A stretch of DNA of 64,000 nucleotides from an uncultured Pseudomonadota bacterium (lineage in GTDB: Bacteria > Pseudomonadota > Gammaproteobacteria > Burkholderiales > Thiobacillaceae): positions 34,410-98,409 of the forward strand of contig CAILNT010000114.1 of NCBI GenBank assembly GCA_903835655.1, given 5' to 3'. Below are positions 1 to 64,000 of the stretch, piece after piece (positions within the stretch are counted from its first letter, which is position 1; each line of letters starts with the position of its first letter). The translations under genes and the position numbers were made by a program. The notes under the pieces were generated by a model. The model made no database searches and was not told where the DNA came from. It saw nothing but the letters and a program-made list of their open reading frames with translations.

Positions 1-2
1 TC

Positions 3-1295
3 AAGGCCATCGCCGCCGCCTCCAGCGCCTCTGTCCTCACCATTCCCAGCGCGCACGCCGGCCATACCAAGGGCCGTGTCGTCGTCGTCGGGGGCGGCTA
101 CGGTGGCGCTACCGCAGCCAAATACCTGCGCATGATGGATGGCGGCATCGACGTCACCCTGATCGAAGCCAACACCAGCTACACCTCCTGCCCGCTCTCC
201 AACGAAGTCGTTTCCGGTGAGCGTGACATCAAGACCCTGCAAGTCGGCTACGACGGACTCAAGAAGCACGGCGTCAACGTCGTGCATGACTGGGTCACCG
301 GCGTCGACACCACCAAGAAAGTGGTCAGCACCAAGGGCGGCAAGACCTTTGCCTACGACGCACTGATCCTCTCCCCCGGCGTCGAATTCGCCTACGGCGC
401 GGTCGAAGGCTATACGGAAGAACTGGCCAACACCAGCCTGCCGCATGCCTGGAAAGCCGGCCCCCAGACCTTGATGCTGAAGAAGCAGCTCGAAGCCATG
501 CCTGACGGCGGCAAATTCATCATCGCCGTTCCGCCCGGCCCGTTCCGCTGCCCCCCCGGCCCCTACGAGCGCGCCGCACAGGTCGCCTACTATTGCAAGA
601 CCCATGGTAAGGCCAAGTCCAAGATCCTGATCCTGGACTCCAACGACTCCTTCTCCAAGAAGCCGCTGTTCGAGCAGGCCTGGAAGGCGCTCTACGACGG
701 CATGATCGAATGGGTCCCGGGCGCCTCCGACGGCAAAGTGATCAAGGTCGACGCCAAGACCAAGACCTGCTTCACCAACTTCGGCGAACACCAGGGCGAT
801 GTCGTCAACATCATCCCGCCACATCACGCGGGCAAAGTCGCCAAAGACCTCGGCCTGGCCACGTTCAAGGACAAATGGTGTGAAGTGAAACCCGAAAGCA
901 TGGAGTCCAAGGGCCAGAAGGACATCTACGTGATCGGCGACTCCTGTGTCGGCGGCGAATTGGCCACCAACAACGGCTTCCCGAAGTCCGCTCACATGGC
1001 CATGACGCAAGCCAAGGTGGCCGTGGGTGCCATCATCGCCAAGATGAACGGCCTGCCGCTGCCGGTGCCCTACTACGTCAACACCTGCTACAGCGTGGTC
1101 GCGCCCGATTGGGGTTTCTCGGTGGTGCACGTGTATCGTGTCGAGAACAACGCCTGGGTCTACGTCAAGGAAGCCAGCGGCATCTCCCCGGTCACCATGC
1201 CGGACAAGTCGCCTGTACCCAAGCTCTATCGCAAGCTCGAGGCCGAGTACGCCGACGGCTGGCTGCGCAACGTCCTGGCAGACGCGTTCGCCTGA
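3..1295 (+). CDS. fccB: Flavocytochrome c sulfide dehydrogenase, flavoprotein subunit (FccB/SoxF-like); 5' end lies outside the window
   Basis: The frame is open from nt 3. It encodes the end of a Tat-like signal, then the Rossmann motif [17 protein letters not shown] and the CPLSN, ILSPG and GD motifs typical of FccB. The listed ATG at 132 is internal. Confidence 0.8.
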
Positions 1296-1346
1296 TCCGG
1301 CACCCATCGGGTTTCTCCTGCGGGGAGGCCCGATTGCGAGCACCCG

Positions 1347-1370
1347 CTGCTGGCATCGCTGCCAGCAGCC
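1347..1370 (+). terminator. Perfect 10-bp stem hairpin downstream of fccB; possible terminator without a U-tract
   Basis: GCTGCTGGCA-tcgc-TGCCAGCAGC lies 52 nt after the fccB stop. No T-run follows it. Confidence 0.35.
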
Positions 1371-1411
1371 GGGTGAAGCCGTTGAGATTCATTACCACTG
1401 CGGGAGGGACC

Positions 1412-2062
1412 GTGCTACCGACTTTTTCGGACTTGATGCAAAATTCGATGGACGGCGTCTTCAGTATTGGCACCGGTCAGACGGTCGTGTCGTGGAATCG
1501 CGCCTGCGAAAGCATCACCGGCATTCCGGCCGCCAAGGCGCTAGGCAGTTGCTGCCACGATGTGCTGAGGGGGCAGGATACCAATGGACGTCCCCTATGC
1601 AAGTGCGACTGTCCCTTGAGTTCATTGGCCAAGGGCGGGCCGCCGCCCTCCACGTTGCCGATGCGCATCACCCATCAGGACGGCAAGAGAATACAACTGT
1701 GCGTGGGCACGATGCTGATGCCCTCGCAAACCCAGGACGAGTGGGCCGTGGTCCATGTGATGCGGCGCAGTCGCGGCATCAAGGACGCCGATTTTTTCGC
1801 CTGTAGCAGTCCGCCGGGCCCTGAAGCTTGCCCACCCGAACCCGCGCAGCACAACGCCGCGCTTCTGACCAACCGTGAACGCGACGTTCTGGCCCTGCTG
1901 GCCGAAGGCAGCGGCGCCGAAGCGATATCCGTCATGCTCCACATCAGCGCCAGTACCGTGCGCAACCACATCCAGCGCCTGATGGCCAAACTGGGCGTGC
2001 ATTCCCGGCATGAGGCAGTAGCCTTTGCCCACCGCCACAACCTGGCGGGAAGTTCTCACTGA
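1412..2062 (+). CDS. PAS-domain / LuxR-type HTH transcriptional regulator with a Cys-rich PAS insert
   Basis: The C-terminus LTNRERDVLALLAEGSGAEAISVMLHISASTVRNHIQRLMAKLGV is a LuxR/GerE HTH. The N-terminal half is PAS-like. A GTG at 1412 follows GGGAGGGA; the alternative ATG is at 1436. The upstream part of ORF 1109..2062 overlaps fccB and is rejected. Confidence 0.75.
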   Translation: MLPTFSDLMQNSMDGVFSIGTGQTVVSWNRACESITGIPAAKALGSCCHDVLRGQDTNGRPLCKCDCPLSSLAKGGPPPSTLPMRITHQDGKRIQLCVGTMLMPSQTQDEWAVVHVMRRSRGIKDADFFACSSPPGPEACPPEPAQHNAALLTNRERDVLALLAEGSGAEAISVMLHISASTVRNHIQRLMAKLGVHSRHEAVAFAHRHNLAGSSH

Positions 2063-2195
2063 CTCACCCTCATACGTACAGCCTGCTTCACCCCTGACTT
2101 ATACTCGTTGCATGGGGCTGGCCTGCGCAGCTGCGTAGCGCCTTCGCGCCACCCGGCCCGCGTACAGGAATCCTTGCAATGAACGTAGGAGATTC

Positions 2196-2957
<762 letters not shown>

Positions 2958-2980
2958 CGTCGCGGCCTGAGGGCGCCGGC

Positions 2981-3721
2981 GTGTCCCGCGGACACTCCAT
3001 CGCGGTTTGCGCGCTGGCGATTTTGATGTCTCGGGCGGCCTACTGCGCCCATCCGATGCTGAGCGAGGACGCGGGCACGCAGGGCGCCGGAAACGCTGAA
3101 ATCGAATTCGGCCACAGCTGGACTCGCGAAGACGGCGATCTTTCCCGCTTGTTTCAGCCGCAGTTCTCGTATGGTTATGCCCAGACCGTGGACTTGATCC
3201 TGCAACCGTCCTGGTTGGCGAACACCAGCGCGAGCGGCGGCCATGGGTTTGGCGATACCAATCTCGACGCAAAATGGCGCTTCCACACGGCCGCGCCCTG
3301 GTCCTGGGCGGTGCGCGCTGGCCTCGAATTGGTTACGGCGGAACACGGGCAGGGGTTACCCTATGGCAAGGTGTCACCCCACGCGGCATGGATTGCCACG
3401 ATCGAGGCGTCGCCTTTCATCTTGGATATGAACCTGGGCTATGCGTTTGTCCCGGATTCTCCAAGACTGCGCAGCGACCTCTACCATGTCTCGGGCGCGG
3501 CGATCTGGGCCGTCCACGACAGGCTCAGCCTGACGCTCGACATCGCGCTGGACTCAGACCCGGATCCCGCGAAGAACCGCCCACCCGCAACCCTGCTCGC
3601 CGGCGTCATCTATACGGTGGTGCCGGGCCTGGATGTGGACGCAGGCTACCTGACCGGTCTCAATTCTCCAGCCAGCGCGAAGCAATGGTTGTTTGGCGTC
3701 ACGTATCGCTGGACGCCATAG
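2981..3721 (+). CDS. Putative outer-membrane beta-barrel protein (MetA-pathway/transporter-like family)
   Basis: Has an N-terminal signal, alternating-residue beta-strand pattern, a GDTNLDAKWRF motif and a terminal aromatic (..GVTYRWTP). GTG start. Family assignment is tentative. Confidence 0.5.
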   Translation: MSRGHSIAVCALAILMSRAAYCAHPMLSEDAGTQGAGNAEIEFGHSWTREDGDLSRLFQPQFSYGYAQTVDLILQPSWLANTSASGGHGFGDTNLDAKWRFHTAAPWSWAVRAGLELVTAEHGQGLPYGKVSPHAAWIATIEASPFILDMNLGYAFVPDSPRLRSDLYHVSGAAIWAVHDRLSLTLDIALDSDPDPAKNRPPATLLAGVIYTVVPGLDVDAGYLTGLNSPASAKQWLFGVTYRWTP

Positions 3722-3746
3722 GCGATCGGAGATACCGGTTTGTTCG

Positions 3747-4709
3747 TCATTTCCGCGCAGCGGGAATGGTGGGAGCCACAGTACCCAAGCTGCCGGCCTG
3801 TAAATCGGCGTGGTAACTGGAACGTACCATCGGCCCGCTGGCCACATTCCTGAAACCCAACTCCAGGGCGAGACGCCCGAATTCCGCGAATTGTTCCGGT
3901 GTCACGAAGCGCTCCACCGGCAGATGGTGCGCGGATGGTTGCAGGTACTGGCCGAGGGTGAGCATGTCCACCTGGTGGGCGCGCAGGTCGCGCAGCACGT
4001 CCAACACTTCCGTATCCGTCTCGCCCAGGCCCAGCATGAGGCCGGACTTGGTCGGCACACTCGGGCAGCGCTGCTTGAAGGCTTGCAGCAGCCACAGCGA
4101 ATGCGCGTAGTCGGCGCCGGGGCGACAGGCCGGGTAGAGACGCGGCACAGTTTCCAGATTATGGTTCATCACGTCGGGCGGCTCGCTGCACAGGAGTTCG
4201 AGGGCCGGATCGAGGCGGCCACGAAAGTCCGGGGTGAGGATCTCGATGCGGGTGCCGGGCGAAACGTCGCGGGCGGCGCGGAGGCAAGCGACGAAATGCC
4301 CTGCGCCGCCGTCCTTCAGGTCGTCGCGATCGACGCTGGTGATGACCACGTATTTCAAGCGCATCAGGGCCAGGGTTTGGGCCAGATGGCGCGGTTCTTC
4401 GGCATCGGGCGGCAGCGGCTTGCCATGGCCGACATCGCAAAAAGGGCAGCGCCGTGTACACAGATCGCCCAGGATCATGAAGGTCGCAGTGCCGTGGCGG
4501 AAGCATTCACCCAGGTTGGGGCAGGAAGCCTCCTCGCAAACCGTATGCAGCCGGGCTTCGCGCAATATCGCCTTGAGCTCGATCACTTCCGGAGCCGAAG
4601 GGGCCTGTGCCTTGATCCAGGCCGGCAGCTTCAGCCGCGGCTTGGGTACGATCTTGATGGGGATGCGCGCGGTCTTGGCCGCGCCCTTGTGGAGTTCGGA
4701 GTCGGCCAT
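3747..4709 (-). CDS. lipA: Lipoyl synthase
   Basis: Contains [13 protein letters not shown] and the radical-SAM [10 protein letters not shown] motif, at full LipA length. The start is taken at MADSELHK; the longer ORF overlaps the upstream gene. Confidence 0.95.
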
Positions 4710-4746
4710 GGGGTGCGTCAACAGGAAGGGCTTACCGCTTAAGTTG

Positions 4747-5316
4747 TCACGGCTTCCCGGCAATATCTCCGCGATTGGCATCGGTGATCGGCGCGGTCGG
4801 CATGGTTGCACCGATCGCGTTCAGGGAATAGCCCTTGGCCTGCCAATAGGCCAGCGCATAGGGGCCCGCCGGAACCACCGTCACAAACCCTTGCAGGTCT
4901 TCCGGTTTGAATCCCTGAGCCTTGGCCGCGTTATTGCAAATCTCGATGCGTATGCCTTGCTTGGTTAAGCTGGCGGCCCGATCCACGATGTCCTTGTACT
5001 TCGTGTAGTTCTTCTTGGCCCAGACGACGATCTCAGGGCCGTGGGAGACGATCACGATCTTCAATGGATCCATTTCGTTCGGCCCGTACTCGCTCGTCGC
5101 CTTCATGAGCGCGGCAACGTTGTTGAACACCATGCCTACGGCCTTTGGATCCGAAAAATTGAAGTCCCATACGGCCTTCAATTGCTGGATGCTGTTGATG
5201 TCAGAGTAAGACTCGAACCTGGCCGAACCGTAGGGACTATCGGTCTGGGCCATGGCCGGCATGGCAATCAGGGCCGACAGTAGAAGCAGGGATACTGCGC
5301 GATGTTTGGTATTCAT
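4747..5316 (-). CDS. DsrE/DsrF-like family protein with a signal peptide (predicted periplasmic)
   Basis: [23 protein letters not shown] signal, then a DsrE-fold pattern ([21 protein letters not shown]). Confidence 0.7.
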
Positions 5317-5584
5317 TATTCTCTTCGGGTAACGGGTGGAGTGACTCAACAAGCTTTCCAGCTTCGCTTCGAACACAGCGCCCGAGACTACCATCGACCG
5401 CATCGGGTTGGGAACCTATCACCCTGGCGCACCTTCCCCCCTATGGTGCCTGCATGGAATAAACATACGATGGTCACGCATGCAAATCTACCCACTACGT
5501 CCGGCTGGATGAGGTTCGTAAAAGGGCCCGGATACAATCGTGCTACCTTGCCCAACCCTCATTTCTGTGACCGAATTCAGCCTC

Positions 5585-6580
5585 ATGCGTCCTTTTCTTC
5601 CCGCGCTCCTCCTGCTGCTGATTTCGGTATCAGTACACGCGGCCGAACCCGCGTACCACGTCACGCGCCGGGAGGTTCTGCCGGGTGATGTCCGCTGGGA
5701 TTACCTGTCCTACGACGCCAGGAACAAACGCCTCTTCCTAACCCGAGGGGACCATGTGGAGGTCTACGACACCACGCTTGGTCACGTGATTGGCGAAATT
5801 CCCGAAACACCGGGTGTTCACGGTGTTGCCCTGGCACCCGATCTCGACAAGGGCTTCACCAGCAACGGCCGCAGCAACACGGTCACCATCTTTGAACTCT
5901 CCTCGTTGCGTGTGCTCGGCACACTACCAACCGAGCGCAATCCAGACGCCATCGCCTATGACCCGTTCACCCGGCGCGTTTTCGCGGCCAACGGCAAATC
6001 GGGCAATCTGACCGTCATCGACGCCGTGAATGACAAGGTTCTTGCCACGGTCTCCATCGGCGGCAAGCTCGAATTCGAGGCCGTGGATGGCAAGGGGCAC
6101 CTCTACGTGAATATCGAAGACCTGAATGCCCTGGCCGTCGTGGACACGGCCGCGCTCAGCGTTCTGGCCCGCCATGACCTGTCGGCCAGTTGTCGCGAAC
6201 CTGCCGGCCTGTCCATCGACGCTGCGGGTGAACGACTGTTCGTTGGCTGCCGCAACCAGGTGATGGCCGTGGTGTCCGGCGTCACAGGTCAGATTCTGGC
6301 GGTCGTGCCGATAGGCAAGGGGAGCGACGCCACCGCCTATGACCGCGATTTGCACCTTGCTTTCAGCTCGAACGGTGATGGCACACTGACGGTCATCTCG
6401 ACCGATTCTTACACGGTGTTGCAGACATTGGTAACCCAGCCAAACGCGCGCACCCTGGCCCTGGATGCCGTTGGCCACCATATATACACCGTCGCCGCAG
6501 AGCGAGATGAACCTGGCACGTCGAGCACCCGACCACATTTGAAGCCGGGCACGTTCACCCTGATCACCGTTTCGCGCTAG
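5585..6580 (+). CDS. YncE/YVTN-type beta-propeller repeat protein, secreted
   Basis: Signal MRPFLPALLLLLISVSVHA, then repeated ..G..P.G.A.D......V.N...N.V.VID.. blades. Confidence 0.7.
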   Translation: MRPFLPALLLLLISVSVHAAEPAYHVTRREVLPGDVRWDYLSYDARNKRLFLTRGDHVEVYDTTLGHVIGEIPETPGVHGVALAPDLDKGFTSNGRSNTVTIFELSSLRVLGTLPTERNPDAIAYDPFTRRVFAANGKSGNLTVIDAVNDKVLATVSIGGKLEFEAVDGKGHLYVNIEDLNALAVVDTAALSVLARHDLSASCREPAGLSIDAAGERLFVGCRNQVMAVVSGVTGQILAVVPIGKGSDATAYDRDLHLAFSSNGDGTLTVISTDSYTVLQTLVTQPNARTLALDAVGHHIYTVAAERDEPGTSSTRPHLKPGTFTLITVSR

Positions 6581-6841
6581 CCCATTCTGATTTGCCTATG
6601 GCTTCGCTATGTCCCGCAACCTGTTGATGGTCTCTGTCGGGGACCATTCCGTGTGTCTTTGCTTTCGCAGCCAAGAGGACAGGTTTTTCGCGCTGCGCTC
6701 GAAATCGATGGTCGGGAATTCAGGCGGCGTTTCAGATGCCATTCCGCACGCCTTTATGGTGCGCCCTCAACAGGATGCCCACCACAGGCCGGTGAAGGTG
6801 TCCGGCTTTTCCCGCCGTCGCGGTAGGGGCGGCTTGCTCGG

Positions 6842-7270
6842 CTAGACCACCACCACTTCCACCCGCTTGCCCAGGGCGTGCAAGGCGCGTTCCAGGGTGG
6901 GCACCTTGGTCGAATGCTTCGGGTCCAGGATGCGGCGGGCTTCCTTTTCGTCCAGGTCCATGCGCCGGGCCAGGTCGGACTTGCTGAGGCCTTGTTCCTT
7001 CATGGCCAGGTAGACCGCCGCTTTCATGGCGCTGCCCACCGGCAGGCAGGCCAGGCGCTCGCCCTTGCGGGCCTTGCTGGGCAGGGGGATTTCCAGGCCG
7101 TCTTCGATGCGCATCTCGATGGCGGCTTCCAGGGCGCCTTCGGCGGCTACGATGGCGGCTTCCAGGGTGTCGCCCTGGGTGATGGCTTCGGGAAGGTCGC
7201 GGCAGGTGACGACGAAGCCCCCATCCGCCACATCGGCGGCGAGGGTGACGGGGTAAGCGAAGCGTTGCAT
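6842..7270 (-). CDS. hicB: HicB-family antitoxin with a C-terminal HTH
   Basis: N-terminal HicB fold (YPVTLAADVADGGFVVTCRDLPEAITQGDTLEAA) and a C-terminal Xre-like HTH (GLSKSDLARRMDLDEKEARRIL). AGGAG RBS. Lies 8 nt after hicA. Confidence 0.85.
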   Translation of the reverse strand: MQRFAYPVTLAADVADGGFVVTCRDLPEAITQGDTLEAAIVAAEGALEAAIEMRIEDGLEIPLPSKARKGERLACLPVGSAMKAAVYLAMKEQGLSKSDLARRMDLDEKEARRILDPKHSTKVPTLERALHALGKRVEVVVV

Positions 7271-7278
7271 GGTGACTC

Positions 7279-7494
7279 CTAGAACAGGTCTTTCTCGCTC
7301 AGTCCCAATTGCTTGAGCATGGCGTGATAGGTGCCAGTTTTGAGTTCATCCTTCGGGTTCCTGACGATGGTTCGGGTGTCGCCCAGCTTCAGGACGCCGT
7401 GGGAGCCCTTGCCCATGTCGGGGTGCCAGGAACAGGCAAGCCCCCGCTCCCTGGCAAGTTTCTGAATCCGCTTGATGAACTCGCTACCTTTCAT
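7279..7494 (-). CDS. hicA: HicA-family mRNA interferase toxin
   Basis: A 71-aa protein, MKGSEFIKRIQKLARERGLACSWHPDMGKGSHGVLKLGD..., matching the HicA signature (G.GSH). Only the last 72 codons of ORF 7279..8148 are used. Confidence 0.85.
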   Translation of the reverse strand: MKGSEFIKRIQKLARERGLACSWHPDMGKGSHGVLKLGDTRTIVRNPKDELKTGTYHAMLKQLGLSEKDLF

Positions 7495-7507
7495 GCTGCG
7501 CAGTATC

Positions 7508-7521
7508 GGACATTTATGTCC
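7508..7521. promoter_or_regulatory. Perfect palindrome GGACAT-TT-ATGTCC just upstream of hicA (candidate HicB operator)
   Basis: Seen directly, 14 nt upstream of the hicA ATG. Its function is inferred from TA autoregulation. Confidence 0.3.
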
Positions 7522-7561
7522 GTCTTGATAGTGAGTATGCGGGGGGCGCCACGTCTGGCTG

Positions 7562-7652
7562 GATTCGCAGCCGATTCGCATGGATTCGCAGGGCATTCGC
7601 GCGCCGGAAAGCCCTATCCACGTGGAGATTCGCGGGGTTCGCGGGATTCGCA
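7562..7652. repeat. Array of seven GATTCGCA-type octamers in two phased clusters
   Basis: Copies start at 7562, 7573, 7583 and 7594 (10-11 bp spacing) and at 7627, 7636 and 7645 (9 bp spacing). The clusters flank a CCACGTGG palindrome. The array lies between the integrase stop and the hicA start. Confidence 0.8.
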
Positions 7653-7670
7653 AGGCTTTCGGCTGGCGCA

Positions 7671-9002
7671 TCAGGCCACCCGATGCAGTTGCACCACGTT
7701 CTTGCCCGTCGCCAGGATTTCGATTCGTTCCGCCCAGGCCTTCAAGGCCGCCTCGCGTTGCGGCAGGTGTTCGGCGTGGTTGTAGTGGGCCAGAACGCCG
7801 GGAAGTACGTGGTTGGCGATCTTGTTGCCGATGAACGGCTCGAAGCCCAGGTCGGGCAGGCGTGAAATCAGGGTGCGGCGCAGGTCGTGAACGTGGCAGG
7901 GGGAGACGCCGGCCAGGGTGCCGCGCTTGAACAGCGTCAGCAGGGCATTGTTCACGCTGCGCCCGTAGACGGGCTGGCCAGGCAGTAGGGGTGACTCGAA
8001 GGCGAAGCGGCATTGGCCCGTGAGTTTTTTCAAGTCGATCAGGATAGCCACCGCCTGGGGCGCCAGATGAACCAGGTGGGCGCGCTGCTTCTTGGTTCGG
8101 CTGGCGGGGATATGCCAGAGGCCGGCGGCCAGGTCGAATTCCGGCCATTCGGCGTCGGTTACCTCGCGCTCCCGCTGCCCTGTCAGGATCAGCAGCTTGA
8201 GGGCGGCGACGGTCACGGGATCAGCCTTGCAGCGTCGCGGGTCATGCAGTACGCGCCAGAGTTGCACCAGTTCATCAAGCCGCAAGGTCATTTCCCGCTT
8301 CCCCGGCTTGGCGTCCACGTCGCGGCGGGTAATTTCTTCGATGGGCGAGGTGGCCACCCATTCCCGGACGATTGCGAAGCGCCATAGCCGCTTGGCCTGG
8401 GTGAGGCATTCGCCGGCCAGCAGCTTGGCGGTTCGGCCTTCGTTCTGGCCGGCGCCGATTTGGTCCAGGGCTTGCAGCAGGTCTTGCCGGGTTACGTCGC
8501 GGATTTTCTTGTCGCCGATGTAGGCGGCCAGCCGATCCAGGCGATAGCGGATGGCATCGGCACTCTTCTTGCCGGCCATGATTTTTTCCATGAAGACTTC
8601 GATGGCCTTGGCGACGCTGGGCTGGGCGGCCTCGGCTGCTTCGGCCGCCAGTCTGGCGACGACGGCGGCCCGCTCCGCCGCCATCCTGTCTTCCCATTCC
8701 GCCACCGGGTCATGGCCGGACTGGCGCGCCGCCTTCCATTCGCCGGCGATGGCGCGCGCCTGGGTGAGGGACTGGCGGCCATGCCGCAGCCACTCTTCCA
8801 GGCTGGCGCCTGGGGCGCCGTCGCGGTCGTACTGTCCGATGGTGTATTTTGTCCGCCTGCCCATGAATTCATATTCGATGATCCAGGTCTTGGTTCCGTG
8901 GGGACGGATTCTCATGAAGAGCCCGTCGCCGTCGCCTAGCAGCCGGTCCCGGCTCGGGTCCGGTTTGGCGCTCTCGAAGGTCGTTGCCGCGCGTTTGCCC
9001 AT
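7671..9002 (-). CDS. int: Tyrosine-type site-specific integrase (P4-like, with an N-terminal arm-binding domain)
   Basis: N-terminus GLFMRIRPHGTKTWIIEYEFMGRRTKYTIGQY (DUF4102-like). The C-terminal catalytic region carries ..HDLRRT.. and ..LAHY... The start is taken at MGKRAAT. Confidence 0.9.
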   Translation of the reverse strand: MGKRAATTFESAKPDPSRDRLLGDGDGLFMRIRPHGTKTWIIEYEFMGRRTKYTIGQYDRDGAPGASLEEWLRHGRQSLTQARAIAGEWKAARQSGHDPVAEWEDRMAAERAAVVARLAAEAAEAAQPSVAKAIEVFMEKIMAGKKSADAIRYRLDRLAAYIGDKKIRDVTRQDLLQALDQIGAGQNEGRTAKLLAGECLTQAKRLWRFAIVREWVATSPIEEITRRDVDAKPGKREMTLRLDELVQLWRVLHDPRRCKADPVTVAALKLLILTGQREREVTDAEWPEFDLAAGLWHIPASRTKKQRAHLVHLAPQAVAILIDLKKLTGQCRFAFESPLLPGQPVYGRSVNNALLTLFKRGTLAGVSPCHVHDLRRTLISRLPDLGFEPFIGNKIANHVLPGVLAHYNHAEHLPQREAALKAWAERIEILATGKNVVQLHRVA

Positions 9003-9024
9003 AGCGTTCTTCCTGGGGAGGATT

Positions 9025-9103
9025 CCCACCCAATTCTGGGTGGGGGATTTTTGGGTGGGGTTCTGGGTGGGACTATGGGCTGGATTGTAGGAAACAGGGT
9101 GGG
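9025..9103. repeat. TGGGTGGG motif array: one inverted pair plus 3 direct copies, immediately upstream of int
   Basis: CCCACCCA (9025-9032)-ATTC-TGGGTGGG (9037-9044); further copies at 9052-9059 and 9064-9071; GGGTGGG at 9097-9103. Confidence 0.75.
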
Positions 9104-9183
9104 ACAGGGAAAGACACAATTATTTCTAACTTATTGCCATTATTGATATATTTAAGATGGCATAAAACTTGATTGGACTACTT

Positions 9184-9645
<462 letters not shown>

Positions 9646-9710
9646 ACGGCCTATGGCCCGCAACCGGGCACCATCGGGATAATCCCCGACCACAACCATA
9701 GTGAGCCCTC

Positions 9711-10430
9711 ATGCGCCTGACTACTCTGCTGTTGACCCTGCTGCTGACTCTGCCCGCTTTCGCCTCCGATTACGCCCGCGAGCAGCGCTGGGCCGATGAA
9801 GTGATTCCGGCCGCACTGGTCGGCGATCCGGTCTGGTTGCAACAGGAAAACGGGCACAAGTTCCTGGGGCTCTATACCGAGGCGCCCCAGGCCAAGGCCG
9901 CCATCCTCATCGTCCATGGGCGGGGTGTGCATCCGGACTGGAATTTGATCGGTACCCTGCGGCAACGCCTGCCCGAGATGGGCTATACGACCTTGTCGCT
10001 GCAAATGCCGGTCCTGGCGGCCGAGGCCGTGAACAAGGATTACCCACCCACTTTCCCCGAAGCGGCGTCACGCATCGCCGAGGGCGTGGCCTTCCTGCAA
10101 GCACATGGTTACAAAAAGGTCATCCTGGACTCGCACAGCCTGGGTTGCAGCATGGTCGAGCGCTATCTGGAACTGAACCCGCAAGCGCCGGTCCTGACCT
10201 GGATGGCCATCGGCGCGCCCGGCACGCTGGGTTCCGGCCGGCTGAAATTCCCCATCCTGGACCTGACCGGCGAGAACGATCTGCCCGATGTATTGGAAGC
10301 CCGTGCGCGACGCACCAAGACAAAGGGCGCGTTCACGCAGATCACGGCACCCGGGACCAATCATTTCTTCGATGGCCATGAGCAGGATCTACTCGACTAT
10401 GAGCGCGCCTTCCTGGAGCGCACCCTGTGA
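9711..10430 (+). CDS. Secreted alpha/beta-hydrolase-fold protein (DUF3530-like)
   Basis: Has a signal peptide, an ILIVHGRG oxyanion region and a nucleophile-elbow-like DSHSLGC. Confidence 0.6.
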   Translation: MRLTTLLLTLLLTLPAFASDYAREQRWADEVIPAALVGDPVWLQQENGHKFLGLYTEAPQAKAAILIVHGRGVHPDWNLIGTLRQRLPEMGYTTLSLQMPVLAAEAVNKDYPPTFPEAASRIAEGVAFLQAHGYKKVILDSHSLGCSMVERYLELNPQAPVLTWMAIGAPGTLGSGRLKFPILDLTGENDLPDVLEARARRTKTKGAFTQITAPGTNHFFDGHEQDLLDYERAFLERTL

Positions 10431-10440
10431 AAACGGCGCA

Positions 10441-11571
10441 CTACACGATATCCAGGTGATCCAGGCCTGACAGGGGGGGCTCGCCGCGCTCTTCCTGGGC
10501 GTGCAACTTGAGCTTGAGGCGCAGGTCGTTGAATGAGTCCGCGTTGCGCAGGGCGTTCTCGGCGCTGATGATGCCCACCTTGTACAAGTCGTAGAGGGAC
10601 TGGTCGAAGGTCAACATGCCCATGTCGCGCGAGCGCGACATGGTGTCGCGTACCTCGTCCTGGCGCCCCTGCATGATCAGGTCGGAGATCAGCGGCGAGT
10701 TGAGCATGACTTCCGCCGCCGGTATGCGGCCTTTGCCGTCGCTGCGCGGCACCAAGCGCTGCGAGACGATGGCGCGCAGGTTGAGCGACAAATCGAGCAA
10801 CATCTGATCGCGGCGTTCGCGCGGAAAAAAACTCAATATCCGGTCCAAGGTCTGGCTGGCGTTGTTGGCATGTACCGTGGACAGGCAGAGATGGCCGGTC
10901 TCCGCGTAGGACATGGCGTGTTCCATGGCTTCCCGGTCGCGAATCTCGCCGATCATGATCACGTCCGGCGCTTGTCTCAGGGTGTTTTTCAGGGCCACGG
11001 TCCAGGAGTCGGTATCGCTGCCGACCTCGCGCTGGGTGATGATGCATTTGCCGTGCTGATGCACAAACTCGATGGGATCTTCCACCGTGATGATGTGCTC
11101 GCTGGCGAGCGCGCTGCGGTAGCCGATCATGGCCGCCAACGTGGTGGATTTCCCCGAGCCGGTGGAGCCGGCGAGCAGCACCAGGCCGCGAGGCATCATG
11201 GCGATATCGCGCAGGATGGGCGGGAGATGCAGGGTTTCCAGCTTCGGGATGACGGTGTTGATGAGACGAAACACCAGGCCGACGCGCCCCTGCTGGACGA
11301 AAGCACTGACACGGAAGCGGCCGATTTCAGGGTCGTGGATGGCGAAGTTGGCTTCCTTGGTGGCGAGAAAATCCGATTGCTGCTTTTCCGTCATCACGGA
11401 CCGCGCGAACGCCTCGGTCTCCATGGGCGTGAGACTTTGCTTGGTGATGGGTGCCACCTTGCCGTCCAACTTGATGGCGGCGGGAAAACCCGCGGTGATG
11501 AACAGATCGGAAGCGGCGCGCGCCACCATGAAGCGCAGCCATTCGAAGATGCGCTTCTGGTATTCGTTCAT
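10441..11571 (-). CDS. pilU: Type IV pilus retraction ATPase PilU
   Basis: Walker A GSTGSGKSTT, Asp/His boxes and PilT/PilU-family length. Follows pilT with an ATGA overlap. Confidence 0.9.
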   Translation of the reverse strand: MNEYQKRIFEWLRFMVARAASDLFITAGFPAAIKLDGKVAPITKQSLTPMETEAFARSVMTEKQQSDFLATKEANFAIHDPEIGRFRVSAFVQQGRVGLVFRLINTVIPKLETLHLPPILRDIAMMPRGLVLLAGSTGSGKSTTLAAMIGYRSALASEHIITVEDPIEFVHQHGKCIITQREVGSDTDSWTVALKNTLRQAPDVIMIGEIRDREAMEHAMSYAETGHLCLSTVHANNASQTLDRILSFFPRERRDQMLLDLSLNLRAIVSQRLVPRSDGKGRIPAAEVMLNSPLISDLIMQGRQDEVRDTMSRSRDMGMLTFDQSLYDLYKVGIISAENALRNADSFNDLRLKLKLHAQEERGEPPLSGLDHLDIV

Positions 11572-12611
11572 AGGGGAAAAATATCCTTGTTCATCGCCAC
11601 TGCGCGCGCATCCGCGGAAGCGACCACATTGCGCTTCACCAACTCCGTCAAGGCCTGATCCAGGGTCTGCATGCCTATGGACATGCCGGTCTGGATCGAG
11701 GAATACATCTGCGCGACCTTGTTCTCTCGGATCAGGTTCCGGATCGCCGGGGTGCCGATCATGATTTCGTGCGCGGCCACGCGCCCTGCTCCATCCTTGC
11801 GTTTCAACAGGGACTGCGAAATCACCGCGCGCAGGGACTCGGACAGCATCGAGCGCACCATGTCCTTTTCTGCCGCGGGAAACACGTCGACGATCCGGTC
11901 TATGGTCTTGGCCGCCGACGAGGTATGCAGCGTGGCGAAGACCAGGTGGCCGGTCTCCGCACCGGTCAGGGCCAGGCGGATGGTCTCCAGATCGCGCAAT
12001 TCACCGACCAGGATAATGTCCGGATCCTCGCGCAGCGCCGAACGCAAGGCTTCCGAGAAGCCGTGAGTATGCGGCCCCACCTCGCGCTGGTTGATCAAAC
12101 ACTTCTTACTCTTGTGCACGAATTCGATCGGATCCTCGATGGTGAGGATGTGGCCGAACATCGTGTCGTTGACGTGGTCGATCATCGCCGCCAGCGTGGT
12201 CGACTTGCCCGAGCCGGTCGGCCCGGTGACCAGCACGATGCCGCGCGGCTGATCGGAGATATCCTTGAATATGCGTGGTGCCTCCAGTTCCTCCAGGGTC
12301 AGCACCTGGCTGGGGATGGTCCGGAACACGGCACCCGCCCCCCGTTCCTGGGTGAAGGCGTTGACCCGGAAACGCGCGAGACCAGGCAGTTCGAAGGAAA
12401 AATCCGTCTCCAGCTGCGCTTCGTAGTGTTTGCGTTGGGCATCGCTCATGACGTCGTAAATCATGGCGCGGGTCGCGGTATTGTCGAGCGCCGGCAGGTT
12501 GATGCGACGGATATCGCCATGCACCCGGATCATGGGCGGCATGCCGGCGGAGAGGTGCAGATCGGATGCCTTGTTCTTGACGGAGAAGGCAAGAAGCTCA
12601 GAAATTTCCAT
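11568..12611 (-). CDS. pilT: Type IV pilus twitching-motility ATPase PilT
   Basis: MEISELLAFSVKNKASDLHLSAGMPPMIRVHGD..., GPTGSGKSTT and the AIRNLIRE motif. The start is at MEISELL; the upstream extension of the ORF is rejected. Confidence 0.92.
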   Translation of the reverse strand: MEISELLAFSVKNKASDLHLSAGMPPMIRVHGDIRRINLPALDNTATRAMIYDVMSDAQRKHYEAQLETDFSFELPGLARFRVNAFTQERGAGAVFRTIPSQVLTLEELEAPRIFKDISDQPRGIVLVTGPTGSGKSTTLAAMIDHVNDTMFGHILTIEDPIEFVHKSKKCLINQREVGPHTHGFSEALRSALREDPDIILVGELRDLETIRLALTGAETGHLVFATLHTSSAAKTIDRIVDVFPAAEKDMVRSMLSESLRAVISQSLLKRKDGAGRVAAHEIMIGTPAIRNLIRENKVAQMYSSIQTGMSIGMQTLDQALTELVKRNVVASADARAVAMNKDIFPL

Positions 12612-12657
12612 TATAATTCGCCAGGTTACGTGTTTTTCCGCGGGAGCTCGGAGCATT

Positions 12658-13347
12658 ATGGGTGCGATAGCGGATGCCGTGCAAGCCTGCCAGAAACGCA
12701 TCGAGGTGGCCTGCGCCGAAGCGGGGCGACCCAGCGACTGTGTGCGCCTGCTGGCCGTCAGCAAGACCTTTTCCGCAGCAGCCGTCCGCGAAGCCCACGC
12801 CGCCGGACTGACCGCCTTCGGCGAGAGCTACCTGCAAGAAGCGCAGGACAAGCAGGACGCCCTGAGCGATCTCTCCCTGGAATGGCATTTCATCGGCCCG
12901 TTGCAGGGCAACAAGTCACGGCCGGTGGCGGAACGCTTCGCCTGGGTGCATGCACTGGAGCGGGAAAAGATTGCCCGGCGCCTGTCTGAACAACGCCCGG
13001 CCAATCTTCCTCCGCTCAATGTCTGCGTGCAGGTCAACGTCGGCAACGAGCCCGAAAAGCATGGCGTGCCCCTGGAACGAGCGTTGGACCTCGCCCGCCT
13101 GGTGGCAAGCCTGCCCGGCCTGTGCCTGCGCGGCTTCATGACCATCCCTGAGGCCAGTCCACAGATCGCACGTACCCGATTTGCGCGACTGCGCGCCTTG
13201 CTGGAACAAGCACGCGCCGAGGGGCTGCCGGTGGACACCCTGTCCATGGGCATGTCGGCCGACCTGGAGTTGGCCATCCTGGAAGGCGCCACCCTGGTGC
13301 GCATCGGCAGCGCCCTCTTCGGCGCACGCCCACTTCCCGAAAAATAG
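12658..13347 (+). CDS. yggS: PLP-homeostasis protein YggS (COG0325)
   Basis: LLAVSKT (PLP lysine), HFIGPLQGNK, SMGMS.D and VRIGSALFG motifs. Confidence 0.9.
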   Translation: MGAIADAVQACQKRIEVACAEAGRPSDCVRLLAVSKTFSAAAVREAHAAGLTAFGESYLQEAQDKQDALSDLSLEWHFIGPLQGNKSRPVAERFAWVHALEREKIARRLSEQRPANLPPLNVCVQVNVGNEPEKHGVPLERALDLARLVASLPGLCLRGFMTIPEASPQIARTRFARLRALLEQARAEGLPVDTLSMGMSADLELAILEGATLVRIGSALFGARPLPEK

Positions 13348-13357
13348 GAGGAACCCC

Positions 13358-14176
13358 ATGAAAATCGGTTTTATCGGTGGCGGCAACATGGCGGCAGCCA
13401 TGATCGGCGGCCTGTTGCAGAAGGGCATAGGTCGTGAGGACATCATCGCAGCGGAACATCAGGCCGCGCGCCGAGACTGGTTGACCCAGGAATTCGGCGT
13501 CGCCGTGAGCGACACCGTCGCCGCCGTGCTCGCTGCCGATGTCCTGGTCCTGGCGATCAAGCCGCAGCAGTTGCGCGACGTACTCTGCCACCTGCCCCCG
13601 CTGCGGCCGGAGTTGTTGGTGGTCTCCATCGCCGCGGGCGTGTGCGCCAGCGACATTTCCCGCTGGCTGCGAGGCCACGCGAGCGTGGTGCGCGCCATGC
13701 CCAACACACCGGCCCTGGTCGGCGCGGGCGTCGCCGGCCTGTATGCCCTGCCCGGCGTCTCCGCGGCGCACAAGGCACAGGCCACGCGATTGCTGGAAGC
13801 CGTGGGCAGCGCGGTCTGGGTGGAATCGGAAGCCCAGATCGACGCCGTCACCGCGATCTCCGGTAGCGGCCCGGCCTATGTCTTCCTGTTCATCGAAGCG
13901 CTGGAGGAGGCTGCCCTCGACCTGGGGCTGCCGGCGGATACCGCGCGCCAACTCACCTTGCAGACCTTTCTCGGCGCTGCGGCCCTGGCGATCAAGGACA
14001 AATCCCCACCGGCCGAACTGCGTGCGCGGGTCACTTCCAAGGGGGGCACGACCGAGCGCGGCCTCCTGGCGCTGGAAGAAGGCGGCGTGAAATACCTCAT
14101 CGGCCTGGCTGCCCGTGCGGCCGCGGAACGCGCCCGCGAGATGGGCGAACTGTTCGGGAAAGACGGATGTTCCTAG
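13358..14176 (+). CDS. proC: Pyrroline-5-carboxylate reductase
   Basis: MKIGFIGGGNMAAAMIGGL Rossmann start, with ..RAMPNTPALVG.. and ..VTSKGGTTE.. motifs. GGAGG RBS. Confidence 0.92.
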   Translation: MKIGFIGGGNMAAAMIGGLLQKGIGREDIIAAEHQAARRDWLTQEFGVAVSDTVAAVLAADVLVLAIKPQQLRDVLCHLPPLRPELLVVSIAAGVCASDISRWLRGHASVVRAMPNTPALVGAGVAGLYALPGVSAAHKAQATRLLEAVGSAVWVESEAQIDAVTAISGSGPAYVFLFIEALEEAALDLGLPADTARQLTLQTFLGAAALAIKDKSPPAELRARVTSKGGTTERGLLALEEGGVKYLIGLAARAAAERAREMGELFGKDGCS

Positions 14177-14742
14177 ATGCCGCCCAGTTCCTGCTGCGCA
14201 CCGCCTGCGACCTGATCGCCAGCACCTTGTTCCTGCGTTTCTGGATGCAGTGGGTGCGGGTGCCCTTCCGCAACCCTTTCGCCCAATTTCTACTGCACGT
14301 GACGGACTTCATCGTACGCCCTCTGCGCCGGGTCATCCCCGGCTACCTCGGGCTCGACTGGGCCAGCCTGCTGCCGTTCTTTGTCGCGGAATTGCTTTCC
14401 GTGCTGGGCAGCCAATGGTTGCAGGGTTATCCATACGCGGTGGCGGGTGCTGCGGTGCTGCCCGCCTTCGGGCTGCTGGCGCTCGCCGCCGCCGTGCGGT
14501 TGGCCCTCTACCTCTTGATGGGCTTCGTCCTGTTGCAGGCTGTCCTGAGCTGGGTCAATCCGTTCTCGCCGTATGCGGGCCTGATCTATGCCTTGGCGCG
14601 ACCGGTCCTGAGGCCCTTCCAGAAACTCGTCCCGCCCATAGGCGGCATCGACCTCACGCCCATGGTTGCGCTGATCGTGGTGCAGCTGCTGCTCATCGCG
14701 CCGGTGACCGCCCTGGAGCGGATCGCGCTTGCCATGCTATGA
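14167..14742 (+). CDS. yggT: YggT-family integral membrane protein
   Basis: Two YGGT repeats (..TDFIVRPLRRVIP..., ...LRPFQKLVPPIGGIDLTP...). Overlaps the proC stop. Confidence 0.85.
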   Translation: MFLDAAQFLLRTACDLIASTLFLRFWMQWVRVPFRNPFAQFLLHVTDFIVRPLRRVIPGYLGLDWASLLPFFVAELLSVLGSQWLQGYPYAVAGAAVLPAFGLLALAAAVRLALYLLMGFVLLQAVLSWVNPFSPYAGLIYALARPVLRPFQKLVPPIGGIDLTPMVALIVVQLLLIAPVTALERIALAML

Positions 14743-15122
14743 CTCCCTGGCTGCGAGCGCAGGGTGGCGGCGTCGAGATTACCCTGCACGTCCAGCCGGG
14801 CGCCTCGCGCTGCGAATTGGCCGGGGAACATGGCGAGGCGCTCAAGGTGCGCATTGCGGCGCGCGCGGTGGAAGGATCGGCCAACGCGGCTCTCAGGGAA
14901 TTCATTGCTGAATGTCTTGGAGTTGCGCGGCGAGAAGTTAGAATCCTGCGTGGCGAGAAATCTCGCCGCAAAGTGCTCTGGGCACCTATCGACCCAGAGT
15001 TGGCAAGGCGGAAGTTAGCCGTGCCCCCGGCCCCGGAACATCCTCCGGGCCGCCCCCTGGCGGGGCCAAGTCGTTCTTGGGGCGGCACGGAGAACGACTT
15101 GAATGGGGAGAACACAGAATGA
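14739..15122 (+). CDS. yggU: DUF167 protein (YggU family) with a roughly 35-aa C-terminal tail
   Basis: ITLHVQPGASRCELAGEHGEALKVRIAARAVEGSANAALREFIAE...VRILRGEKSRRK matches the YggU pattern. ATGA overlaps occur with both neighbours. Confidence 0.8.
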   Translation: MTPWLRAQGGGVEITLHVQPGASRCELAGEHGEALKVRIAARAVEGSANAALREFIAECLGVARREVRILRGEKSRRKVLWAPIDPELARRKLAVPPAPEHPPGRPLAGPSRSWGGTENDLNGENTE

Positions 15123-17062
15123 ACTATGGACTGGAAAGCGGTATTACCCGGTTCCGGCATAGGCGCGATCGCCTGGTCAAGGTCGTCATCGCTTACAAGG
15201 ACTGGCTGGAAAAATACGCCGAAGTGGAACCGCCGCAATTGCTGCGCCTGTTCGACCTGACCGAGAGTCTGAAGAAAGACCGGCTCATGCTGGCTTTCGT
15301 CGCCGAGTTCAGCCGCGGCAAGACCGAACTCATCAACGCCCTGTTCTTCTCCGATTTCAAACAACGTCTGCTGCCCTCGGATGCCGGTCGCACCACCATG
15401 TGTCCTACGGAGATTTTCTACGACAGCGACACCGAACCTTATATCCGCCTGCTGCCCATCGAGACCCGTTTCCGCGACGACAGCATCTCCACCTTGAAAC
15501 GCCTGCCCATAGAATGGAGCACGATCAGCCTGGATGTCGCCGACCCCAGCGCGATGATCGACGCCATGCGCAAGCTGGCGGAAACCAAGGTGGTGTTCAA
15601 GGTGGAGGCGCGCGCGCTCGGCCTGTGGGATGAAAACGACCCCAACCTGGCCTACATGGTGAAGGATCAGGATCGCGTGGAAATCCCGGCCTGGCGCTAC
15701 GCCCTGGTCAACTACCCGCACCCGCTGCTGGAATCTGGGCTGGCCATCCTCGACACCCCCGGCCTCAACGCCATGGGGGTGGAGCCGGAACTGACCGTTT
15801 CAGCCATCCCCAACGCCCATGCCCTGCTCTTCCTGCTGGCAACCGATACCGGCGTCACCCAGTCCGACTACGAGATCTGGAACAAACTGGTCTCCAAGCA
15901 CGCCAGCCAGCACTATGCCGTACTGAACAAGATCGACATGCTCTGGGACGAACTCAAGACCCCGGAAGAAATCGGCCGCACCATCCAGCGCCAGATCGAA
16001 TCCACCGCCAGCCAGCTCAATATTCCCACCGCCAACGTCATGGCCATTTCCGCCCAGAAGGCCCTGGTCGGCAAGATCCGCAAAGACGCGGACATGCTTC
16101 AGCGTTCCGGCATCCAGGCGCTCGAAGTCATGCTGGCGCGAGAAATCATCCCCTCGCGGGAGAAGATCATGCGCGATGCCGTGGTGCGCGAGGTAGGCCC
16201 GTTGCTCGCGGAAACGCGCGACACGGCGAGAAGCCGACTCCTGGCCGCGCGCCAGTCGCTCATGGATCTGCATGCCCTGTCCGGCAAGAACCAGCAAATC
16301 GTCGGTCAGATGCGGGAAAAAATGCAGGGCGACAAGCATCTCTACGAAGAGACCGCGCGCAATTTCAATGTCACCCGCAAGATCGTCGCGCAGCAGGGCT
16401 GGGAACTGCTTTCCCATCTGGACGACGACCGCATGGACACCATCATCGAAGAATCCATGATGGCCATCAACGACAGTTGGACCACCGCGGGACTGATCAA
16501 GGGCATGCACCTCCTGATCCGCCGCATGGGCGCCGAATTCGACCATGCCCAGCAGCAAGGCGGTGGCATCAAGCAGTTGCTCGATGCCGCATACCAGCGT
16601 TTCCACGACATCCACGGCATGGAGCGCATGGACCCGCCGGGCCTGGATCTATCCCGCTACCGCGCCCGTCTCGACGAGCTGATGGTGAACACCCAGGAGT
16701 TTTGCGCCGATCCGCTCAACATCATGCTGGAAAAGCGTTTCATGGTGAAGAAGTTCTACATCGCCCTGGTCACCCAGGCGCACATCGTGTTCCAGCAGGT
16801 GCGGCTGGAAACCGAAACCTGGCTGCGCCTCACCCTCGACCCCATCGTCACGCGCATCAAGGAACACAAGGCGCAACTGGAGCACCGCCTGGAAAACCTC
16901 AACAAGGTACACGCCAACCTGGGCTCCATCCAGGAGCGCAGCGCCGCCGTCAGCCACGACATGGTGAGCATCAAGTCTCAGCTCGACCGGATCGAGGCGG
17001 TCACCAAGGAATTCTCCCTGCTCACCGGCGCGGCATTCCGCCCCCTGGAGGCGGCGAGCTGA
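15119..17062 (+). CDS. Bacterial dynamin-like GTPase (single copy)
   Basis: G1 AEFSRGKTELINAL, G3 ILDTPGLNA and G4 LNKID, followed by a long helical stalk. GGGGAG RBS. The start overlaps the yggU stop (ATGA). Confidence 0.8.
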   Translation: MNYGLESGITRFRHRRDRLVKVVIAYKDWLEKYAEVEPPQLLRLFDLTESLKKDRLMLAFVAEFSRGKTELINALFFSDFKQRLLPSDAGRTTMCPTEIFYDSDTEPYIRLLPIETRFRDDSISTLKRLPIEWSTISLDVADPSAMIDAMRKLAETKVVFKVEARALGLWDENDPNLAYMVKDQDRVEIPAWRYALVNYPHPLLESGLAILDTPGLNAMGVEPELTVSAIPNAHALLFLLATDTGVTQSDYEIWNKLVSKHASQHYAVLNKIDMLWDELKTPEEIGRTIQRQIESTASQLNIPTANVMAISAQKALVGKIRKDADMLQRSGIQALEVMLAREIIPSREKIMRDAVVREVGPLLAETRDTARSRLLAARQSLMDLHALSGKNQQIVGQMREKMQGDKHLYEETARNFNVTRKIVAQQGWELLSHLDDDRMDTIIEESMMAINDSWTTAGLIKGMHLLIRRMGAEFDHAQQQGGGIKQLLDAAYQRFHDIHGMERMDPPGLDLSRYRARLDELMVNTQEFCADPLNIMLEKRFMVKKFYIALVTQAHIVFQQVRLETETWLRLTLDPIVTRIKEHKAQLEHRLENLNKVHANLGSIQERSAAVSHDMVSIKSQLDRIEAVTKEFSLLTGAAFRPLEAAS

Positions 17063-17072
17063 ATCCGGTCCG

Positions 17073-17597
17073 TCAAAGGTCCATGTTCGGGTCTTTGTTG
17101 GCTCGGCGCAGGCGCAAACGCCGCAGCGCGCCTTCATCGCTGTAGCGTATCAGCGACTTGTCCAGACTACCGGAATAGCGCAGGGCTTGCAGGCTGGAGT
17201 CCGGCCGCTTCCAGAGATAGGTGCGGTTCTCGAAGGCCCCCCCCTTGAGGTTCTGCACCTTCTCGACGCTGAGCACGCTCGCGCCATATTTGGCGGTGAG
17301 GGCAGCGACCACGGGCTGAAACGCCTTTTCCGAAATCGTGATCTGGATGCCGCTCAGATGATCGACATCGTAGAAATAAAACAGCGAAACCACGGGCGCG
17401 CCGGCTATGGTCTCCTTCTCATTCGGGCGCAGGCCGCAGATCGTGTCCCCGATCGGCGTATTGACCGCGTGGCACTCATGACGTGGGTCGCTGGCGATAC
17501 GGGCCAGCGGTGAGCCGAGCTCGACCCCCTTGAAGCCGAGGCTGTCGGCATCAGCCGCCAGGGGTAAAGCACAAGCCAGCAGCAGCAGGGTTCTCAA
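17073..17597 (-). CDS. Hypothetical lipoprotein (no family recognised)
   Basis: Lipobox LLLAC in the N-terminus RTLLLLACALPL. The TTG start overlaps the iscX stop (TTGA). No homolog recognised. Confidence 0.5.
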   Translation of the reverse strand: MRTLLLLACALPLAADADSLGFKGVELGSPLARIASDPRHECHAVNTPIGDTICGLRPNEKETIAGAPVVSLFYFYDVDHLSGIQITISEKAFQPVVAALTAKYGASVLSVEKVQNLKGGAFENRTYLWKRPDSSLQALRYSGSLDKSLIRYSDEGALRRLRLRRANKDPNMDL

Positions 17598-17788
17598 TCC
17601 ATCTCCTCGATCCAGGATGCCTGGATGGCCTCCAGGATCTTTTCACCGGAGCGATTGGGGTCATCGCGGAACGTCTCCAGTTCCATCACCCAGCGGTGCA
17701 AGTCGGTGAAGCGCACATAGCGCGGTTCCACGTCCGGGTGGTGTTCGGCCAGGGCGATGGCGATATCCAGTGTGTCGGTCCATTTCAT
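17594..17788 (-). CDS. iscX: Fe-S assembly protein IscX
   Basis: MKWTDTLDIAIALAEHHPDVEPRYVRFTDLHRWVMELE.F.DDPN.S.EKILEAIQ closely follows the YfhJ/IscX pattern. Confidence 0.9.
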   Translation of the reverse strand: MKWTDTLDIAIALAEHHPDVEPRYVRFTDLHRWVMELETFRDDPNRSGEKILEAIQASWIEEMD

Positions 17789-17808
17789 GTAGTTCTCCTC
17801 GCTGCCGG

Positions 17809-18147
17809 CTAATGTCCTTCTTTCACCATGTTGATGGTGTATTTCGGAATCTCGATCACCACGTCTTCGCCTCCCATGAGCGCCTGGCAGGACAGCCGCG
17901 AGGTGGGCTCCAGGCCCCAGGCGCGGTCGAGCAGGTCGTCTTCCAGTTCCGTGGCCTCGGACAGGCTGTTCTGGCCTTCGCGGACGATGACATGGCAGGT
18001 GGTGCAGGCGCAGGATTTCTCGCAGGCGTGTTCGATCTCGATGCCGTTTTCCAGCAGCGTGTCGCAGAGGGAGACGCCCTTTTGCGCGGCGATGACGGCG
18101 CCGTCCGGACAGAGCTCGACGTGGGGAAGAACGATCAGTTGGGGCAT
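17809..18147 (-). CDS. fdx: ISC-type [2Fe-2S] ferredoxin
   Basis: MPQLIVLPH..CPDG...., CEKSCACTTCHV and ..SRLSCQ Cys ligands; 112 aa. Confidence 0.92.
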   Translation of the reverse strand: MPQLIVLPHVELCPDGAVIAAQKGVSLCDTLLENGIEIEHACEKSCACTTCHVIVREGQNSLSEATELEDDLLDRAWGLEPTSRLSCQALMGGEDVVIEIPKYTINMVKEGH

Positions 18148-18938
18148 GTCGCGGTCTCTCGAAGCGAAGGCAGGGCGGCCAGGACGCCGTCCCAGAAAGC
18201 CATGCGGGCATCCACGGCACAAATGGCGGCGGTGCGGGCCTCGGCGATCTTACCCGCATCGCCGCCGCAGAGGCCTTCCAGCAGGCGCAGGGATAGGGGC
18301 GCGTGGAAATCCTCGTCGAGATGAATGTGACGGTGCAGGTAGTAATGGAAGGTGGGCGCCTGGACCTCGGTCACCGCCATGCGCGCCAGGAGGGCGCGGA
18401 ACATGGCCGGGATGATGTGCTCGCGGCCCAGGGCCAGGGCGGCGGCGACGGTGTGGGGCTTGTCGCTGGCGATGAAGTCGAAGGTGGTGCGAGTGAAGAC
18501 CTGGGCGGGTAGCGGCGGGGGCAACTGCTGCAAGGCGGCTGCTATCCCCACGCTGCCGGCAATCTCCACGAAGCGGGCGGGTCGGTCCGCATCCGCGCCG
18601 ACCTCGCGCATGGCGCCCAGGTAGAGCTGGAAATGGCTGATGAATTCGCCGGGATGGGCCGGACCAGCCGAGTCGGTTTCCTCCTCCAGCACCAGCTCGT
18701 TGATGAAGCGCTGGATGCTGGCGTCGCGCCCTGGGGTCCAAGGCCAGCGCGCGGGGGCGACCGCGTGCTGAAGATATTTGATCAGGGACATGAAGTCCCA
18801 CACGGAGTGCACATGGTGCGCCATGAACACGCGCAGGTCATCCACCGTGCGCAGCGCGGCGTAGATCGGGTGGCGCTCCAGGCGCTCGCGCAAGCCAGCG
18901 ATGAATTCGGGTTCGAATGCCGTCAGTTGAGCCGTCAT
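18135..18938 (-). CDS. DUF3050-family protein (heme-oxygenase-like fold) embedded in the isc operon
   Basis: HPIYAAL..VDDLRVFMAHHVHSVWDFMSLIKYLQ...PWTP....IQRFINELVLEEETD matches my recollection of DUF3050. The start lies 1 nt after the hscA stop. The stop overlaps the fdx start by 13 nt. Confidence 0.7.
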   Translation of the reverse strand: MTAQLTAFEPEFIAGLRERLERHPIYAALRTVDDLRVFMAHHVHSVWDFMSLIKYLQHAVAPARWPWTPGRDASIQRFINELVLEEETDSAGPAHPGEFISHFQLYLGAMREVGADADRPARFVEIAGSVGIAAALQQLPPPLPAQVFTRTTFDFIASDKPHTVAAALALGREHIIPAMFRALLARMAVTEVQAPTFHYYLHRHIHLDEDFHAPLSLRLLEGLCGGDAGKIAEARTAAICAVDARMAFWDGVLAALPSLRETATCPN

Positions 18939-18939
18939 G

Positions 18940-20808
18940 TCACAGTTCAAGTGAGTCCAGGCGTTGCCCGGTGAGCGCCTGTTTCACACTCGTGTCCATG
19001 CGCCGGGCAGCGAATTCTACCGTGCCCTGGTTGAGCGCCTCGGTAGCGCGCTTGACCGCGGCGAGATCGTCGCGTCCCAGCGCCAGCCGCAGGGTCAGCA
19101 TCAGTTGTTCAATCTGGTCGCGCTCCCGCTCGCCCAGCAATGTGGCCCCATTTTCCCTGAGGGCCGCTTCGCTGGCTTCGAGCAGGCGCTGGCCATCCAC
19201 GCGGGCTTCGGCCAGATTGCGCGCACTCATGTCTTCTTCGGCATGCGAGTAGGAGTCGCGCAGCATGCGTGCCACCTCGTCATCGGACAGGCCGTAGGAA
19301 GGCTTCACCGTGATATGCGCCTCGACCCCGGTTCCCAGTTCACGGGCACTGACCGAGAGCAGGCCGTCGGCATCGACCTGGAAGGTGACACGGATGCGGG
19401 CCGCGCCCGCCACCAGCGGCGGTATGCCGCGCAACTCGAAGCGCCCCAGGGAGCGGCAGTCCGCGACCAGTTCGCGCTCGCCCTGCACCACATGGATACT
19501 CATGGCGGTCTGGCCATCCTTGTAGGTGGTGAACTCCTGGGCTCGCGCAGTGGGAATGGTGGCGTTGCGTGGAATGATCTTTTCAGTCAGGCCGCCCATG
19601 GTTTCCAGCCCTAGGGATAGGGGCACCACGTCGAGCAGCAGCCAGTCGTCGCCGCCCTTGTTGCCCGCCAGGACATTGGCCTGTATCGCCGCGCCCAGGG
19701 CCACGACCTTGTCCGGGTCGAGGTTGGTGAGAGGGCTCTGCCCGAAGAACTCGCCCACTGCAGCCAGGATGCGCGGAATGCGGGTGGAACCGCCCACCAT
19801 CACCACGCCCTTGACCTCTTCCACGCTCAAGCCGGCGTCACGCAGGGCTCGGCGCGTGGGCAGCAGGGTTTTGTTGACCAGGCTGGCGGTCATGGCATTG
19901 AAAACGGCCTCGGAGAGGCTGAGGTCGACGATTTCGCCACTGGAAAGCACCACGGTGATGCTGGCCGTGGCATGCTCGGACAGGGTCTCCTTGGCCTCGC
20001 GCGCGCGGCTCATCAACAAGGTCTTGTCGTGATCGTCGAGCGTATGGACATGGGCCTGTTCCAGTATCCAGCAATAGACGCGGCGATCGAAATCGTCGCC
20101 GCCGAGTGCGGAATCGCCATTGGTGGCGAGCACTTCGAACACGCCGCGGGTGAGCCTGAGGATGGAGATGTCGAAGGTTCCCCCACCCAGGTCATACACC
20201 GCGTAGATACCCTCGGCGGCGTTGTCCAGGCCGTAGGCGATGGCCGCGGCGGTGGGTTCGTTGAGCAGGCGCAGCACGTTGAGCCCGGCCAGACGCGCGG
20301 CGTCCTTGGTGGCCTGGCGCTGCGCATCGTCGAAATAGGCGGGCACGGTGATGACCGCGCCCACCAACTCTCCGCCCAGGGAAGCCTCGGCGCGCGCCTT
20401 TAGCACCTTGAGGATCTCAGCGGAGACCTCGACCGGGCTCTTCACGCCGGCAGCCGTCCTGATCTGCACCATGCCAGGCGCATCGACGAACTGATAGGGC
20501 ATGGTGGCCAGGTCCGGGATGTCCTTGATGCCCCGGCCCATGAAGCGCTTGGCCGAGAGGATGGTGTTGTGCGGATCCTCGGTGGCCTGGGCTTGGGCGG
20601 TGAGACCCACACTGCTGCCACCATCCTTGAGATAACGCACCACCGAGGGTAGCAGGCCGTGGCCGTGGGCATCGTTGAGTACGACGGCAACCCCGTTGCG
20701 CACCGTGGCAACCAGGGAATTGGTGGTGCCCAGGTCGATGCCCACCGCCAGGCGATGCTGGTGCGGCGCGGTGGAAAGACCGGGTTCGGAAATTTGCAGG
20801 AGGGCCAT
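18940..20808 (-). CDS. hscA: Fe-S cluster assembly Hsp70 chaperone HscA
   Basis: [10 protein letters not shown]...[22 protein letters not shown] and full Hsp70 architecture. Confidence 0.95.
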
Positions 20809-20832
20809 GTGTGGGTAGCGAGTGGTGAGTGG

Positions 20833-21390
20833 CTACAGCATTTCTTCATACGCCGCGCCGACCTCGGCCAGCAATTTGTCGGTAAATCGCAGCTTGCGCA
20901 GGGTCTCGGCGGCCCGGGGGTAGTCGTGCCGCTGGTCGATTTCTTCGGCCAGGCGCGACTGGTATGCACGCGCTTCGATGCGCAGGGCCCGCTCCAGCCG
21001 CTCCAGGGTCGCGACGTCCCGCGCGCTCCTGGCCTGGGCCAATTCCTCGCTCCAGTCCATGTGCTGCTCCAGGAAGTCCATGGGCATGACGCTGGAGTTC
21101 ATGGCCTGGATGCCCTGCAACAGCAACAGGTAATTGGCGCGATCGAAGGGCCGGCGCAAGATCTGGTAGGCCTCGTTCACTCGAGTGGCCCACTGCATGG
21201 ACAGGCGCTGCTCCGCGGCGCCGGCGTGGACGAACTTGTCCGGATGGATCTGCGCCTGGAGATCGCGATAGGCCTGATCCAGACGCGCGCCGTCCAGCGC
21301 GTAAGCCACGGGGAGGCCGAACAGAGCGAAATGATCACGGGAGAAGTCGAGCACGATGGCTAGCGGCTGGTTGGTTGTTGCCACTCGCAA
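20833..21390 (-). CDS. hscB: Fe-S co-chaperone HscB (start codon uncertain: TTG 21390, GTG 21384 or GTG 21354)
   Basis: J-domain DHFALFGLP....D...L...YR.LQ..IHPDKF, followed by the HscB C-terminal helical domain. Confidence 0.85.
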   Translation of the reverse strand: MRVATTNQPLAIVLDFSRDHFALFGLPVAYALDGARLDQAYRDLQAQIHPDKFVHAGAAEQRLSMQWATRVNEAYQILRRPFDRANYLLLLQGIQAMNSSVMPMDFLEQHMDWSEELAQARSARDVATLERLERALRIEARAYQSRLAEEIDQRHDYPRAAETLRKLRFTDKLLAEVGAAYEEML

Positions 21391-21393
21391 TAA

Positions 21394-21717
21394 TCAGACG
21401 TTGAACGACTCGCCACAGCCGCATTCCGACTTGACATTGGGGTTGTTGAATTTGAAGCCCTCGTTGAGGCCTTCGCGCACGAAATCCAACTCGGTTCCAT
21501 CCAGGTAGGACAGGCTCTTCGGGTCGATGTAGAGCACGACACCGTGGCACTCGAACTTGCTGTCCTCCGGATCTTCCGCATCGACGAACTCGAGTTTGTA
21601 GGCCATGCCGGAACAACCCGAGGTGCGCACGCCGAGCTTGAGTCCCAGTCCGGAACCCCGTTTTGCCAGGAAATTCTTGACGTGGTTGGCGGCGCTTTCG
21701 GACAAGGTGACAGCCAT
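21394..21717 (-). CDS. iscA: Fe-S carrier IscA
   Basis: [16 protein letters not shown]...CGCGESF signature; 107 aa. Confidence 0.95.
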
Positions 21718-21727
21718 GATCGACTCC

Positions 21728-22159
21728 TTAACTGGCGACGGGTGGGTTGCAGGCGGTGTACTCAGAACTACCCGCCTTGTTGCCGTGTTTCTGCTTGTAA
21801 TCGGCCACCGCGGCCTTGATGGCGTCCTCCGCCAGGATGGAGCAGTGGATCTTCACCGGCGGCAAGGCCAGTTCTTCGGCGATCTGGGTGTTCTTCAGGG
21901 CCAGCGCCTCATCCAGAGTCTTGCCCTTGACCCATTCCGTCACCAGGGAGGAAGAGGCGATCGCGGAGCCACAGCCATAGGTCTTGAACTTGGCATCTTC
22001 GATGATGCCCTGCTCGTTCACCCGGATCTGTAACTTCATCACGTCGCCGCAGGCCGGCGCACCCACCATGCCGGTGCCGACCCCACCCTGATCCTTGTCG
22101 AACGCGCCGACGTTGCGGGGGTTTTCATAGTGGTCCAGAACCTGTTCGCTGTAAGCCAT
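21728..22159 (-). CDS. iscU: Fe-S scaffold IscU
   Basis: [52 protein letters not shown]. Confidence 0.95.
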
Positions 22160-22216
22160 GTGTTTCTCCTAGTTATTCGTCGGGTTACGGCGCTCGCACC
22201 TAACCCAACCTACCTA

Positions 22217-23428
22217 TCAATGTGCCGCCCACTGCACCGTATCGAGGTCGATCCCATCCTTGTACATCTCCCACAGCGGCGACATGGCGCGCAGCTTGTC
22301 GATCTTTTCGTGCAGGAGCCGTATGGTGTAGTCGATTTCTTCCTCGGTGGTGAAGCGCCCGATGGTGAAACGGATGGAACTGTGCGCCAGTTCGTCGTTG
22401 CGCCCCAGCGCCTTGAGCACGTAGGACGGCTCCAGGCTGGCGGAGGTACAGGCGGAACCGCTGGATACGGCCAGATCCTTGATCGCCATGATCAGGCTCT
22501 CGCCCTCGACGAAGTTGAAGCTGGCGTTGAGGTTGCCGGCGATGCGGCGCTCGAAGTCGCCGTTGAGGTGCACTTCCTCGATGTCCTGAAAGCCGCGCCA
22601 GAGGCGGTCGCGCAAGCCGCGGATGCGCTCGGTCTCGGCACCCATCTCCGCCTTGGCGATGCGGAAGGCTTCGCCCATGCCGACGATCTGGTGGGTCGCC
22701 AGCGTTCCGGAACGCATGCCCCGCTCGTGACCACCGCCGTGCATCTGCGCTTCCAGCCGCACTCGCGGTTTGCGCCGCACGTACAGGGCGCCCACGCCCT
22801 TGGGGCCGTAGGTCTTGTGCGCGGAAAAAGACATCAGATCGACCTTGAGTTTGCCGAGGTCGATTTCCACCTTGCCTGTGGCCTGCGCGGCATCGACGTG
22901 GAACAGGATGCCCTTGCTGCGACAAAGCTCGCCGATGGCCGGGATGTCCTGGATCACGCCGATCTCGTTGTTCACGTACATCACGGAAACCAGGAGGGTG
23001 TCGGGGCGGATCACACCCTGGAGTTCGTTCAGGTCGATCAGACCGTCGGGGCGCACACCCAGGTAAGTCACCTCGTAGCCCTCGCGCTCCAGTTCACGAC
23101 AGGTGTCCAGCACGGCCTTGTGCTCGGTCCTCACCGTGATCAGGTGTTTTCCCTTGCCACGGTAGAAGTGGGCCGCGCCCTTGATGGCGAGGTTGTTGGA
23201 CTCGGTGGCGCCGGAAGTCCAGACGATTTCCTTGGGATCGGCGTTCACCAGAGCCGCGACCTGGCTGCGTGCTTCTTCCACCGCATGATCGGCATCCCAG
23301 CCGAACACATGGGAACGCGAAGCCGGGTTGCCGAAGAATTCGCTGAGGTAGGGAATCATCTTCGCGGCCACGCGCGGGTCCACCGGGGTGGTGGCCGAGT
23401 AGTCGAGGTAAATGGGGGTTTTGACCAT
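22217..23428 (-). CDS. iscS: Cysteine desulfurase IscS
   Basis: [28 protein letters not shown] (PLP Lys) and SSGSACTS (active Cys). The start is taken at MVKTPIY. Confidence 0.95.
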
Positions 23429-23457
23429 ATCAATGCACTCCGTGAGCCGTACGTCGC

Positions 23458-23943
23458 TTAATACGCGGCTTTGATTTCCGCTGTGCCGATCACTCGACGC
23501 GTATCCTTGCGCGGTGAGGCCTCTTCCAGCGCCAGTTTTTCCAGCTGCTTGCTGACCAGTTCGCTCAGCATCACCGACTCCAGGTAGTCGTAGATGTGGG
23601 TATTGAGGGTCATCCACAGATCATGGGTCATGCACTCGCGATCATCACGACAGTTGCCCAGCCCGCCGCACTGGGTCGCGTCGATTGGCTCGTCCACCGC
23701 GCGGATGATGGCCGCCACGGAGATTTCGTCCAGCGACTTGGCCAGGGTGTAGCCCCCGCCCGGGCCGCGCACGCTGTCGACGATGCCCTGACGGCGCAGG
23801 CGACCGAACAGTTGTTCCAGATAGGACAGGGAAATGCGCTGTCGTTCGCTGATGCCAGCCAGCGTGATCGGACCGCGCTGATGCCGCATGCCCAGATCGA
23901 TCATCGCGGTTACCGCGAAGCGTCCCTTAGTGGTCAAGCGCAT
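23458..23943 (-). CDS. iscR: Fe-S cluster sensing transcriptional regulator IscR (Rrf2 family)
   Basis: [17 protein letters not shown]..., a winged HTH, and the Cys cluster C..LGNC.....C. Confidence 0.92.
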
Positions 23944-23984
23944 GGTGAACCTCGGTGTTGGATGAATGACGACGACACTGTACA

Positions 23985-24009
23985 AAACCCGATTGATTTA
24001 GTCAACTAT
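23985..24009 (-). promoter_or_regulatory. Candidate IscR type-1 operator upstream of iscR
   Basis: The minus strand reads ATAGTTGACTAAATCAATCGGGTTT. Against the type-1 consensus ATASYYGACTRWWWYAGTCRRSTAT (recalled) it has 2 mismatches. It lies about 42 nt upstream of the iscR ATG. Confidence 0.55.
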
Positions 24010-24012
24010 TAT

Positions 24013-24774
24013 TCAGTCGACGATCTTGTTCAGGTAGGCCGGGTCGAAGCGGTCGTCCGTCTTGCCATCCTTCTTTTCGTCTTCGGCGTCTCCCCCCATG
24101 CGCTTCAATTCCGCGACGATCCATTCGATGCGGCGGTCGGTCATGGCCGAGTGATCCACGAGTCCGTGGATGGCTTTCACCACCGGATCATTCATGTCGC
24201 TGGACACCGCATAGGCGGAGAAACCCAGTTTCTTCGCCGCCGCCTCTCGCGCCCGGTCCTGCTCGGTATCCAGGATGCGCGCGGGGATGCCGACGGCCGT
24301 GGCCCCGGCCGGTACATCCTTAACCACCACCGCGTTTGAGCCGATCTTCGCACCCGCGCCCAGTGTGATGGGGCCCAGGATCTTGGCGCCGGCGCCGACG
24401 ATCACGCCGGCTTCCAGCGTGGGATGACGCTTGCCCTTGTTCCACGAGGTGCCGCCCAGGGTGACGCCGTGATAAAGGGTGCAATCGTCGCCGACCACGG
24501 CCGTCTCGCCGACCACCACGCCCATGCCATGGTCGATGAACACCCGCCGACCGACAACCGCGCCAGGATGAATCTCGATGCCCGTGAGCCAACGTGCCAG
24601 TTGACTCGACCAGCGCGCCAGCCACTTGAAGCCGGCGCGCCACAAGCCGTGCGACAGACGGTGCCAGAGGATCGCGTGCAGGCCGGGATAGGTGGTGAGC
24701 ACCTCGAAAAAGGTGCGCGCCGCCGGATCCCGGTCGAAAACAACACGGATGTCTTCCCGCAGATCATTGAACAT
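24013..24774 (-). CDS. cysE: Serine O-acetyltransferase
   Basis: N-terminal SATase helix domain (DPAAR...EVL..YPG..A....R) plus hexapeptide repeats (IHPGAVVG....[13 protein letters not shown]). Confidence 0.92.
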
Positions 24775-24984
24775 GGAGCGATTCAGGACGGAAAAGTCCC
24801 GAAAGTATGCGATACCCGAGTAATCGGGTCAACTTGGGAACTTCCCCCTCTCCCGCAAGCGGGACAAGCAGGGATGGTGTGGGCGTTCCTTGCCTGCCCG
24901 GTCGCTTGCCTGCTCGTTCCAGCGGAGGGGCAAAGCTGAAGACCGCGGGGGCCGCACGACCGAGCGGCGGCGGCGCCTGCCGCC

Positions 24985-25434
24985 TCAGATCGTCTCCTTC
25001 GGCACATGCCGTCTCGCCGCCTGTTCGTCGGTCATACGCTGGTCGCGTTTGTCCTCGTTCTGGCGCTCCTGGCGGCGATGGCGCTCGGCCAATGCCTCAT
25101 AGGCCAGCACCTTCTGGCGCAGTGCCAGCCAGGTGACATGGGCGTTCTGCCAATGTGCTTGCGCCTGGGTGACTTCCTTTTCCTGATGGCCGATGGCGGC
25201 ATCGAGCTTGCCCAGGAAAGCGTGGTAGTCACGCAACAAATGGATGGCCATGCCGCGTTCGCCGGCTTCCCCGGTCAGGCGTAGCTGATAGTCGCGTTTG
25301 TAGCCCTGCAGCTCATCCCATTTCTGGCGCGCGGCCTCTTCCTTGCGCTTGAGCAAGCGCAGTAGGCGCTCCGCCGCTTCCATGCGGTGCCGGCCATGGT
25401 CCAGCAGCGATTGCAGGGGAAAGCGCGCAGCCAC
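24985..25434 (-). CDS. FliJ-family coiled-coil protein, with no other flagellar genes in the window
   Basis: FPLQSLLD........AE..L..........W..LQ.Y..DY and a C-terminal ..RDQRMTDEQAAR follow the FliJ pattern; 149 aa. Confidence 0.6.
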   Translation of the reverse strand: MAARFPLQSLLDHGRHRMEAAERLLRLLKRKEEAARQKWDELQGYKRDYQLRLTGEAGERGMAIHLLRDYHAFLGKLDAAIGHQEKEVTQAQAHWQNAHVTWLALRQKVLAYEALAERHRRQERQNEDKRDQRMTDEQAARRHVPKETI

Positions 25435-25440
25435 GGGAAC

Positions 25441-25617
25441 TCAGGCGATTTCCTCGATCGCGTCCAGGCGCCGCGCCTCATCTTCCAGCATGACCGGGAT
25501 GCCGTCGCGCAAGGGGAAGGCGAGTCGATCCGGCTTGCAGATCAATTCGTCCTTGCGATGAACCAGCGGGCCTTTGCACAGCGGGCAGACGAGAATTTCA
25601 AGCAGTTTTGGGTCCAT
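25441..25617 (-). CDS. Trm112/YcaR-family small zinc-ribbon-like protein (58 aa; below the ORF-track cutoff)
   Basis: My own translation of the minus strand gives [58 protein letters not shown], the canonical UPF0434/Trm112 pattern. It overlaps the lpxK 3' end by 20 nt. Confidence 0.8.
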
Positions 25618-26602
25618 GGCGGGCCTTCAGAGTGTGGTCGATGAGGGTTTTTAGTCCCGACCCCAGTTCCGCGTCAACTTCCAGGAACCAGGCATCGGAG
25701 GAGGCGAAGGACGCGCATTTCACGGCGTCCTTCTCGGTCATGAGCAAGGTACCCGCGGGCAGATCCTTCTCCGTGTAGACATGATGATCGGGAAATGGGT
25801 GCGGGGTAGCCGTGAGGCCCAGGCGTTCGAGCTGGTCGAAGAAACGCTGCGGATGGCCGATTCCGGCCAGCGCATGCAGCGTTCGTCCGGAAAAATCGGC
25901 GGCCACCGCGGTTTGCGCGGGGTCGCGCAGATTGCGGAAGGTCTCGCCGCGAAGATTCATGGAGAATCCGGGCGGCGGCAGCACGAAGTCGTCCGGATGG
26001 CCGCCGTTGACCACCGCCGCGTCGACCGTGGCGAGGCGCCACAGGGGCTCGCGCAGAGGGCCGGCGGGCAGCAGATGGCCGTTGCCGAAACCGCGCCGCG
26101 CATCGATCACCACGATTTCCAGGTCGCGCGCCAGCGCGTAGTGCTGCAAGCCGTCGTCGGCGACGAGCACGTCCACTTCCGGATGTGCACCCAGCAAGCC
26201 TTCCCCCGCCAGGGCGCGCCGGGCGCCGATCCAAACCGGACAAGCGGCGCGCCGGGCCAACAACAGCGGTTCGTCGCCGACCTGCGCCGGGTCGCTGTCC
26301 GGCCGCACAGCCCTGGGTGACCGGGCGCTGCCGCCATAACCGCGGCTGATGATGCCCGGGTGAAACCCGAGTTCGCTCAGCCATTGCACGATGCGCAGGG
26401 TGAGCGGCGTCTTGCCGCTGCCGCCCACACCCAGGTTACCCACGACGATGACCGGAACGGGCAGGCGCCTCGACCGCAGCAGGCCGGCCCGGTAGGCCAT
26501 GCGGCGGCAGGCGAGCAGAAGAAAAAAAACCAGGCTGAAGGGAAGCAGCAGGAAGCGGATGCGACAGGCGCCGTACCAACAGCGATCCAGGAAGGATCTC
26601 AC
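25598..26602 (-). CDS. lpxK: Tetraacyldisaccharide 4'-kinase
   Basis: [20 protein letters not shown]-loop, [14 protein letters not shown] and DDGLQH motifs. The GTG start overlaps the exbD stop (TAGTG). The long N-terminal extension of ORF 25598..27088 is rejected. Confidence 0.88.
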
Positions 26603-27021
26603 TACGGCGCGGGGTTCTGGGTCACGAAGGTGACGCGTGGATAGCCCGCGCGGCGGGCGGCATCCATGACCCGGATCACGGACTGGTGCGTGGTCAGCGC
26701 ATCGGCGGAAATCACGATGACAGGATCGGTATTCTTGCCCGCGGCCGTTTTCAGGGCCCATACCAGGGAATCGACGCCGGCGTAGGCCACCCTGTCCTTG
26801 TTGACTGCGTAAACGCCCTGGGCATCGACATTCACCGTGATCTGCGCGGGCATTTCCTTGGCGCTGTCGCCACGGGCCTCGGGCAGATTGATCTGCAATT
26901 CGGAGAAGCGGGCATAGGTCGTGGTCACCATGAGAAAAATCAGGATCACCAGCAGCACGTCGATGAGCGGGATCAGATTGATCTCCGGGTCGTCGCGGCG
27001 ACGGTCGCGCGCGAAATTCAT
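26602..27021 (-). CDS. exbD: ExbD/TolR-family biopolymer transport protein
   Basis: EINLIPLIDVLLVILIFLM TM segment plus the ExbD periplasmic domain; 139 aa. Confidence 0.88.
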   Translation of the reverse strand: MNFARDRRRDDPEINLIPLIDVLLVILIFLMVTTTYARFSELQINLPEARGDSAKEMPAQITVNVDAQGVYAVNKDRVAYAGVDSLVWALKTAAGKNTDPVIVISADALTTHQSVIRVMDAARRAGYPRVTFVTQNPAP

Positions 27022-27623
27022 TTCCTGTCCCCGTGCACGATCTCCACCAGCTTGATCGCCTGTTGCTCCATTTCCACCAACAGGGCATCCACCCTGCCGC
27101 GGAAGAAACGGAAGAAGATCATGCTGGGGATGGCGACGATCAGGCCGAGCGCGGTGTTATACAGGGCGACCGAGATGCCATGCGCCAGCACCGCCGGATT
27201 GCCGCCGGTGGGGGATTGCGAGCCGAAGATTTCTATCATGCCCACCACGGTGCCGAGCAGACCCATCAGCGGAGCGACCGTGGCGATGGTGCCAAGCGTG
27301 GAAAGATAGCGTTCCAGGTCATGGCCGACGGCGCGACCCGACTCCTCCAGGGATTCCTTCATGACATCACGGCTGGCGCCAATGTTGCGCACCCCGGCGG
27401 CCAGAATCCGGCCCAGAGCCGAGCCTTCCGCGAGCACGCGCAGCAAGTCGGACGTGGCGCCGTGGCGGCGCAGATTGTCGAGAGTCTGGTCGAGCAGGCC
27501 ATGGGGTATGACCGTGGAACGACGCAAGGTATAGGTGCGCTCGAAAATGATGGCCAGGGCCAGAATGGAGGCGATGATGATCGGCCAGATCGGCCAGCCG
27601 GCTGCTTCGATGAGGGCTAACAC
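27018..27623 (-). CDS. exbB: MotA/TolQ/ExbB-family proton channel
   Basis: LGTIATVAPLMGLLGTVVGMI and ..ALYNTALGL..AIP motifs. GTG start at 27623 with AAGGA 7 nt upstream. Confidence 0.85.
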   Translation of the reverse strand: MLALIEAAGWPIWPIIIASILALAIIFERTYTLRRSTVIPHGLLDQTLDNLRRHGATSDLLRVLAEGSALGRILAAGVRNIGASRDVMKESLEESGRAVGHDLERYLSTLGTIATVAPLMGLLGTVVGMIEIFGSQSPTGGNPAVLAHGISVALYNTALGLIVAIPSMIFFRFFRGRVDALLVEMEQQAIKLVEIVHGDRK

Positions 27624-27739
27624 AGGATTCCTTGAGCACCCGATACGCCTGGTAATGTAGCCTGCAAGCCCCACTCGGGCAAGCCGGCATATAATCCACC
27701 GCCATCCAGACCCACCCCTCTGTAAGGAAACCGGCGCCG

Positions 27740-29083
27740 ATGATCCGCCGCCTGATCGATAAAGTCCTAGGAAAGAAGGCCGCCCCGCGCATCCTGCCGC
27801 TGCAAAAGCACGGCATCCGGCGCGAACAACTCCACAGTTGCGCGCTCAAGGTCACCGACACCTTGGCGCGTGAAGGCTATGCCGCCTTCGTCGTCGGCGG
27901 CGCAGTGCGCGATCTCCTGCTCGGGCGTGAACCGAAGGATTTCGACATCGCCACCAACGCCACGCCAGACGACATCCGCCATCTGTTTCGCCGCTCCCGC
28001 ATCATCGGCCGGCGCTTCCAGATCGTGCACGTCTATTGCGGACAGGATCTGATCGAGGTCACGACATTCCGCGCGGCGGCCCCGCAGCCGGAAGACGACG
28101 AGGACGAGGCCCGCGTCACCGCCGCGGACGGCATGCTGTTGCGCGACAACGTCTTCGGCTCCCAGGAGGAAGACGCCGCGCGTCGCGATTTCACCATCAA
28201 CGCCCTGTATTACGACCCGGAAAAGCAGGAGATCTGGGACTGGCATGGCGGCGTCGCCGACGCGCAGAAAAAAGTGCTGCGCATGATCGGCGACCCGGCG
28301 CAGCGTTTCCGCGAAGACCCGGTGCGCATGCTGCGTGCCGCGCGTTTCGCCGCTAAGCTGGATTTCCACATCGACCCTGCCACGCGCGCGCCCATCGCTG
28401 AATTGGCCGCCATGTTGGCGCGCATCCCGCCTTCGCGCCTGTTCGACGAGATGATGAAGTTGCTGCTCTCCGGGCATGCCGAGCGCGGCGTGAAGCAGTT
28501 GCGCGCGGAAGGTCTGCACCACGGCGTTCTGCCCATGCTCGACGCCATCCTCGACGATCCGGCGCGGCAGAAATTCCTGCATCACGCCCTGCACGACACC
28601 GACCTGCGCATCCGCGAGGGCCAGTCCGCCTCGCCCGCGTTCATGCTGGCCTGCCTGCTCTGGTTCGACATGCAGCAGGAGTTGAAGCGCATGCGCGCGC
28701 AGGGCCTGTCCGAGCAAAGCGCACTCTTCGAGGCGATGGACACTGCGCTGGAACGGCAGCGCCGCGCGCTCGCCTTCCCCCGCCGCTTCGATGGCATGAT
28801 CAAGGAAATCTGGACGCTACAGGGACGCTTCGAGCAGCGCAGCGGCGCCCGTCCCTATCGGCTGCTCAGCCACCCGCGCCTGTCCGCGGGCTACGACTTC
28901 CTGCTGATCCGCGCGGAGGGTGGCGATGCCAGCCAGGAACTGGCCGACTGGTGGGACCGTTTCCAGGATGCGGGCGAGGCCGAGCGCGCGGAAATGCTGA
29001 AGCCGGCTCAGGCCGGCGACGCCAAGCGCAAGCGCCGCAAGCGCGGCAAAACCGCCAACGCAGTATCCAGCGAACTTGGCTGA
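27740..29083 (+). CDS. pcnB: Poly(A) polymerase I
   Basis: GYAAFVVGGAVRDLLLGREPKDFDIATNATP nucleotidyltransferase motif, RIIGRRF, and a basic C-terminal tail. Confidence 0.92.
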   Translation: MIRRLIDKVLGKKAAPRILPLQKHGIRREQLHSCALKVTDTLAREGYAAFVVGGAVRDLLLGREPKDFDIATNATPDDIRHLFRRSRIIGRRFQIVHVYCGQDLIEVTTFRAAAPQPEDDEDEARVTAADGMLLRDNVFGSQEEDAARRDFTINALYYDPEKQEIWDWHGGVADAQKKVLRMIGDPAQRFREDPVRMLRAARFAAKLDFHIDPATRAPIAELAAMLARIPPSRLFDEMMKLLLSGHAERGVKQLRAEGLHHGVLPMLDAILDDPARQKFLHHALHDTDLRIREGQSASPAFMLACLLWFDMQQELKRMRAQGLSEQSALFEAMDTALERQRRALAFPRRFDGMIKEIWTLQGRFEQRSGARPYRLLSHPRLSAGYDFLLIRAEGGDASQELADWWDRFQDAGEAERAEMLKPAQAGDAKRKRRKRGKTANAVSSELG

Positions 29084-29603
29084 CATCCGGGCTTACATCG
29101 CCTTGGGCGCCAACCTGGGCGACCCCGCGGCGCAGGTGGAACGGGCTTTCGCCGAACTGGCCCGGCTCCCCGGCACCCGTCTCGGCGCGCGCTCCAGGCT
29201 GTATCTTTCGAAGGCGGAGGGCTATGCCGCGCAGCCCGATTTCGTCAACGCAGTGGTCGCGATTTCCACCTTGCTCGCTCCACGCGCTCTGCTCGAAGCC
29301 CTGCTGGATATCGAAGCGCGCCATGGCCGCCGCCGCGAATTCAAAAACGCGCCGCGAACCCTGGACCTCGACCTGTTGCTCTATGACGACCTGGTGTTGC
29401 ACGAACCCGGCCTGACCCTGCCGCATCCGCGCATGTGTGAGCGTGCCTTCGTGCTCCAGCCCATGCTCGAGATCGCCCCGGAACAAGCCATTCCCGGCAA
29501 GGGCAGCGTCGCCGATTGCCTGACCGCCCTGTTGGCCGGCGGCCTGACCAAGCCGGCAGTCGCGGGACCGCAACGGCGGCACCCGGCCTGGAATGCCGCC
29601 TGA
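29076..29603 (+). CDS. folK: 2-amino-4-hydroxy-6-hydroxymethyldihydropteridine diphosphokinase
   Basis: AYIALGANLGDP...., RTLDLDLLLY.D and LTLPHPRM.ERAFVL motifs. The TTG start overlaps the pcnB end. Confidence 0.88.
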   Translation: MADIRAYIALGANLGDPAAQVERAFAELARLPGTRLGARSRLYLSKAEGYAAQPDFVNAVVAISTLLAPRALLEALLDIEARHGRRREFKNAPRTLDLDLLLYDDLVLHEPGLTLPHPRMCERAFVLQPMLEIAPEQAIPGKGSVADCLTALLAGGLTKPAVAGPQRRHPAWNAA

Positions 29604-30241
29604 TGCTCGGCCGTTTCCGCCACATCGTCGTCGAAGGCCCGATCGGCTCCGGCAAGACCACGCTGGCGTGCAAGCTGGCGGCGCACACCGGCGCCGAGCT
29701 GATTCTGGAACAGGCCGACGAAAATCCTTTCCTGCGGCGCTTCTATGAAGACCGGCGCCGCTATGCCCTGGCCACCCAGCTGTTCTTCCTGCTCGCGCGC
29801 GTCGAACAGGCGCGCGGTATCAGTCAGGGCGACCTGTTCCGGCCGGCCAGCATCGCCGATTTCATGCTGGAAAAGGACATGCTGTTCGCCCGAACGCTCC
29901 TGGACGAAGCCGAGTTCCGCCTCTACCGCCAGCTCTATGATGGCCTCAAGCCCCAGGCCAGCGCGCCCGATCTGGTGATCTACCTGCAAGCCAATCCCGC
30001 CACCCTGATCGAACGGGTTAAAAAACGCGGTCGGGGTTACGAGCGCCCGCTGAACGAGTCCTATCTGGCCGAATTGGCCCGCGCTTACAGCGAATTCTTC
30101 TACCATTACGATGCCGCGCCGCTCTTGATCGTCAACAGCGAGCATCTCAACTTCGCCGAACGCGACGCCGATTTCGAGTTGATGGTGCAGCGCATCCGCG
30201 ACATGCGCGGGTCGCGCGAATTCTTCAATCTGGGGGCCTGA
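29603..30241 (+). CDS. Deoxynucleoside kinase family protein
   Basis: IVVEGPIGSGKTTL P-loop, ENPFL..FY and ..QL.FLL.R motifs. TGATG overlap with folK. Confidence 0.8.
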   Translation: MLGRFRHIVVEGPIGSGKTTLACKLAAHTGAELILEQADENPFLRRFYEDRRRYALATQLFFLLARVEQARGISQGDLFRPASIADFMLEKDMLFARTLLDEAEFRLYRQLYDGLKPQASAPDLVIYLQANPATLIERVKKRGRGYERPLNESYLAELARAYSEFFYHYDAAPLLIVNSEHLNFAERDADFELMVQRIRDMRGSREFFNLGA

Positions 30242-30243
30242 CG

Positions 30244-31026
30244 ATGTTTTTGCCGCAACTCCTGGCACGACTCGAACGGGGCGAGAAGCTGGCCGCACTC
30301 ACCTGCTACGACGCCAGCTTTGCCCGCGTGCTCGGTGAAAATGCGGTCGACATCCTGCTGGTGGGCGACTCCCTGGGCATGGCCGTGCAGGGACACGACA
30401 CCACCCTGGGCGTCACCCTGGAACAGATGATCTACCACACCGAGTCGGTGGCGCGCGGCGCCCAGGGTCGCGCCTTCCTGATCGCCGACCTGCCCTTCGG
30501 CAGCTACCAGGAAAGCCCGCAACAGGCTTTCGCCTCGGCCGCCCACCTGCTCGCGGCCGGTGCGAACATGGTCAAGCTGGAAGGCGGAGCGGTGATGGCG
30601 GCTGGCGTGCGCTTCCTGGTCGAGCGCGGCATTCCCGTTTGTGGCCACCTGGGGCTGCTGCCGCAATCGGTCAACGCCACGGGTTACCGCGCCCAGGCGC
30701 GCGACGACCACGCCGCCGCGCGCCTGATCGAGGACGCCGAAGCTCTCGAAGCCGCCGGCGCACGGCTGCTGGTGCTGGAATCCATACCGACGAAGCTCGC
30801 GGCAGAGGTCACCCAACGGCTCGGCATTCCCAGCATCGGCATCGGCGCCGGCCCGCATTGCAGCGGCCAGGTCCTGGTGCTGAACGACCTGTTGGGCCTC
30901 ACCGAGAAACCGCCGCGTTTCGCCCGCGACTTCATGGAAGGGGCCGGCAACATTGCCGCGGCCGTCCGCGGCTACGTTGCCGCGGTGAAGTCCGGGACCT
31001 TCCCGGGGCCGGAACACGGCTTCTGA
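30244..31026 (+). CDS. panB: 3-methyl-2-oxobutanoate hydroxymethyltransferase
   Basis: LTCYDASFA......VDILLVGDSLGM...GHD.T, VKLEGG and GHLGL.PQS motifs. Confidence 0.93.
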   Translation: MFLPQLLARLERGEKLAALTCYDASFARVLGENAVDILLVGDSLGMAVQGHDTTLGVTLEQMIYHTESVARGAQGRAFLIADLPFGSYQESPQQAFASAAHLLAAGANMVKLEGGAVMAAGVRFLVERGIPVCGHLGLLPQSVNATGYRAQARDDHAAARLIEDAEALEAAGARLLVLESIPTKLAAEVTQRLGIPSIGIGAGPHCSGQVLVLNDLLGLTEKPPRFARDFMEGAGNIAAAVRGYVAAVKSGTFPGPEHGF

Positions 31027-31931
31027 TGCGTTTGCTCCACGGCGTCGCCGAACTGCGCGCTGCCCTGGCCGGGCTGCGGCCAGTGGCCCTGGTGCCCACC
31101 ATGGGCAACCTGCATGACGGGCACATCGCCCTGGTCGAGCAGGTTCGGGCAGGCGGCCACCCCAGCGTCGCCAGCATCTTCGTGAACCCGCTCCAGTTCG
31201 GTGCCGGCGAGGATTTCCAGCGCTATCCGCGCACCCTGGATGCCGACTGCGCGCGGCTCGAAGCCGCCGGCTGCGACCTCGTGTTCGCGCCCGACGTGGG
31301 CGCGATGTACCCGGAGCCGCAGACTTTCCAGGTGCAGCCGCCCCTCGCGGACGAGCTCTGTGGCGCCTTCCGGCCCGGCCATTTCGCGGGTGTCGCCACC
31401 GTGGTGCTGAAGCTGTTCAACCTGGTGCAGCCGGCCGTGGCCATTTTTGGCAAGAAAGACTACCAGCAGCTGTTCCTGCTCAAAGCCATGGTGCGCCAGT
31501 TCAATCTGCCCATCCGCATCCTCGAGGCAGAAACCGCGCGCGCAGCGGATGGACTGGCGCTGTCCTCGCGCAACGCCTATCTGGCCGCGGCGGAACGGGA
31601 CGAGGCTCCGCGCCTGTACCGACTGCTCGATGCTGCGGCGGCGCGGATCGCCGCGGGAGCGCGCGATTTTGCCGCGCAGGAAGGCGCGGTCACCGCCGAA
31701 CTGGCCGCCCACGGCTGGCAGGTGGAGTACGTCCTCGTGCGCGACCGGGCCACCTTGCAAGCCCCCACCGAAGCAACCCGCGGACTGGTGATCCTGGCTG
31801 CCGCGCGCCTGGGGCGGACGCGGCTGATCGACAACATCGAGGTGCACCCAGCCCCCCCCCCGACGTCACCGGGCTCGCTTGACCAGACACGCCGGCGCCG
31901 CGCGTCGGCCCGGGACAGAGTGTTACGATGA
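31026..31931 (+). CDS. panC: Pantoate--beta-alanine ligase, with a roughly 25-aa non-conserved C-terminal tail after a C10 tract
   Basis: VPTMGNLHDGH, SIFVNPLQF, FGKKDYQQ, SSRN and TRLIDN motifs. TGATG overlap with panB. Confidence 0.9.
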   Translation: MRLLHGVAELRAALAGLRPVALVPTMGNLHDGHIALVEQVRAGGHPSVASIFVNPLQFGAGEDFQRYPRTLDADCARLEAAGCDLVFAPDVGAMYPEPQTFQVQPPLADELCGAFRPGHFAGVATVVLKLFNLVQPAVAIFGKKDYQQLFLLKAMVRQFNLPIRILEAETARAADGLALSSRNAYLAAAERDEAPRLYRLLDAAAARIAAGARDFAAQEGAVTAELAAHGWQVEYVLVRDRATLQAPTEATRGLVILAAARLGRTRLIDNIEVHPAPPPTSPGSLDQTRRRRASARDRVLR

Positions 31932-32051
31932 AGCACAGCGGCTCACACGCTCCCCTCGCCCGCATGCGGGAGTGGGGCTGGTAGTTCCATCAGTGAGGGA
32001 ACTGACATGGCCGGCCTTTCATGTTACGGGGCGGCCGGTCGGCCGGGGCGG

Positions 32052-32645
32052 TTACCGTGCCCCCTTCGCCAGGTCCATCACCACCCGCGCCACGTCGGCG
32101 ATGCGCGTCCTGTGTGTCATGGCTTCGCGGCGCAGGGCCTGGTAGGCGGCTTCTTCCGAGATGCTTTCCCGTTTCATGAGATAGCGCTTGGCCTGCTCGA
32201 TCAGCTTGTGCTCCTGCAACTCCTGGCGCGCGCGCACGGCATCTTCGCGCATCGCCTGCCAGGCTTCGAAGCGCACCTGGGCAAGTTGCAGCAGGGGCTG
32301 GATGCGTTCGCTCTCCAATCCGTTCACCACATAGCAGGACACTCCGGCCGAGACCGCGCGACGCATGGCGTCGGTCGACCCGTCCTGGCTGAACATGACG
32401 ATGGGACGCGGGCTCTTTTCGCTCATCACCACCACCTGCTCCAGCGTGTCGCGGCTGGGGGATTCGGTGTCCATGATGATGGCGTCCGGCTCCAGTTCCT
32501 CCACCCAGGCGGGCAGGTCGATGGCACGGTCGAGGCGGCCGACCAGGCGGTGTTCCGGAGCGTTTTCCGCCAGCGCCTCCATGAGGTTGTCCAGGCGCCG
32601 GCGCGAGGGACTGACGATCAGGACGGTGAGACCGGTGGTCATCAT
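32052..32645 (-). CDS. nasT: Response-regulator receiver / ANTAR antiterminator (NasT/AmiR type)
   Basis: Receiver domain followed by ANTAR (IEQAKRYLMKRESISEEAAYQALRREAMTHRTRIADVA). ATGA overlap with the nasA stop. Confidence 0.85.
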   Translation of the reverse strand: MMTTGLTVLIVSPSRRRLDNLMEALAENAPEHRLVGRLDRAIDLPAWVEELEPDAIIMDTESPSRDTLEQVVVMSEKSPRPIVMFSQDGSTDAMRRAVSAGVSCYVVNGLESERIQPLLQLAQVRFEAWQAMREDAVRARQELQEHKLIEQAKRYLMKRESISEEAAYQALRREAMTHRTRIADVARVVMDLAKGAR

Positions 32646-35356
32646 GCCGTAAGCATTTTTTTCAATTCGGGGATGCAGGAACCGCAATTGCTTCCTGCTT
32701 TCAGGGCGACGCCCAAAGCTTCCACCGATGTGGCACCCGCGGCAATGGCCTGCCTCAAGTCGCGTTCACCGACGCCGAAACAGGCACAGACGACGCGGCC
32801 GCGGTCCGGCATCGCGTGAGCGGGCTGGCCCAGTAGCAGGGCATCGAGTTCGCCTTCGCCGAGCCGTTCGCGCTCGAATAGCGATTCCAGCCAGTGGCGC
32901 GGCGGCAAGCACGCCGCTTCGCGTTCCAGGAAATACACGGCCAGCAGACGGCCGTGCCGGATCAGCGCACCGCGGTAGCGACCCGCGGCGCTGTCTTTCA
33001 TTTCCATCCAGTCGCCGGAAAATTCGAGCAGCTCGCGCATCCGCGGCGGCAGACCGGCACCGGCAAGCTCATATCGCCAGCAGGCCCGCGCGCGTATCTT
33101 GGCCCAATAAGCGGACCCGTGGATGGGTTCCCTGCCGCAGTCCAGCGCTTCTCGCGTCATGAGGTAGCCATGCCAGCCGGCAATGTAAGCTTCCACCGCC
33201 ACCGGGGTCTGCTTGAATTCGGGTTGCCCGGAGATCGGGTCGGTGACGGCATGGATCAGTGCGCCGACGCGACCCAGGCCGGTGAACTGGCCGCTCCAGT
33301 GGATGGGTACGAACACGCTGCCCATCCTTTGCTCACGGCTCGCCCGCACGCGCAGCAGCATTTCGCCGTTGCCGTTCCGCACCCGCGCCAGCGCACCGTC
33401 CTCGAGCCCGGTGCGGTGTGCATCCTGGGGGTGGATTTCCAGATAGGGCTGGTCGATATGCGCCAGCAGTTTCGCCGCCTTGGCCGTGCGCGTCATGCTG
33501 TGCCACTGGTCGCGGATGCGTCCGGTGTTGAGGGTGTAGGGGTGTTCGGTGCTGACCGCGTGAGCCGGCGGACGCGGCGCGATGGCCAGCATGCGGGCGC
33601 GCCCGCCTGGCGTGTAGAAACGGCCGTCGGCGAACAAACGCGCCGTGCCGCCGGCGGCCGTGACCGGCCATTGCACGGGTTGCAGATCGTCATACCAGGT
33701 CTCGCCCTCTCCCGCCGAGAGAGGCTTGGGGCGGGGGAGCAGGCCGGAAAGATCGAAGTCGCGGGTACCATGGTTCTCGAAGCCGGACAGCGCGACGTGC
33801 TCGGCGAAGATCGCCGCCGGTCCGTCATGGGCGAAGTGTTCGCCAAACCCCAGTCGCCGCGCCACGGCATTCACGATCCACCAGTCCGGGCGCGCCTCGC
33901 CAGGTAGAGGCAGAAAAGCGCGGCTGCGCGAGATGCGGCGCTCCGAGTTGGTCACCGTGCCTTCCTTCTCGCCCCAGGCCGCGGCGGGCAGACGGACGTG
34001 GGCGAGGACGCTGGTGTCGGTGTGGGCGACGACTTCGGAGACCACCACGAAGGGGCAAGTCTTCAGGGCCTCCGCGACGCGGTCGGCCTCGGGCAGGCTC
34101 ACCACCGGGTTGGTCGCCATGATCCAGATCGCCTTGATGCGGCCCTCGGCCACGGCCTGGAACATTTCGACCGCCTTGAGGCCGGGCCGTCGCGCCATGC
34201 TCGCCGCGCCCCAGAAGCGGCCGACGCGGTCCACGTCCTGCGCGCCGAAATCCATGTGCGCGGCGAGCTGGTTGGCCAGCCCGCCCACCTCGCGCCCACC
34301 CATCGCGTTGGGCTGGCCGGTGATGGAGAAGGGCGCGGCTCCCGGCTTGCCGATGCGACCCGTGGCGAGGTGGACGTTGAGTACGCTGTTGACCTTGTCC
34401 ACGCCGGAGGAAGACTGGTTGATGCCCTGGGAGAAGAGCGTCACGGTCCTGGGCGTGTGCGTGTAGAGACGGAAGAATTCGGCCACGTCCTCCTGCGTCA
34501 GGCCGCAATGCCCGGCCACCTGCGCGATGGACAGGCCGCTGACCGCTTCCAGGGCGGCGCCGAAATCCTCGACATGGGCCTCGAGATAGCGCCAGTCCAG
34601 GGCATCCTGGCACTTGAGGTGATTGAGCAGACCGTTGAACAGCCAGGCATCGGTCCCGGGCTGGATGCTCAGGCGCAGATCGGCGAGATCACCGGTCGCG
34701 GTGTTGCGCGGATCGATCACCACCACGCGCATGCCGGGCCGCGCTTGCTTCGCCGCGACCAGGCGCTGGTAGGCCACGGGATGCGTCCAGGCGGTGTTGG
34801 CGCCGACCAGCACCACCAGGTCGGCCAGTTCCAGATCCTCGTAGCAACCTGGCACGGCGTCGCAACCGAAGGCGCGCTTGTGGCCGGCCACGGCCGAGGA
34901 CATGCACAGGCGCGAGTTGGTGTCGATGTTGCCAGAACCGATGTAACCCTTCATCAACTTGTTGGCGACATAGTAGTCCTCGGTCAGCAACTGGCCGGAT
35001 ACATAGAAGGCCACGGCATCGGGCCCATGTTCTTCCATGACTCGGCGGAAGCGAAGGGCAACGGTGTCGAGTGCCTCCTCCCAGCTGGCGCGCTTCCCCT
35101 CGACTTCGGGGTAGAGCAGGCGCCCTTCCAGATCCAGGGTTTCGCCCAGGGCTGCGCCCTTGGAGCACAGCCGCCCCAGGTTGGCCGGGTGTTCGGGGTC
35201 GCCGCGCACGCTCCAGCGCGGTGTTCTCCCCGTAGCTGAAGGGGGAGAGTCGGGCAAGGGGCTGACTAGCACGCCACAGCCGACGCCGCAGTAGGGGCAG
35301 GTGGTACGGACGGGCGAGAGCGAGGTCGCCGCTCCCAGGGTAACGGAATCAGGCAT
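32642..35356 (-). CDS. nasA: Assimilatory nitrate reductase catalytic subunit (molybdopterin) with a C-terminal BFD-like [2Fe-2S] domain
   Basis: TTCPYCGVGCG 4Fe-4S motif, MopB domains, and a C-terminal CACFGVGERDL...GSNCGSCIPEL. The start at MPDSVT overlaps the nirD stop. Confidence 0.9.
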   Translation of the reverse strand: MPDSVTLGAATSLSPVRTTCPYCGVGCGVLVSPLPDSPPSATGRTPRWSVRGDPEHPANLGRLCSKGAALGETLDLEGRLLYPEVEGKRASWEEALDTVALRFRRVMEEHGPDAVAFYVSGQLLTEDYYVANKLMKGYIGSGNIDTNSRLCMSSAVAGHKRAFGCDAVPGCYEDLELADLVVLVGANTAWTHPVAYQRLVAAKQARPGMRVVVIDPRNTATGDLADLRLSIQPGTDAWLFNGLLNHLKCQDALDWRYLEAHVEDFGAALEAVSGLSIAQVAGHCGLTQEDVAEFFRLYTHTPRTVTLFSQGINQSSSGVDKVNSVLNVHLATGRIGKPGAAPFSITGQPNAMGGREVGGLANQLAAHMDFGAQDVDRVGRFWGAASMARRPGLKAVEMFQAVAEGRIKAIWIMATNPVVSLPEADRVAEALKTCPFVVVSEVVAHTDTSVLAHVRLPAAAWGEKEGTVTNSERRISRSRAFLPLPGEARPDWWIVNAVARRLGFGEHFAHDGPAAIFAEHVALSGFENHGTRDFDLSGLLPRPKPLSAGEGETWYDDLQPVQWPVTAAGGTARLFADGRFYTPGGRARMLAIAPRPPAHAVSTEHPYTLNTGRIRDQWHSMTRTAKAAKLLAHIDQPYLEIHPQDAHRTGLEDGALARVRNGNGEMLLRVRASREQRMGSVFVPIHWSGQFTGLGRVGALIHAVTDPISGQPEFKQTPVAVEAYIAGWHGYLMTREALDCGREPIHGSAYWAKIRARACWRYELAGAGLPPRMRELLEFSGDWMEMKDSAAGRYRGALIRHGRLLAVYFLEREAACLPPRHWLESLFERERLGEGELDALLLGQPAHAMPDRGRVVCACFGVGERDLRQAIAAGATSVEALGVALKAGSNCGSCIPELKKMLTA

Positions 35357-35693
35357 GCGCGCACGCTTCGTCACGGGTGAGAGAAATGCTGACCATCCCT
35401 TCCCGCAGCCGCACGGGGTAGCTTGCGGCGCAGCCGACATCGGGGGCTGCGGCCAGCCCGGTCTCGAGGTGGATCTTCCAGTCGTGCAGGGGGCAGGCGA
35501 CCTTCCCGCCGTGGACGATGCCCTGCGACAGTGGGCCGCCCTTGTGCGGGCAGCGGTCGGCGAGTGCGAAGAGCGCGTCGTCGACCGTGCGAAACAGCGC
35601 GATGTCGCCGCGGGCGGTCTTGATGACCCGCGCGCCCTGGCGGGGGATGTCCGAGAGGGGGCCGATTTCGAGCCAGTTTTCGTTGTGCGTCAT
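35349..35693 (-). CDS. nirD: Nitrite reductase small subunit (Rieske-like)
   Basis: W.EIGPLSDIP..GARV......DIALFR......FALADRCPHKGGPLSQGIV.G..V.CPLH.W. Confidence 0.9.
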   Translation of the reverse strand: MTHNENWLEIGPLSDIPRQGARVIKTARGDIALFRTVDDALFALADRCPHKGGPLSQGIVHGGKVACPLHDWKIHLETGLAAAPDVGCAASYPVRLREGMVSISLTRDEACAHA

Positions 35694-35773
35694 GAAGTGG
35701 TTTCCTTTCGTTGTTCCGTAATTCACGCCAATTGCCTTTCGACACCGATCAAATGAACGCCCCGAATACCTGT

Positions 35774-38440
35774 TTACGCGGCAATGACGGCCATGGGCGT
35801 GAACTCATGCCGCTGCCCGCCTTGGCCGCGTTCCTTCCACGGGTCTACCTGGGCGGTCTTCTGCGAGGCCAGGAAGCGTTCCGCCAGCAGCGCCCGATAG
35901 ACCGCGTCCTCCACCACCTTCGCCTTGATGTGGGCCAGACCCACCCGTTCCACCCAGGGCGCGGTACGTTCCAGGTAATGCCCCTCCTCGCGGTAGAGTT
36001 GGGCGAAAGCGGCGGTGTATTGCATCACCTGTTCTTCCGTTTCCACCTTGGTGAGCAAGTCGGTGATGCGCACCTTGATGCCACCGTTACCGCCGACATG
36101 GAGTTCGTAGCCGGAATCGACGCAGACGATGCCGAAATCCTTGATGGTCGCCTCGGCGCAATTGCGTGGGCAGCCGGACACGGCCAGCTTGTATTTGTGG
36201 GGCATCCACGAGCCCCAGGTCATCTGCTCCAGCTTGACGCCCAGGCCGGTGGAGTCCTGGGTGCCGAAGCGGCACCACTTGGCGCCGACACAGGTTTTTA
36301 CCGTGCGCAGCGCCTTGCCGTAGGCATGGCCCGAGACAAAGCCGGCGTCGGACAGGTCTTTCCATACTGCGGGCAGGTCTTCTTTCTTGATGCCGAACAA
36401 ATCGATGCGCTGCCCCCCGGTGACCTTCATCTCCGGCACCTGGAATTTCTCCGCGACATCGGCAATGGCGCGCAATTCTTTCGGGTTGGTGAGGCCGCCC
36501 CACATGCGCGGCACGACGGAGAAACTGCCATCCTTCTGGATATTGCCGTGGGCGCGTTCGTTGATGTAGCGCGACTGGGCATCGTCGACGTATTCGTCAG
36601 GCCAGGCGCAAAGCAGATAGTAATTGAGCGCGGGGCGGCATTTGGCGCAGCCGTCCGGCGTATTCCAGTCCATGAAGCGCATGGTTTCCGGCACGGTTTT
36701 CAGCCGGTTTTCGCGAATGGCGCCGCGAATCTCGTCATGGGTGTACTCGGTGCAGCCGCACAGCGGCTTCTTCGAGGGGGCAACCGAGTAATCGCCGCCG
36801 ACCGTCGCCGCCAGGATGGTCTCCACCAGGCCGGTACACGAACCGCAGGAGCCAGAGGCCTTGGTATGCGCGCGCACCTCGTCCAGGGTAAACAGTTTCT
36901 TCTCGCGCACCGCCCGGATGATGTCGCCCTTGCACACGCCGTTGCAGCCGCAGATCTCGGCCGTGTCGGGCAGCGACATCACGCGCAGCTTCTCATCGCC
37001 GCCCGCGCCGCCGCCGGCTCCCGAATCGCCGAGGTGATGGCGGCCGAAGAGCAGCTTGTCGCGGAAGTCCGCTACGTTGGTGCCATCGCGCATCAACTCG
37101 AAGTACCAGGCGCCGTCCAGGGTGTCGCCATAGAGCACGCCGCCCACCAGACGATTGTCCTTGAGCACCAGTTTCTTGTAGGCGCCGCGCCCCGCGTCCT
37201 GAAACACGATTTCCTCATGGTCTTCGCCACCCAGGAATTGACCGGCGGAGAACAAGTCGATGCCCGTGACCTTCAGCTTGGTCGAGGTCATGGAACCCTG
37301 GTAGCGGGCCACGCCGTGTTCCGCCAGGTGATTGGCGCAGACTTTCGCCTGATCGAACAGCGGGGCCACCAGGCCGTAAGCGATGCCACGATGGCTGACG
37401 CACTCGCCCACCGCGTAGATGCGCGGGTCATAGGTTTGCATGGTGTCGTCGACCACCACGCCCCGGTTGCAATGGAGGCCGGCGGATTCGGCCAGCCGTG
37501 TGTTGGGCCGGATGCCGACGGCCATGACCACCAGATCGGCGGGGATTTCCGAGCCATCGTTGAAGCGGAGTGCGGCGACGCGGGGTGAGGGGAAATCCCC
37601 CCCGCCCCCCCTTTGGGAAAGGGGGGAGTCGGTCTCTCCATTTGATGGAAGGGGGGCGTCGATCTCCCCCTTTGATCGAGGGGGGGAGTCGGTCTCTCCA
37701 TTTGATGGAAGGGGGGCGTCGATCTCCCCCTTTGATCGAGGGGGGGAGTCGATCCCCCCCTTTATCAAAGGGGGGGTAGGGGGGATTCCTGTGGTTGGCA
37801 GCAGCTCCGCCGTCTGCTTCTTCAGAAAAAACTTCAGCCCCTTGTCTTCCAGGCTCCGCTGCAACAGAAGCGAGGCCGGTTCGTCCAGTTGTCGATCGAG
37901 CAGGTGGCCGCCTAGGTGCACCACGGAAACGTCCATACCGCGAAGCGCGAGGCCGTTGGCGGCTTCCAGGCCGAGCAGGCCGCCGCCGATCACCACCGCA
38001 TGCCGGTATCGCCCGGAAGCGGCGATCATCGCGTCGACGTCGGCGATGTCGCGAAAGCTGACCACGCCGGGCAAGTCGGCCCCGGGGATGGGCAGGATGA
38101 AGGGACTGGAGCCGGTCGCCAGGAGCAGGCGGTCGTACTCCGCACGACTGCCATCCTCGGCTTCCACGAAACGCTGCTTGCGCTCGATCTTCACCACGCG
38201 CTTGCCGGTATGCAAGGTGATGCCGCGCTGTGCATACCAGTCGCGCGGATTCAGGATGATCTGATCCAGCGCCTGTTCGCCGGCCAGCACCGGCGAGAGC
38301 ATGATGCGGTTGTAATTGGGATGAGGCTCATCACCGAAGACGGTGATGTCGTAGAGATCGGGCGCGGCTTTCAGCAACTCCTCCAGGGTGCGCATCCCGG
38401 CCATGCCGTTGCCCACGAGTACCAGTTTCATGCGTGTCAT
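35774..38440 (-). CDS. nirB: NAD(P)H-dependent assimilatory nitrite reductase large subunit, carrying an in-frame repeat-element insertion
   Basis: MKLVLVGNGMAGMRT FAD motif, VVIGGGLLGLEAA NAD motif, a BFD-like domain (CGCNGVCKGDI) and a siroheme/4Fe-4S C-terminus (SGCPRNCAEA). AGGAAG RBS before ATG 38440. The frame stays open through the repeat element at 37591-37789. Confidence 0.9.
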   Translation of the reverse strand: MTRMKLVLVGNGMAGMRTLEELLKAAPDLYDITVFGDEPHPNYNRIMLSPVLAGEQALDQIILNPRDWYAQRGITLHTGKRVVKIERKQRFVEAEDGSRAEYDRLLLATGSSPFILPIPGADLPGVVSFRDIADVDAMIAASGRYRHAVVIGGGLLGLEAANGLALRGMDVSVVHLGGHLLDRQLDEPASLLLQRSLEDKGLKFFLKKQTAELLPTTGIPPTPPLIKGGIDSPPRSKGEIDAPLPSNGETDSPPRSKGEIDAPLPSNGETDSPLSQRGGGGDFPSPRVAALRFNDGSEIPADLVVMAVGIRPNTRLAESAGLHCNRGVVVDDTMQTYDPRIYAVGECVSHRGIAYGLVAPLFDQAKVCANHLAEHGVARYQGSMTSTKLKVTGIDLFSAGQFLGGEDHEEIVFQDAGRGAYKKLVLKDNRLVGGVLYGDTLDGAWYFELMRDGTNVADFRDKLLFGRHHLGDSGAGGGAGGDEKLRVMSLPDTAEICGCNGVCKGDIIRAVREKKLFTLDEVRAHTKASGSCGSCTGLVETILAATVGGDYSVAPSKKPLCGCTEYTHDEIRGAIRENRLKTVPETMRFMDWNTPDGCAKCRPALNYYLLCAWPDEYVDDAQSRYINERAHGNIQKDGSFSVVPRMWGGLTNPKELRAIADVAEKFQVPEMKVTGGQRIDLFGIKKEDLPAVWKDLSDAGFVSGHAYGKALRTVKTCVGAKWCRFGTQDSTGLGVKLEQMTWGSWMPHKYKLAVSGCPRNCAEATIKDFGIVCVDSGYELHVGGNGGIKVRITDLLTKVETEEQVMQYTAAFAQLYREEGHYLERTAPWVERVGLAHIKAKVVEDAVYRALLAERFLASQKTAQVDPWKERGQGGQRHEFTPMAVIAA
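37591..37789. repeat. About 200-bp palindromic MITE/REP-like element with about 36-bp terminal inverted repeats and an exact 60-bp tandem duplication, inside nirB
   Basis: 37621-37680 and 37681-37740 are identical. The 30-bp module is GGGGGGNGTCGRTCTCYCCMTTTGATSGAR. Left end GGAAATCCCCCCCGCCCCCCCTTTGGGAAAGGGGGG versus the reverse complement of the right end GGAATCCCCCCTACCCCCCCTTTGATAAAGGGGGGG. Confidence 0.85.
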
Positions 38441-38488
38441 GTGTAAGCTTCCTGTGAAAGTCGCTCCAGCGGCTATTCGTTCGCCGGG

Positions 38489-38530
38489 CAAAAAGAAAAC
38501 GGCATCCGCCCCGAGGGGGAGGACGCCGTT
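38489..38530 (-). terminator. Intrinsic terminator (attenuator) in the nirB 5' leader
   Basis: The minus-strand RNA is AACGGCGUCC-UCCCCCUCGGGGC-GGAUGCCGUU followed by UUCUUUUU. It ends about 48 nt upstream of the nirB ATG. Confidence 0.7.
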
Positions 38531-38534
38531 GTCC
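38521..38534 (-). promoter_or_regulatory. Candidate ANTAR-target hairpin overlapping the 5' arm of the leader terminator
   Basis: GGAC-AACGGC-GUCC has a hexaloop with A at position 1 and G at position 4, as in ANTAR substrates. I could not identify a convincing partner hairpin. Confidence 0.4.
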
Positions 38535-38775
38535 AGGTTCGCTCTAGCGAGACACCTGAGCACTCTAAAGCAAACTTCATGCCATACAATTTCTTACAAC
38601 GAATACAATGGCTTGACGTATTCGTCGGAAGGGAAACGCACCGATCGAGGGCGTGGTGCACCGACATGGCGTGGCCCACATTCCCTATTGCGTAAGTTGG
38701 AACTCTGTGCGAGGGTATCGGCGGTCAGGCTCGGTCTGAATGCCCCGTCTGAGCGGGAATCCCCAGGAGCTAGCA

Positions 38776-40902
38776 GTGAGTCAGGATTCACCCGAATTCG
38801 AGCGGTTACATGCCAGCATATTGGCCGTGGATGACGACGCCCTCATCCGCGTCCAGTTGCAGCGCATGCTCTCTCGCATCGTCACGGAGGTGCACATCGC
38901 CGCCGACGGCTCAGAAGGCTTGGCACTGTGGACCGAGTTGCAGCCGGACCTGGTGATCACCGACGTCATGATGCCGGTGATGGATGGACTGGAAATGAGC
39001 CGCCAGATCAAGGAGCTCGATCCGGAAGCACAGATCATCGTCGTCTCCTCCTCCGCCGAGGTGGATCACCTGCGCCAGGCGCTTGACATCGGCATCGACC
39101 GTTACGTGACCAAACCGCTGGACGCCCGCCTGATGAGCGATGCGGTCAGCAAGTGCCTGCGCGACTCACAGCGCCTGCGCGAACTGCGCATTTCCCGGCT
39201 GGTGTTCGACGCGGCCAGCGAGGGCGTGATCGTGACCGATTCAGGTGGCCGTATCATCGCCGTCAACCCGGCTTTCTGTGAGATCACCGGCTACCGCGCC
39301 GAAGAGGCGCTGGGGCGCCGGCCCACCATGCTCTCCTCGGGGCATCACGACACCGAGTTCTACCAGCAAATGTGGACCAGCCTGCGCAGCTTCGGACGTT
39401 GGACCGGCGAGGTCATCAATCGGCGCAAGAGCGGCGAGGTATTCCCCGAGTGGTTGTCCATCGTCGCGGTGGAAGAACCCTTCAAGCGCGCCACCTGCTA
39501 TGTCGGCCTGTTTTCCGACATCAGCGAACGCAAGCGCGAGGAAGACCGCATTCGCCGCCTCGCCCATTACGACGTACTGACCGGACTGCCCAACCGCACC
39601 CTGTTCGGCGACCATGTGCGCCGCACGCTGGCACGCATGTATCGACTCGGCGGCCAGTTGGCCCTGTTGTATCTGGACCTCGACCGCTTCAAGCCGGTGA
39701 ACGACCTCTATGGCCACGCCGTCGGCGATCTGGTTCTGGCCGAGGCGGCGCGGCGCATGGCGTCCGCCATGCGCGATACCGATACCGTCAGCCGGCGCGG
39801 CGGCGACGAATTCGTCGCGAGTCTGGAATCCGAAGATGCCAAGGAGACCGCGGCCCTGGTCAGCCGCAAGTTGATCGAAGCGGTCTCTCGGCCTTACGAG
39901 GTCGAAGGGCACCAGCTCAGCATCGGGGTGAGCATCGGCATCGCCATCTATCCCGATGATGGCGAAGATGCCGACACCCTGCTCGCCGCCGCCGACTCGG
40001 CTCTCTATGCGGCCAAGGCCAGCGGTCGGGGCAATTTTCGCTTTTCCAGCAGCGAGGATCAGCAGGACTTCCAGCAACGCTCCATCCTGGATGGCGCTTT
40101 GTGCCTGGGCCTCGCAGAGGATCGCTTCGAGCCGCGCTTTTTGCCCGAGATTTCGCTGCACACGGGCGAGGTGGAACAACTGGAGACGCTGCTGCGCTTC
40201 CGTCTTCCCAACGGGGAGTTGCTGAACGCGCGCCATTTTGTGGCCCATGCGGAAAAACTCAGGATCACGCCTGACATCGGCATGCGCACCCTGGATAAGG
40301 CTGCTCGTGCGATCGCCGCGCTGGCCCTTCCCAGGCCGGGGCTGTCGTTGGACCTCTCTCCCTTGCAACTGGCCGGCATGGTAGATGTGGAACCCGTGAT
40401 CGATCTGCTGCACGACCATGGCATACCCCTCGATAGCGTCACCTTCGAATTTCCCGAGAGCGTGGTCACTGGCAATCCGACCGGGCAAGACAACCTGCAT
40501 GCGCTCGCCGCGAAGGGCGTGAAATTCGCCCTGGACGATTTCGGCGCCGGATTCTGCTCCTTCAGCCTGTTGCAGCAACTCCCCCTGTCGGCGATCAAGA
40601 TCGACATGTACTTCGTCCAGGAAATCGAGACCAACCCGCAAAGCCGGGAATTGGTCGCCGCGCTCATCGCCTTCGGCCGGCGCCTCGGCATCCGCACCGT
40701 CGCCGAAGGCGTGGACAGCCCCGGACAACTCGCTTTCCTGCGCGAGAACGGCTGCGATGCCGTGCAGGGGTTTCTCTTCGGCCTGCCGCTCAGCGCCAGC
40801 GAACTCGCACCCTATTTGCGCGACCGTGCCTGGCGGGCCTGGTTCGAGCAGGGACGCATCCAGAATTCGGGGGAAAAGGGGAAGGTCGTACTGTCGTTTT
40901 GA
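38776..40902 (+). CDS. Response-regulator receiver / PAS / GGDEF / EAL protein (c-di-GMP turnover)
   Basis: ILAVDDD...DLVITDVMMPVMDG receiver, a PAS domain, GGDEF (RRGGDEFV) and EAL-domain motifs (DDFGAG, QGF.F). GTG start with AGGAG 7 nt upstream. Confidence 0.88.
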   Translation: MSQDSPEFERLHASILAVDDDALIRVQLQRMLSRIVTEVHIAADGSEGLALWTELQPDLVITDVMMPVMDGLEMSRQIKELDPEAQIIVVSSSAEVDHLRQALDIGIDRYVTKPLDARLMSDAVSKCLRDSQRLRELRISRLVFDAASEGVIVTDSGGRIIAVNPAFCEITGYRAEEALGRRPTMLSSGHHDTEFYQQMWTSLRSFGRWTGEVINRRKSGEVFPEWLSIVAVEEPFKRATCYVGLFSDISERKREEDRIRRLAHYDVLTGLPNRTLFGDHVRRTLARMYRLGGQLALLYLDLDRFKPVNDLYGHAVGDLVLAEAARRMASAMRDTDTVSRRGGDEFVASLESEDAKETAALVSRKLIEAVSRPYEVEGHQLSIGVSIGIAIYPDDGEDADTLLAAADSALYAAKASGRGNFRFSSSEDQQDFQQRSILDGALCLGLAEDRFEPRFLPEISLHTGEVEQLETLLRFRLPNGELLNARHFVAHAEKLRITPDIGMRTLDKAARAIAALALPRPGLSLDLSPLQLAGMVDVEPVIDLLHDHGIPLDSVTFEFPESVVTGNPTGQDNLHALAAKGVKFALDDFGAGFCSFSLLQQLPLSAIKIDMYFVQEIETNPQSRELVAALIAFGRRLGIRTVAEGVDSPGQLAFLRENGCDAVQGFLFGLPLSASELAPYLRDRAWRAWFEQGRIQNSGEKGKVVLSF

Positions 40903-40980
40903 CCATACCCAGCATACGCACACCTGCGTAAGATGCGGGCCGCTACGAGAAGTAGCCTTCGCAAAAAAAGGAGCCCCCTC

Positions 40981-41280
40981 ATGAAATCCATTGTTATCGC
41001 CGCTGTGCTGGCCCTGACCGCGGGTATCGCGTCCGCCGACCAGTCCCTGGCCCAGAAAACCGGCTGCATGAGCTGCCACCAGATCGAGAAAAAAGTGGTC
41101 GGCCCTGCCTATCGCGACGTCGCCAAGAAATACAAGGGCGATGCCAAGGCCCTGGAACACCTGGTCGGCGTAATCAAGAAGGGTGGCAAGGGTGTCTGGG
41201 GCACGATCCCCATGCCGCCGCACCCGCAGGTGTCCGAAGAAAACGCCAGGAAGCTGGCAACCTGGATACTGTCGCTGTAA
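40981..41280 (+). CDS. Class I cytochrome c (c-551/c-552 type)
   Basis: Has a signal peptide, [24 protein letters not shown] heme motif and [10 protein letters not shown] (Met ligand). AAGGAG RBS. Confidence 0.85.
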
Positions 41281-41288
41281 GGCGGCAT

Positions 41289-42341
41289 GTGCCGGGTTCG
41301 CCCGGCTTTGCTTCCGTGGCTGATCCAGCGCTGCTTCCCGTCACCCTGCTCACCGGCTTTCTCGGCAGTGGCAAGACCACGCTGCTGAACCATCTGCTGC
41401 GGCAGTTGCCCTTGACTGCCGTGGTGATGAACGAGTTTGGCGAGATCGGCCTGGACCACCAGTTGCTGGAGGAGACGCGCGGGCCGCTGGCGCTGCTCTC
41501 CGGCGGTTGCCTTTGCTGCCAGGTGCAAGGCGCGCTGGCGCCGACCCTGAAGAACCTGTTCATGGGGCGCCGCGACGGCAAGCTGCCGCCCTACGAGCGC
41601 ATCCTCATCGAGACCACTGGCATCGCCGATCCGGCGCCCATACTCGATACCCTACTGGCCGACCGCTGGATAGCGGCGCGGCACCGCCTGGACGGCGTCA
41701 TCACCACGGTGGACGCCGTACTGGGTGCCAGCCAGTTGGACGAGCATCATGAGGCCGTGCGCCAGGTGGCGATGGCGGACCGTTTGCTCCTCACCAAGAC
41801 CGACCAGGCCGATGCCGCAGCGGTCGCCACCCTGCATGCGCGCCTGTCCGAACTCAATCCGGCCGCACCCAGGTTCGAGGTGGTGGATGGCGTCCTAGAC
41901 CCGGCGCTGATCACCGGCATCGGCCTGTGCGGCACCGAGGGAGAGCCGGTCACCCGTTGGCTGGCGCACCCGCGCTACCGGCCCGCGACGAGCGTCGGGA
42001 TGCCGGGCGCCAGGGTCGAGGCTCAACATGATGGGCGCATCCGCGCCTTCAGCCTCTGCTTCGAGGAACCGCTCGAGTGGATCGGCGTTGCCGCAGCCCT
42101 GGAGATGTTGCAGGGCTTCAAGCCGCGGCAGTTGCTGCGTATGAAAGCCATCGTCAACGTCGCGGGCAAGCCCGTGGTGCTGCACGGCGTCCAGCATCTC
42201 TCCTATCCTCCCGTGGAACTGCCGGCCTGGCCGGATGACGATCACCGCAGCCGCTTCGTGTTCATCACGGCCGACCTGGAAGTGGAGTTCGTCGCCCGCC
42301 TGCTGGAGGATTTCACCCGGGCTGCGGCCACCGCCTCCTGA
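41289..42341 (+). CDS. CobW/COG0523-family metal-chaperone GTPase
   Basis: [19 protein letters not shown]-loop, the metal motif [14 protein letters not shown] and the CobW C-terminal domain. Confidence 0.85.
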
Positions 42342-42442
42342 ACCTCGGCTGCGGGCTGGAAGTCGAGATTTCACGCACTCGCCTGGACACCTCCAGGCCG
42401 CCGCCCCGGAGTTCGGGATGGCACATCTTTTACACGACAGGA

Positions 42443-43189
42443 ATGAAAATGCACACCGAATACAATTACGGCAGGCTGGACCTGAATGCCGCGCACAGCA
42501 TCGCCGGTGGCGCGAATTCGCTGCTCATGGCCTTGCAGGAATATACCGAGGCCGGCATGCTGACCGAACCCGAGTCCGCGAAACTCGCGAGCAAGGGCGT
42601 GGACCTGGGCGATGCCCTCCTGGACATGGCGCGCATGTTGATCGCCCGCGGAGTCTTCTCGAAGGAGCGGCATCTGAGCGAAATCCTGATCTATAGCGCC
42701 GCGATTGCCGGCGGCTGCGAGGTTTGCGCGCTAACCCATATCGACAGCGCGATTCGCGCCAAGGCACCGGAAGCGGTCATCGATACCGTCCAGGCCATCG
42801 CCCTGTACGTCCGCGCCCAAGCCGACGACGATACCCATTTGCTGTTCGAGGCGTACAGCAAGCATTGGCAGCGCTTCGCGGAATGGCCGCACCTGCCCAG
42901 CAGCAGGGTCTCCAACATGAAGTTCTATAACCTGATCGCGTTGCTGATGAGCCTGGTGGTGCGCAAGCGGCGCCTGGTGCGACTGCACACCCACGAACTC
43001 CTGACCAAGAGCGAGGTCACCCCACAGGAGATTCTGGAAATCATCGGCATCGCCCAGGTCATGGGCGGCTTCCCGGCGCGTTGGGAATCGGTCCACATCC
43101 GCGATGAGGTCTTTCAATTGCATGAAAGCGGCCAGCTACCGGCGGCTTTCATCGCCGTGCTCGACCTGATCCCCAAGCTCCCCGGCTGA
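42443..43189 (+). CDS. Hypothetical protein, possibly AhpD/carboxymuconolactone-decarboxylase-like (CxxCxxxH)
   Basis: Only the GGCEVCALTH motif and the all-helical composition suggest an AhpD-like fold. An alternative ATG is at 42449. Confidence 0.4.
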   Translation: MKMHTEYNYGRLDLNAAHSIAGGANSLLMALQEYTEAGMLTEPESAKLASKGVDLGDALLDMARMLIARGVFSKERHLSEILIYSAAIAGGCEVCALTHIDSAIRAKAPEAVIDTVQAIALYVRAQADDDTHLLFEAYSKHWQRFAEWPHLPSSRVSNMKFYNLIALLMSLVVRKRRLVRLHTHELLTKSEVTPQEILEIIGIAQVMGGFPARWESVHIRDEVFQLHESGQLPAAFIAVLDLIPKLPG

Positions 43190-43196
43190 ACCGTGG

Positions 43197-43880
43197 TCAG
43201 GGGGTCAGCAGTCCTAGTCGCCGAAAACACAGATACAGCTCACGGCTGATCCAGGCGTCATTGGCGGCGTATGCGATTTGCGCGGGGCTGAGCTGGGCCG
43301 CGGCCCAGTTGCTGGTGCGTGCGCCTTTCGGGATGCGCGCGCCCAGATACAGGGCGGCCAGGTTGCGCAGGCCGGACTGGCGGTTGCCATGGCGCTTCGC
43401 CACCTGGCCGAGGTCGACCATGGCCTCGGCCCGCAGCGGAAACAGGCGCTGGAGTTGCCTCACGTCGCCGGACAGCGCCACGCCGGTCTTGACCAGGTTC
43501 GGGCTGGCCAGGAGCTCGGCCAGTGCCTGGGAACAATCCAGGCGCTGCAAGGGCCACAGGTAGACCCGCGCGGCGGTTGCCACCTGCACCAGACAAGGCA
43601 GGTAGTCTTCGCCCTTGTGGAAAGCGGGCCGCGTCTCGGTGTCGAAACCGACCACGCACTCGCTGCGGATGTCGACCAGCGAATCTTCCAGTGCTTCCTG
43701 GGTGGTGACTACGCTGACTTCCCCCTGATAGCGGTGGATGGGCAGTTCCGCGATCTCCTCGCGGCTGATCTCGCGGCGAGGTTCGATGCTCAAGGAAAGC
43801 GCGCGCGCAGATAGGCGACGATGTCGCCGGATTCGTACATCCAGCGGCCGTTCCCTCGCTCGTCGCGGATCCACAGGCAA
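43197..43880 (-). CDS. 3'-5' exonuclease domain protein (DEDD, RNase D/WRN-like); start uncertain
   Basis: VGFDTETRP (ExoI), ..KTGVAL..D... and YAANDAW (ExoIII) motifs. The ATG at 43880 overlaps the upstream gene by 91 nt. An alternative TTG is at 43793. Confidence 0.7.
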   Translation of the reverse strand: MPVDPRRARERPLDVRIRRHRRLSARALSLSIEPRREISREEIAELPIHRYQGEVSVVTTQEALEDSLVDIRSECVVGFDTETRPAFHKGEDYLPCLVQVATAARVYLWPLQRLDCSQALAELLASPNLVKTGVALSGDVRQLQRLFPLRAEAMVDLGQVAKRHGNRQSGLRNLAALYLGARIPKGARTSNWAAAQLSPAQIAYAANDAWISRELYLCFRRLGLLTP

Positions 43881-44176
43881 GGCACCGCCGGCTTGCCGCC
43901 GCCTTGAGTTAGGGCCGCACGGTGGGTTGCGTCGTGCTGGGCATCGCGCAGTTCGATGGGGAGCGAGAGCCGGCGCATTTCCTGGCGTACCTTGATGCAG
44001 AACGGGCAGGTCTTGAACTGATACAGGGCCAGGTCACGGCATTGCCGGTCGACTTCCTTTTGCGCATCGGGGGCACGCTTCACGCCCTCGGGTGCGGTGA
44101 GCCGCTCGCGCAGCAGGAGGATGGGGCCCAGCACCAGGCGCAGGGTCTTGAAGAAGGTTCTGAACAGCCATTTCAT
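43790..44176 (-). CDS. Membrane-anchored glutaredoxin-family protein
   Basis: An N-terminal TM helix, then LYQFKTCPFCIKVR (CPFC active site) and ..VPCL......GRWMYES.DI..YL. Confidence 0.75.
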   Translation of the reverse strand: MKWLFRTFFKTLRLVLGPILLLRERLTAPEGVKRAPDAQKEVDRQCRDLALYQFKTCPFCIKVRQEMRRLSLPIELRDAQHDATHRAALTQGGGKPAVPCLWIRDERGNGRWMYESGDIVAYLRARFP

Positions 44177-44219
44177 GAGACACACTCCGTGTGGAGGCCC
44201 GTCCCCGGGCCGAATCTCG

Positions 44220-45704
44220 CTACAGACCGCGCCGCTTGATGCTGGCGTTGGCGCGGGAGGGTGCATCGGTCGGGGCTTCCGCGTTGACCTCCAGGATACG
44301 CACCTTCACGCTGCGGCCCTTGATCTTGCCGGCGGCCAGGCGGCGCTGCGCATCCATGGCGATGTCGCGCGCGACCGCCACATAGGTATTCATTTCGCCG
44401 ACATTGATCTTGCCGATCTGCGCGGCGTTGAAGCCGGCGTCGCCGGTCAGCGCACCCAGCACATCACCTGGGCGGATCTTGTCACGGCGTCCACCCAGGA
44501 TCTGCAAGGTGGCCATGGGCGGCAGCAAGGGCTGGTCGCTCGCTGGCGGCAATTCGGCGAGGGGGTGCCACTCGACCTGCGTGCCCAGTTCCTTGACGAT
44601 CGCGGCCACGCGGCGCATCTGGTTCGTGCTTGCCAGGCTCAGCGCCCAACCGTCCTGGTCGGCGCGCCCGGTGCGGCCGATGCGATGGATGTAGACCTCG
44701 GGATCGGGGGTGACGTCGACGTTGATGACCGCTTCCAGTTGGGCGATGTCCAGGCCACGCGCGGCCACGTCGGTCGCTACCAGCACCGAACAGCTGCGGT
44801 TGGCGAACTGGATCAGCACCTGGTCGCGTTCTCGTTGTTCCAGTTCGCCATGCAGGGCCAGGGCATGGAAACCCTGGGTGCGCAGGACTTTCAGCAAGTC
44901 GCGGCATTGCTGCCGGGTGTTGCAGAAGGCCAGAGTACTGACCGGCCGATAGTGTTTGAGCAGGCGGGCGACGGCGTCGAGCCGCTCTTCACTCGTGATT
45001 TCGTAGAAACGTTGCCGGATCTTGTCGCCCTCGTGCCGCTCAAGGAGCTTTACTTCCTGAGGCTGGCGCAGGAACTGCCGGGCCAGTTGGGCTATGCCCT
45101 CGGGATAGGTGGCGGAGAACAGCAGGGTCTGGCGCCGCGTCGGGCACTGCTTCGCCACGTACACCATGTCGTCGAAGAAACCCATGTCCAGCATGCGGTC
45201 GGCCTCGTCGAACACCAGGGTGTTGAGCGACTCCAGGTTCAAGCTGCCGCGTTGCAGGTGGTCCAGGATGCGGCCCGGCGTCCCCACGACGATGTGGGCG
45301 CCATGTTCCAGGCTGGCCATCTGCGGGCGCATGGTGCTGCCGCCGACCAGGGAAAGGATCTTGATGTTGTCCTCGGCGCGCGCCAGGCGGCGTATCTCCT
45401 GGGTCACCTGATCGGCTAGTTCGCGTGTCGGGCACAAGACCATGGCCTGCACGGCGAAGTTGCGGGTATTGAGGTTGGACAGCAGCGTCAGGGCAAAGGC
45501 CGCCGTCTTGCCACTGCCGGTCTTGGCCTGGGCGATGAGGTCATGGCCGGCCAGGGTGATCGGCAGACTGGCCGCCTGGATCGGCGTCATGGCCAGATAA
45601 CCCAGGCGCCGCAGATTCTCCAGCACGGCGGGGGACAGCGGCAGTTGCTCGAAGGCGTCGCCTGGGCTGGCCGGTGTGGGTGGGGTATGGGAGAGATTGG
45701 GCAT
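44220..45704 (-). CDS. dbpA: DEAD-box ATP-dependent RNA helicase with a DbpA-type C-terminal RNA-binding domain
   Basis: Q-motif TPIQ, AKTGSGKT, PTRELA, DEADRM, SAT and HRIGRTGR, then the C-terminal ..GGRRDKIRPGDVLGAL.. DbpA domain. Confidence 0.88.
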   Translation of the reverse strand: MPNLSHTPPTPASPGDAFEQLPLSPAVLENLRRLGYLAMTPIQAASLPITLAGHDLIAQAKTGSGKTAAFALTLLSNLNTRNFAVQAMVLCPTRELADQVTQEIRRLARAEDNIKILSLVGGSTMRPQMASLEHGAHIVVGTPGRILDHLQRGSLNLESLNTLVFDEADRMLDMGFFDDMVYVAKQCPTRRQTLLFSATYPEGIAQLARQFLRQPQEVKLLERHEGDKIRQRFYEITSEERLDAVARLLKHYRPVSTLAFCNTRQQCRDLLKVLRTQGFHALALHGELEQRERDQVLIQFANRSCSVLVATDVAARGLDIAQLEAVINVDVTPDPEVYIHRIGRTGRADQDGWALSLASTNQMRRVAAIVKELGTQVEWHPLAELPPASDQPLLPPMATLQILGGRRDKIRPGDVLGALTGDAGFNAAQIGKINVGEMNTYVAVARDIAMDAQRRLAAGKIKGRSVKVRILEVNAEAPTDAPSRANASIKRRGL

Positions 45705-45710
45705 GCCGGA

Positions 45711-46463
45711 TTATACGGCCCCATCGGCGCCTTGCAGCGCCATCAGCGGTTTCATCGCGGTGAGCAGGCTGGCGAACAGCTTGGAGTGCAGTTTTTCCTG
45801 CTCGGCCAGCAGTGCCTTCATCTGGTAACGCTGCATGGGCATGGAGAAGCAGGCCGGGCAATTCTCAAAGATGATGGGCAAGCCGGCGCGGGTGGCATAG
45901 TCGCGGGTCTGGCGTTCGCGCGCATAGATCAGGGGGCGGATCACGCGCACGTCGCCGGCATCGTTGAGGTAATGCGCCTGCATGGTACGCAGCTTGCCGC
46001 CGAAGAAGGCGCTCATCAGGAAGCTTTCCGCCAGGTCGTCGAGGTGCTGCGCCAGGGCCAGCACCCCGAAACCGTTCTCACGGGCGATGCGATAGAGGAT
46101 GCCGCGGCGCATGCGCGAACAATAGGCGCAGAAAGAATCGCCCTTCATGTGTTCCGCGGCGGATTCGAGGATGGGCTGGCTCTCGTAGAAATAGGGCACG
46201 CCCAGTCCCGCCAGGTAGGCTTTGAGCGGTGAGGGGTCGTATTCGGGGGATTGCGGGTCCACCGTGCAGGCGGCCAGTTCAAACTTCACCGGTGCCTTCG
46301 TTTTCAGGTGCAGGAGGATATGCAGCAGCGACAGGCTGTCCTTGCCGCCGGACAGGCCGAGCAGGATGCGATCGCCCGCGCGGATCATGGCGTAGTCGCC
46401 GATGGCGCGACCCGCGGCGCTCAGCAGGGGTTTCGAGGGCGAGTTGATATTCTGGAGGTTCAA
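45711..46463 (-). CDS. ttcA: tRNA 2-thiocytidine biosynthesis protein TtcA (PP-loop ATPase)
   Basis: LGLSGGKDS PP-loop, CAYCSRMRRG and CPACF Cys motifs. Confidence 0.88.
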   Translation of the reverse strand: MNLQNINSPSKPLLSAAGRAIGDYAMIRAGDRILLGLSGGKDSLSLLHILLHLKTKAPVKFELAACTVDPQSPEYDPSPLKAYLAGLGVPYFYESQPILESAAEHMKGDSFCAYCSRMRRGILYRIARENGFGVLALAQHLDDLAESFLMSAFFGGKLRTMQAHYLNDAGDVRVIRPLIYARERQTRDYATRAGLPIIFENCPACFSMPMQRYQMKALLAEQEKLHSKLFASLLTAMKPLMALQGADGAV

Positions 46464-47014
46464 TTCTGGCTATTTTTCAGGAGGGGCGTGACCAGGGCTT
46501 CCAGGCGGGCTTGCGCGACCGCGCCGGTGATGGCGGTGACGGCGCGGCCCTGGCGGTCGAACACCAGGGTGTAAGGCAGGCCGCCCATGTTGTTGCCGAC
46601 AGCCAGACTCAGGCGCATGACATCGCCACCACCGAGTAGCACCGGATAGTTGATGCCGACCTGGTTGGCGTAGGCGCCCGCCTTGTCGGCTTCGTCCAGG
46701 GCGATGCCGACGAATTGCAGACCGCGCGCGCCGTATTGCCTCTGCAAGGCGATGAAGCCCGGGATTTCCCGGCGGCAGGGCGGGCACCAGGGCGCCCAGA
46801 AGTTGACCACCACGACCCGACCCAGCCACTGCGTCAAGGGCTGGGGCCGGTGGGCGAGATCCGGCAGTTTACTGCCCCAGAATTCGGCCTGGCGGACGTT
46901 CGGCGGTGGCGCGATCAGCGGTTCCGGAGGGGCGATGCGCTGTGAGATCAGGCCGGCGCCGCCGAACGCCAGCGCGATCACGATCAGAGGCAGCATGCCC
47001 GGGCGTGTGCCCAT
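46460..47014 (-). CDS. TlpA-family periplasmic thiol:disulfide oxidoreductase
   Basis: A TM anchor plus NFWAPWCPPCRREIP thioredoxin motif. TGATG overlap with the dsbD stop. Confidence 0.85.
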   Translation of the reverse strand: MGTRPGMLPLIVIALAFGGAGLISQRIAPPEPLIAPPPNVRQAEFWGSKLPDLAHRPQPLTQWLGRVVVVNFWAPWCPPCRREIPGFIALQRQYGARGLQFVGIALDEADKAGAYANQVGINYPVLLGGGDVMRLSLAVGNNMGGLPYTLVFDRQGRAVTAITGAVAQARLEALVTPLLKNSQN

Positions 47015-49284
47015 CAGCGCATGGCCTTATCCATACTTTGCAGGAATTTTTCGGGCGGCTCGTAGCCGATTACGCGGTATGCGCTTTCCTGGCCGGTCTT
47101 GTCGAAGAAGATCATGCCAGGCGGGCCGAACAGCTTGAAGCGGGCCAGCATGGCGCGGTCGTCGGCCGTGTTGGCGGTGACGTCGGCCTGAAGCAATAGC
47201 ATGCCTTTCAGGCGCGCCGCGACACGGGCGTCGGCGAAGCTGTCGCGTGCCATCTCCTTGCACGACACGCACCAGTCTGCATAGAAGTCCAGCATCACCG
47301 CGCGAGGCGCTGCACCGCGGAGCGCCGCGTCGAGTTCGGCCAGGTTCTTCACCCGCTGGAAGACCGGATGCACCTCCATCGTGGCCGCCCCAGCGGCGCC
47401 GCCCTTGAAGACGGCCAGCGGTTGCAGGAGGTCGCGGCCGCCGCCCAATGCGCCCAGCAGCAGCGCGATCCCGGTCACCAGACTGATCAGGCCTGCGCCT
47501 TTCCAGAAGCGGCTCCAGCCGCCGGCACCCGGGGCCAGAGGGTCCACGGCCTTGAGATAGACGCCGGAGTTCATCAGCAAGGCGGCCCACAGGAACATCT
47601 GCAGAAGTTCCGAGAGCAGCGGCGAGACCAGCCAGACCGCCACTGCCAGCAAGGCTACGCCAAAGAATTTCTTCACCGCTTCCATCCAGGCGCCGGCACG
47701 CGGCAGCAGGGCGCCGGCGGAGAGTCCAACTAGCAGCAGGGGTACGCCCATCCCCAAAGCCAGGGAGAACAGGGAAACCCCGCCCAGCACCACGTCTCCG
47801 GTCTGGCTGATATAGAGCAGCGCGCCGGCCAGGGGCGCGGCCACACAGGGGCCGATGATCAGCGCGGAGATGATGCCCATGAGGAACACGCCGGCGAAAT
47901 GCCCGCCTTTCATGCGGTTGCTCGCCTCGGTGAAGCGGCTCTGCAAAAAACTGGGCAGTTGCAGTTCGTAAAAACCGAACATGGAAAAGGCCAGCAGTAC
48001 GAAGATGGCGGCCCCTGTGCCCAAGGCCCAGGGATTCTGCAAGGCATTGGAAATCAGCGTGCCGGACAGCCCCGCCGCCACGCCGGCCAAGGCGTAGGTG
48101 AATGCCATCCCCAGGACATAGGCCAGAGACAGGAGAAAGCCCTTGCGCTTGGTGATGCCCGTACCCTGGCCCACGATGATGCCGGAGAGGATGGGGATCA
48201 TCGGGAAGACGCAGGGCGTAAGCGAGAGCAGGAGGCCGAAGCCGAAGAAACTGACCACGACCAGCCAGTAATTGCCGCCCTCGAGCAGCGCGGTGATCCG
48301 GCCGGAGTCGGAGCGGTCCACCGGGCGCGCGGCGACCCGGCCGGAGTCGGGGTGCTCCACCGGAAGTATGGCGACCCGGCCCGAGTCGGAGTGCTCCACC
48401 GGGCGCGTGGCGGCCACGGGCTTGGCGGTGGCGGCGGGCAGGGTCAGGCTCAGTTCCCGTTCCAGCGGCGGATAGCAGATGCCTTTCTCGCTGCATCCCT
48501 GATATTCGACGTTCAGCTTGATGGGCCCGCCTTGCGGCAGGCCGGCCAGTTTCACCACGGCGGTGAAGGTGTGGTGATAGATATGCATCTTGCCGAAGGC
48601 GGGATCGATCTTTTCGTCGGCTACGGGCAGATCCATGCCTGCCAGCGTCACCCCCTTGGGCTGGATGACCCGGAACTTGAGTTTGTCGCGATACAGGTAA
48701 TAGCCCGGGGCAATGTTGTAGCGCGCTTCCAGCGTGCCGTCCGGACGCGCTTGCAGTTCCAGCTTGAAGGCTGCTTCGGGTGAGAGAAATTCGGGTTCGC
48801 TCGTGCCGATCAGGTTGCCGGCCAGTGCCTTCAATCGGGCGAGCGCGGCCGAACTCTGTTGCTGCAAGGGTTGCGCCGGTTTCAGCGCCGCCACGCCCTG
48901 CTGCGGTGGGTAGCACACGCCGGCATCGGCGCAGCCCTGGAACTCGGCCTTGAGGTTGAATGCCCGCGGCACGCCGTCGGGATAGGTCAGGGGGATGCGA
49001 AAACTCAACGGGCCGCGATAGATCTCGCTGCGGCCGGCATACTCATCGTCCAGAATCTGACCGGCCGGCAGTTCCGGCGTCCCCAGTTTCACGCTTGCAT
49101 CGGCGCTGAACTTGAGCTTGTTCCTGGACAAATGATAGCCTTTGGCGATCTGGAACCGCACCTGCGCGCCGTTCGCGTCGGCCAGACTGGCCGAATAGAC
49201 GAAGGCCTTTTCCGGTTCCAGCAGATCCTCCTCGGCATGGGCGAGTGTGGCGAACAGGAACAGCAGGGCGAAGAAGAAACGCAT
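47014..49284 (-). CDS. dsbD: Thiol:disulfide interchange protein DsbD with two tandem N-terminal (nDsbD) domains
   Basis: Two nDsbD-like modules, each with a Cys pair (FQGCADAGVCYPP; YQGCSEKGICYPP). They are followed by the TM core (LTPCVFPMIP ... IGPCVAAPL) and a C-terminal thioredoxin (YADWCVSCKE). Confidence 0.9.
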   Translation of the reverse strand: MRFFFALLFLFATLAHAEEDLLEPEKAFVYSASLADANGAQVRFQIAKGYHLSRNKLKFSADASVKLGTPELPAGQILDDEYAGRSEIYRGPLSFRIPLTYPDGVPRAFNLKAEFQGCADAGVCYPPQQGVAALKPAQPLQQQSSAALARLKALAGNLIGTSEPEFLSPEAAFKLELQARPDGTLEARYNIAPGYYLYRDKLKFRVIQPKGVTLAGMDLPVADEKIDPAFGKMHIYHHTFTAVVKLAGLPQGGPIKLNVEYQGCSEKGICYPPLERELSLTLPAATAKPVAATRPVEHSDSGRVAILPVEHPDSGRVAARPVDRSDSGRITALLEGGNYWLVVVSFFGFGLLLSLTPCVFPMIPILSGIIVGQGTGITKRKGFLLSLAYVLGMAFTYALAGVAAGLSGTLISNALQNPWALGTGAAIFVLLAFSMFGFYELQLPSFLQSRFTEASNRMKGGHFAGVFLMGIISALIIGPCVAAPLAGALLYISQTGDVVLGGVSLFSLALGMGVPLLLVGLSAGALLPRAGAWMEAVKKFFGVALLAVAVWLVSPLLSELLQMFLWAALLMNSGVYLKAVDPLAPGAGGWSRFWKGAGLISLVTGIALLLGALGGGRDLLQPLAVFKGGAAGAATMEVHPVFQRVKNLAELDAALRGAAPRAVMLDFYADWCVSCKEMARDSFADARVAARLKGMLLLQADVTANTADDRAMLARFKLFGPPGMIFFDKTGQESAYRVIGYEPPEKFLQSMDKAMR
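48291..48410. repeat. 39-bp (13-aa) tandem repeat x3 in the DsbD periplasmic linker
   Basis: GCCGGAGTCGG-type cores start at 48301, 48340 and 48379. They encode PVEHSDSGRVAIL / PVEHPDSGRVAAR / PVDRSDSGRITAL. Confidence 0.8.
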
Positions 49285-49297
49285 GGAGAACTCCGGT

Positions 49298-49723
49298 TCA
49301 GAGTTGGGCGGCGGCCCAGCGGAGATAATCGGGCAGGCCGGCGGCGACGTCGAAGGCGAGAATTTCCGGTATCTGGTATGGATGGCGCGCGCGTAGAAAA
49401 GATTCCAGCGCGGGATAACTTTCGGCCGTGGTCTTGATGATCAGGGGAATCTCCTCATCTTCCTGAACGTTCCCCGGCCGCTCGGACACCTTGGGCTGCA
49501 AGCTCGAAACTGCGCTTGGCTCGTTTTCCGAATCGGGGGCCTGCCAGCGGTATATGGAGCGGCAGGGTGACAACACGTTGACGCAAGCGGCCAGCCTGGC
49601 CTCGACCAACTCATGCGCCACGCGGCCGGCGGTTTCGGCATCGGGCAGGGTGGTGAGGACGATGCGTAGAGTGGCAGACACGAGGACGGTTGATGAAAGT
49701 ACGGATTCATGGGGGGCTTGCAT
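49298..49723 (-). CDS. cutA: Divalent-cation tolerance protein CutA, with a roughly 22-aa internal insertion (alternative GTG start at 49681)
   Basis: RLAACVNV..P..SIYRW and ..EE..LIIKT........L......HPYQIPEI CutA motifs. Sits directly upstream of dsbD, as in E. coli. Confidence 0.8.
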   Translation of the reverse strand: MQAPHESVLSSTVLVSATLRIVLTTLPDAETAGRVAHELVEARLAACVNVLSPCRSIYRWQAPDSENEPSAVSSLQPKVSERPGNVQEDEEIPLIIKTTAESYPALESFLRARHPYQIPEILAFDVAAGLPDYLRWAAAQL

Positions 49724-50118
49724 GGCTGGCGCTGATTATAGCCGTCGCCATTCCGGCCCTGGAAATGGTGGGCATCTACCAGGTCGCACAAGAGTTGGGC
49801 TGGGGCCTGACCCTGCTCTGCCTGGTTGCCGCGGGATGGGCGGGCGTGGCGCTGATACGCGCGCAACCCCGCGAATTGTCGGCTCGCCTGGGGCTGGCGC
49901 TGGCGCGCGGCGAAACGCCCTTCGCCGCCATCTGGTCCAGCGGCCGCCGTCTACTCGCCGGCGTGCTCCTGATCCTGCCCGGTTTTGGCAGCGATGTACT
50001 CGCCATCCTGCTCCTGATCTGGCCCAGCACGAGCACGCCGCTCCGGCCCAAGGTGTCAGGCAGCGCTCCACGCGGCGAGGGGGAGGTCATCGAAGGCGAG
50101 TTTCGTCGCGAAGATTGA
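49693..50118 (+). CDS. fxsA: FxsA-family cytoplasmic membrane protein
   Basis: AIPALEMVGIYQVAQELG......L........G and LLILPGFGSDVLAILLL motifs. Confidence 0.8.
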   Translation: MKVRIHGGLAWLALIIAVAIPALEMVGIYQVAQELGWGLTLLCLVAAGWAGVALIRAQPRELSARLGLALARGETPFAAIWSSGRRLLAGVLLILPGFGSDVLAILLLIWPSTSTPLRPKVSGSAPRGEGEVIEGEFRRED

Positions 50119-50122
50119 CCGT

Positions 50123-51046
50123 TCACGACGCCAGTTTGATGGCGTTGCGGCCCGCGTTCTTGGCGGCATAGACGGCGTCGTCGGCGCGGCGCAGCAAGGC
50201 GTGGCCATTTTCGTCGGGTTTCAGTGTGGCGATCCCGGCGCTGAAGGTGGTGTTGATCTGCTTGCCTTCGTAATTCAAGGGCGTGCGCGCCATCACCTGC
50301 TGTAGTCGGCCGAGGACGAAATGGGCGCCGCGGGCGTCGGTCTCCGGCAGGATCAGGGTGAATTCCTCGCCGCCGTAGCGCACCAGGGCGTCGGACTTGC
50401 GCATCACCGAGCGGATCAGGCTGGTGAAATGCATCAACATCAAATCCCCCGCCTCGTGGCCATGGACGTCGTTGATCTTCTTGAAGTGGTCCAGATCCAG
50501 CATCGCCAGGCTAAACCGCGCGTTGCTGCGCTGCGAGCGGGCGATCTCGCGCGACAGGGTCTGATCCAGGCCGCGCCGGTTGAGGGCGCCGGTCAGCGCG
50601 TCCTCGTTCAGCAACTGCCGGGTCTCCGCCAGTTCTTCCTGCATGACGCTGAGCGATTGCCTGGTTTCCAGGAGCTCCTGATGGCTGGATTCGACGGTGC
50701 TGTGGATGCTGCCCGCCTGTGCCACCACGGTGGTCAGAAGACGCAGGATCTCGTTCTTGTCGCGGCTGGATTTGAGACTCATGACGTTTGCCGACAGGCC
50801 CTGGTTCTTTTCGCCCAGGTCGTGCGCCAGGTGCTCGGTTTTGTCGGAAACCTCCTGCACCATCTGGCGCAGCAGGGAAAGCAGGTTGACGCAGCCCGCA
50901 TTGCCGGGCTCGGTCGGCTTCACCGGCTGGGGCAGGCCTGAGATCTCGTAGTAAGCGCGCTCGTAGTTTTCCGGGGTCGCGACTTCGCCTCGCTCCTTGA
51001 GCAACTGCATCACGGTCGAGCCGATGACATTGGGGGTTTGCGCCAT
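50123..51046 (-). CDS. GGDEF-domain diguanylate cyclase with a coiled-coil N-terminus
   Basis: DALTGALNRRG, LDLDHFKKINDVHGHEAGD and RYGGEEF (GGEEF active site) motifs. Confidence 0.88.
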   Translation of the reverse strand: MAQTPNVIGSTVMQLLKERGEVATPENYERAYYEISGLPQPVKPTEPGNAGCVNLLSLLRQMVQEVSDKTEHLAHDLGEKNQGLSANVMSLKSSRDKNEILRLLTTVVAQAGSIHSTVESSHQELLETRQSLSVMQEELAETRQLLNEDALTGALNRRGLDQTLSREIARSQRSNARFSLAMLDLDHFKKINDVHGHEAGDLMLMHFTSLIRSVMRKSDALVRYGGEEFTLILPETDARGAHFVLGRLQQVMARTPLNYEGKQINTTFSAGIATLKPDENGHALLRRADDAVYAAKNAGRNAIKLAS

Positions 51047-51104
51047 GATCCCGTTGAAGTGAGAAAGTCAGAAGAACCGTCTATCGGCAACTTTGGCGGT
51101 AACT

Positions 51105-52604
51105 TTAGCCTATCTGCCCATGGCGATGCGGGACGTGCTGTGGCCGCGCTGCGCGCTGGTGCAGGGCATCGTGGACACCGCGCTGCTGCTGCGGCGGCGG
51201 GCCGAACCACTGCGGCAGCAAGGAGCCGGCCAACATGCCCAGCAGGGACATTATCAGGCCGGCAAACTGGGCCGGGACGAAAGGGGTTTCCGGGCCGGCG
51301 ACGAGGATGGCGAGCCAGGTGGACAAGCCCAGGAAGATCGCGGCCAGCGCCCCCTGCCGGGTTGCACGCCGCCAGTAGACGCCAAACGCCAAGGGGACGA
51401 AAGCCATGACCAAGGTGATCTGGTAGGCGTTCTCCACCATCTTGAAGATGCTCGCCTTGGAGTGGATCGCGTACAGGGTCACCAGGATTGTGAAGCCCAG
51501 GGTGACGATGCGCATGGTCCGCAGCAACTTGCGGTCCGACAGGGGGCCTAGCAGGGGTTTCAGCAGATTCTCGGTGAAGGTGACCGAGGGGGCGAGCAAG
51601 GTGGCAGAGGCGCAGCTCTTGATCGCGGACAGCAGCGCGCCGAAGAACATCACCTGCGCGAACAGGGGTGCGTGGTCGATGACCAGCCGCGGCAGGATCA
51701 TCTGCGGGTCCTGGGCCAGGTGGTTTTTCACCATCTGCGGGTCGATCAGGGTCGCCGAGTAGGCCAGGAACATGGGCACGAAGGCAAACACGAAATACAG
51801 GCTGCCCCCTAGTACCGTGGCCCATACGGCGATCTTTTCGCTGCGTGCGGACTGCACCCGCTGGAACACGTCCTGCTGCGGGATGGAACCTAGCATCATG
51901 GTGATCCAGGCGGCGAAGAAGGCCAGGATTTCCCTCGGGTCGGCCGCCGGCCAGAAGCTGAATTTACCGGAATGGGCCGCGTGCTCGACCACGGCGCCGA
52001 CGCCGCCGGCCATGCCGCTGACCTCTCCACCGATCCAGAGCATGCCGATCATGATCACGATCATCTGCAGGAAGTCGGTGATGGCCACCGCCCACATGCC
52101 GCCGAACAGGGTGTAGATGAGGATGGTCGAGGAACCGATGAGCATGCCCGAGAGGCGGCTGATCTCGCCCCCGGAAACCACGTTGAACACCAGCCCCAGG
52201 GCGGTGATCTGGGCGCCGACCCAACCCAGGTAGGAGATCACGATGGCCAGCGTGGTGAGCACTTCCACGCCCCGACCGAAGCGCTTCCTGTAGTAATCGC
52301 CTATGGTCAGCAGATTCATGCGGTACAGCGGCGAGGCGAAAAACACACCCACCAGGATCAGGCACAGCGAGGCGCCGAAGGGGTCGGCCACCACGCCGTG
52401 CAGCCCTTCCTGCAAGAAGGTGGCGGGTATCCCCAGCACCGTCTCGGAACCGAACCAGGTGGCGAACACCGTGGCGGTGACCATGTAGAAAGGCAGGTGA
52501 CGCCCGGCGATGGCAAAGTCGCGCGTGTTGTGGACGCGGCTGCCGGCCCATAGGCCGATGCCCACCGAGACCACCCAGTAGAGTATGACGAAACCCAGCA
52601 GCAT
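51105..52604 (-). CDS. Sodium:solute symporter (SSS) family transporter
   Basis: About 13 TM helices, with ..FAIAGR....... and WFGSETVLG...F motifs. The start is at MLLGFVILYW. Confidence 0.88.
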   Translation of the reverse strand: MLLGFVILYWVVSVGIGLWAGSRVHNTRDFAIAGRHLPFYMVTATVFATWFGSETVLGIPATFLQEGLHGVVADPFGASLCLILVGVFFASPLYRMNLLTIGDYYRKRFGRGVEVLTTLAIVISYLGWVGAQITALGLVFNVVSGGEISRLSGMLIGSSTILIYTLFGGMWAVAITDFLQMIVIMIGMLWIGGEVSGMAGGVGAVVEHAAHSGKFSFWPAADPREILAFFAAWITMMLGSIPQQDVFQRVQSARSEKIAVWATVLGGSLYFVFAFVPMFLAYSATLIDPQMVKNHLAQDPQMILPRLVIDHAPLFAQVMFFGALLSAIKSCASATLLAPSVTFTENLLKPLLGPLSDRKLLRTMRIVTLGFTILVTLYAIHSKASIFKMVENAYQITLVMAFVPLAFGVYWRRATRQGALAAIFLGLSTWLAILVAGPETPFVPAQFAGLIMSLLGMLAGSLLPQWFGPPPQQQRGVHDALHQRAARPQHVPHRHGQIG

Positions 52605-53035
52605 GTAAGCTCTCGCTCGAAGCGGTTGCGGGACGGCGCCTGGGCTGGAACGCTGCGGGCGCGGCCAGGGAGCATTATCCCGGAAATAAACGGCCACTCA
52701 CCAGCCGCCACTTGCCGTCGCCTCCGCCAAGTACGGGTATATTCGCGCCCTTGTCATGAATCGCCCGTCGCAAGGAGCAAGGATCCTTGATTCTTCATTT
52801 GACCGCTCATTTTCCCCCGTGAGGCCTCATGATCATCGAGGATTACGCCTTCGATCACGCTCACCCTCTGGGTGAACCCGCTACGCACCCGATTACACGC
52901 CTGACGAGCCGTCTGGCTGCGTTGTACCCGAAATGTGCAGGTCGGATTCGTACGCGCTTGAGCGCTACGATGCCGTTCCCTTGCCAGATAACTCGCCAGA
53001 CGCACACTCGTGCGTGTTCAACTGAGGATTCAAGG

Positions 53036-53953
53036 ATGACGATGTCGGATACTGGCCGGGCTATGTCCGCAAAGCCGGGCAGGAGAGGATGGCTACTGCC
53101 GCGCGCGATCGCGAATGCCTGTCGTGCCGGCTCGCTCGATACCAAGGCGAAGGCGAAGGTCATCCTGCGCATCCTGTACAAGCCGCTGCATGTCGCCCGC
53201 ATCGAACGCATGTTGCAGGAACTGGGGTTGGCCTTCATCAGCCGCCGCCATCCCCGACTCTACGAGAAACCTTATCGGCCCTATCTGGCCAGCGGCCTGG
53301 CACCCGGGGACAAGGTCGATCTCATCGGCGGCCACTACCGTCTGTTGCGCGCGCATTTCAGCCGGGGCCACATCGAAACGATATACTCGACCAGACTGCC
53401 CTTGCTGAGCGCCTTCCTGGCACAGATGCAGTGCGAGGTGGATTTGCGCCACGACCGTCGCATGGAGAAGGAAGGGGAATTGACGCTGTGGCTGTCGTGC
53501 AAGGGCGAGACCATGTCTTCCGTGACCTTCGTCTTGCATCCGCGCGCGCTCTACATCGGCTCGCTGCAAGGAGGGCAGGCGAGCCTGGAGGACATCCGCG
53601 GCTTCACCAAGCTGGGTCAGGGGGTGCGGCCACATAATTTCGTGGTCTTTCTGGCGCGCCTGATCGCCCGGCACTTCGGCCTGCCGGCCATCCTGGCGGT
53701 GAACAACGAGGCGCACATCTACCAGGCGAAGAAGCGCACCCAGGAACGCATCCAGTTCGACTATGACGCCTTCTGGGGCGAGAACGGCGGCGAACCGGCC
53801 GATCAGCGCTTCTTTCTCTTACCCCTGCAACAGCCGCGCAGGGAACTGGCGGAGGTGGCCGCCAACAAACGTGCCCAATACCGGCGCCGCTATGAGTTTC
53901 TGGATGCGTGCGCCCTCGAGTTCGAGCGCGAACTCGAGGGCTTGAAATCCTGA
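53036..53953 (+). CDS. DUF535 (VirK/YbjX) family protein
   Basis: RHPRLYEKPYRPYL, EGELTLWL, IGSLQG and ..GVRP.NF.. resemble my recollection of the VirK/YbjX family. Confidence 0.65.
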   Translation: MTMSDTGRAMSAKPGRRGWLLPRAIANACRAGSLDTKAKAKVILRILYKPLHVARIERMLQELGLAFISRRHPRLYEKPYRPYLASGLAPGDKVDLIGGHYRLLRAHFSRGHIETIYSTRLPLLSAFLAQMQCEVDLRHDRRMEKEGELTLWLSCKGETMSSVTFVLHPRALYIGSLQGGQASLEDIRGFTKLGQGVRPHNFVVFLARLIARHFGLPAILAVNNEAHIYQAKKRTQERIQFDYDAFWGENGGEPADQRFFLLPLQQPRRELAEVAANKRAQYRRRYEFLDACALEFERELEGLKS

Positions 53954-54029
53954 TCGGGCGCCGTTCCCGAAATATCGCCGAACCGCGCCACGACGGCCGC
54001 TGACTCTCGGCCGCTGGGGGCGGGCGGGA

Positions 54030-55430
54030 TCAGTAGCGGTAATGCTCCGCCTTGTACGGCCCGGTCACGGGCACGCCGATATAGGCAGCCTGTTGCTCGG
54101 TGAGCAGGCTCAACTGCGCGTTGAGCTTACGCAGTTGCAACCGCGCGACCTTCTCGTCCAGGTGCTTCGGGAGCGTGTAGACGCCTACCGGGTAATCCGC
54201 CGTGCGGGTGAACAGCTCGATCTGAGCGATGGTCTGGTTGGCGAACGAGGAACTCATTACATAGCTGGGGTGGCCGGTGGCGCAGCCGAGGTTCACCAGG
54301 CGGCCTTTTGCCAGCAGGATGATGCGATGACCGTCGGGGAAGATGACGTGATCGACCTGGGGTTTGATCTCTTCCCACTCGTATTTCTCGATGCCGGCGA
54401 CGTCGATCTCGGAGTCGAAGTGGCCGATGTTGCAGACGATGGCCTGGTCTTTCATCTTCACCATGTGGTCATGGGTGATGACGTGGTAGTTGCCGGTGGC
54501 GGTGACGAAGATGTCGGCCTTGTCGGCGGCGTAGTCCATGGTGACGACGCGGTAGCCCTCCATCGCCGCCTGCAGGGCGCAGATCGGGTCGACTTCGGTC
54601 ACCCAGACCTGCGCGGACAGGGCGCGCAGCGCCTGGCAGGAGCCTTTGCCCACGTCGCCGTAACCGCACACCAGCGCGACCTTGCCGGCCACCATGACAT
54701 CGGTGGCGCGCTTGATGCCGTCCACCAGGGACTCGCGGCAACCGTAGAGGTTGTCGAACTTGGACTTGGTGACCGAATCGTTGACGTTGATGGCGGGGAA
54801 CTTGAGTTCGCCGCGCTCGTGCATCTGGTAGAGGCGATGCACGCCGGTGGTGGTTTCTTCCGTGACGCCCTTCACCTGGGCCAGCCGTACGGAATACCAG
54901 GTGGGGTCGATCGCCAGCTTGGCCTTGATCGACGCGAACAACACGGTGGCTTCCTCGCAATCCGGATTGTTCAGCACGGAGAGGTCTTTCTCGGCGCGCG
55001 CGCCCAGATGCAGCAACAAGGTGGCGTCGCCGCCATCGTCGAGGATCATGTTCGAGTAACCACCCTCGGGCCACTCGAAGATCTTGTGGGTGTAATCCCA
55101 GTATTCGACCAGAGACTCGCCCTTGACCGCGTAGACCGGGATGTTTTCGGCGGCTATGGCGGCGGCGGCATGGTCCTGGGTCGAGAAGATATTGCAGGAA
55201 GCCCAGCGCACCTGGGCTCCCAGCGCAGTGAGGGTCTCGATCAGCACCGCGGTCTGGATGGTCATGTGCAGGCTGCCGGTGATACGCGCGCCCTTCAGCG
55301 GCTGGCTCGCCGCGTATTCCTCGCGGATGGCCATGAGGCCAGGCATCTCGGTCTCGGCGATGCGGATTTCCTTGCGGCCCCAATCGGCCAGTCCCGGGTC
55401 GGCGATCTTGTAGTCGGTAAACGCGTTCAT
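54030..55430 (-). CDS. ahcY: Adenosylhomocysteinase
   Basis: [37 protein letters not shown] motif and a C-terminal ..[10 protein letters not shown]. Confidence 0.96.
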
Positions 55431-55451
55431 TCACTGCTCCAAAAAAATGAA

Positions 55452-55524
55452 CGGGCGCGGTTGCTGCGAGTATGCCGTTTGTCCGAGCCTGGCGAGCCAT
55501 CGGCTCGTCGCAGCGCCCCTCGGG
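55452..55524 (-). promoter_or_regulatory. SAH riboswitch in the ahcY 5' leader
   Basis: Minus-strand RNA: CCCGAGGGGCGCUGCGAC-GAGCCGAUGGCUC-GCCAGGCUCGGACAAACGGCAUACUCGCAGCAACCGCGCCCG. Pairings are GGGCGC/GCGCCC, CUGCGA/UCGCAG, hairpin GAGCC/GGCUC and pseudoknot CCGAG/CUCGG. These fit the SAH element as I recall it, and it sits at its usual position upstream of ahcY. Confidence 0.8.
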
Positions 55525-55548
55525 ACGGCGGTTCAGTTGATTGCGGCT

Positions 55549-55788
55549 TCAGTGATTGAGCAGCGGCCTCGGGTCCAGGTCGGATTCGGAGGCTGCACGC
55601 TCGCCCTCAGCCCCGAAGTAGCGCGCCTCGCCGGACTCCAGGACGATCCACACTTCACGGGCCCCGGCTTCCAGATAGCGGCGGGTCTTGAAGCGTAGTT
55701 CCTCCTCGGAGTTGGACGGAGAGCGTATCATTTGGGCTCCTTCACTCGTTGCGTGGAATGGGTAGGCGACGCGGTTCGCTGCGCTCAC
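55549..55788 (-). pseudogene. C-terminal fragment of a Uma2-family (DUF820) endonuclease
   Basis: ..IRSPSNSEEELRFKTRRYLEAGAREVWIVLESGEARYFG.. matches the Uma2 C-terminal core (SPSN ... K...Y...GV.E.WIV). It is too short (79 aa) and lacks the N-terminal half. Confidence 0.5.
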
Positions 55789-55806
55789 CCATCCTGCCGC
55801 CCGCCC

Positions 55807-56973
55807 CTACATTCCCGCGTCGGCCTTCAGCGCCGCAGCTTTGTCGGTGGCTTCCCAGGTGAACTCGGGTTCGTCGCGGCCGAAGTGGCCGTAGGCGGCG
55901 GTCTTCTGGTAGATCGGGCGGAGCAGGTCGAGCATGAGGACGATGCCCTTGGGGCGCAGGTCGAAATGCTTGGCGATGAGCTCGTTCAGGTGCTCGTCGG
56001 TAATCTTGCCCGTGCCATAGGTCTCCACCATGACGCTGGTGGGGCGGGCCACGCCGATGGCGTAGGAAACCTGCACCAGGCAGCGGCTGGCCAATCCGGC
56101 GGCGACGATGTTCTTCGCCACGTAGCGGGCGGCGTAGGCAGCGGAGCGGTCGACCTTGGACGGGTCCTTGCCGGAGAATGCGCCGCCGCCGTGCGGGGCC
56201 GCGCCGCCATAGGTGTCGACGATGATCTTGCGGCCGGTGAGACCACAATCGCCTTGCGGGCCACCGACCACGAAGCGGCCGGTTGGGTTGACCAGGTATT
56301 TGATCTCGCCCTGGATGAGCTCCTTCGGCAGCACCGGCTTGATGATGTCCTCGATCACCGCCTCGCGGATGGTTTCCAGAGTCATCTCGGGCGCGTGTTG
56401 GGTGGAAACCACGACGGTATCGACGCTGTGCGGTTTGCCATCCACGTAATGCAGGGTGACCTGGGATTTCGCGTCCGGACGCAGCCAGGGTAGCCGCCCA
56501 TCCTTGCGCAACAGCGACTGGCGCTCCATCAGGCGGTGCGCCAGATAGATCGGCAGGGGCATCAGGGAGGGCGTCTCATCGCAGGCGTAGCCGAACATCA
56601 GGCCCTGGTCGCCGGCACCCTGGTTGAGGTAGTCGTCGGAGGCGCGGTCCACGCCCTGGGCGATGTCCGGGCTCTGCTTGTCGTAGGCCACCAGCACCGC
56701 GCAGCCACGGTAGTCGATACCGTAGTCGGTGTTGTCGTAGCCTATGCGCTTGATGGTGTCGCGGGCGACGTGGATGTAATCGACGTTGGCGGTGGTGGTG
56801 ATCTCGCCGGCCAGCACGACCAGCCCGGTGTTGGTGAGGGTCTCGGCGGCGACGCGGGCGGTGGGGTCCTGGGTCAGGATGGCGTCGAGGATGGCGTCGG
56901 AAATCTGGTCGGCAACCTTGTCGGGATGGCCTTCGGAGACCGATTCGGAAGTGAAGAAGTAGTCTTTGCTCAT
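55807..56973 (-). CDS. metK: S-adenosylmethionine synthase
   Basis: [28 protein letters not shown] and full MetK length. Confidence 0.96.
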
Positions 56974-56996
56974 GTGTTGCTCCTGTGTGATTCCCC

Positions 56997-57986
56997 ATGG
57001 TTGGTCGGCGTGACCGACTCCGGGGACCGAGGAGCGGACGCTTTAGCTGTATTTGTATCCCGCCCGCAATTTGTCTGGCTGCAATTAACTCGGCGGCTGC
57101 GATAATTGTACGCACCTACGGAAAACTTGGTCAAACCTTGCTGATCTTTCTTCGCCTGTTCTCCCGGCTTCCCCTTCCCCTGGCGCACGCGCTCGGCGTT
57201 CTGTTGGGTCTCCTGGCCCTGTTGCGACGGCGGCACCGGGCCTTGTTGCGCGACAACCTGAAGCTGACCGGCCTCTACAGTCCACGCATCCTGCTGCGTG
57301 CGGGGGTGGAACTGGGCAAGGGGCTGATGGAACTGCCCCTGGTGTGGCTCGCCCCGCTGCCGCGCGTATTTACCCTGATACGGGAAGTTCGCGGCTGGGA
57401 GCACATCGAAGCCGCATCCGCCCAGGGACACGGCCTCGCCCTCCTTGTGCCCCACCTGGGCTGCTGGGAGATCGGCGGCATCTACCTCTCCTACCGGGTG
57501 CCGGTGACTGCGCTGTACACCCCACCGCCGCAGGAATGGGTGCATGAGATGATGCGCTACGGACGCGAACGCGCCGGCGCCAAGACCGTGCCACCTACGG
57601 CAGGCGGCGTACGCGCCCTGCTGGGGAAACTCAAGGCCGGCGAGGCCACCTTCATACTCCCGGACCAGTCCGCCAACCGCGGCGAAGGCTTGTGGATACG
57701 CTTTCTCGGCCACCCCGCCTACATGCCCTCCCTGCCGTATCGGCTGATCACCAGCACCCATGCCGTGCCACTCATTCTGTTCGCGGAACGCCTGTCCTGG
57801 GGACGCGGCTTCCGCCTGCATATCGAACCGCTGCCCGACGTGGAGGACAACACGGTAGCGACCCTGGCAAGAGTCGCCAACCAGGCCATCTCCGCGCTGA
57901 TCCGCGCCCATCCCGGACAATATCTCTGGAGTTATCGCCTGTTCCGCCAACAAGGCGATACGCCACCGCCGGACGACCTGGCGTGA
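56997..57986 (+). CDS. Lipid A biosynthesis late acyltransferase (LpxL/HtrB family); start uncertain
   Basis: [12 protein letters not shown] (HX4E), ILPDQ and ..QYLWSYRLF motifs. The first roughly 40 codons overlap the metK promoter region, so a later start is possible. Confidence 0.8.
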
Positions 57987-58867
57987 GGCGTTTGGGCGTC
58001 GTCCTTTTCTGGCTGCTCTGGCGGTTGTTGCCGGCCGGCGCGCTGGGATGGCTGGGCGAAGGGCTGGGCGCCGCGCTCTATTTCGTGGCCAGGGTGCGCG
58101 TCCGGGTCGGCCTCACCAATCTCTCCTTGTGTTTCCCGGAGTTGGACGAGGCCGCCCGCCACGCCCTGCTGCGCGCCCACTTTCGGGCTCTGGGCCGTGC
58201 CACCTTGCAGGAAACCGTTTCCTGGTGGGGCAGCCGCGACGAAGTCGAACGCCTCACCCGATTCGAGGGCCTGGAACACCTCGCGCCTCACAAGGGGAAG
58301 CCGCTGATCTGGCTGGCGCCGCATTTTGTTGGCCTCAACATCGGCGGCGTGCGCGTCACCGCAGCCTACGCGCCCATCGTCTCCCTGTACGCCAGCATCA
58401 AGAATCCACTCATCGAAAACCTGATGCTGCACGCCCGCATGCGCTTCGTCGGCGCGGGCGGCGCTTCGGAAATGTATTCCCGCCAGGACGGTATCAAGCC
58501 GGTGTTGCGCGCCATCAAGAAGGGGCGGCCTTTCTACTATCTGCCGGACATGGATTACGGCCCACGTGACGCGATATTCGTGCCATTCTTCGGCACGCCG
58601 ACCGCCACCATTACCGGAGTGTCGCGCATCGCCCGCGCCACCGGGGCCGTGGTGGTGCCATGCATCACGCGCCAGGAAGACGGAGCTTACGTCACCCGCT
58701 TCTACCCGGCTTGGGCGCATTTTCCCACGGAGGACGTTGCGGCCGACACCGCGCGCATGAATGCCTTCATCGAGGCGCGCATACGCGAGACTCCGGCGCA
58801 ATATTTCTGGCTGCACAAGCGCTTCAAGACCCGCCCACCAGGAGAAGCAAGCCTGTACCAGACTTGA
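57983..58867 (+). CDS. Second LpxL/LpxM-family lipid A acyltransferase
   Basis: NL.LCFPE, LAPHFVGLNIGG, YLPDMDYG and QYFWLHKRFK motifs. The GTG start overlaps the upstream stop (GTGA). Confidence 0.8.
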   Translation: MRRLGVVLFWLLWRLLPAGALGWLGEGLGAALYFVARVRVRVGLTNLSLCFPELDEAARHALLRAHFRALGRATLQETVSWWGSRDEVERLTRFEGLEHLAPHKGKPLIWLAPHFVGLNIGGVRVTAAYAPIVSLYASIKNPLIENLMLHARMRFVGAGGASEMYSRQDGIKPVLRAIKKGRPFYYLPDMDYGPRDAIFVPFFGTPTATITGVSRIARATGAVVVPCITRQEDGAYVTRFYPAWAHFPTEDVAADTARMNAFIEARIRETPAQYFWLHKRFKTRPPGEASLYQT

Positions 58868-58898
58868 GTCGCCGAGGATGCGGGACACGGGAGCCCAC

Positions 58899-60131
58899 TC
58901 AGTCGCAAGTGGCGTGCCTTGAGCCCTTGCCCAACAGCCACCGATGCACCAGCCAGCCAGACAGGATACACAGGGCCATGATCGTCGCCATGGGGGCCAG
59001 GCGCGGGCTTTGACTGACACCCATGGCCATGCCGGCCAGTGTGGCCAGGCCGAACTGCAAGGCGCCGATGAGGGCCGAGGCGGTGCCAGCCCTCTGGCCG
59101 TGGGTGGCGAGCGCGGCAGCGTTGGCATTGGGCAGGATGAACCCCAGGCTGGAGATGATCACCAGCAGCAGGGGCAGCGCCAGCCACAACGGCGGCAGTG
59201 GCATGAAGGCGGTGAGCGCCGCCAGGGCGAGGGCGGCCAGCGTGATGGCGCGCATGCCCCGGCGTAGTACGCGGGTCGGCTGCATGGTCTTCATGAGACG
59301 GGCGTTGAGCTGGCTGGCGGCGATGAAGCCGAAGGCGTTGCCGCCGAACACCAGGCCATAGTGTTTGGCCGGGATGCCGTAGAGATCGATCAGGACGTGC
59401 GGCGAACCGGCCAGATAGGTGAAGAAGCCGGCCATTGCCAGGCCCGAAGAAAGCGAATAGCCCATGAAAGCGGGCTCGCGCAGCAGGCCGAGATAGTCGC
59501 GAAAGCTGCGTAGCCAGTTGAGTGGCTGGGCATGACGGGTGTCGTGGCTTTCCGCCAAACCAAAGTGCATGGCCAGCAGGCAGATTACACCGAAGCCGGC
59601 CAGCAGCCAGAAGATCGCCCGCCAGCCCAGATGTGCGACCACCCAGCCGCCGGCCAGAGGCGCGAGGATGGGCGCGATGCCCATCACCAGCATGAGCATG
59701 GAGAAGGCCCGCGCCGAGTCGCGCACGTCGCAGCGGTCACGTACCACCGCACGGGTAATGACGATGCCGGCACAACCGCCCAGTGCCTGGATGAAGCGCC
59801 ACGTCGCCAGGCTGATGAGGTCGCCTGCCAGCGCCCCGCCAAGCGAGGCAAGGCTGTAGAGCAGCAGTCCGACATAGAGCGGCGGCTTGCGGCCAAAGCG
59901 GTCGCTGATGGGGCCGTAGACCAGTTGGCCGATGGCCATACCGACGAAGTAGCTCGCCAGCGTGTACTCCGGTCGCCCTGGCTGATGCGCGAATTCGCTC
60001 GCCATGGCGGGAAAGGCCGGCAAATACATGTCGATGGACAAGGGACCGATGGCGATGAGGCCACCGAGCAGGGTCAGCCATCCGGGCAGGTTGGTAAGAC
60101 GGGGTGTGGGTTGGGAGCTGAGACGGGGCAT
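58899..60131 (-). CDS. MFS drug-efflux transporter, Bcr/CflA subfamily
   Basis: GPLSIDMYLPAFPAM......., GPISDRFGRKPP and 12 TM helices. The start is at MPRLSS. Confidence 0.85.
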   Translation of the reverse strand: MPRLSSQPTPRLTNLPGWLTLLGGLIAIGPLSIDMYLPAFPAMASEFAHQPGRPEYTLASYFVGMAIGQLVYGPISDRFGRKPPLYVGLLLYSLASLGGALAGDLISLATWRFIQALGGCAGIVITRAVVRDRCDVRDSARAFSMLMLVMGIAPILAPLAGGWVVAHLGWRAIFWLLAGFGVICLLAMHFGLAESHDTRHAQPLNWLRSFRDYLGLLREPAFMGYSLSSGLAMAGFFTYLAGSPHVLIDLYGIPAKHYGLVFGGNAFGFIAASQLNARLMKTMQPTRVLRRGMRAITLAALALAALTAFMPLPPLWLALPLLLVIISSLGFILPNANAAALATHGQRAGTASALIGALQFGLATLAGMAMGVSQSPRLAPMATIMALCILSGWLVHRWLLGKGSRHATCD

Positions 60132-60293
60132 GGTTAGAGTCGGATTATCAGGCGCGCGCGCTGCATTCGCTCGCGTTGCCGCTGGATAAATCCGATTTCG
60201 CGCGCATCCGCGCGGCTCTTGAGCGATTGCGAACGACCTCTCGCTAGGGTTCATTGACTAGGTAGCCGCTGATCTATTCGATTTCGTTCATGG

Positions 60294-60352
60294 TTCGACA
60301 GGCTCACCACAAACGGAATCAATGGGTTGCCGTTCGTCCTGAGCTTGTCGAA
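60294..60352. repeat. Imperfect 23-bp-arm palindromic REP-like element
   Basis: TTCGACAGGCTCACCACAAACGG-n13-CCGTTCGTCCTGAGCTTGTCGAA has 19 of 23 arm positions complementary. It translates as ..PFVLSLSKD / VRPELVEG.., peptide strings I recall from spurious repeat-derived ORFs in proteobacteria. Confidence 0.6.
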
Positions 60353-60723
60353 GGATTTAATCAGTGGTTACCTAGCTGACCGAGTTGCCTGCCATGGTGA
60401 CCATGGCCGATCAGGAACCAGTACGAGTGCATGCAAACCGCCCTGTTCCGCATACGTGCGAACGGCAAGCGAGTTCCCTTCTGCCGGCCTCCAAACCCGG
60501 ACGCCCTGGAGCAAGACGCGATGGACAACCCAAGAGTTCGCATTCTACGGTGTCGGTATTTTTTACATAGGGTCTCGTTGCCGATGACAAAATCAAGCCA
60601 TATCATTATAAATTCAATTACTTAAAACATGTGGCGCGATTCTTGCCTAGTGTGCTACACGTTATTGAAAAATAACGCAAACTGATGCTGTCGCGAACCA
60701 TTTTTAATAGTTGGAGGCCGATA

Positions 60724-61371
60724 ATGATCACGAAACAACTACATAATTTCTTGCTCGCCGTGGGTATCATTGCATCGAGTATTGGGCAGGCACACGCAAC
60801 CACCAGCGGGTCCACCTATGATCTGACTCTGACAGGGGATACGAACAGTGTTTACACGGATTCTTATCTAAACGGTGGTGACAAAATTGATTTGTGGTAC
60901 TTAAATTTAAGCGGGCTTGATAACACCAATCCAATTGCGGTATCGATTTCAGATACGATCAATGTAACCGTTAATTTTAATCACGGCGCCACCATTCCGT
61001 CGTCGCTCACACGTACCAGTTTTTCCCTATGGTTGTCTGGATCGGAATTCCCTGTCATCGATACAGGCACTTCTGGAACTGTGACTTTTTTCAATAATGG
61101 CCTACCTGGACTATCAGCAACGACTGGTTGTAGCACATCAAGTTCGTTAGTCGCTTGCGCCGATTTCTACCCTCCAAACAACGCCATAACGTTCGATAAG
61201 CTTATGTATACGTTTACGATCACCAAGCTTGGTACCGCGCCCGACCAGAGCGTAACCTTGGACGGATCAAACATTGTGTTCCAGGGTATTAGTCCTGCCG
61301 TGCCGGAACCCGATACCTACACGATGATGTTCGCCGGCCTGGGTTTGTTGGGCTGGATGGTACGGCGGTAA
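60724..61371 (+). CDS. PEP-CTERM sorting-domain protein, in low-GC DNA
   Basis: Has a signal peptide and a Ser/Thr/Asn-rich body. The C-terminal VPEPDTYTMMFAGLGLLGWMVRR is a PEP motif plus TM helix plus basic tail. GGAGG RBS. Confidence 0.85.
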   Translation: MITKQLHNFLLAVGIIASSIGQAHATTSGSTYDLTLTGDTNSVYTDSYLNGGDKIDLWYLNLSGLDNTNPIAVSISDTINVTVNFNHGATIPSSLTRTSFSLWLSGSEFPVIDTGTSGTVTFFNNGLPGLSATTGCSTSSSLVACADFYPPNNAITFDKLMYTFTITKLGTAPDQSVTLDGSNIVFQGISPAVPEPDTYTMMFAGLGLLGWMVRR

Positions 61372-61451
61372 CCGATAACCACGCGGCGTTCTTCCCATTG
61401 CCTGGCAGATGAAGAGAATGCCTCCCATGTCAACAGGGCGTGGGGTGCGGA

Positions 61452-61754
61452 ATGGAAACGGGTCGGAAGAAGCGGCGTAGCCGGGACGAGTGGCGGGCGC
61501 TGTTGCGGCGCTTCGAGGAAAGCGGTTTGAGTCTGGCGGCGTTTTGTCGGGCGGATGCTTTCAGCGTGGCGAGTGTTCAGCGCTGGCGCGGTCTGCTCGG
61601 TCACCGCGTCGGGCAGGATGTCCAGCAGATCGAGGCGGCCAAGCCAGCCTTCGTCGATCTCGGCGCGTTGCCGCTGGCGGGCAGTCAACCCGCGCGTTTC
61701 GAGTTGACGCTCGACCTGGGTAGCGGCCTGGTACTCTACCTGGTGCGTGGCTGA
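61452..61754 (+). CDS. tnpA: IS66-family accessory protein TnpA (OrfA)
   Basis: RRSRDEWRALLRRFEESGLSLAAFCRADAFSVASVQRWR matches the IS66 OrfA HTH pattern. Confidence 0.85.
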   Translation: METGRKKRRSRDEWRALLRRFEESGLSLAAFCRADAFSVASVQRWRGLLGHRVGQDVQQIEAAKPAFVDLGALPLAGSQPARFELTLDLGSGLVLYLVRG

Positions 61755-62095
61755 TGTTCTTCCCCGAGGGCCAGATTCGGGTTCACCTCTATGGTCAGCC
61801 GGTGGACATGCGCAAGTCCTTCGATGGCCTCTACGCGCTTACACGCCATGGTTTGCAACAGGACCCGCTCTCTGGCCATCTCTTCGTCTTCATCAATCGA
61901 CGCGCCACGCAGATGAAGGTGCTCTATTGGGATCGCACCGGCTTCTGTATCTGGGCAAAGAGACTGGAATCTGGGCGATTCCTTTCCAATTGGCAGACCA
62001 TCGGCAATAGCGTCATGGATTGGACTGGATTGAAATTGATGCTCGAAGGGATCGTGCCGGAGCGTAAAAAGAAACGTTATCAATTACCCGCCTAA
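61754..62095 (+). CDS. tnpB: IS66-family accessory protein TnpB (OrfB)
   Basis: VDMRKSFDGLYALTRHGLQQDPLSGHLFVFINRRATQMKVLYWDRTGFCIWAKRLE is the highly conserved IS66 OrfB signature. Confidence 0.9.
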   Translation: MFFPEGQIRVHLYGQPVDMRKSFDGLYALTRHGLQQDPLSGHLFVFINRRATQMKVLYWDRTGFCIWAKRLESGRFLSNWQTIGNSVMDWTGLKLMLEGIVPERKKKRYQLPA

Positions 62096-62155
62096 TCCAG
62101 TCTGGTCGCAATAAAAAGTGACACACGAACAGCGGATTGAGATATAATCACTCTC

Positions 62156-62407
62156 ATGAAATCGACCATGGCCAAACGGGCGTTGGGCAACGATTGGCCG
62201 CGTTTCCTGGTGCTGGAAGTGAACCAGCAAGTGGTGGAACAGGCCGGCGAGTTGGTCGATACCTTTGCCTTACGCGGTTATGACAGCGTGCAATTGGCCT
62301 GCACCTACCTGGCAAACGAGCTGGCTCCGGTCATATTCGCGTGTTTCGACAAGCGGCTGAACAAGGCCGCCAAGGTGCTGGGTCTGGAGATTCTGGCGGT
62401 GGCGTAG
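62156..62407 (+). pseudogene. C-terminal fragment of a PIN-domain (VapC-like) toxin
   Basis: ..ALRGYDSVQLA.....FACFDKRLNKAAKVLGLEI.. is the PIN C-terminal half, including the last acidic-residue region. The N-terminal half, with its first Asp, is absent, and no antitoxin gene is adjacent. Confidence 0.55.
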
Positions 62408-62440
62408 TCGGTTCAGTTTCGCGACAACCCGCCCTTGCGG

Positions 62441-64000
62441 CTATAGCAACACCCGCTCGATGCCGCCCGCGTTGGCCTTGGCCACGAATTCCTTCAGCCA
62501 GTTTTCCCCCAGTTTCAGCCGGGCCAGTTCCACCACGACGTAGTCGGCTTCGATCTTGCTGTCCTCACCGTAGCGCAGCATGCCTTGCAGACAGGAGGGG
62601 CAGGAGGTGAGGATTTTCACCCGCTGGGCGCCGGCGTCGCGCAACCCGTCGGCCACACGGTCGATTTCCTCAGCCTTGCGAAAGCGCACCTGGGTAGCGA
62701 TGTCGGGACGACTGGCCGCGAAGGTGCCAGCCTCGCCACAGCAGCGCTCGGTCAACTTCACGTCCGCGCCCATCAGGGTCTTCACCGTATTGATCGGGTT
62801 GTACTGCTTGATCGGGGTGTGGCAGGGGTCGTGGTACATGTACTTCGTGCCCGTCACGCCCGCGAGCGAAACGCCTTTCTCCAGCATGTATTCGTGGATG
62901 TCCATGACACGGCAGCCAGGGAAGATCTTGTCGAACTGGTATTCCATCAACTGGTCCAGGCAGGTGCCGCAGGACACCAGTACGGTCTTGATGTCCAGAT
63001 AATTGAGGGTGTTGGCGATGCGGTGGAACAGTACCCGGTTCGACGTGGTGATGGCATCGCCCTTGGGGCGGTCGCCGGTGGCGGTCTGCGGATAGCCGCA
63101 GCACAGATAGGTGGGTGGCAATACAGTCTGCGCGCCAAGCTCGTAAAGCCAGGCTAGGGTGGCCAGGCCGACCTGGGAAAACAGGCGCTCGGAGCCGCAA
63201 CCGGGGAAATAGAACACCGCGTCGGATTCGTCGTTGACGCGGGTCGCGTCGCGCAGCACCGGCACGACCTTGGGGTCGTTGAGGCCCAGCATTTGTCGCG
63301 CCGTCTTGCTGGGAAGGCCGCCGGGGAGTGCGCGATTGAAGAAATGGATCACCTGGGTCGCTGCACTCGGCTTGCCCACCGTGGCCGGCGGTTGCCGCAT
63401 GGCTTCCTTCACGGTCGGCAGGCGGCGCATCACCGCCGCGCCGATACGCTGGCCGATATAGCCGAATTCGATGGCGCCGCGGCGCAGCAGGTGGATGGCG
63501 TCACCATCCGTGCTGTTGAGGAAGGTCATGGCCAGTTGGGTGGCCGGGGCCGATTTCTTCTTGCCGGCGGCGCGCAGGAAGTTGCGCATGGCCACGGTGA
63601 CGTCGCCGAAGTCGATATCCACCGGGCACGGATGCACGCACTTGTGGCAGACCGTGCAGTGATCGGCGATGTCGTCGAATTCGGCGAAATGCGCCAGCGA
63701 CACCCCGCGCCGCGTTTGCTCTTCGTAGAGGAAGGCTTCGATCAGGAGCGAGGTGGCGAGGATCTTGTTGCGCGGGGAATAGAGCAGGTTGGCGCGCGGC
63801 ACATGGGTATTGCACACCGGCTTGCACTTGCCGCAACGCAGGCAGTCCTTGATGGAGTCGGCGATGGCGCCGATCTCCGACTGCTCCATGATGAGCGACT
63901 CCAGTTCTAGCAGGCCGAAAGAGGGTGTGTAGGCGTTGGTCAGATCAGAGCCCTTGACCAGCTTGCCCTTGTTGAAGCGGCCTTCCGGATCCACCCGTGC
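62441..64000 (-). CDS. FAD-linked oxidase / (Fe-S)-binding oxidoreductase fusion (GlcD-GlcF-like), C-terminal part; 5' end outside the window
   Basis: DPEGRFNKGKL (end of the FAD-oxidase C-domain), two 4Fe-4S motifs (CLRCGKCKPVC; CTVCHKCVHPCP) and two CCG domains (FPGCGSE; HDPCH). The ORF runs off the right edge. Confidence 0.8.
   Translation of the reverse strand, partial: ARVDPEGRFNKGKLVKGSDLTNAYTPSFGLLELESLIMEQSEIGAIADSIKDCLRCGKCKPVCNTHVPRANLLYSPRNKILATSLLIEAFLYEEQTRRGVSLAHFAEFDDIADHCTVCHKCVHPCPVDIDFGDVTVAMRNFLRAAGKKKSAPATQLAMTFLNSTDGDAIHLLRRGAIEFGYIGQRIGAAVMRRLPTVKEAMRQPPATVGKPSAATQVIHFFNRALPGGLPSKTARQMLGLNDPKVVPVLRDATRVNDESDAVFYFPGCGSERLFSQVGLATLAWLYELGAQTVLPPTYLCCGYPQTATGDRPKGDAITTSNRVLFHRIANTLNYLDIKTVLVSCGTCLDQLMEYQFDKIFPGCRVMDIHEYMLEKGVSLAGVTGTKYMYHDPCHTPIKQYNPINTVKTLMGADVKLTERCCGEAGTFAASRPDIATQVRFRKAEEIDRVADGLRDAGAQRVKILTSCPSCLQGMLRYGEDSKIEADYVVVELARLKLGENWLKEFVAKANAGGIERVLL

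What the first reader, a model, noticed from the sequence alone, without database searches (positions are those of the whole stretch)
37591..37789. About 200-bp palindromic MITE/REP-like element inserted in frame inside nirB
A block of about 200 bp made of a 30-bp G/C-homopolymer palindromic module (GGGGGGNGTCGRTCTCYCCMTTTGATSGAR) lies within the nirB coding sequence. The block has terminal inverted repeats of about 36 bp: 37591-37626 matches the reverse complement of 37754-37789. The nirB frame stays open and gains ..PTTGIPPTPPLIKGGIDSPPRSKGEIDAPLPSNGETDSPPRSKGEIDAPLPSNGETDSPLSQRGGGGDFPSPRVAA... In E. coli NirB as I recall it (..NTLEIVQEGVEARKTMRFADGSELEVD..) the equivalent loop is only about 10 residues, so roughly 66 residues are extra. 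They sit in the NAD(P)H-binding region between conserved ..QTAELL.. and ..LRFNDGSEIPADLVVMAVGIRP... The ORF track shows the block is stop-free in at least four reading frames: nirB, 37288..37701(-), 37440..38264(+) and 37570..37779(+). That property is expected of selfish palindromic DNA that survives inside genes, as described for Rickettsia palindromic elements. I am not aware of this being described for assimilatory nitrite reductase.
Basis: partly seen in the sequence, partly recalled or inferred. Interest (0 to 1): 0.8.

Follow-up and report, generated by a model that had tools for sequence, protein, structure and literature searches.

The report
Palindromic repeat inserted in nirB
A 195-base hairpin-forming repeat sits in frame inside a nitrite-reductase gene and adds 65 probably floppy residues; it belongs to a palindrome family found across many bacterial phyla that, in other genomes, brackets a small DUF559 nuclease gene.

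Summary
The repeat block is real. It occupies window 37593-37787 (195 nt, 65 codons) inside an intact nirB (35774-38440, minus strand) in a nirB-nirD-nasA operon. About 100 of 115 relatives scored have a 9-residue loop at this site.

- **Mobile unit.** The dispersed unit is not the 30-nt module. It is the two ~34-nt termini, which are copies of a palindrome (AATC6-NN-C6TTT-NNN-AAAG6-NN-G6ATT). This palindrome occurs in at least 120 metagenome contigs and 106 viral contigs.
- **Shared insertion.** A related MAG (L002) has the same two-hairpin insertion at the same nirB codon but lacks the internal 120 nt. The window's array is therefore a local in-frame tandem expansion, and its last step is a perfect 60-nt duplication.
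- **Reading frames.** Only three frames are fully open, which is what base composition alone predicts.

Family copies are mostly intergenic, but Pfam confirms in-frame copies in at least eight other genes (chorismate synthase, MurB, TatD and others). All ten genes examined from one conserved DUF559 (Vsr-like nuclease) subfamily are bracketed by these hairpins, whereas no RAYT gene is linked to them. I found no published description.

Verdict: a Rickettsia-RPE-like in-frame palindrome from a probably undescribed, nuclease-associated repeat family.

The parts
35774..38440 (-). nirB coding sequence (888 aa, start MTRMKLVLVGNG), the host gene. It is intact and about 86% identical to proteins that sources name NirB.
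   Evidence: ORF and translation. Pfam finds Pyr_redox_2 (split into two stretches by the insert), Rubredoxin_C, Fer2_BFD, NIR_SIR_ferr and NIR_SIR. Homologues.
37593..37787 (.). The whole inserted palindromic element: 195 nt, 65 codons, NirB residues 219-283 (IPPTPPLIKGG...SQRGGGGDF).
   Evidence: Repeat and inverted-repeat analysis. Folds. Absent from insert-free orthologues. Residue range.
37593..37626 (+). Left terminal hairpin unit, AAATC7-G-C7TTT-GGG-AAAG6. It is a member of the dispersed palindrome family.
   Evidence: Unit pattern match at 37595-37626, with 0 expected by chance. Alignment of six units. Family listing.
37754..37787 (-). Right terminal hairpin unit (on the + strand: C7TTT-ATC-AAAG7-TA-G6ATT), the inverted partner of the left unit.
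   Evidence: Unit pattern match at 37755-37786 on the minus strand. Alignment.
37621..37680 (.). First copy of the 60-nt (20-codon) tandem unit. Each unit is two diverged 30-nt hairpin-plus-spacer modules.
   Evidence: TRF period 60, 100% matches. These 120 nt (37621-37740) are exactly the gap in the alignment with L002's nirB.
37681..37740 (.). Second, identical copy of the 60-nt tandem unit (a recent in-frame duplication).
   Evidence: TRF, module matches, alignment with L002.
37741..37753 (.). G-run plus the spacer AGTCGAT that joins the two hairpins. The spacer is shared with L002's shorter form.
   Evidence: Alignment of window and L002. Sequences.
35349..35726 (-). nirD (Rieske-type small subunit), operon context showing the locus is intact.
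   Evidence: ORF. Pfam Rieske and Rieske_2.
32642..35440 (-). nasA (assimilatory nitrate reductase), operon context. It lacks the two family units that L002's nasA carries.
   Evidence: Pfam Molybdop_Fe4S4, Molybdopterin, Molydop_binding and Fer2_BFD. BLASTP against L002 NasA shows the gaps. L002 units.

Best explanation
The block is a gene-less copy of a widespread hairpin-palindrome family. The canonical 42-nt form is AATC6-NN-C6TTT-NNN-AAAG6-NN-G6ATT, and a common long form has two inner hairpins.

**Shown:**
- A two-hairpin copy (about 78 nt, roughly 25 codons) sits in frame in the turn between two beta-strands of NirB's NAD(P)H-binding domain. It is at the identical position in the window and in the MAG L002.
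- In the window's lineage it grew by tandem duplication of the 30-nt hairpin-plus-spacer module. Every step was a multiple of three. The last step was a 60-nt duplication whose two copies are still identical.
- Family copies occur in frame inside other real genes in unrelated organisms.
- In other organisms the same hairpins bracket a conserved DUF559 (Vsr-like, PD-(D/E)XK-fold) nuclease gene.

**Inferred:**
- The insertion happened once, in a shared ancestor of the window's organism and L002.
- The array grew by replication slippage between the repeated hairpins.
- The insertion persists because C/G runs plus TTT/AAA seldom create stops, its length is a multiple of three, and the acceptor loop is exposed and length-variable. 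It would then be tolerated as a disordered 65-residue loop rather than serving NirB.
- The DUF559 nuclease, or host repair acting on the hairpins, spreads the gene-less copies. This would parallel how RAYT transposases are thought to spread REP/REPIN repeats.
For: **Family membership**
- Both termini match the unit pattern, with 0 matches expected by chance in the window.
- Copies share features the pattern did not demand: an A before ATC, the symmetric G6ATT partner, and the two-hairpin long form.

**Insertion rather than ancestral loop**
- About 100 of 115 scored NirB relatives have a 9-residue loop.
- Insert-free relatives L128 and L129 show a clean empty site.
- L002 carries the two-hairpin form at the identical codon position, with identical loop triplets (GGG, ATC) and spacer (AGTCGAT). 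These positions vary among other family copies.
- L002's nasA holds two more units in another reading frame, and the window's NasA lacks them.

**Local expansion**
- The 120 nt missing from L002 are exactly the two perfect 60-nt copies.

**Tolerated loop**
- The AlphaFold model gives pLDDT below 50 and no secondary structure for residues 218-283, between strands 210-215 and 288-293.
- PDB relatives align up to residue 212 and resume at 299.
- Pfam's Pyr_redox_2 match is split by the insert, and the insert peptide matches no family.
- The same loop holds an unrelated hairpin repeat (CCCTCTCCCGC-AAGC-GGGGGAGGG) in other NirB lineages. That repeat also occurs intergenically on the same contigs.

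**In-frame copies elsewhere**
- Pfam domains lie on both sides of, or enclose, the motif in chorismate synthase, TatD, radical SAM, a NuoG-like protein, a GT4 glycosyltransferase, MurB, GH57 and a pterin/B12 methyltransferase. A ninth host, a Proton_antipo_M protein, carries it after its last domain.

**Nuclease link**
- 5 of 120 motif-selected loci have a DUF559 gene (Pfam E about 1e-35) abutting the motif.
- There are 21 hairpins within 260 nt of these 10 genes and none in the other 27.4 kb of the same loci.
- No RAYT homologue occurs in the window or in the motif loci.
- Vsr/DUF559-like domains are known or predicted homing endonucleases (PMC2677866, PMC3424549, PMC9403480).
Against: - No second copy of the family and no DUF559 gene occur in this 64-kb window. 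Six related nirB loci of 4-18 kb hold no copy either. Mobility within this lineage is therefore not shown.
- No target-site duplication is visible.
- None of 80 fetched viral loci has a DUF559 gene. The nuclease link runs one way: every gene examined has hairpins, but few hairpins have a gene. No activity has been tested.
- The shared 25 codons of the element are 93% identical between window and L002, and 24 of 25 third positions match. The rest of the gene is 83% identical, with 66% at third positions. My binomial estimate from those numbers is p about 4e-4. This points to nucleotide-level constraint or to a younger age than the gene split, neither of which a purely neutral passenger explains.
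- The NirB tree is unresolved: window plus L002 are sisters in only 58 of 300 bootstraps. Two independent insertions at one site cannot be excluded.
- The structure model is poor overall (mean pLDDT 61).
Confidence: 0.7

Rival explanations
1. The element has a function at the nucleic-acid level in this operon. Examples would be an mRNA hairpin that slows translation or sets transcript stability, or a protein-binding palindrome. It would then be kept by selection, not merely tolerated. This is not exclusive of a mobile origin.
For: - 24 of 25 third codon positions are conserved between window and L002, against 66% in the rest of nirB.
- The predicted mRNA structure is very stable: -113 kcal/mol, z = -5.0.
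- The C6, G6, TTT and AAA blocks are conserved across hosts of 34-72% GC.
- In L002 both nirB and nasA of the same operon carry units.
Against: - Most NirB orthologues, including close ones, work without it.
- The window's nasA lacks the units.
- The internal modules have partly lost their C-runs, for example CTCTCC, so the structure is not uniformly maintained.
- Family copies sit in many unrelated genes and intergenic sites with no common theme.
Confidence: 0.15
2. It is a classical REP/REPIN doublet spread by a RAYT (Y1 HUH) transposase, like the repeats of Pseudomonas or E. coli.
For: - Two short palindromic units lie in inverted orientation.
- The family is mostly intergenic.
- A RAYT-like Y1_Tnp gene lies 3.7 kb from nirB in a relative, L127.
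Against: - No RAYT homologue occurs in the window or in any of the 120 motif-selected loci.
- The L127 RAYT gene has no hairpin of either family in its immediate flanks.
- The unit ends in AAT/ATT and has no conserved GTAG or CGTC tag (the tag criterion is from PMC3733652).
- The gene actually bracketed by these hairpins is DUF559.
Confidence: 0.05
3. It arose locally. On this view it is a lineage-specific, low-complexity expansion of a hypervariable loop by slippage, and the resemblance to dispersed palindromes is coincidental.
For: - The loop varies in length in many NirB lineages, from 7 to 37 residues between the two anchor motifs.
- The internal 120 nt did arise by local tandem duplication.
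- There is only one site in 64 kb.
Against: - The termini match a 24-specified-base pattern with 0 expected by chance.
- They share the two-hairpin architecture with unrelated contigs.
- L002's nasA carries further units in another reading frame.
Confidence: 0.05
4. The number of internal modules, or the perfect 60-nt duplication, is an assembly artefact of a collapsed or expanded repeat.
For: The two 60-nt copies are 100% identical, and hairpin-rich G/C homopolymer DNA is hard to sequence and assemble. No reads are available.
Against: - The insertion itself is confirmed by an independent assembly from another organism (L002).
- The array keeps the reading frame of a gene that is otherwise 86% conserved.
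- The older 30-nt modules have diverged (82% matches), as expected of real history.
Confidence: 0.08

Closest known systems
Rickettsia palindromic elements (RPEs; Ogata et al. 2000 and 2002, as reviewed in PMC10969869)
   Same: Both are palindromic repeats inserted in frame into unrelated, conserved protein-coding genes. The host reading frame is kept and a peptide is added at a position compatible with the fold. Copies also occur between genes.
   Different: - RPEs are about 100-150 bp, fall into ten peptide-defined families and are reported from Rickettsia.
- This family has a 42-nt core (78 nt in the two-hairpin form) built of C6/G6 runs, and it is found in hosts of 34-72% GC from several phyla.
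- Only a minority of its copies are intragenic (at most about 30 of 128).
- It has a candidate partner gene (DUF559). The review read here names no partner gene for RPEs.
REP/REPIN repeats and their RAYT transposases
   Same: Both involve short G+C-rich hairpins, often as inverted doublets, that are mostly intergenic. A small gene is bracketed by inverted copies of the repeat, and most copies are solo.
   Different: - The bracketed gene is a DUF559 (Vsr-like PD-(D/E)XK) nuclease, not a Y1 HUH transposase.
- There is no GTAG or CGTC tag.
- The same repeat sequence is shared across phyla. From my own knowledge, REP sequences are usually species-specific.
- Copy density in this lineage is low: one site in 64 kb.
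Bacterial MITEs that fuse in frame with host ORFs (intragenic ERIC elements, BOX, QMITE1 of Coxiella, Anabaena MITEs; PMC10969869)
   Same: Both are small, carry terminal inverted repeats, encode no transposase, can sit inside genes as in-frame fusions, and show presence/absence polymorphism between relatives.
   Different: No target-site duplication is visible and no parent insertion sequence with matching ends was found. The element is itself almost entirely a hairpin, and here it has been enlarged by internal tandem duplication.
Free-standing Vsr-like / EDxHD homing endonuclease genes (Dassa et al. 2009, PMC2677866; I-Bth0305I, cited in PMC3424549 and PMC9403480)
   Same: The partner gene belongs to the same nuclease superfamily group (Vsr, DUF559, DUF2726). 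It is small and free-standing, and has hairpins just upstream of its start codon, as those authors reported for 15 of 16 endonuclease 5' untranslated regions.
   Different: - Those genes sit inside split inteins or group I introns, mostly in phage, and their hairpins were read as gene-control elements.
- Here the gene lies between housekeeping genes and has matching inverted hairpins on both sides.
- The hairpins also exist as many gene-less copies.
- No homing target is known.

Membership tests
NirB, large subunit of assimilatory NAD(P)H nitrite reductase (host gene) | Domain series Pyr_redox_2 / Rubredoxin_C / Fer2_BFD / NIR_SIR_ferr / NIR_SIR | tested here: met
   Pfam scan of the window's 888-aa protein, all above curated cut-offs.
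NirB, large subunit of assimilatory NAD(P)H nitrite reductase (host gene) | Operon with the Rieske-type small subunit NirD and the assimilatory nitrate reductase NasA | tested here: met
   nirD at 35349-35726 and nasA at 32642-35440 lie on the same strand directly downstream. Relatives have the same order.
Rickettsia palindromic elements (RPE) | Palindromic repeat inserted in frame in conserved protein-coding genes with the ORF preserved | tested here: met
   nirB stays open. The same holds in L002's nirB and nasA. Eight other host genes with domains around the motif were confirmed by Pfam.
Rickettsia palindromic elements (RPE) | Insert lies at a surface position compatible with the host protein's fold | tested here: inconclusive
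   The model shows a disordered segment between two strands, and PDB relatives skip it. However, the model's mean pLDDT is only 61.
Rickettsia palindromic elements (RPE) | About 100-150 bp elements of the RPE-1 to RPE-10 peptide families, in Rickettsia | tested here: not met
   The core unit is 42 nt, or 78 nt in the two-hairpin form. The nearest NirB proteins carry the names Thiobacillus, Hydrogenophilales and Parasulfuritortus.
REP / REPIN with RAYT | Short (20-40 nt) imperfect palindromes, often as inverted doublets | tested here: met
   Unit alignment and inverted arrangement.
REP / REPIN with RAYT | Conserved GTAG or CGTC tetranucleotide at one end of the palindrome (PMC3733652) | tested here: not met
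   Read from the 173 listed copies: the ends are AAT...ATT with no conserved tag. CGTC occurs only in two internal modules of the window's array.
REP / REPIN with RAYT | A RAYT (Y1_Tnp) gene flanked by the repeats | tested here: not met
   tblastn with a RAYT-like protein found nothing significant in the window or the motif loci. The bracketed gene is DUF559.
REP / REPIN with RAYT | Tens to hundreds of copies per genome | not testable with these tools
   Only 64 kb of the source genome is available, and it holds one site. L002's 8 kb holds two sites.
MITE | Terminal inverted repeats and small size without a transposase gene | tested here: met
   Inverted termini of about 34 nt in an element of 195 nt.
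MITE | Target-site duplication flanking the element | tested here: not met
   Filled sites (window, L002) compared with empty sites (L128, L129) show no direct repeat at the junctions.
MITE | A parent insertion sequence with matching ends and a transposase | tested here: not met
   Clustering of ORFs near 120 copies found no recurrent transposase. The only recurrent abutting gene is DUF559.
DUF559 / Vsr-like free-standing (homing-type) endonuclease cassette (candidate partner) | The partner protein matches PF04480 | tested here: met
   E = 1e-35 to 1e-34, at about 120 bits against a cut-off of 20.6. 5,615 homologues were found, the top 120 at 63-100% identity.
DUF559 / Vsr-like free-standing (homing-type) endonuclease cassette (candidate partner) | The gene is specifically bracketed by the palindrome family | tested here: met
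   10 of 10 genes, 5 of them chosen without reference to the motif. Density is 4.3 hairpins per kb near the gene against 0 in 27.4 kb elsewhere.
DUF559 / Vsr-like free-standing (homing-type) endonuclease cassette (candidate partner) | A partner gene is present in the genome that carries the nirB insert | tested here: inconclusive
   There is none in the 64-kb window or in L002's 8 kb. The rest of both genomes is not available.
DUF559 / Vsr-like free-standing (homing-type) endonuclease cassette (candidate partner) | The nuclease recognises or cuts the palindrome and promotes its copying | not testable with these tools
   This needs biochemistry and genetics.

The most novel reading that the evidence does not exclude
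The nirB insert is a gene-less member of an undescribed, cross-phylum mobile system. The system would consist of a conserved 115-aa DUF559 (Vsr-like) nuclease gene bracketed by inverted C6TTT/AAAG6 hairpins. Its solo palindromes would spread, by the nuclease or by repair of its breaks, into intergenic DNA and in frame into loops of housekeeping enzymes. This would be a counterpart of the REP-RAYT system that uses a different nuclease fold, and a general source of RPE-like 'protein-coding palindromes' outside Rickettsia.
Probability: 0.35. Interest if true: 0.8.

Novelty: new variant of a known kind. Interest (0 to 1): 0.6.

Why it matters
- **Protein evolution.** In-frame palindromic insertions are best known from Rickettsia. 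This case shows the same thing in an assimilatory nitrite reductase of a probable betaproteobacterium. It also shows that the repeat family involved inserts in frame into at least eight other enzymes in unrelated organisms. Hairpin repeats may therefore be a general, under-noticed source of disordered loops in proteins.
- **A permissive site.** The same NirB loop has accepted two unrelated repeat families in different lineages, which marks it as a tolerant acceptor site.
- **A testable partner.** One conserved DUF559 subfamily, widely spread across phyla and without a known role, is consistently bracketed by these palindromes. That gives a concrete hypothesis for what these nucleases do and for how such repeats move.
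- **Annotation.** Such inserts split domain matches, create spurious overlapping ORFs and break assemblies.

Tried and rejected
- **Genome scan with the 30-nt module junction**. It gave 3 hits. Two (L001 Dyella, L003 Desulfobacterales) were single small hairpins unrelated to the element.
- **Rfam**. There were only generic long-hairpin matches to miRNA precursors, far below their gathering scores, so this is no known RNA family.
- **Literature searches on the motif strings**. These found only HIV polypurine-tract papers and tRNA att sites.
- **Search for 'DUF559'**. All 25 papers that hold the term mention it only a few times each; none of the 22 listed titles, and neither of the two passages I read, links it to repeats.
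- **Recent transfer of a large nirB segment**, as an explanation for the element's high conservation. Rejected, because there is no tract of raised identity in the flanking coding sequence.
- **P0003's loop as a deletion remnant of the element.** This could not be tested because its DNA was not retrievable.
- **The L127 RAYT gene as the source of the second hairpin family.** No hairpin of that family lies in its immediate flanks.
- **DUF559 adjacency in the viral set.** It was 0 of 80 loci.
- **First tree attempt.** It timed out and was redone with numpy distances.
- **Openness in several frames as a signature of selfish DNA.** Rejected by shuffling.


Full report
**1. The observation**

The block is present. 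Window 37591-37789 contains a 30-nt periodicity (5.3 copies, 82% matches). Nested in it is a 60-nt unit present 2.2 times at 100% identity (37621-37751). The two ends are imperfect inverted repeats. The block folds as one long hairpin, as DNA (-61.8 kcal/mol, z = -4.9) and on the mRNA strand (-113.4 kcal/mol, z = -5.0).

The likely start is the ATG at 38440 (MTRMKLVLVGNG), giving an 888-aa protein. That protein has the full NirB domain set, and Pfam's Pyr_redox_2 match is split in two by the insert. nirD (35349-35726) and nasA (32642-35440) follow on the same strand, so the operon is intact. Refined limits of the element are 37593-37787, which is 195 nt, 65 codons and residues 219-283.

One sub-claim fails. 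Only three of the six frames are fully open across the element. That is what composition predicts: 49% of dinucleotide shuffles and 50% of random 195-nt pieces of the window have at least three open frames.

**2. Orthologues**

Among the 120 best NirB relatives, complete proteins are 802-830 aa long. In about 100 of the 115 that could be scored, the segment between the QTAELV-type and KFKDG-type motifs is 9 residues (RGESGRVCA). It is 76 residues here. Two close insert-free relatives, L128 and L129, show a clean empty site at the DNA level.

**3. The same insertion in another organism**

A pattern scan of 596 Gb of representative genomes found one true relative: contig CAIXFP010000871.1 of an uncultured proteobacterium (L002). 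Its nirB is intact (847 aa). It carries the two termini and the spacer AGTCGAT at the identical position, three codons after ELLP and three codons before RV. It lacks exactly 120 nt, and those are the window's two perfect 60-nt copies. The internal array is therefore a local, in-frame tandem expansion. The 30-nt modules are diverged copies of the second hairpin plus spacer, and the most recent step duplicated 60 nt with no change since.

**4. What the termini are**

Aligning the four nirB termini with two further units found inside L002's nasA gives the unit AATC6-NN-C6TTT-NNN-AAAG6. The nasA units are in a different reading frame, and the window's NasA lacks them. Host contigs range from 34 to 72% GC.

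The copies share features the pattern did not require:
- They have an A before ATC.
- About half have the symmetric G6ATT partner, giving a 42-nt palindrome.
- A recurrent long form has two inner hairpins joined by 7-12 nt. This is the architecture of L002's nirB insert.

Rfam has no such family. Full-text searches for the motif strings found nothing relevant.

**5. Where copies sit**

Of 128 metagenomic sites, about 98 have no open frame extending at least 150 nt on both sides, so most are probably intergenic. For ten of the roughly 30 candidates I scanned the spanning ORF against Pfam. Nine are real genes. In eight of them, domains lie on both sides of the motif or enclose it:
- chorismate synthase
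- TatD
- a radical-SAM enzyme
- a NuoG-like molybdopterin subunit
- a GT4 glycosyltransferase
- MurB, which carries two tandem units
- a GH57 branching enzyme
- a pterin/B12 methyltransferase

In the ninth, a Proton_antipo_M protein, the motif lies after the last domain. All three reading frames of the unit are used: IPPxPPLxKGG, NPPxPPFxKGG and SPLxxRG. This is the behaviour described for Rickettsia palindromic elements (PMC10969869), but in a different and far more widely spread repeat.

**6. A permissive loop**

- The AlphaFold model is mediocre (mean pLDDT 61). It places residues 218-283 as an unstructured segment with pLDDT below 50, between strands 210-215 and 288-293.
- PDB relatives such as 1xhc align up to residue 212 and resume at 299.
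- Other NirB lineages carry 13-37-residue P/S/T-then-G/E/R segments in the same loop.
- In the four relatives whose DNA I fetched, these segments are hairpins of an unrelated family, CCCTCTCCCGC-AAGC-GGGGGAGGG. That family also occurs intergenically on the same contigs.

The loop has therefore accepted two kinds of palindromic repeat in different lineages. The simplest reading is a selection filter: insertions survive where the protein tolerates them.

**7. One insertion or two?**

By overall NirB identity, L002 (85.9%) is no closer to the window than several insert-free proteins (86.5-86.6%). L002 is closer to insert-free P0001 (89.2%). Neighbour-joining bootstraps do not resolve the matter: window plus L002 are sisters in 58 of 300 replicates, and no alternative is strongly supported.

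The identical insertion point, loop triplets (GGG, ATC) and spacer argue for a single origin, because these positions vary freely among family copies. A single insertion with at most one later loss is compatible with the tree.

The 25 shared codons are 93% identical, and 24 of 25 third positions match. The rest of the gene is 83% identical, with 66% at third positions. My binomial estimate from those numbers is p about 4e-4. No flanking tract of raised identity exists. So the element is either constrained at the nucleotide level or younger than the gene split. I cannot decide between these, and this is the main unexplained point.

**8. A candidate partner**

I clustered ORFs around the 120 metagenomic copies. 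One recurrent abutting gene appeared: a 115-140-aa DUF559 protein (PF04480, E about 1e-35) in five loci. Each gene is bracketed by inverted units:
- AAT-C6TTTNNNAAAG6-NN-G6ATTT lies 9-22 nt before the start codon.
- AAATC6-NN-C6TTTNNNAAAG6 lies at the stop codon.

L002's nasA insert has this same arrangement with 31 nt in place of the gene.

As a test free of selection on the motif, I searched with one such protein. There were 5,615 homologues. The top 120 are 63-100% identical to the query, with source names from Planctomycetota, Nitrospirota, Syntrophales, Brocadiales and Omnitrophota, and many lie on roughly 1-kb contigs. All five are flanked by family hairpins. The test therefore covers one conserved DUF559 subfamily, not DUF559 as a whole.

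Further points:
- There are 21 hairpins within 260 nt of the ten genes (4.3 per kb) and none in the remaining 27.4 kb of the same loci.
- Six of the 120 homologues have terminal extensions that read through the hairpin.
- No RAYT homologue is associated with the family.
- The Vsr/DUF559/DUF2726 group includes a group I intron homing endonuclease (PMC3424549).
- A Vsr-like free-standing homing endonuclease family with 5' hairpins has been predicted (PMC2677866).
- A DUF559 gene has been assigned to the EDxHD homing endonuclease family (PMC9403480).

The link is one-directional. Only about 4% of metagenomic copies, and none of 80 viral loci, lie next to a DUF559 gene. Neither the window nor L002's 8 kb contains one.

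**9. Most likely mechanism**

Shown:
- The termini belong to a dispersed palindrome family.
- The nirB and nasA sites show presence/absence polymorphism between relatives.
- The insertion is shared with L002, and the window's array is a later in-frame tandem expansion.
- Family copies occur in frame in other genes.
- In other genomes the hairpins bracket genes of a DUF559 subfamily.

Inferred:
- The insertion is tolerated as a disordered loop because it is stop-free, a multiple of three in length, and placed in an exposed and variable turn.
- The array grows by replication slippage between hairpins.
- The DUF559 nuclease, or repair of breaks at the hairpins, spreads the solo copies.

**10. Comparison and novelty**

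It works like an RPE and is organised like a REP/REPIN-RAYT system, but it is a member of neither:
- Length, sequence and host differ from RPEs.
- There is no GTAG or CGTC tag and no RAYT gene.
- It lacks the target-site duplication and parent insertion sequence of a MITE.

The phenomenon of in-frame palindromic DNA is known. This family, its breadth, its DUF559 association and its presence in nirB appear to be undescribed in the literature I could search. I rate it a new variant of a known kind.

**11. Limits**

- Only 64 kb of the source genome is available.
- Intragenic counts rest on open-frame heuristics plus ten Pfam checks.
- The tree is distance-based.
- The structure model is weak.
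- No reads, expression data or biochemistry exist.

Noticed in passing
L017 815-1165, L061 3170-3538, L086 5313-5666, L105 157-582, L107 2141-2518, L130 1501-1848, L131 1501-1848, L132 1501-1848, L239 1501-1857, L240 356-703: A conserved DUF559 (PF04480) nuclease gene of about 115 aa is bracketed on both sides by inverted copies of the C6TTT/AAAG6 hairpin family in every case examined. Five of the ten were chosen without reference to the motif. Hairpin density is 4.3 per kb near the gene and 0 in 27.4 kb elsewhere in the same loci.
   Followed up: partly
L002 5915-6030 (inside nasA, 4365-7118): The relative's nitrate reductase gene carries two more units of the family in frame (PPFEKGGRGGDL...KSPPAHLLQRGE). 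They are arranged hairpin - 31 nt - hairpin, like the flanks of a DUF559 cassette without the gene. The window's NasA lacks them.
   Followed up: yes
L124-L127, nirB loop (e.g. L127 6649-6673, L126 2125-2154); intergenic copies at L126 3963-3986 and L125 5129-5151: Other NirB lineages carry an unrelated hairpin repeat (CCCTCTCCCGC-AAGC-GGGGGAGGG) in the same loop. The same repeat occurs between genes on the same contigs, so the loop is a repeated acceptor of palindromic DNA.
   Followed up: partly
window 33705-33724 and 35225-35248 (both inside nasA, minus strand): The window's own NasA has short hairpins of the CTCTCC/GGAGAG type. One (CCTCTCTC-GGCG-GGAGAGGG) is at the site where L002 has its nasA insertion. 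The other (TCTCCCC-N10-GGGGAGA) coincides with a 10-residue insertion relative to L002 near the N-terminus. The stems are only 7-8 bp, so chance is not excluded.
   Followed up: partly
L127 1788-2318 (minus strand): A 176-aa Y1_Tnp (RAYT-like) gene lies 3.7 kb upstream of nirB in a relative. No hairpin of either family lies in its immediate flanks.
   Followed up: partly
L239 about 1945-2000: Downstream of the DUF559 gene there is a second copy of its 5' hairpin flank, followed by the first ~17 nt of the gene (ATGTTACCATATAACAA). This may be a remnant of a tandem or aborted cassette copy.
   Followed up: no
L101 4003-4125 and 6285-6407: Two similar segments about 2.3 kb apart each hold a pair of units on opposite strands, with similar flanking sequence. 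This suggests a duplicated region or paralogous genes carrying the element (frame IPPGPPLIKGG, as in nirB).
   Followed up: no
L133-L212 (IMG/VR contigs): The unit pattern occurs in 106 viral or proviral contigs, some with 2-3 copies. None of the 80 fetched has a DUF559 gene. These contigs are a possible route for the family's spread across phyla.
   Followed up: partly
window 48288-48412: A 39-nt tandem repeat (3.2 copies, 81% matches; 13 codons per unit) lies inside long overlapping ORFs (47014-49284, minus strand, and others).
   Followed up: no
window 60001-62000: G+C drops to 54% against 60-68% elsewhere in the window. This may be foreign or non-coding DNA.
   Followed up: no
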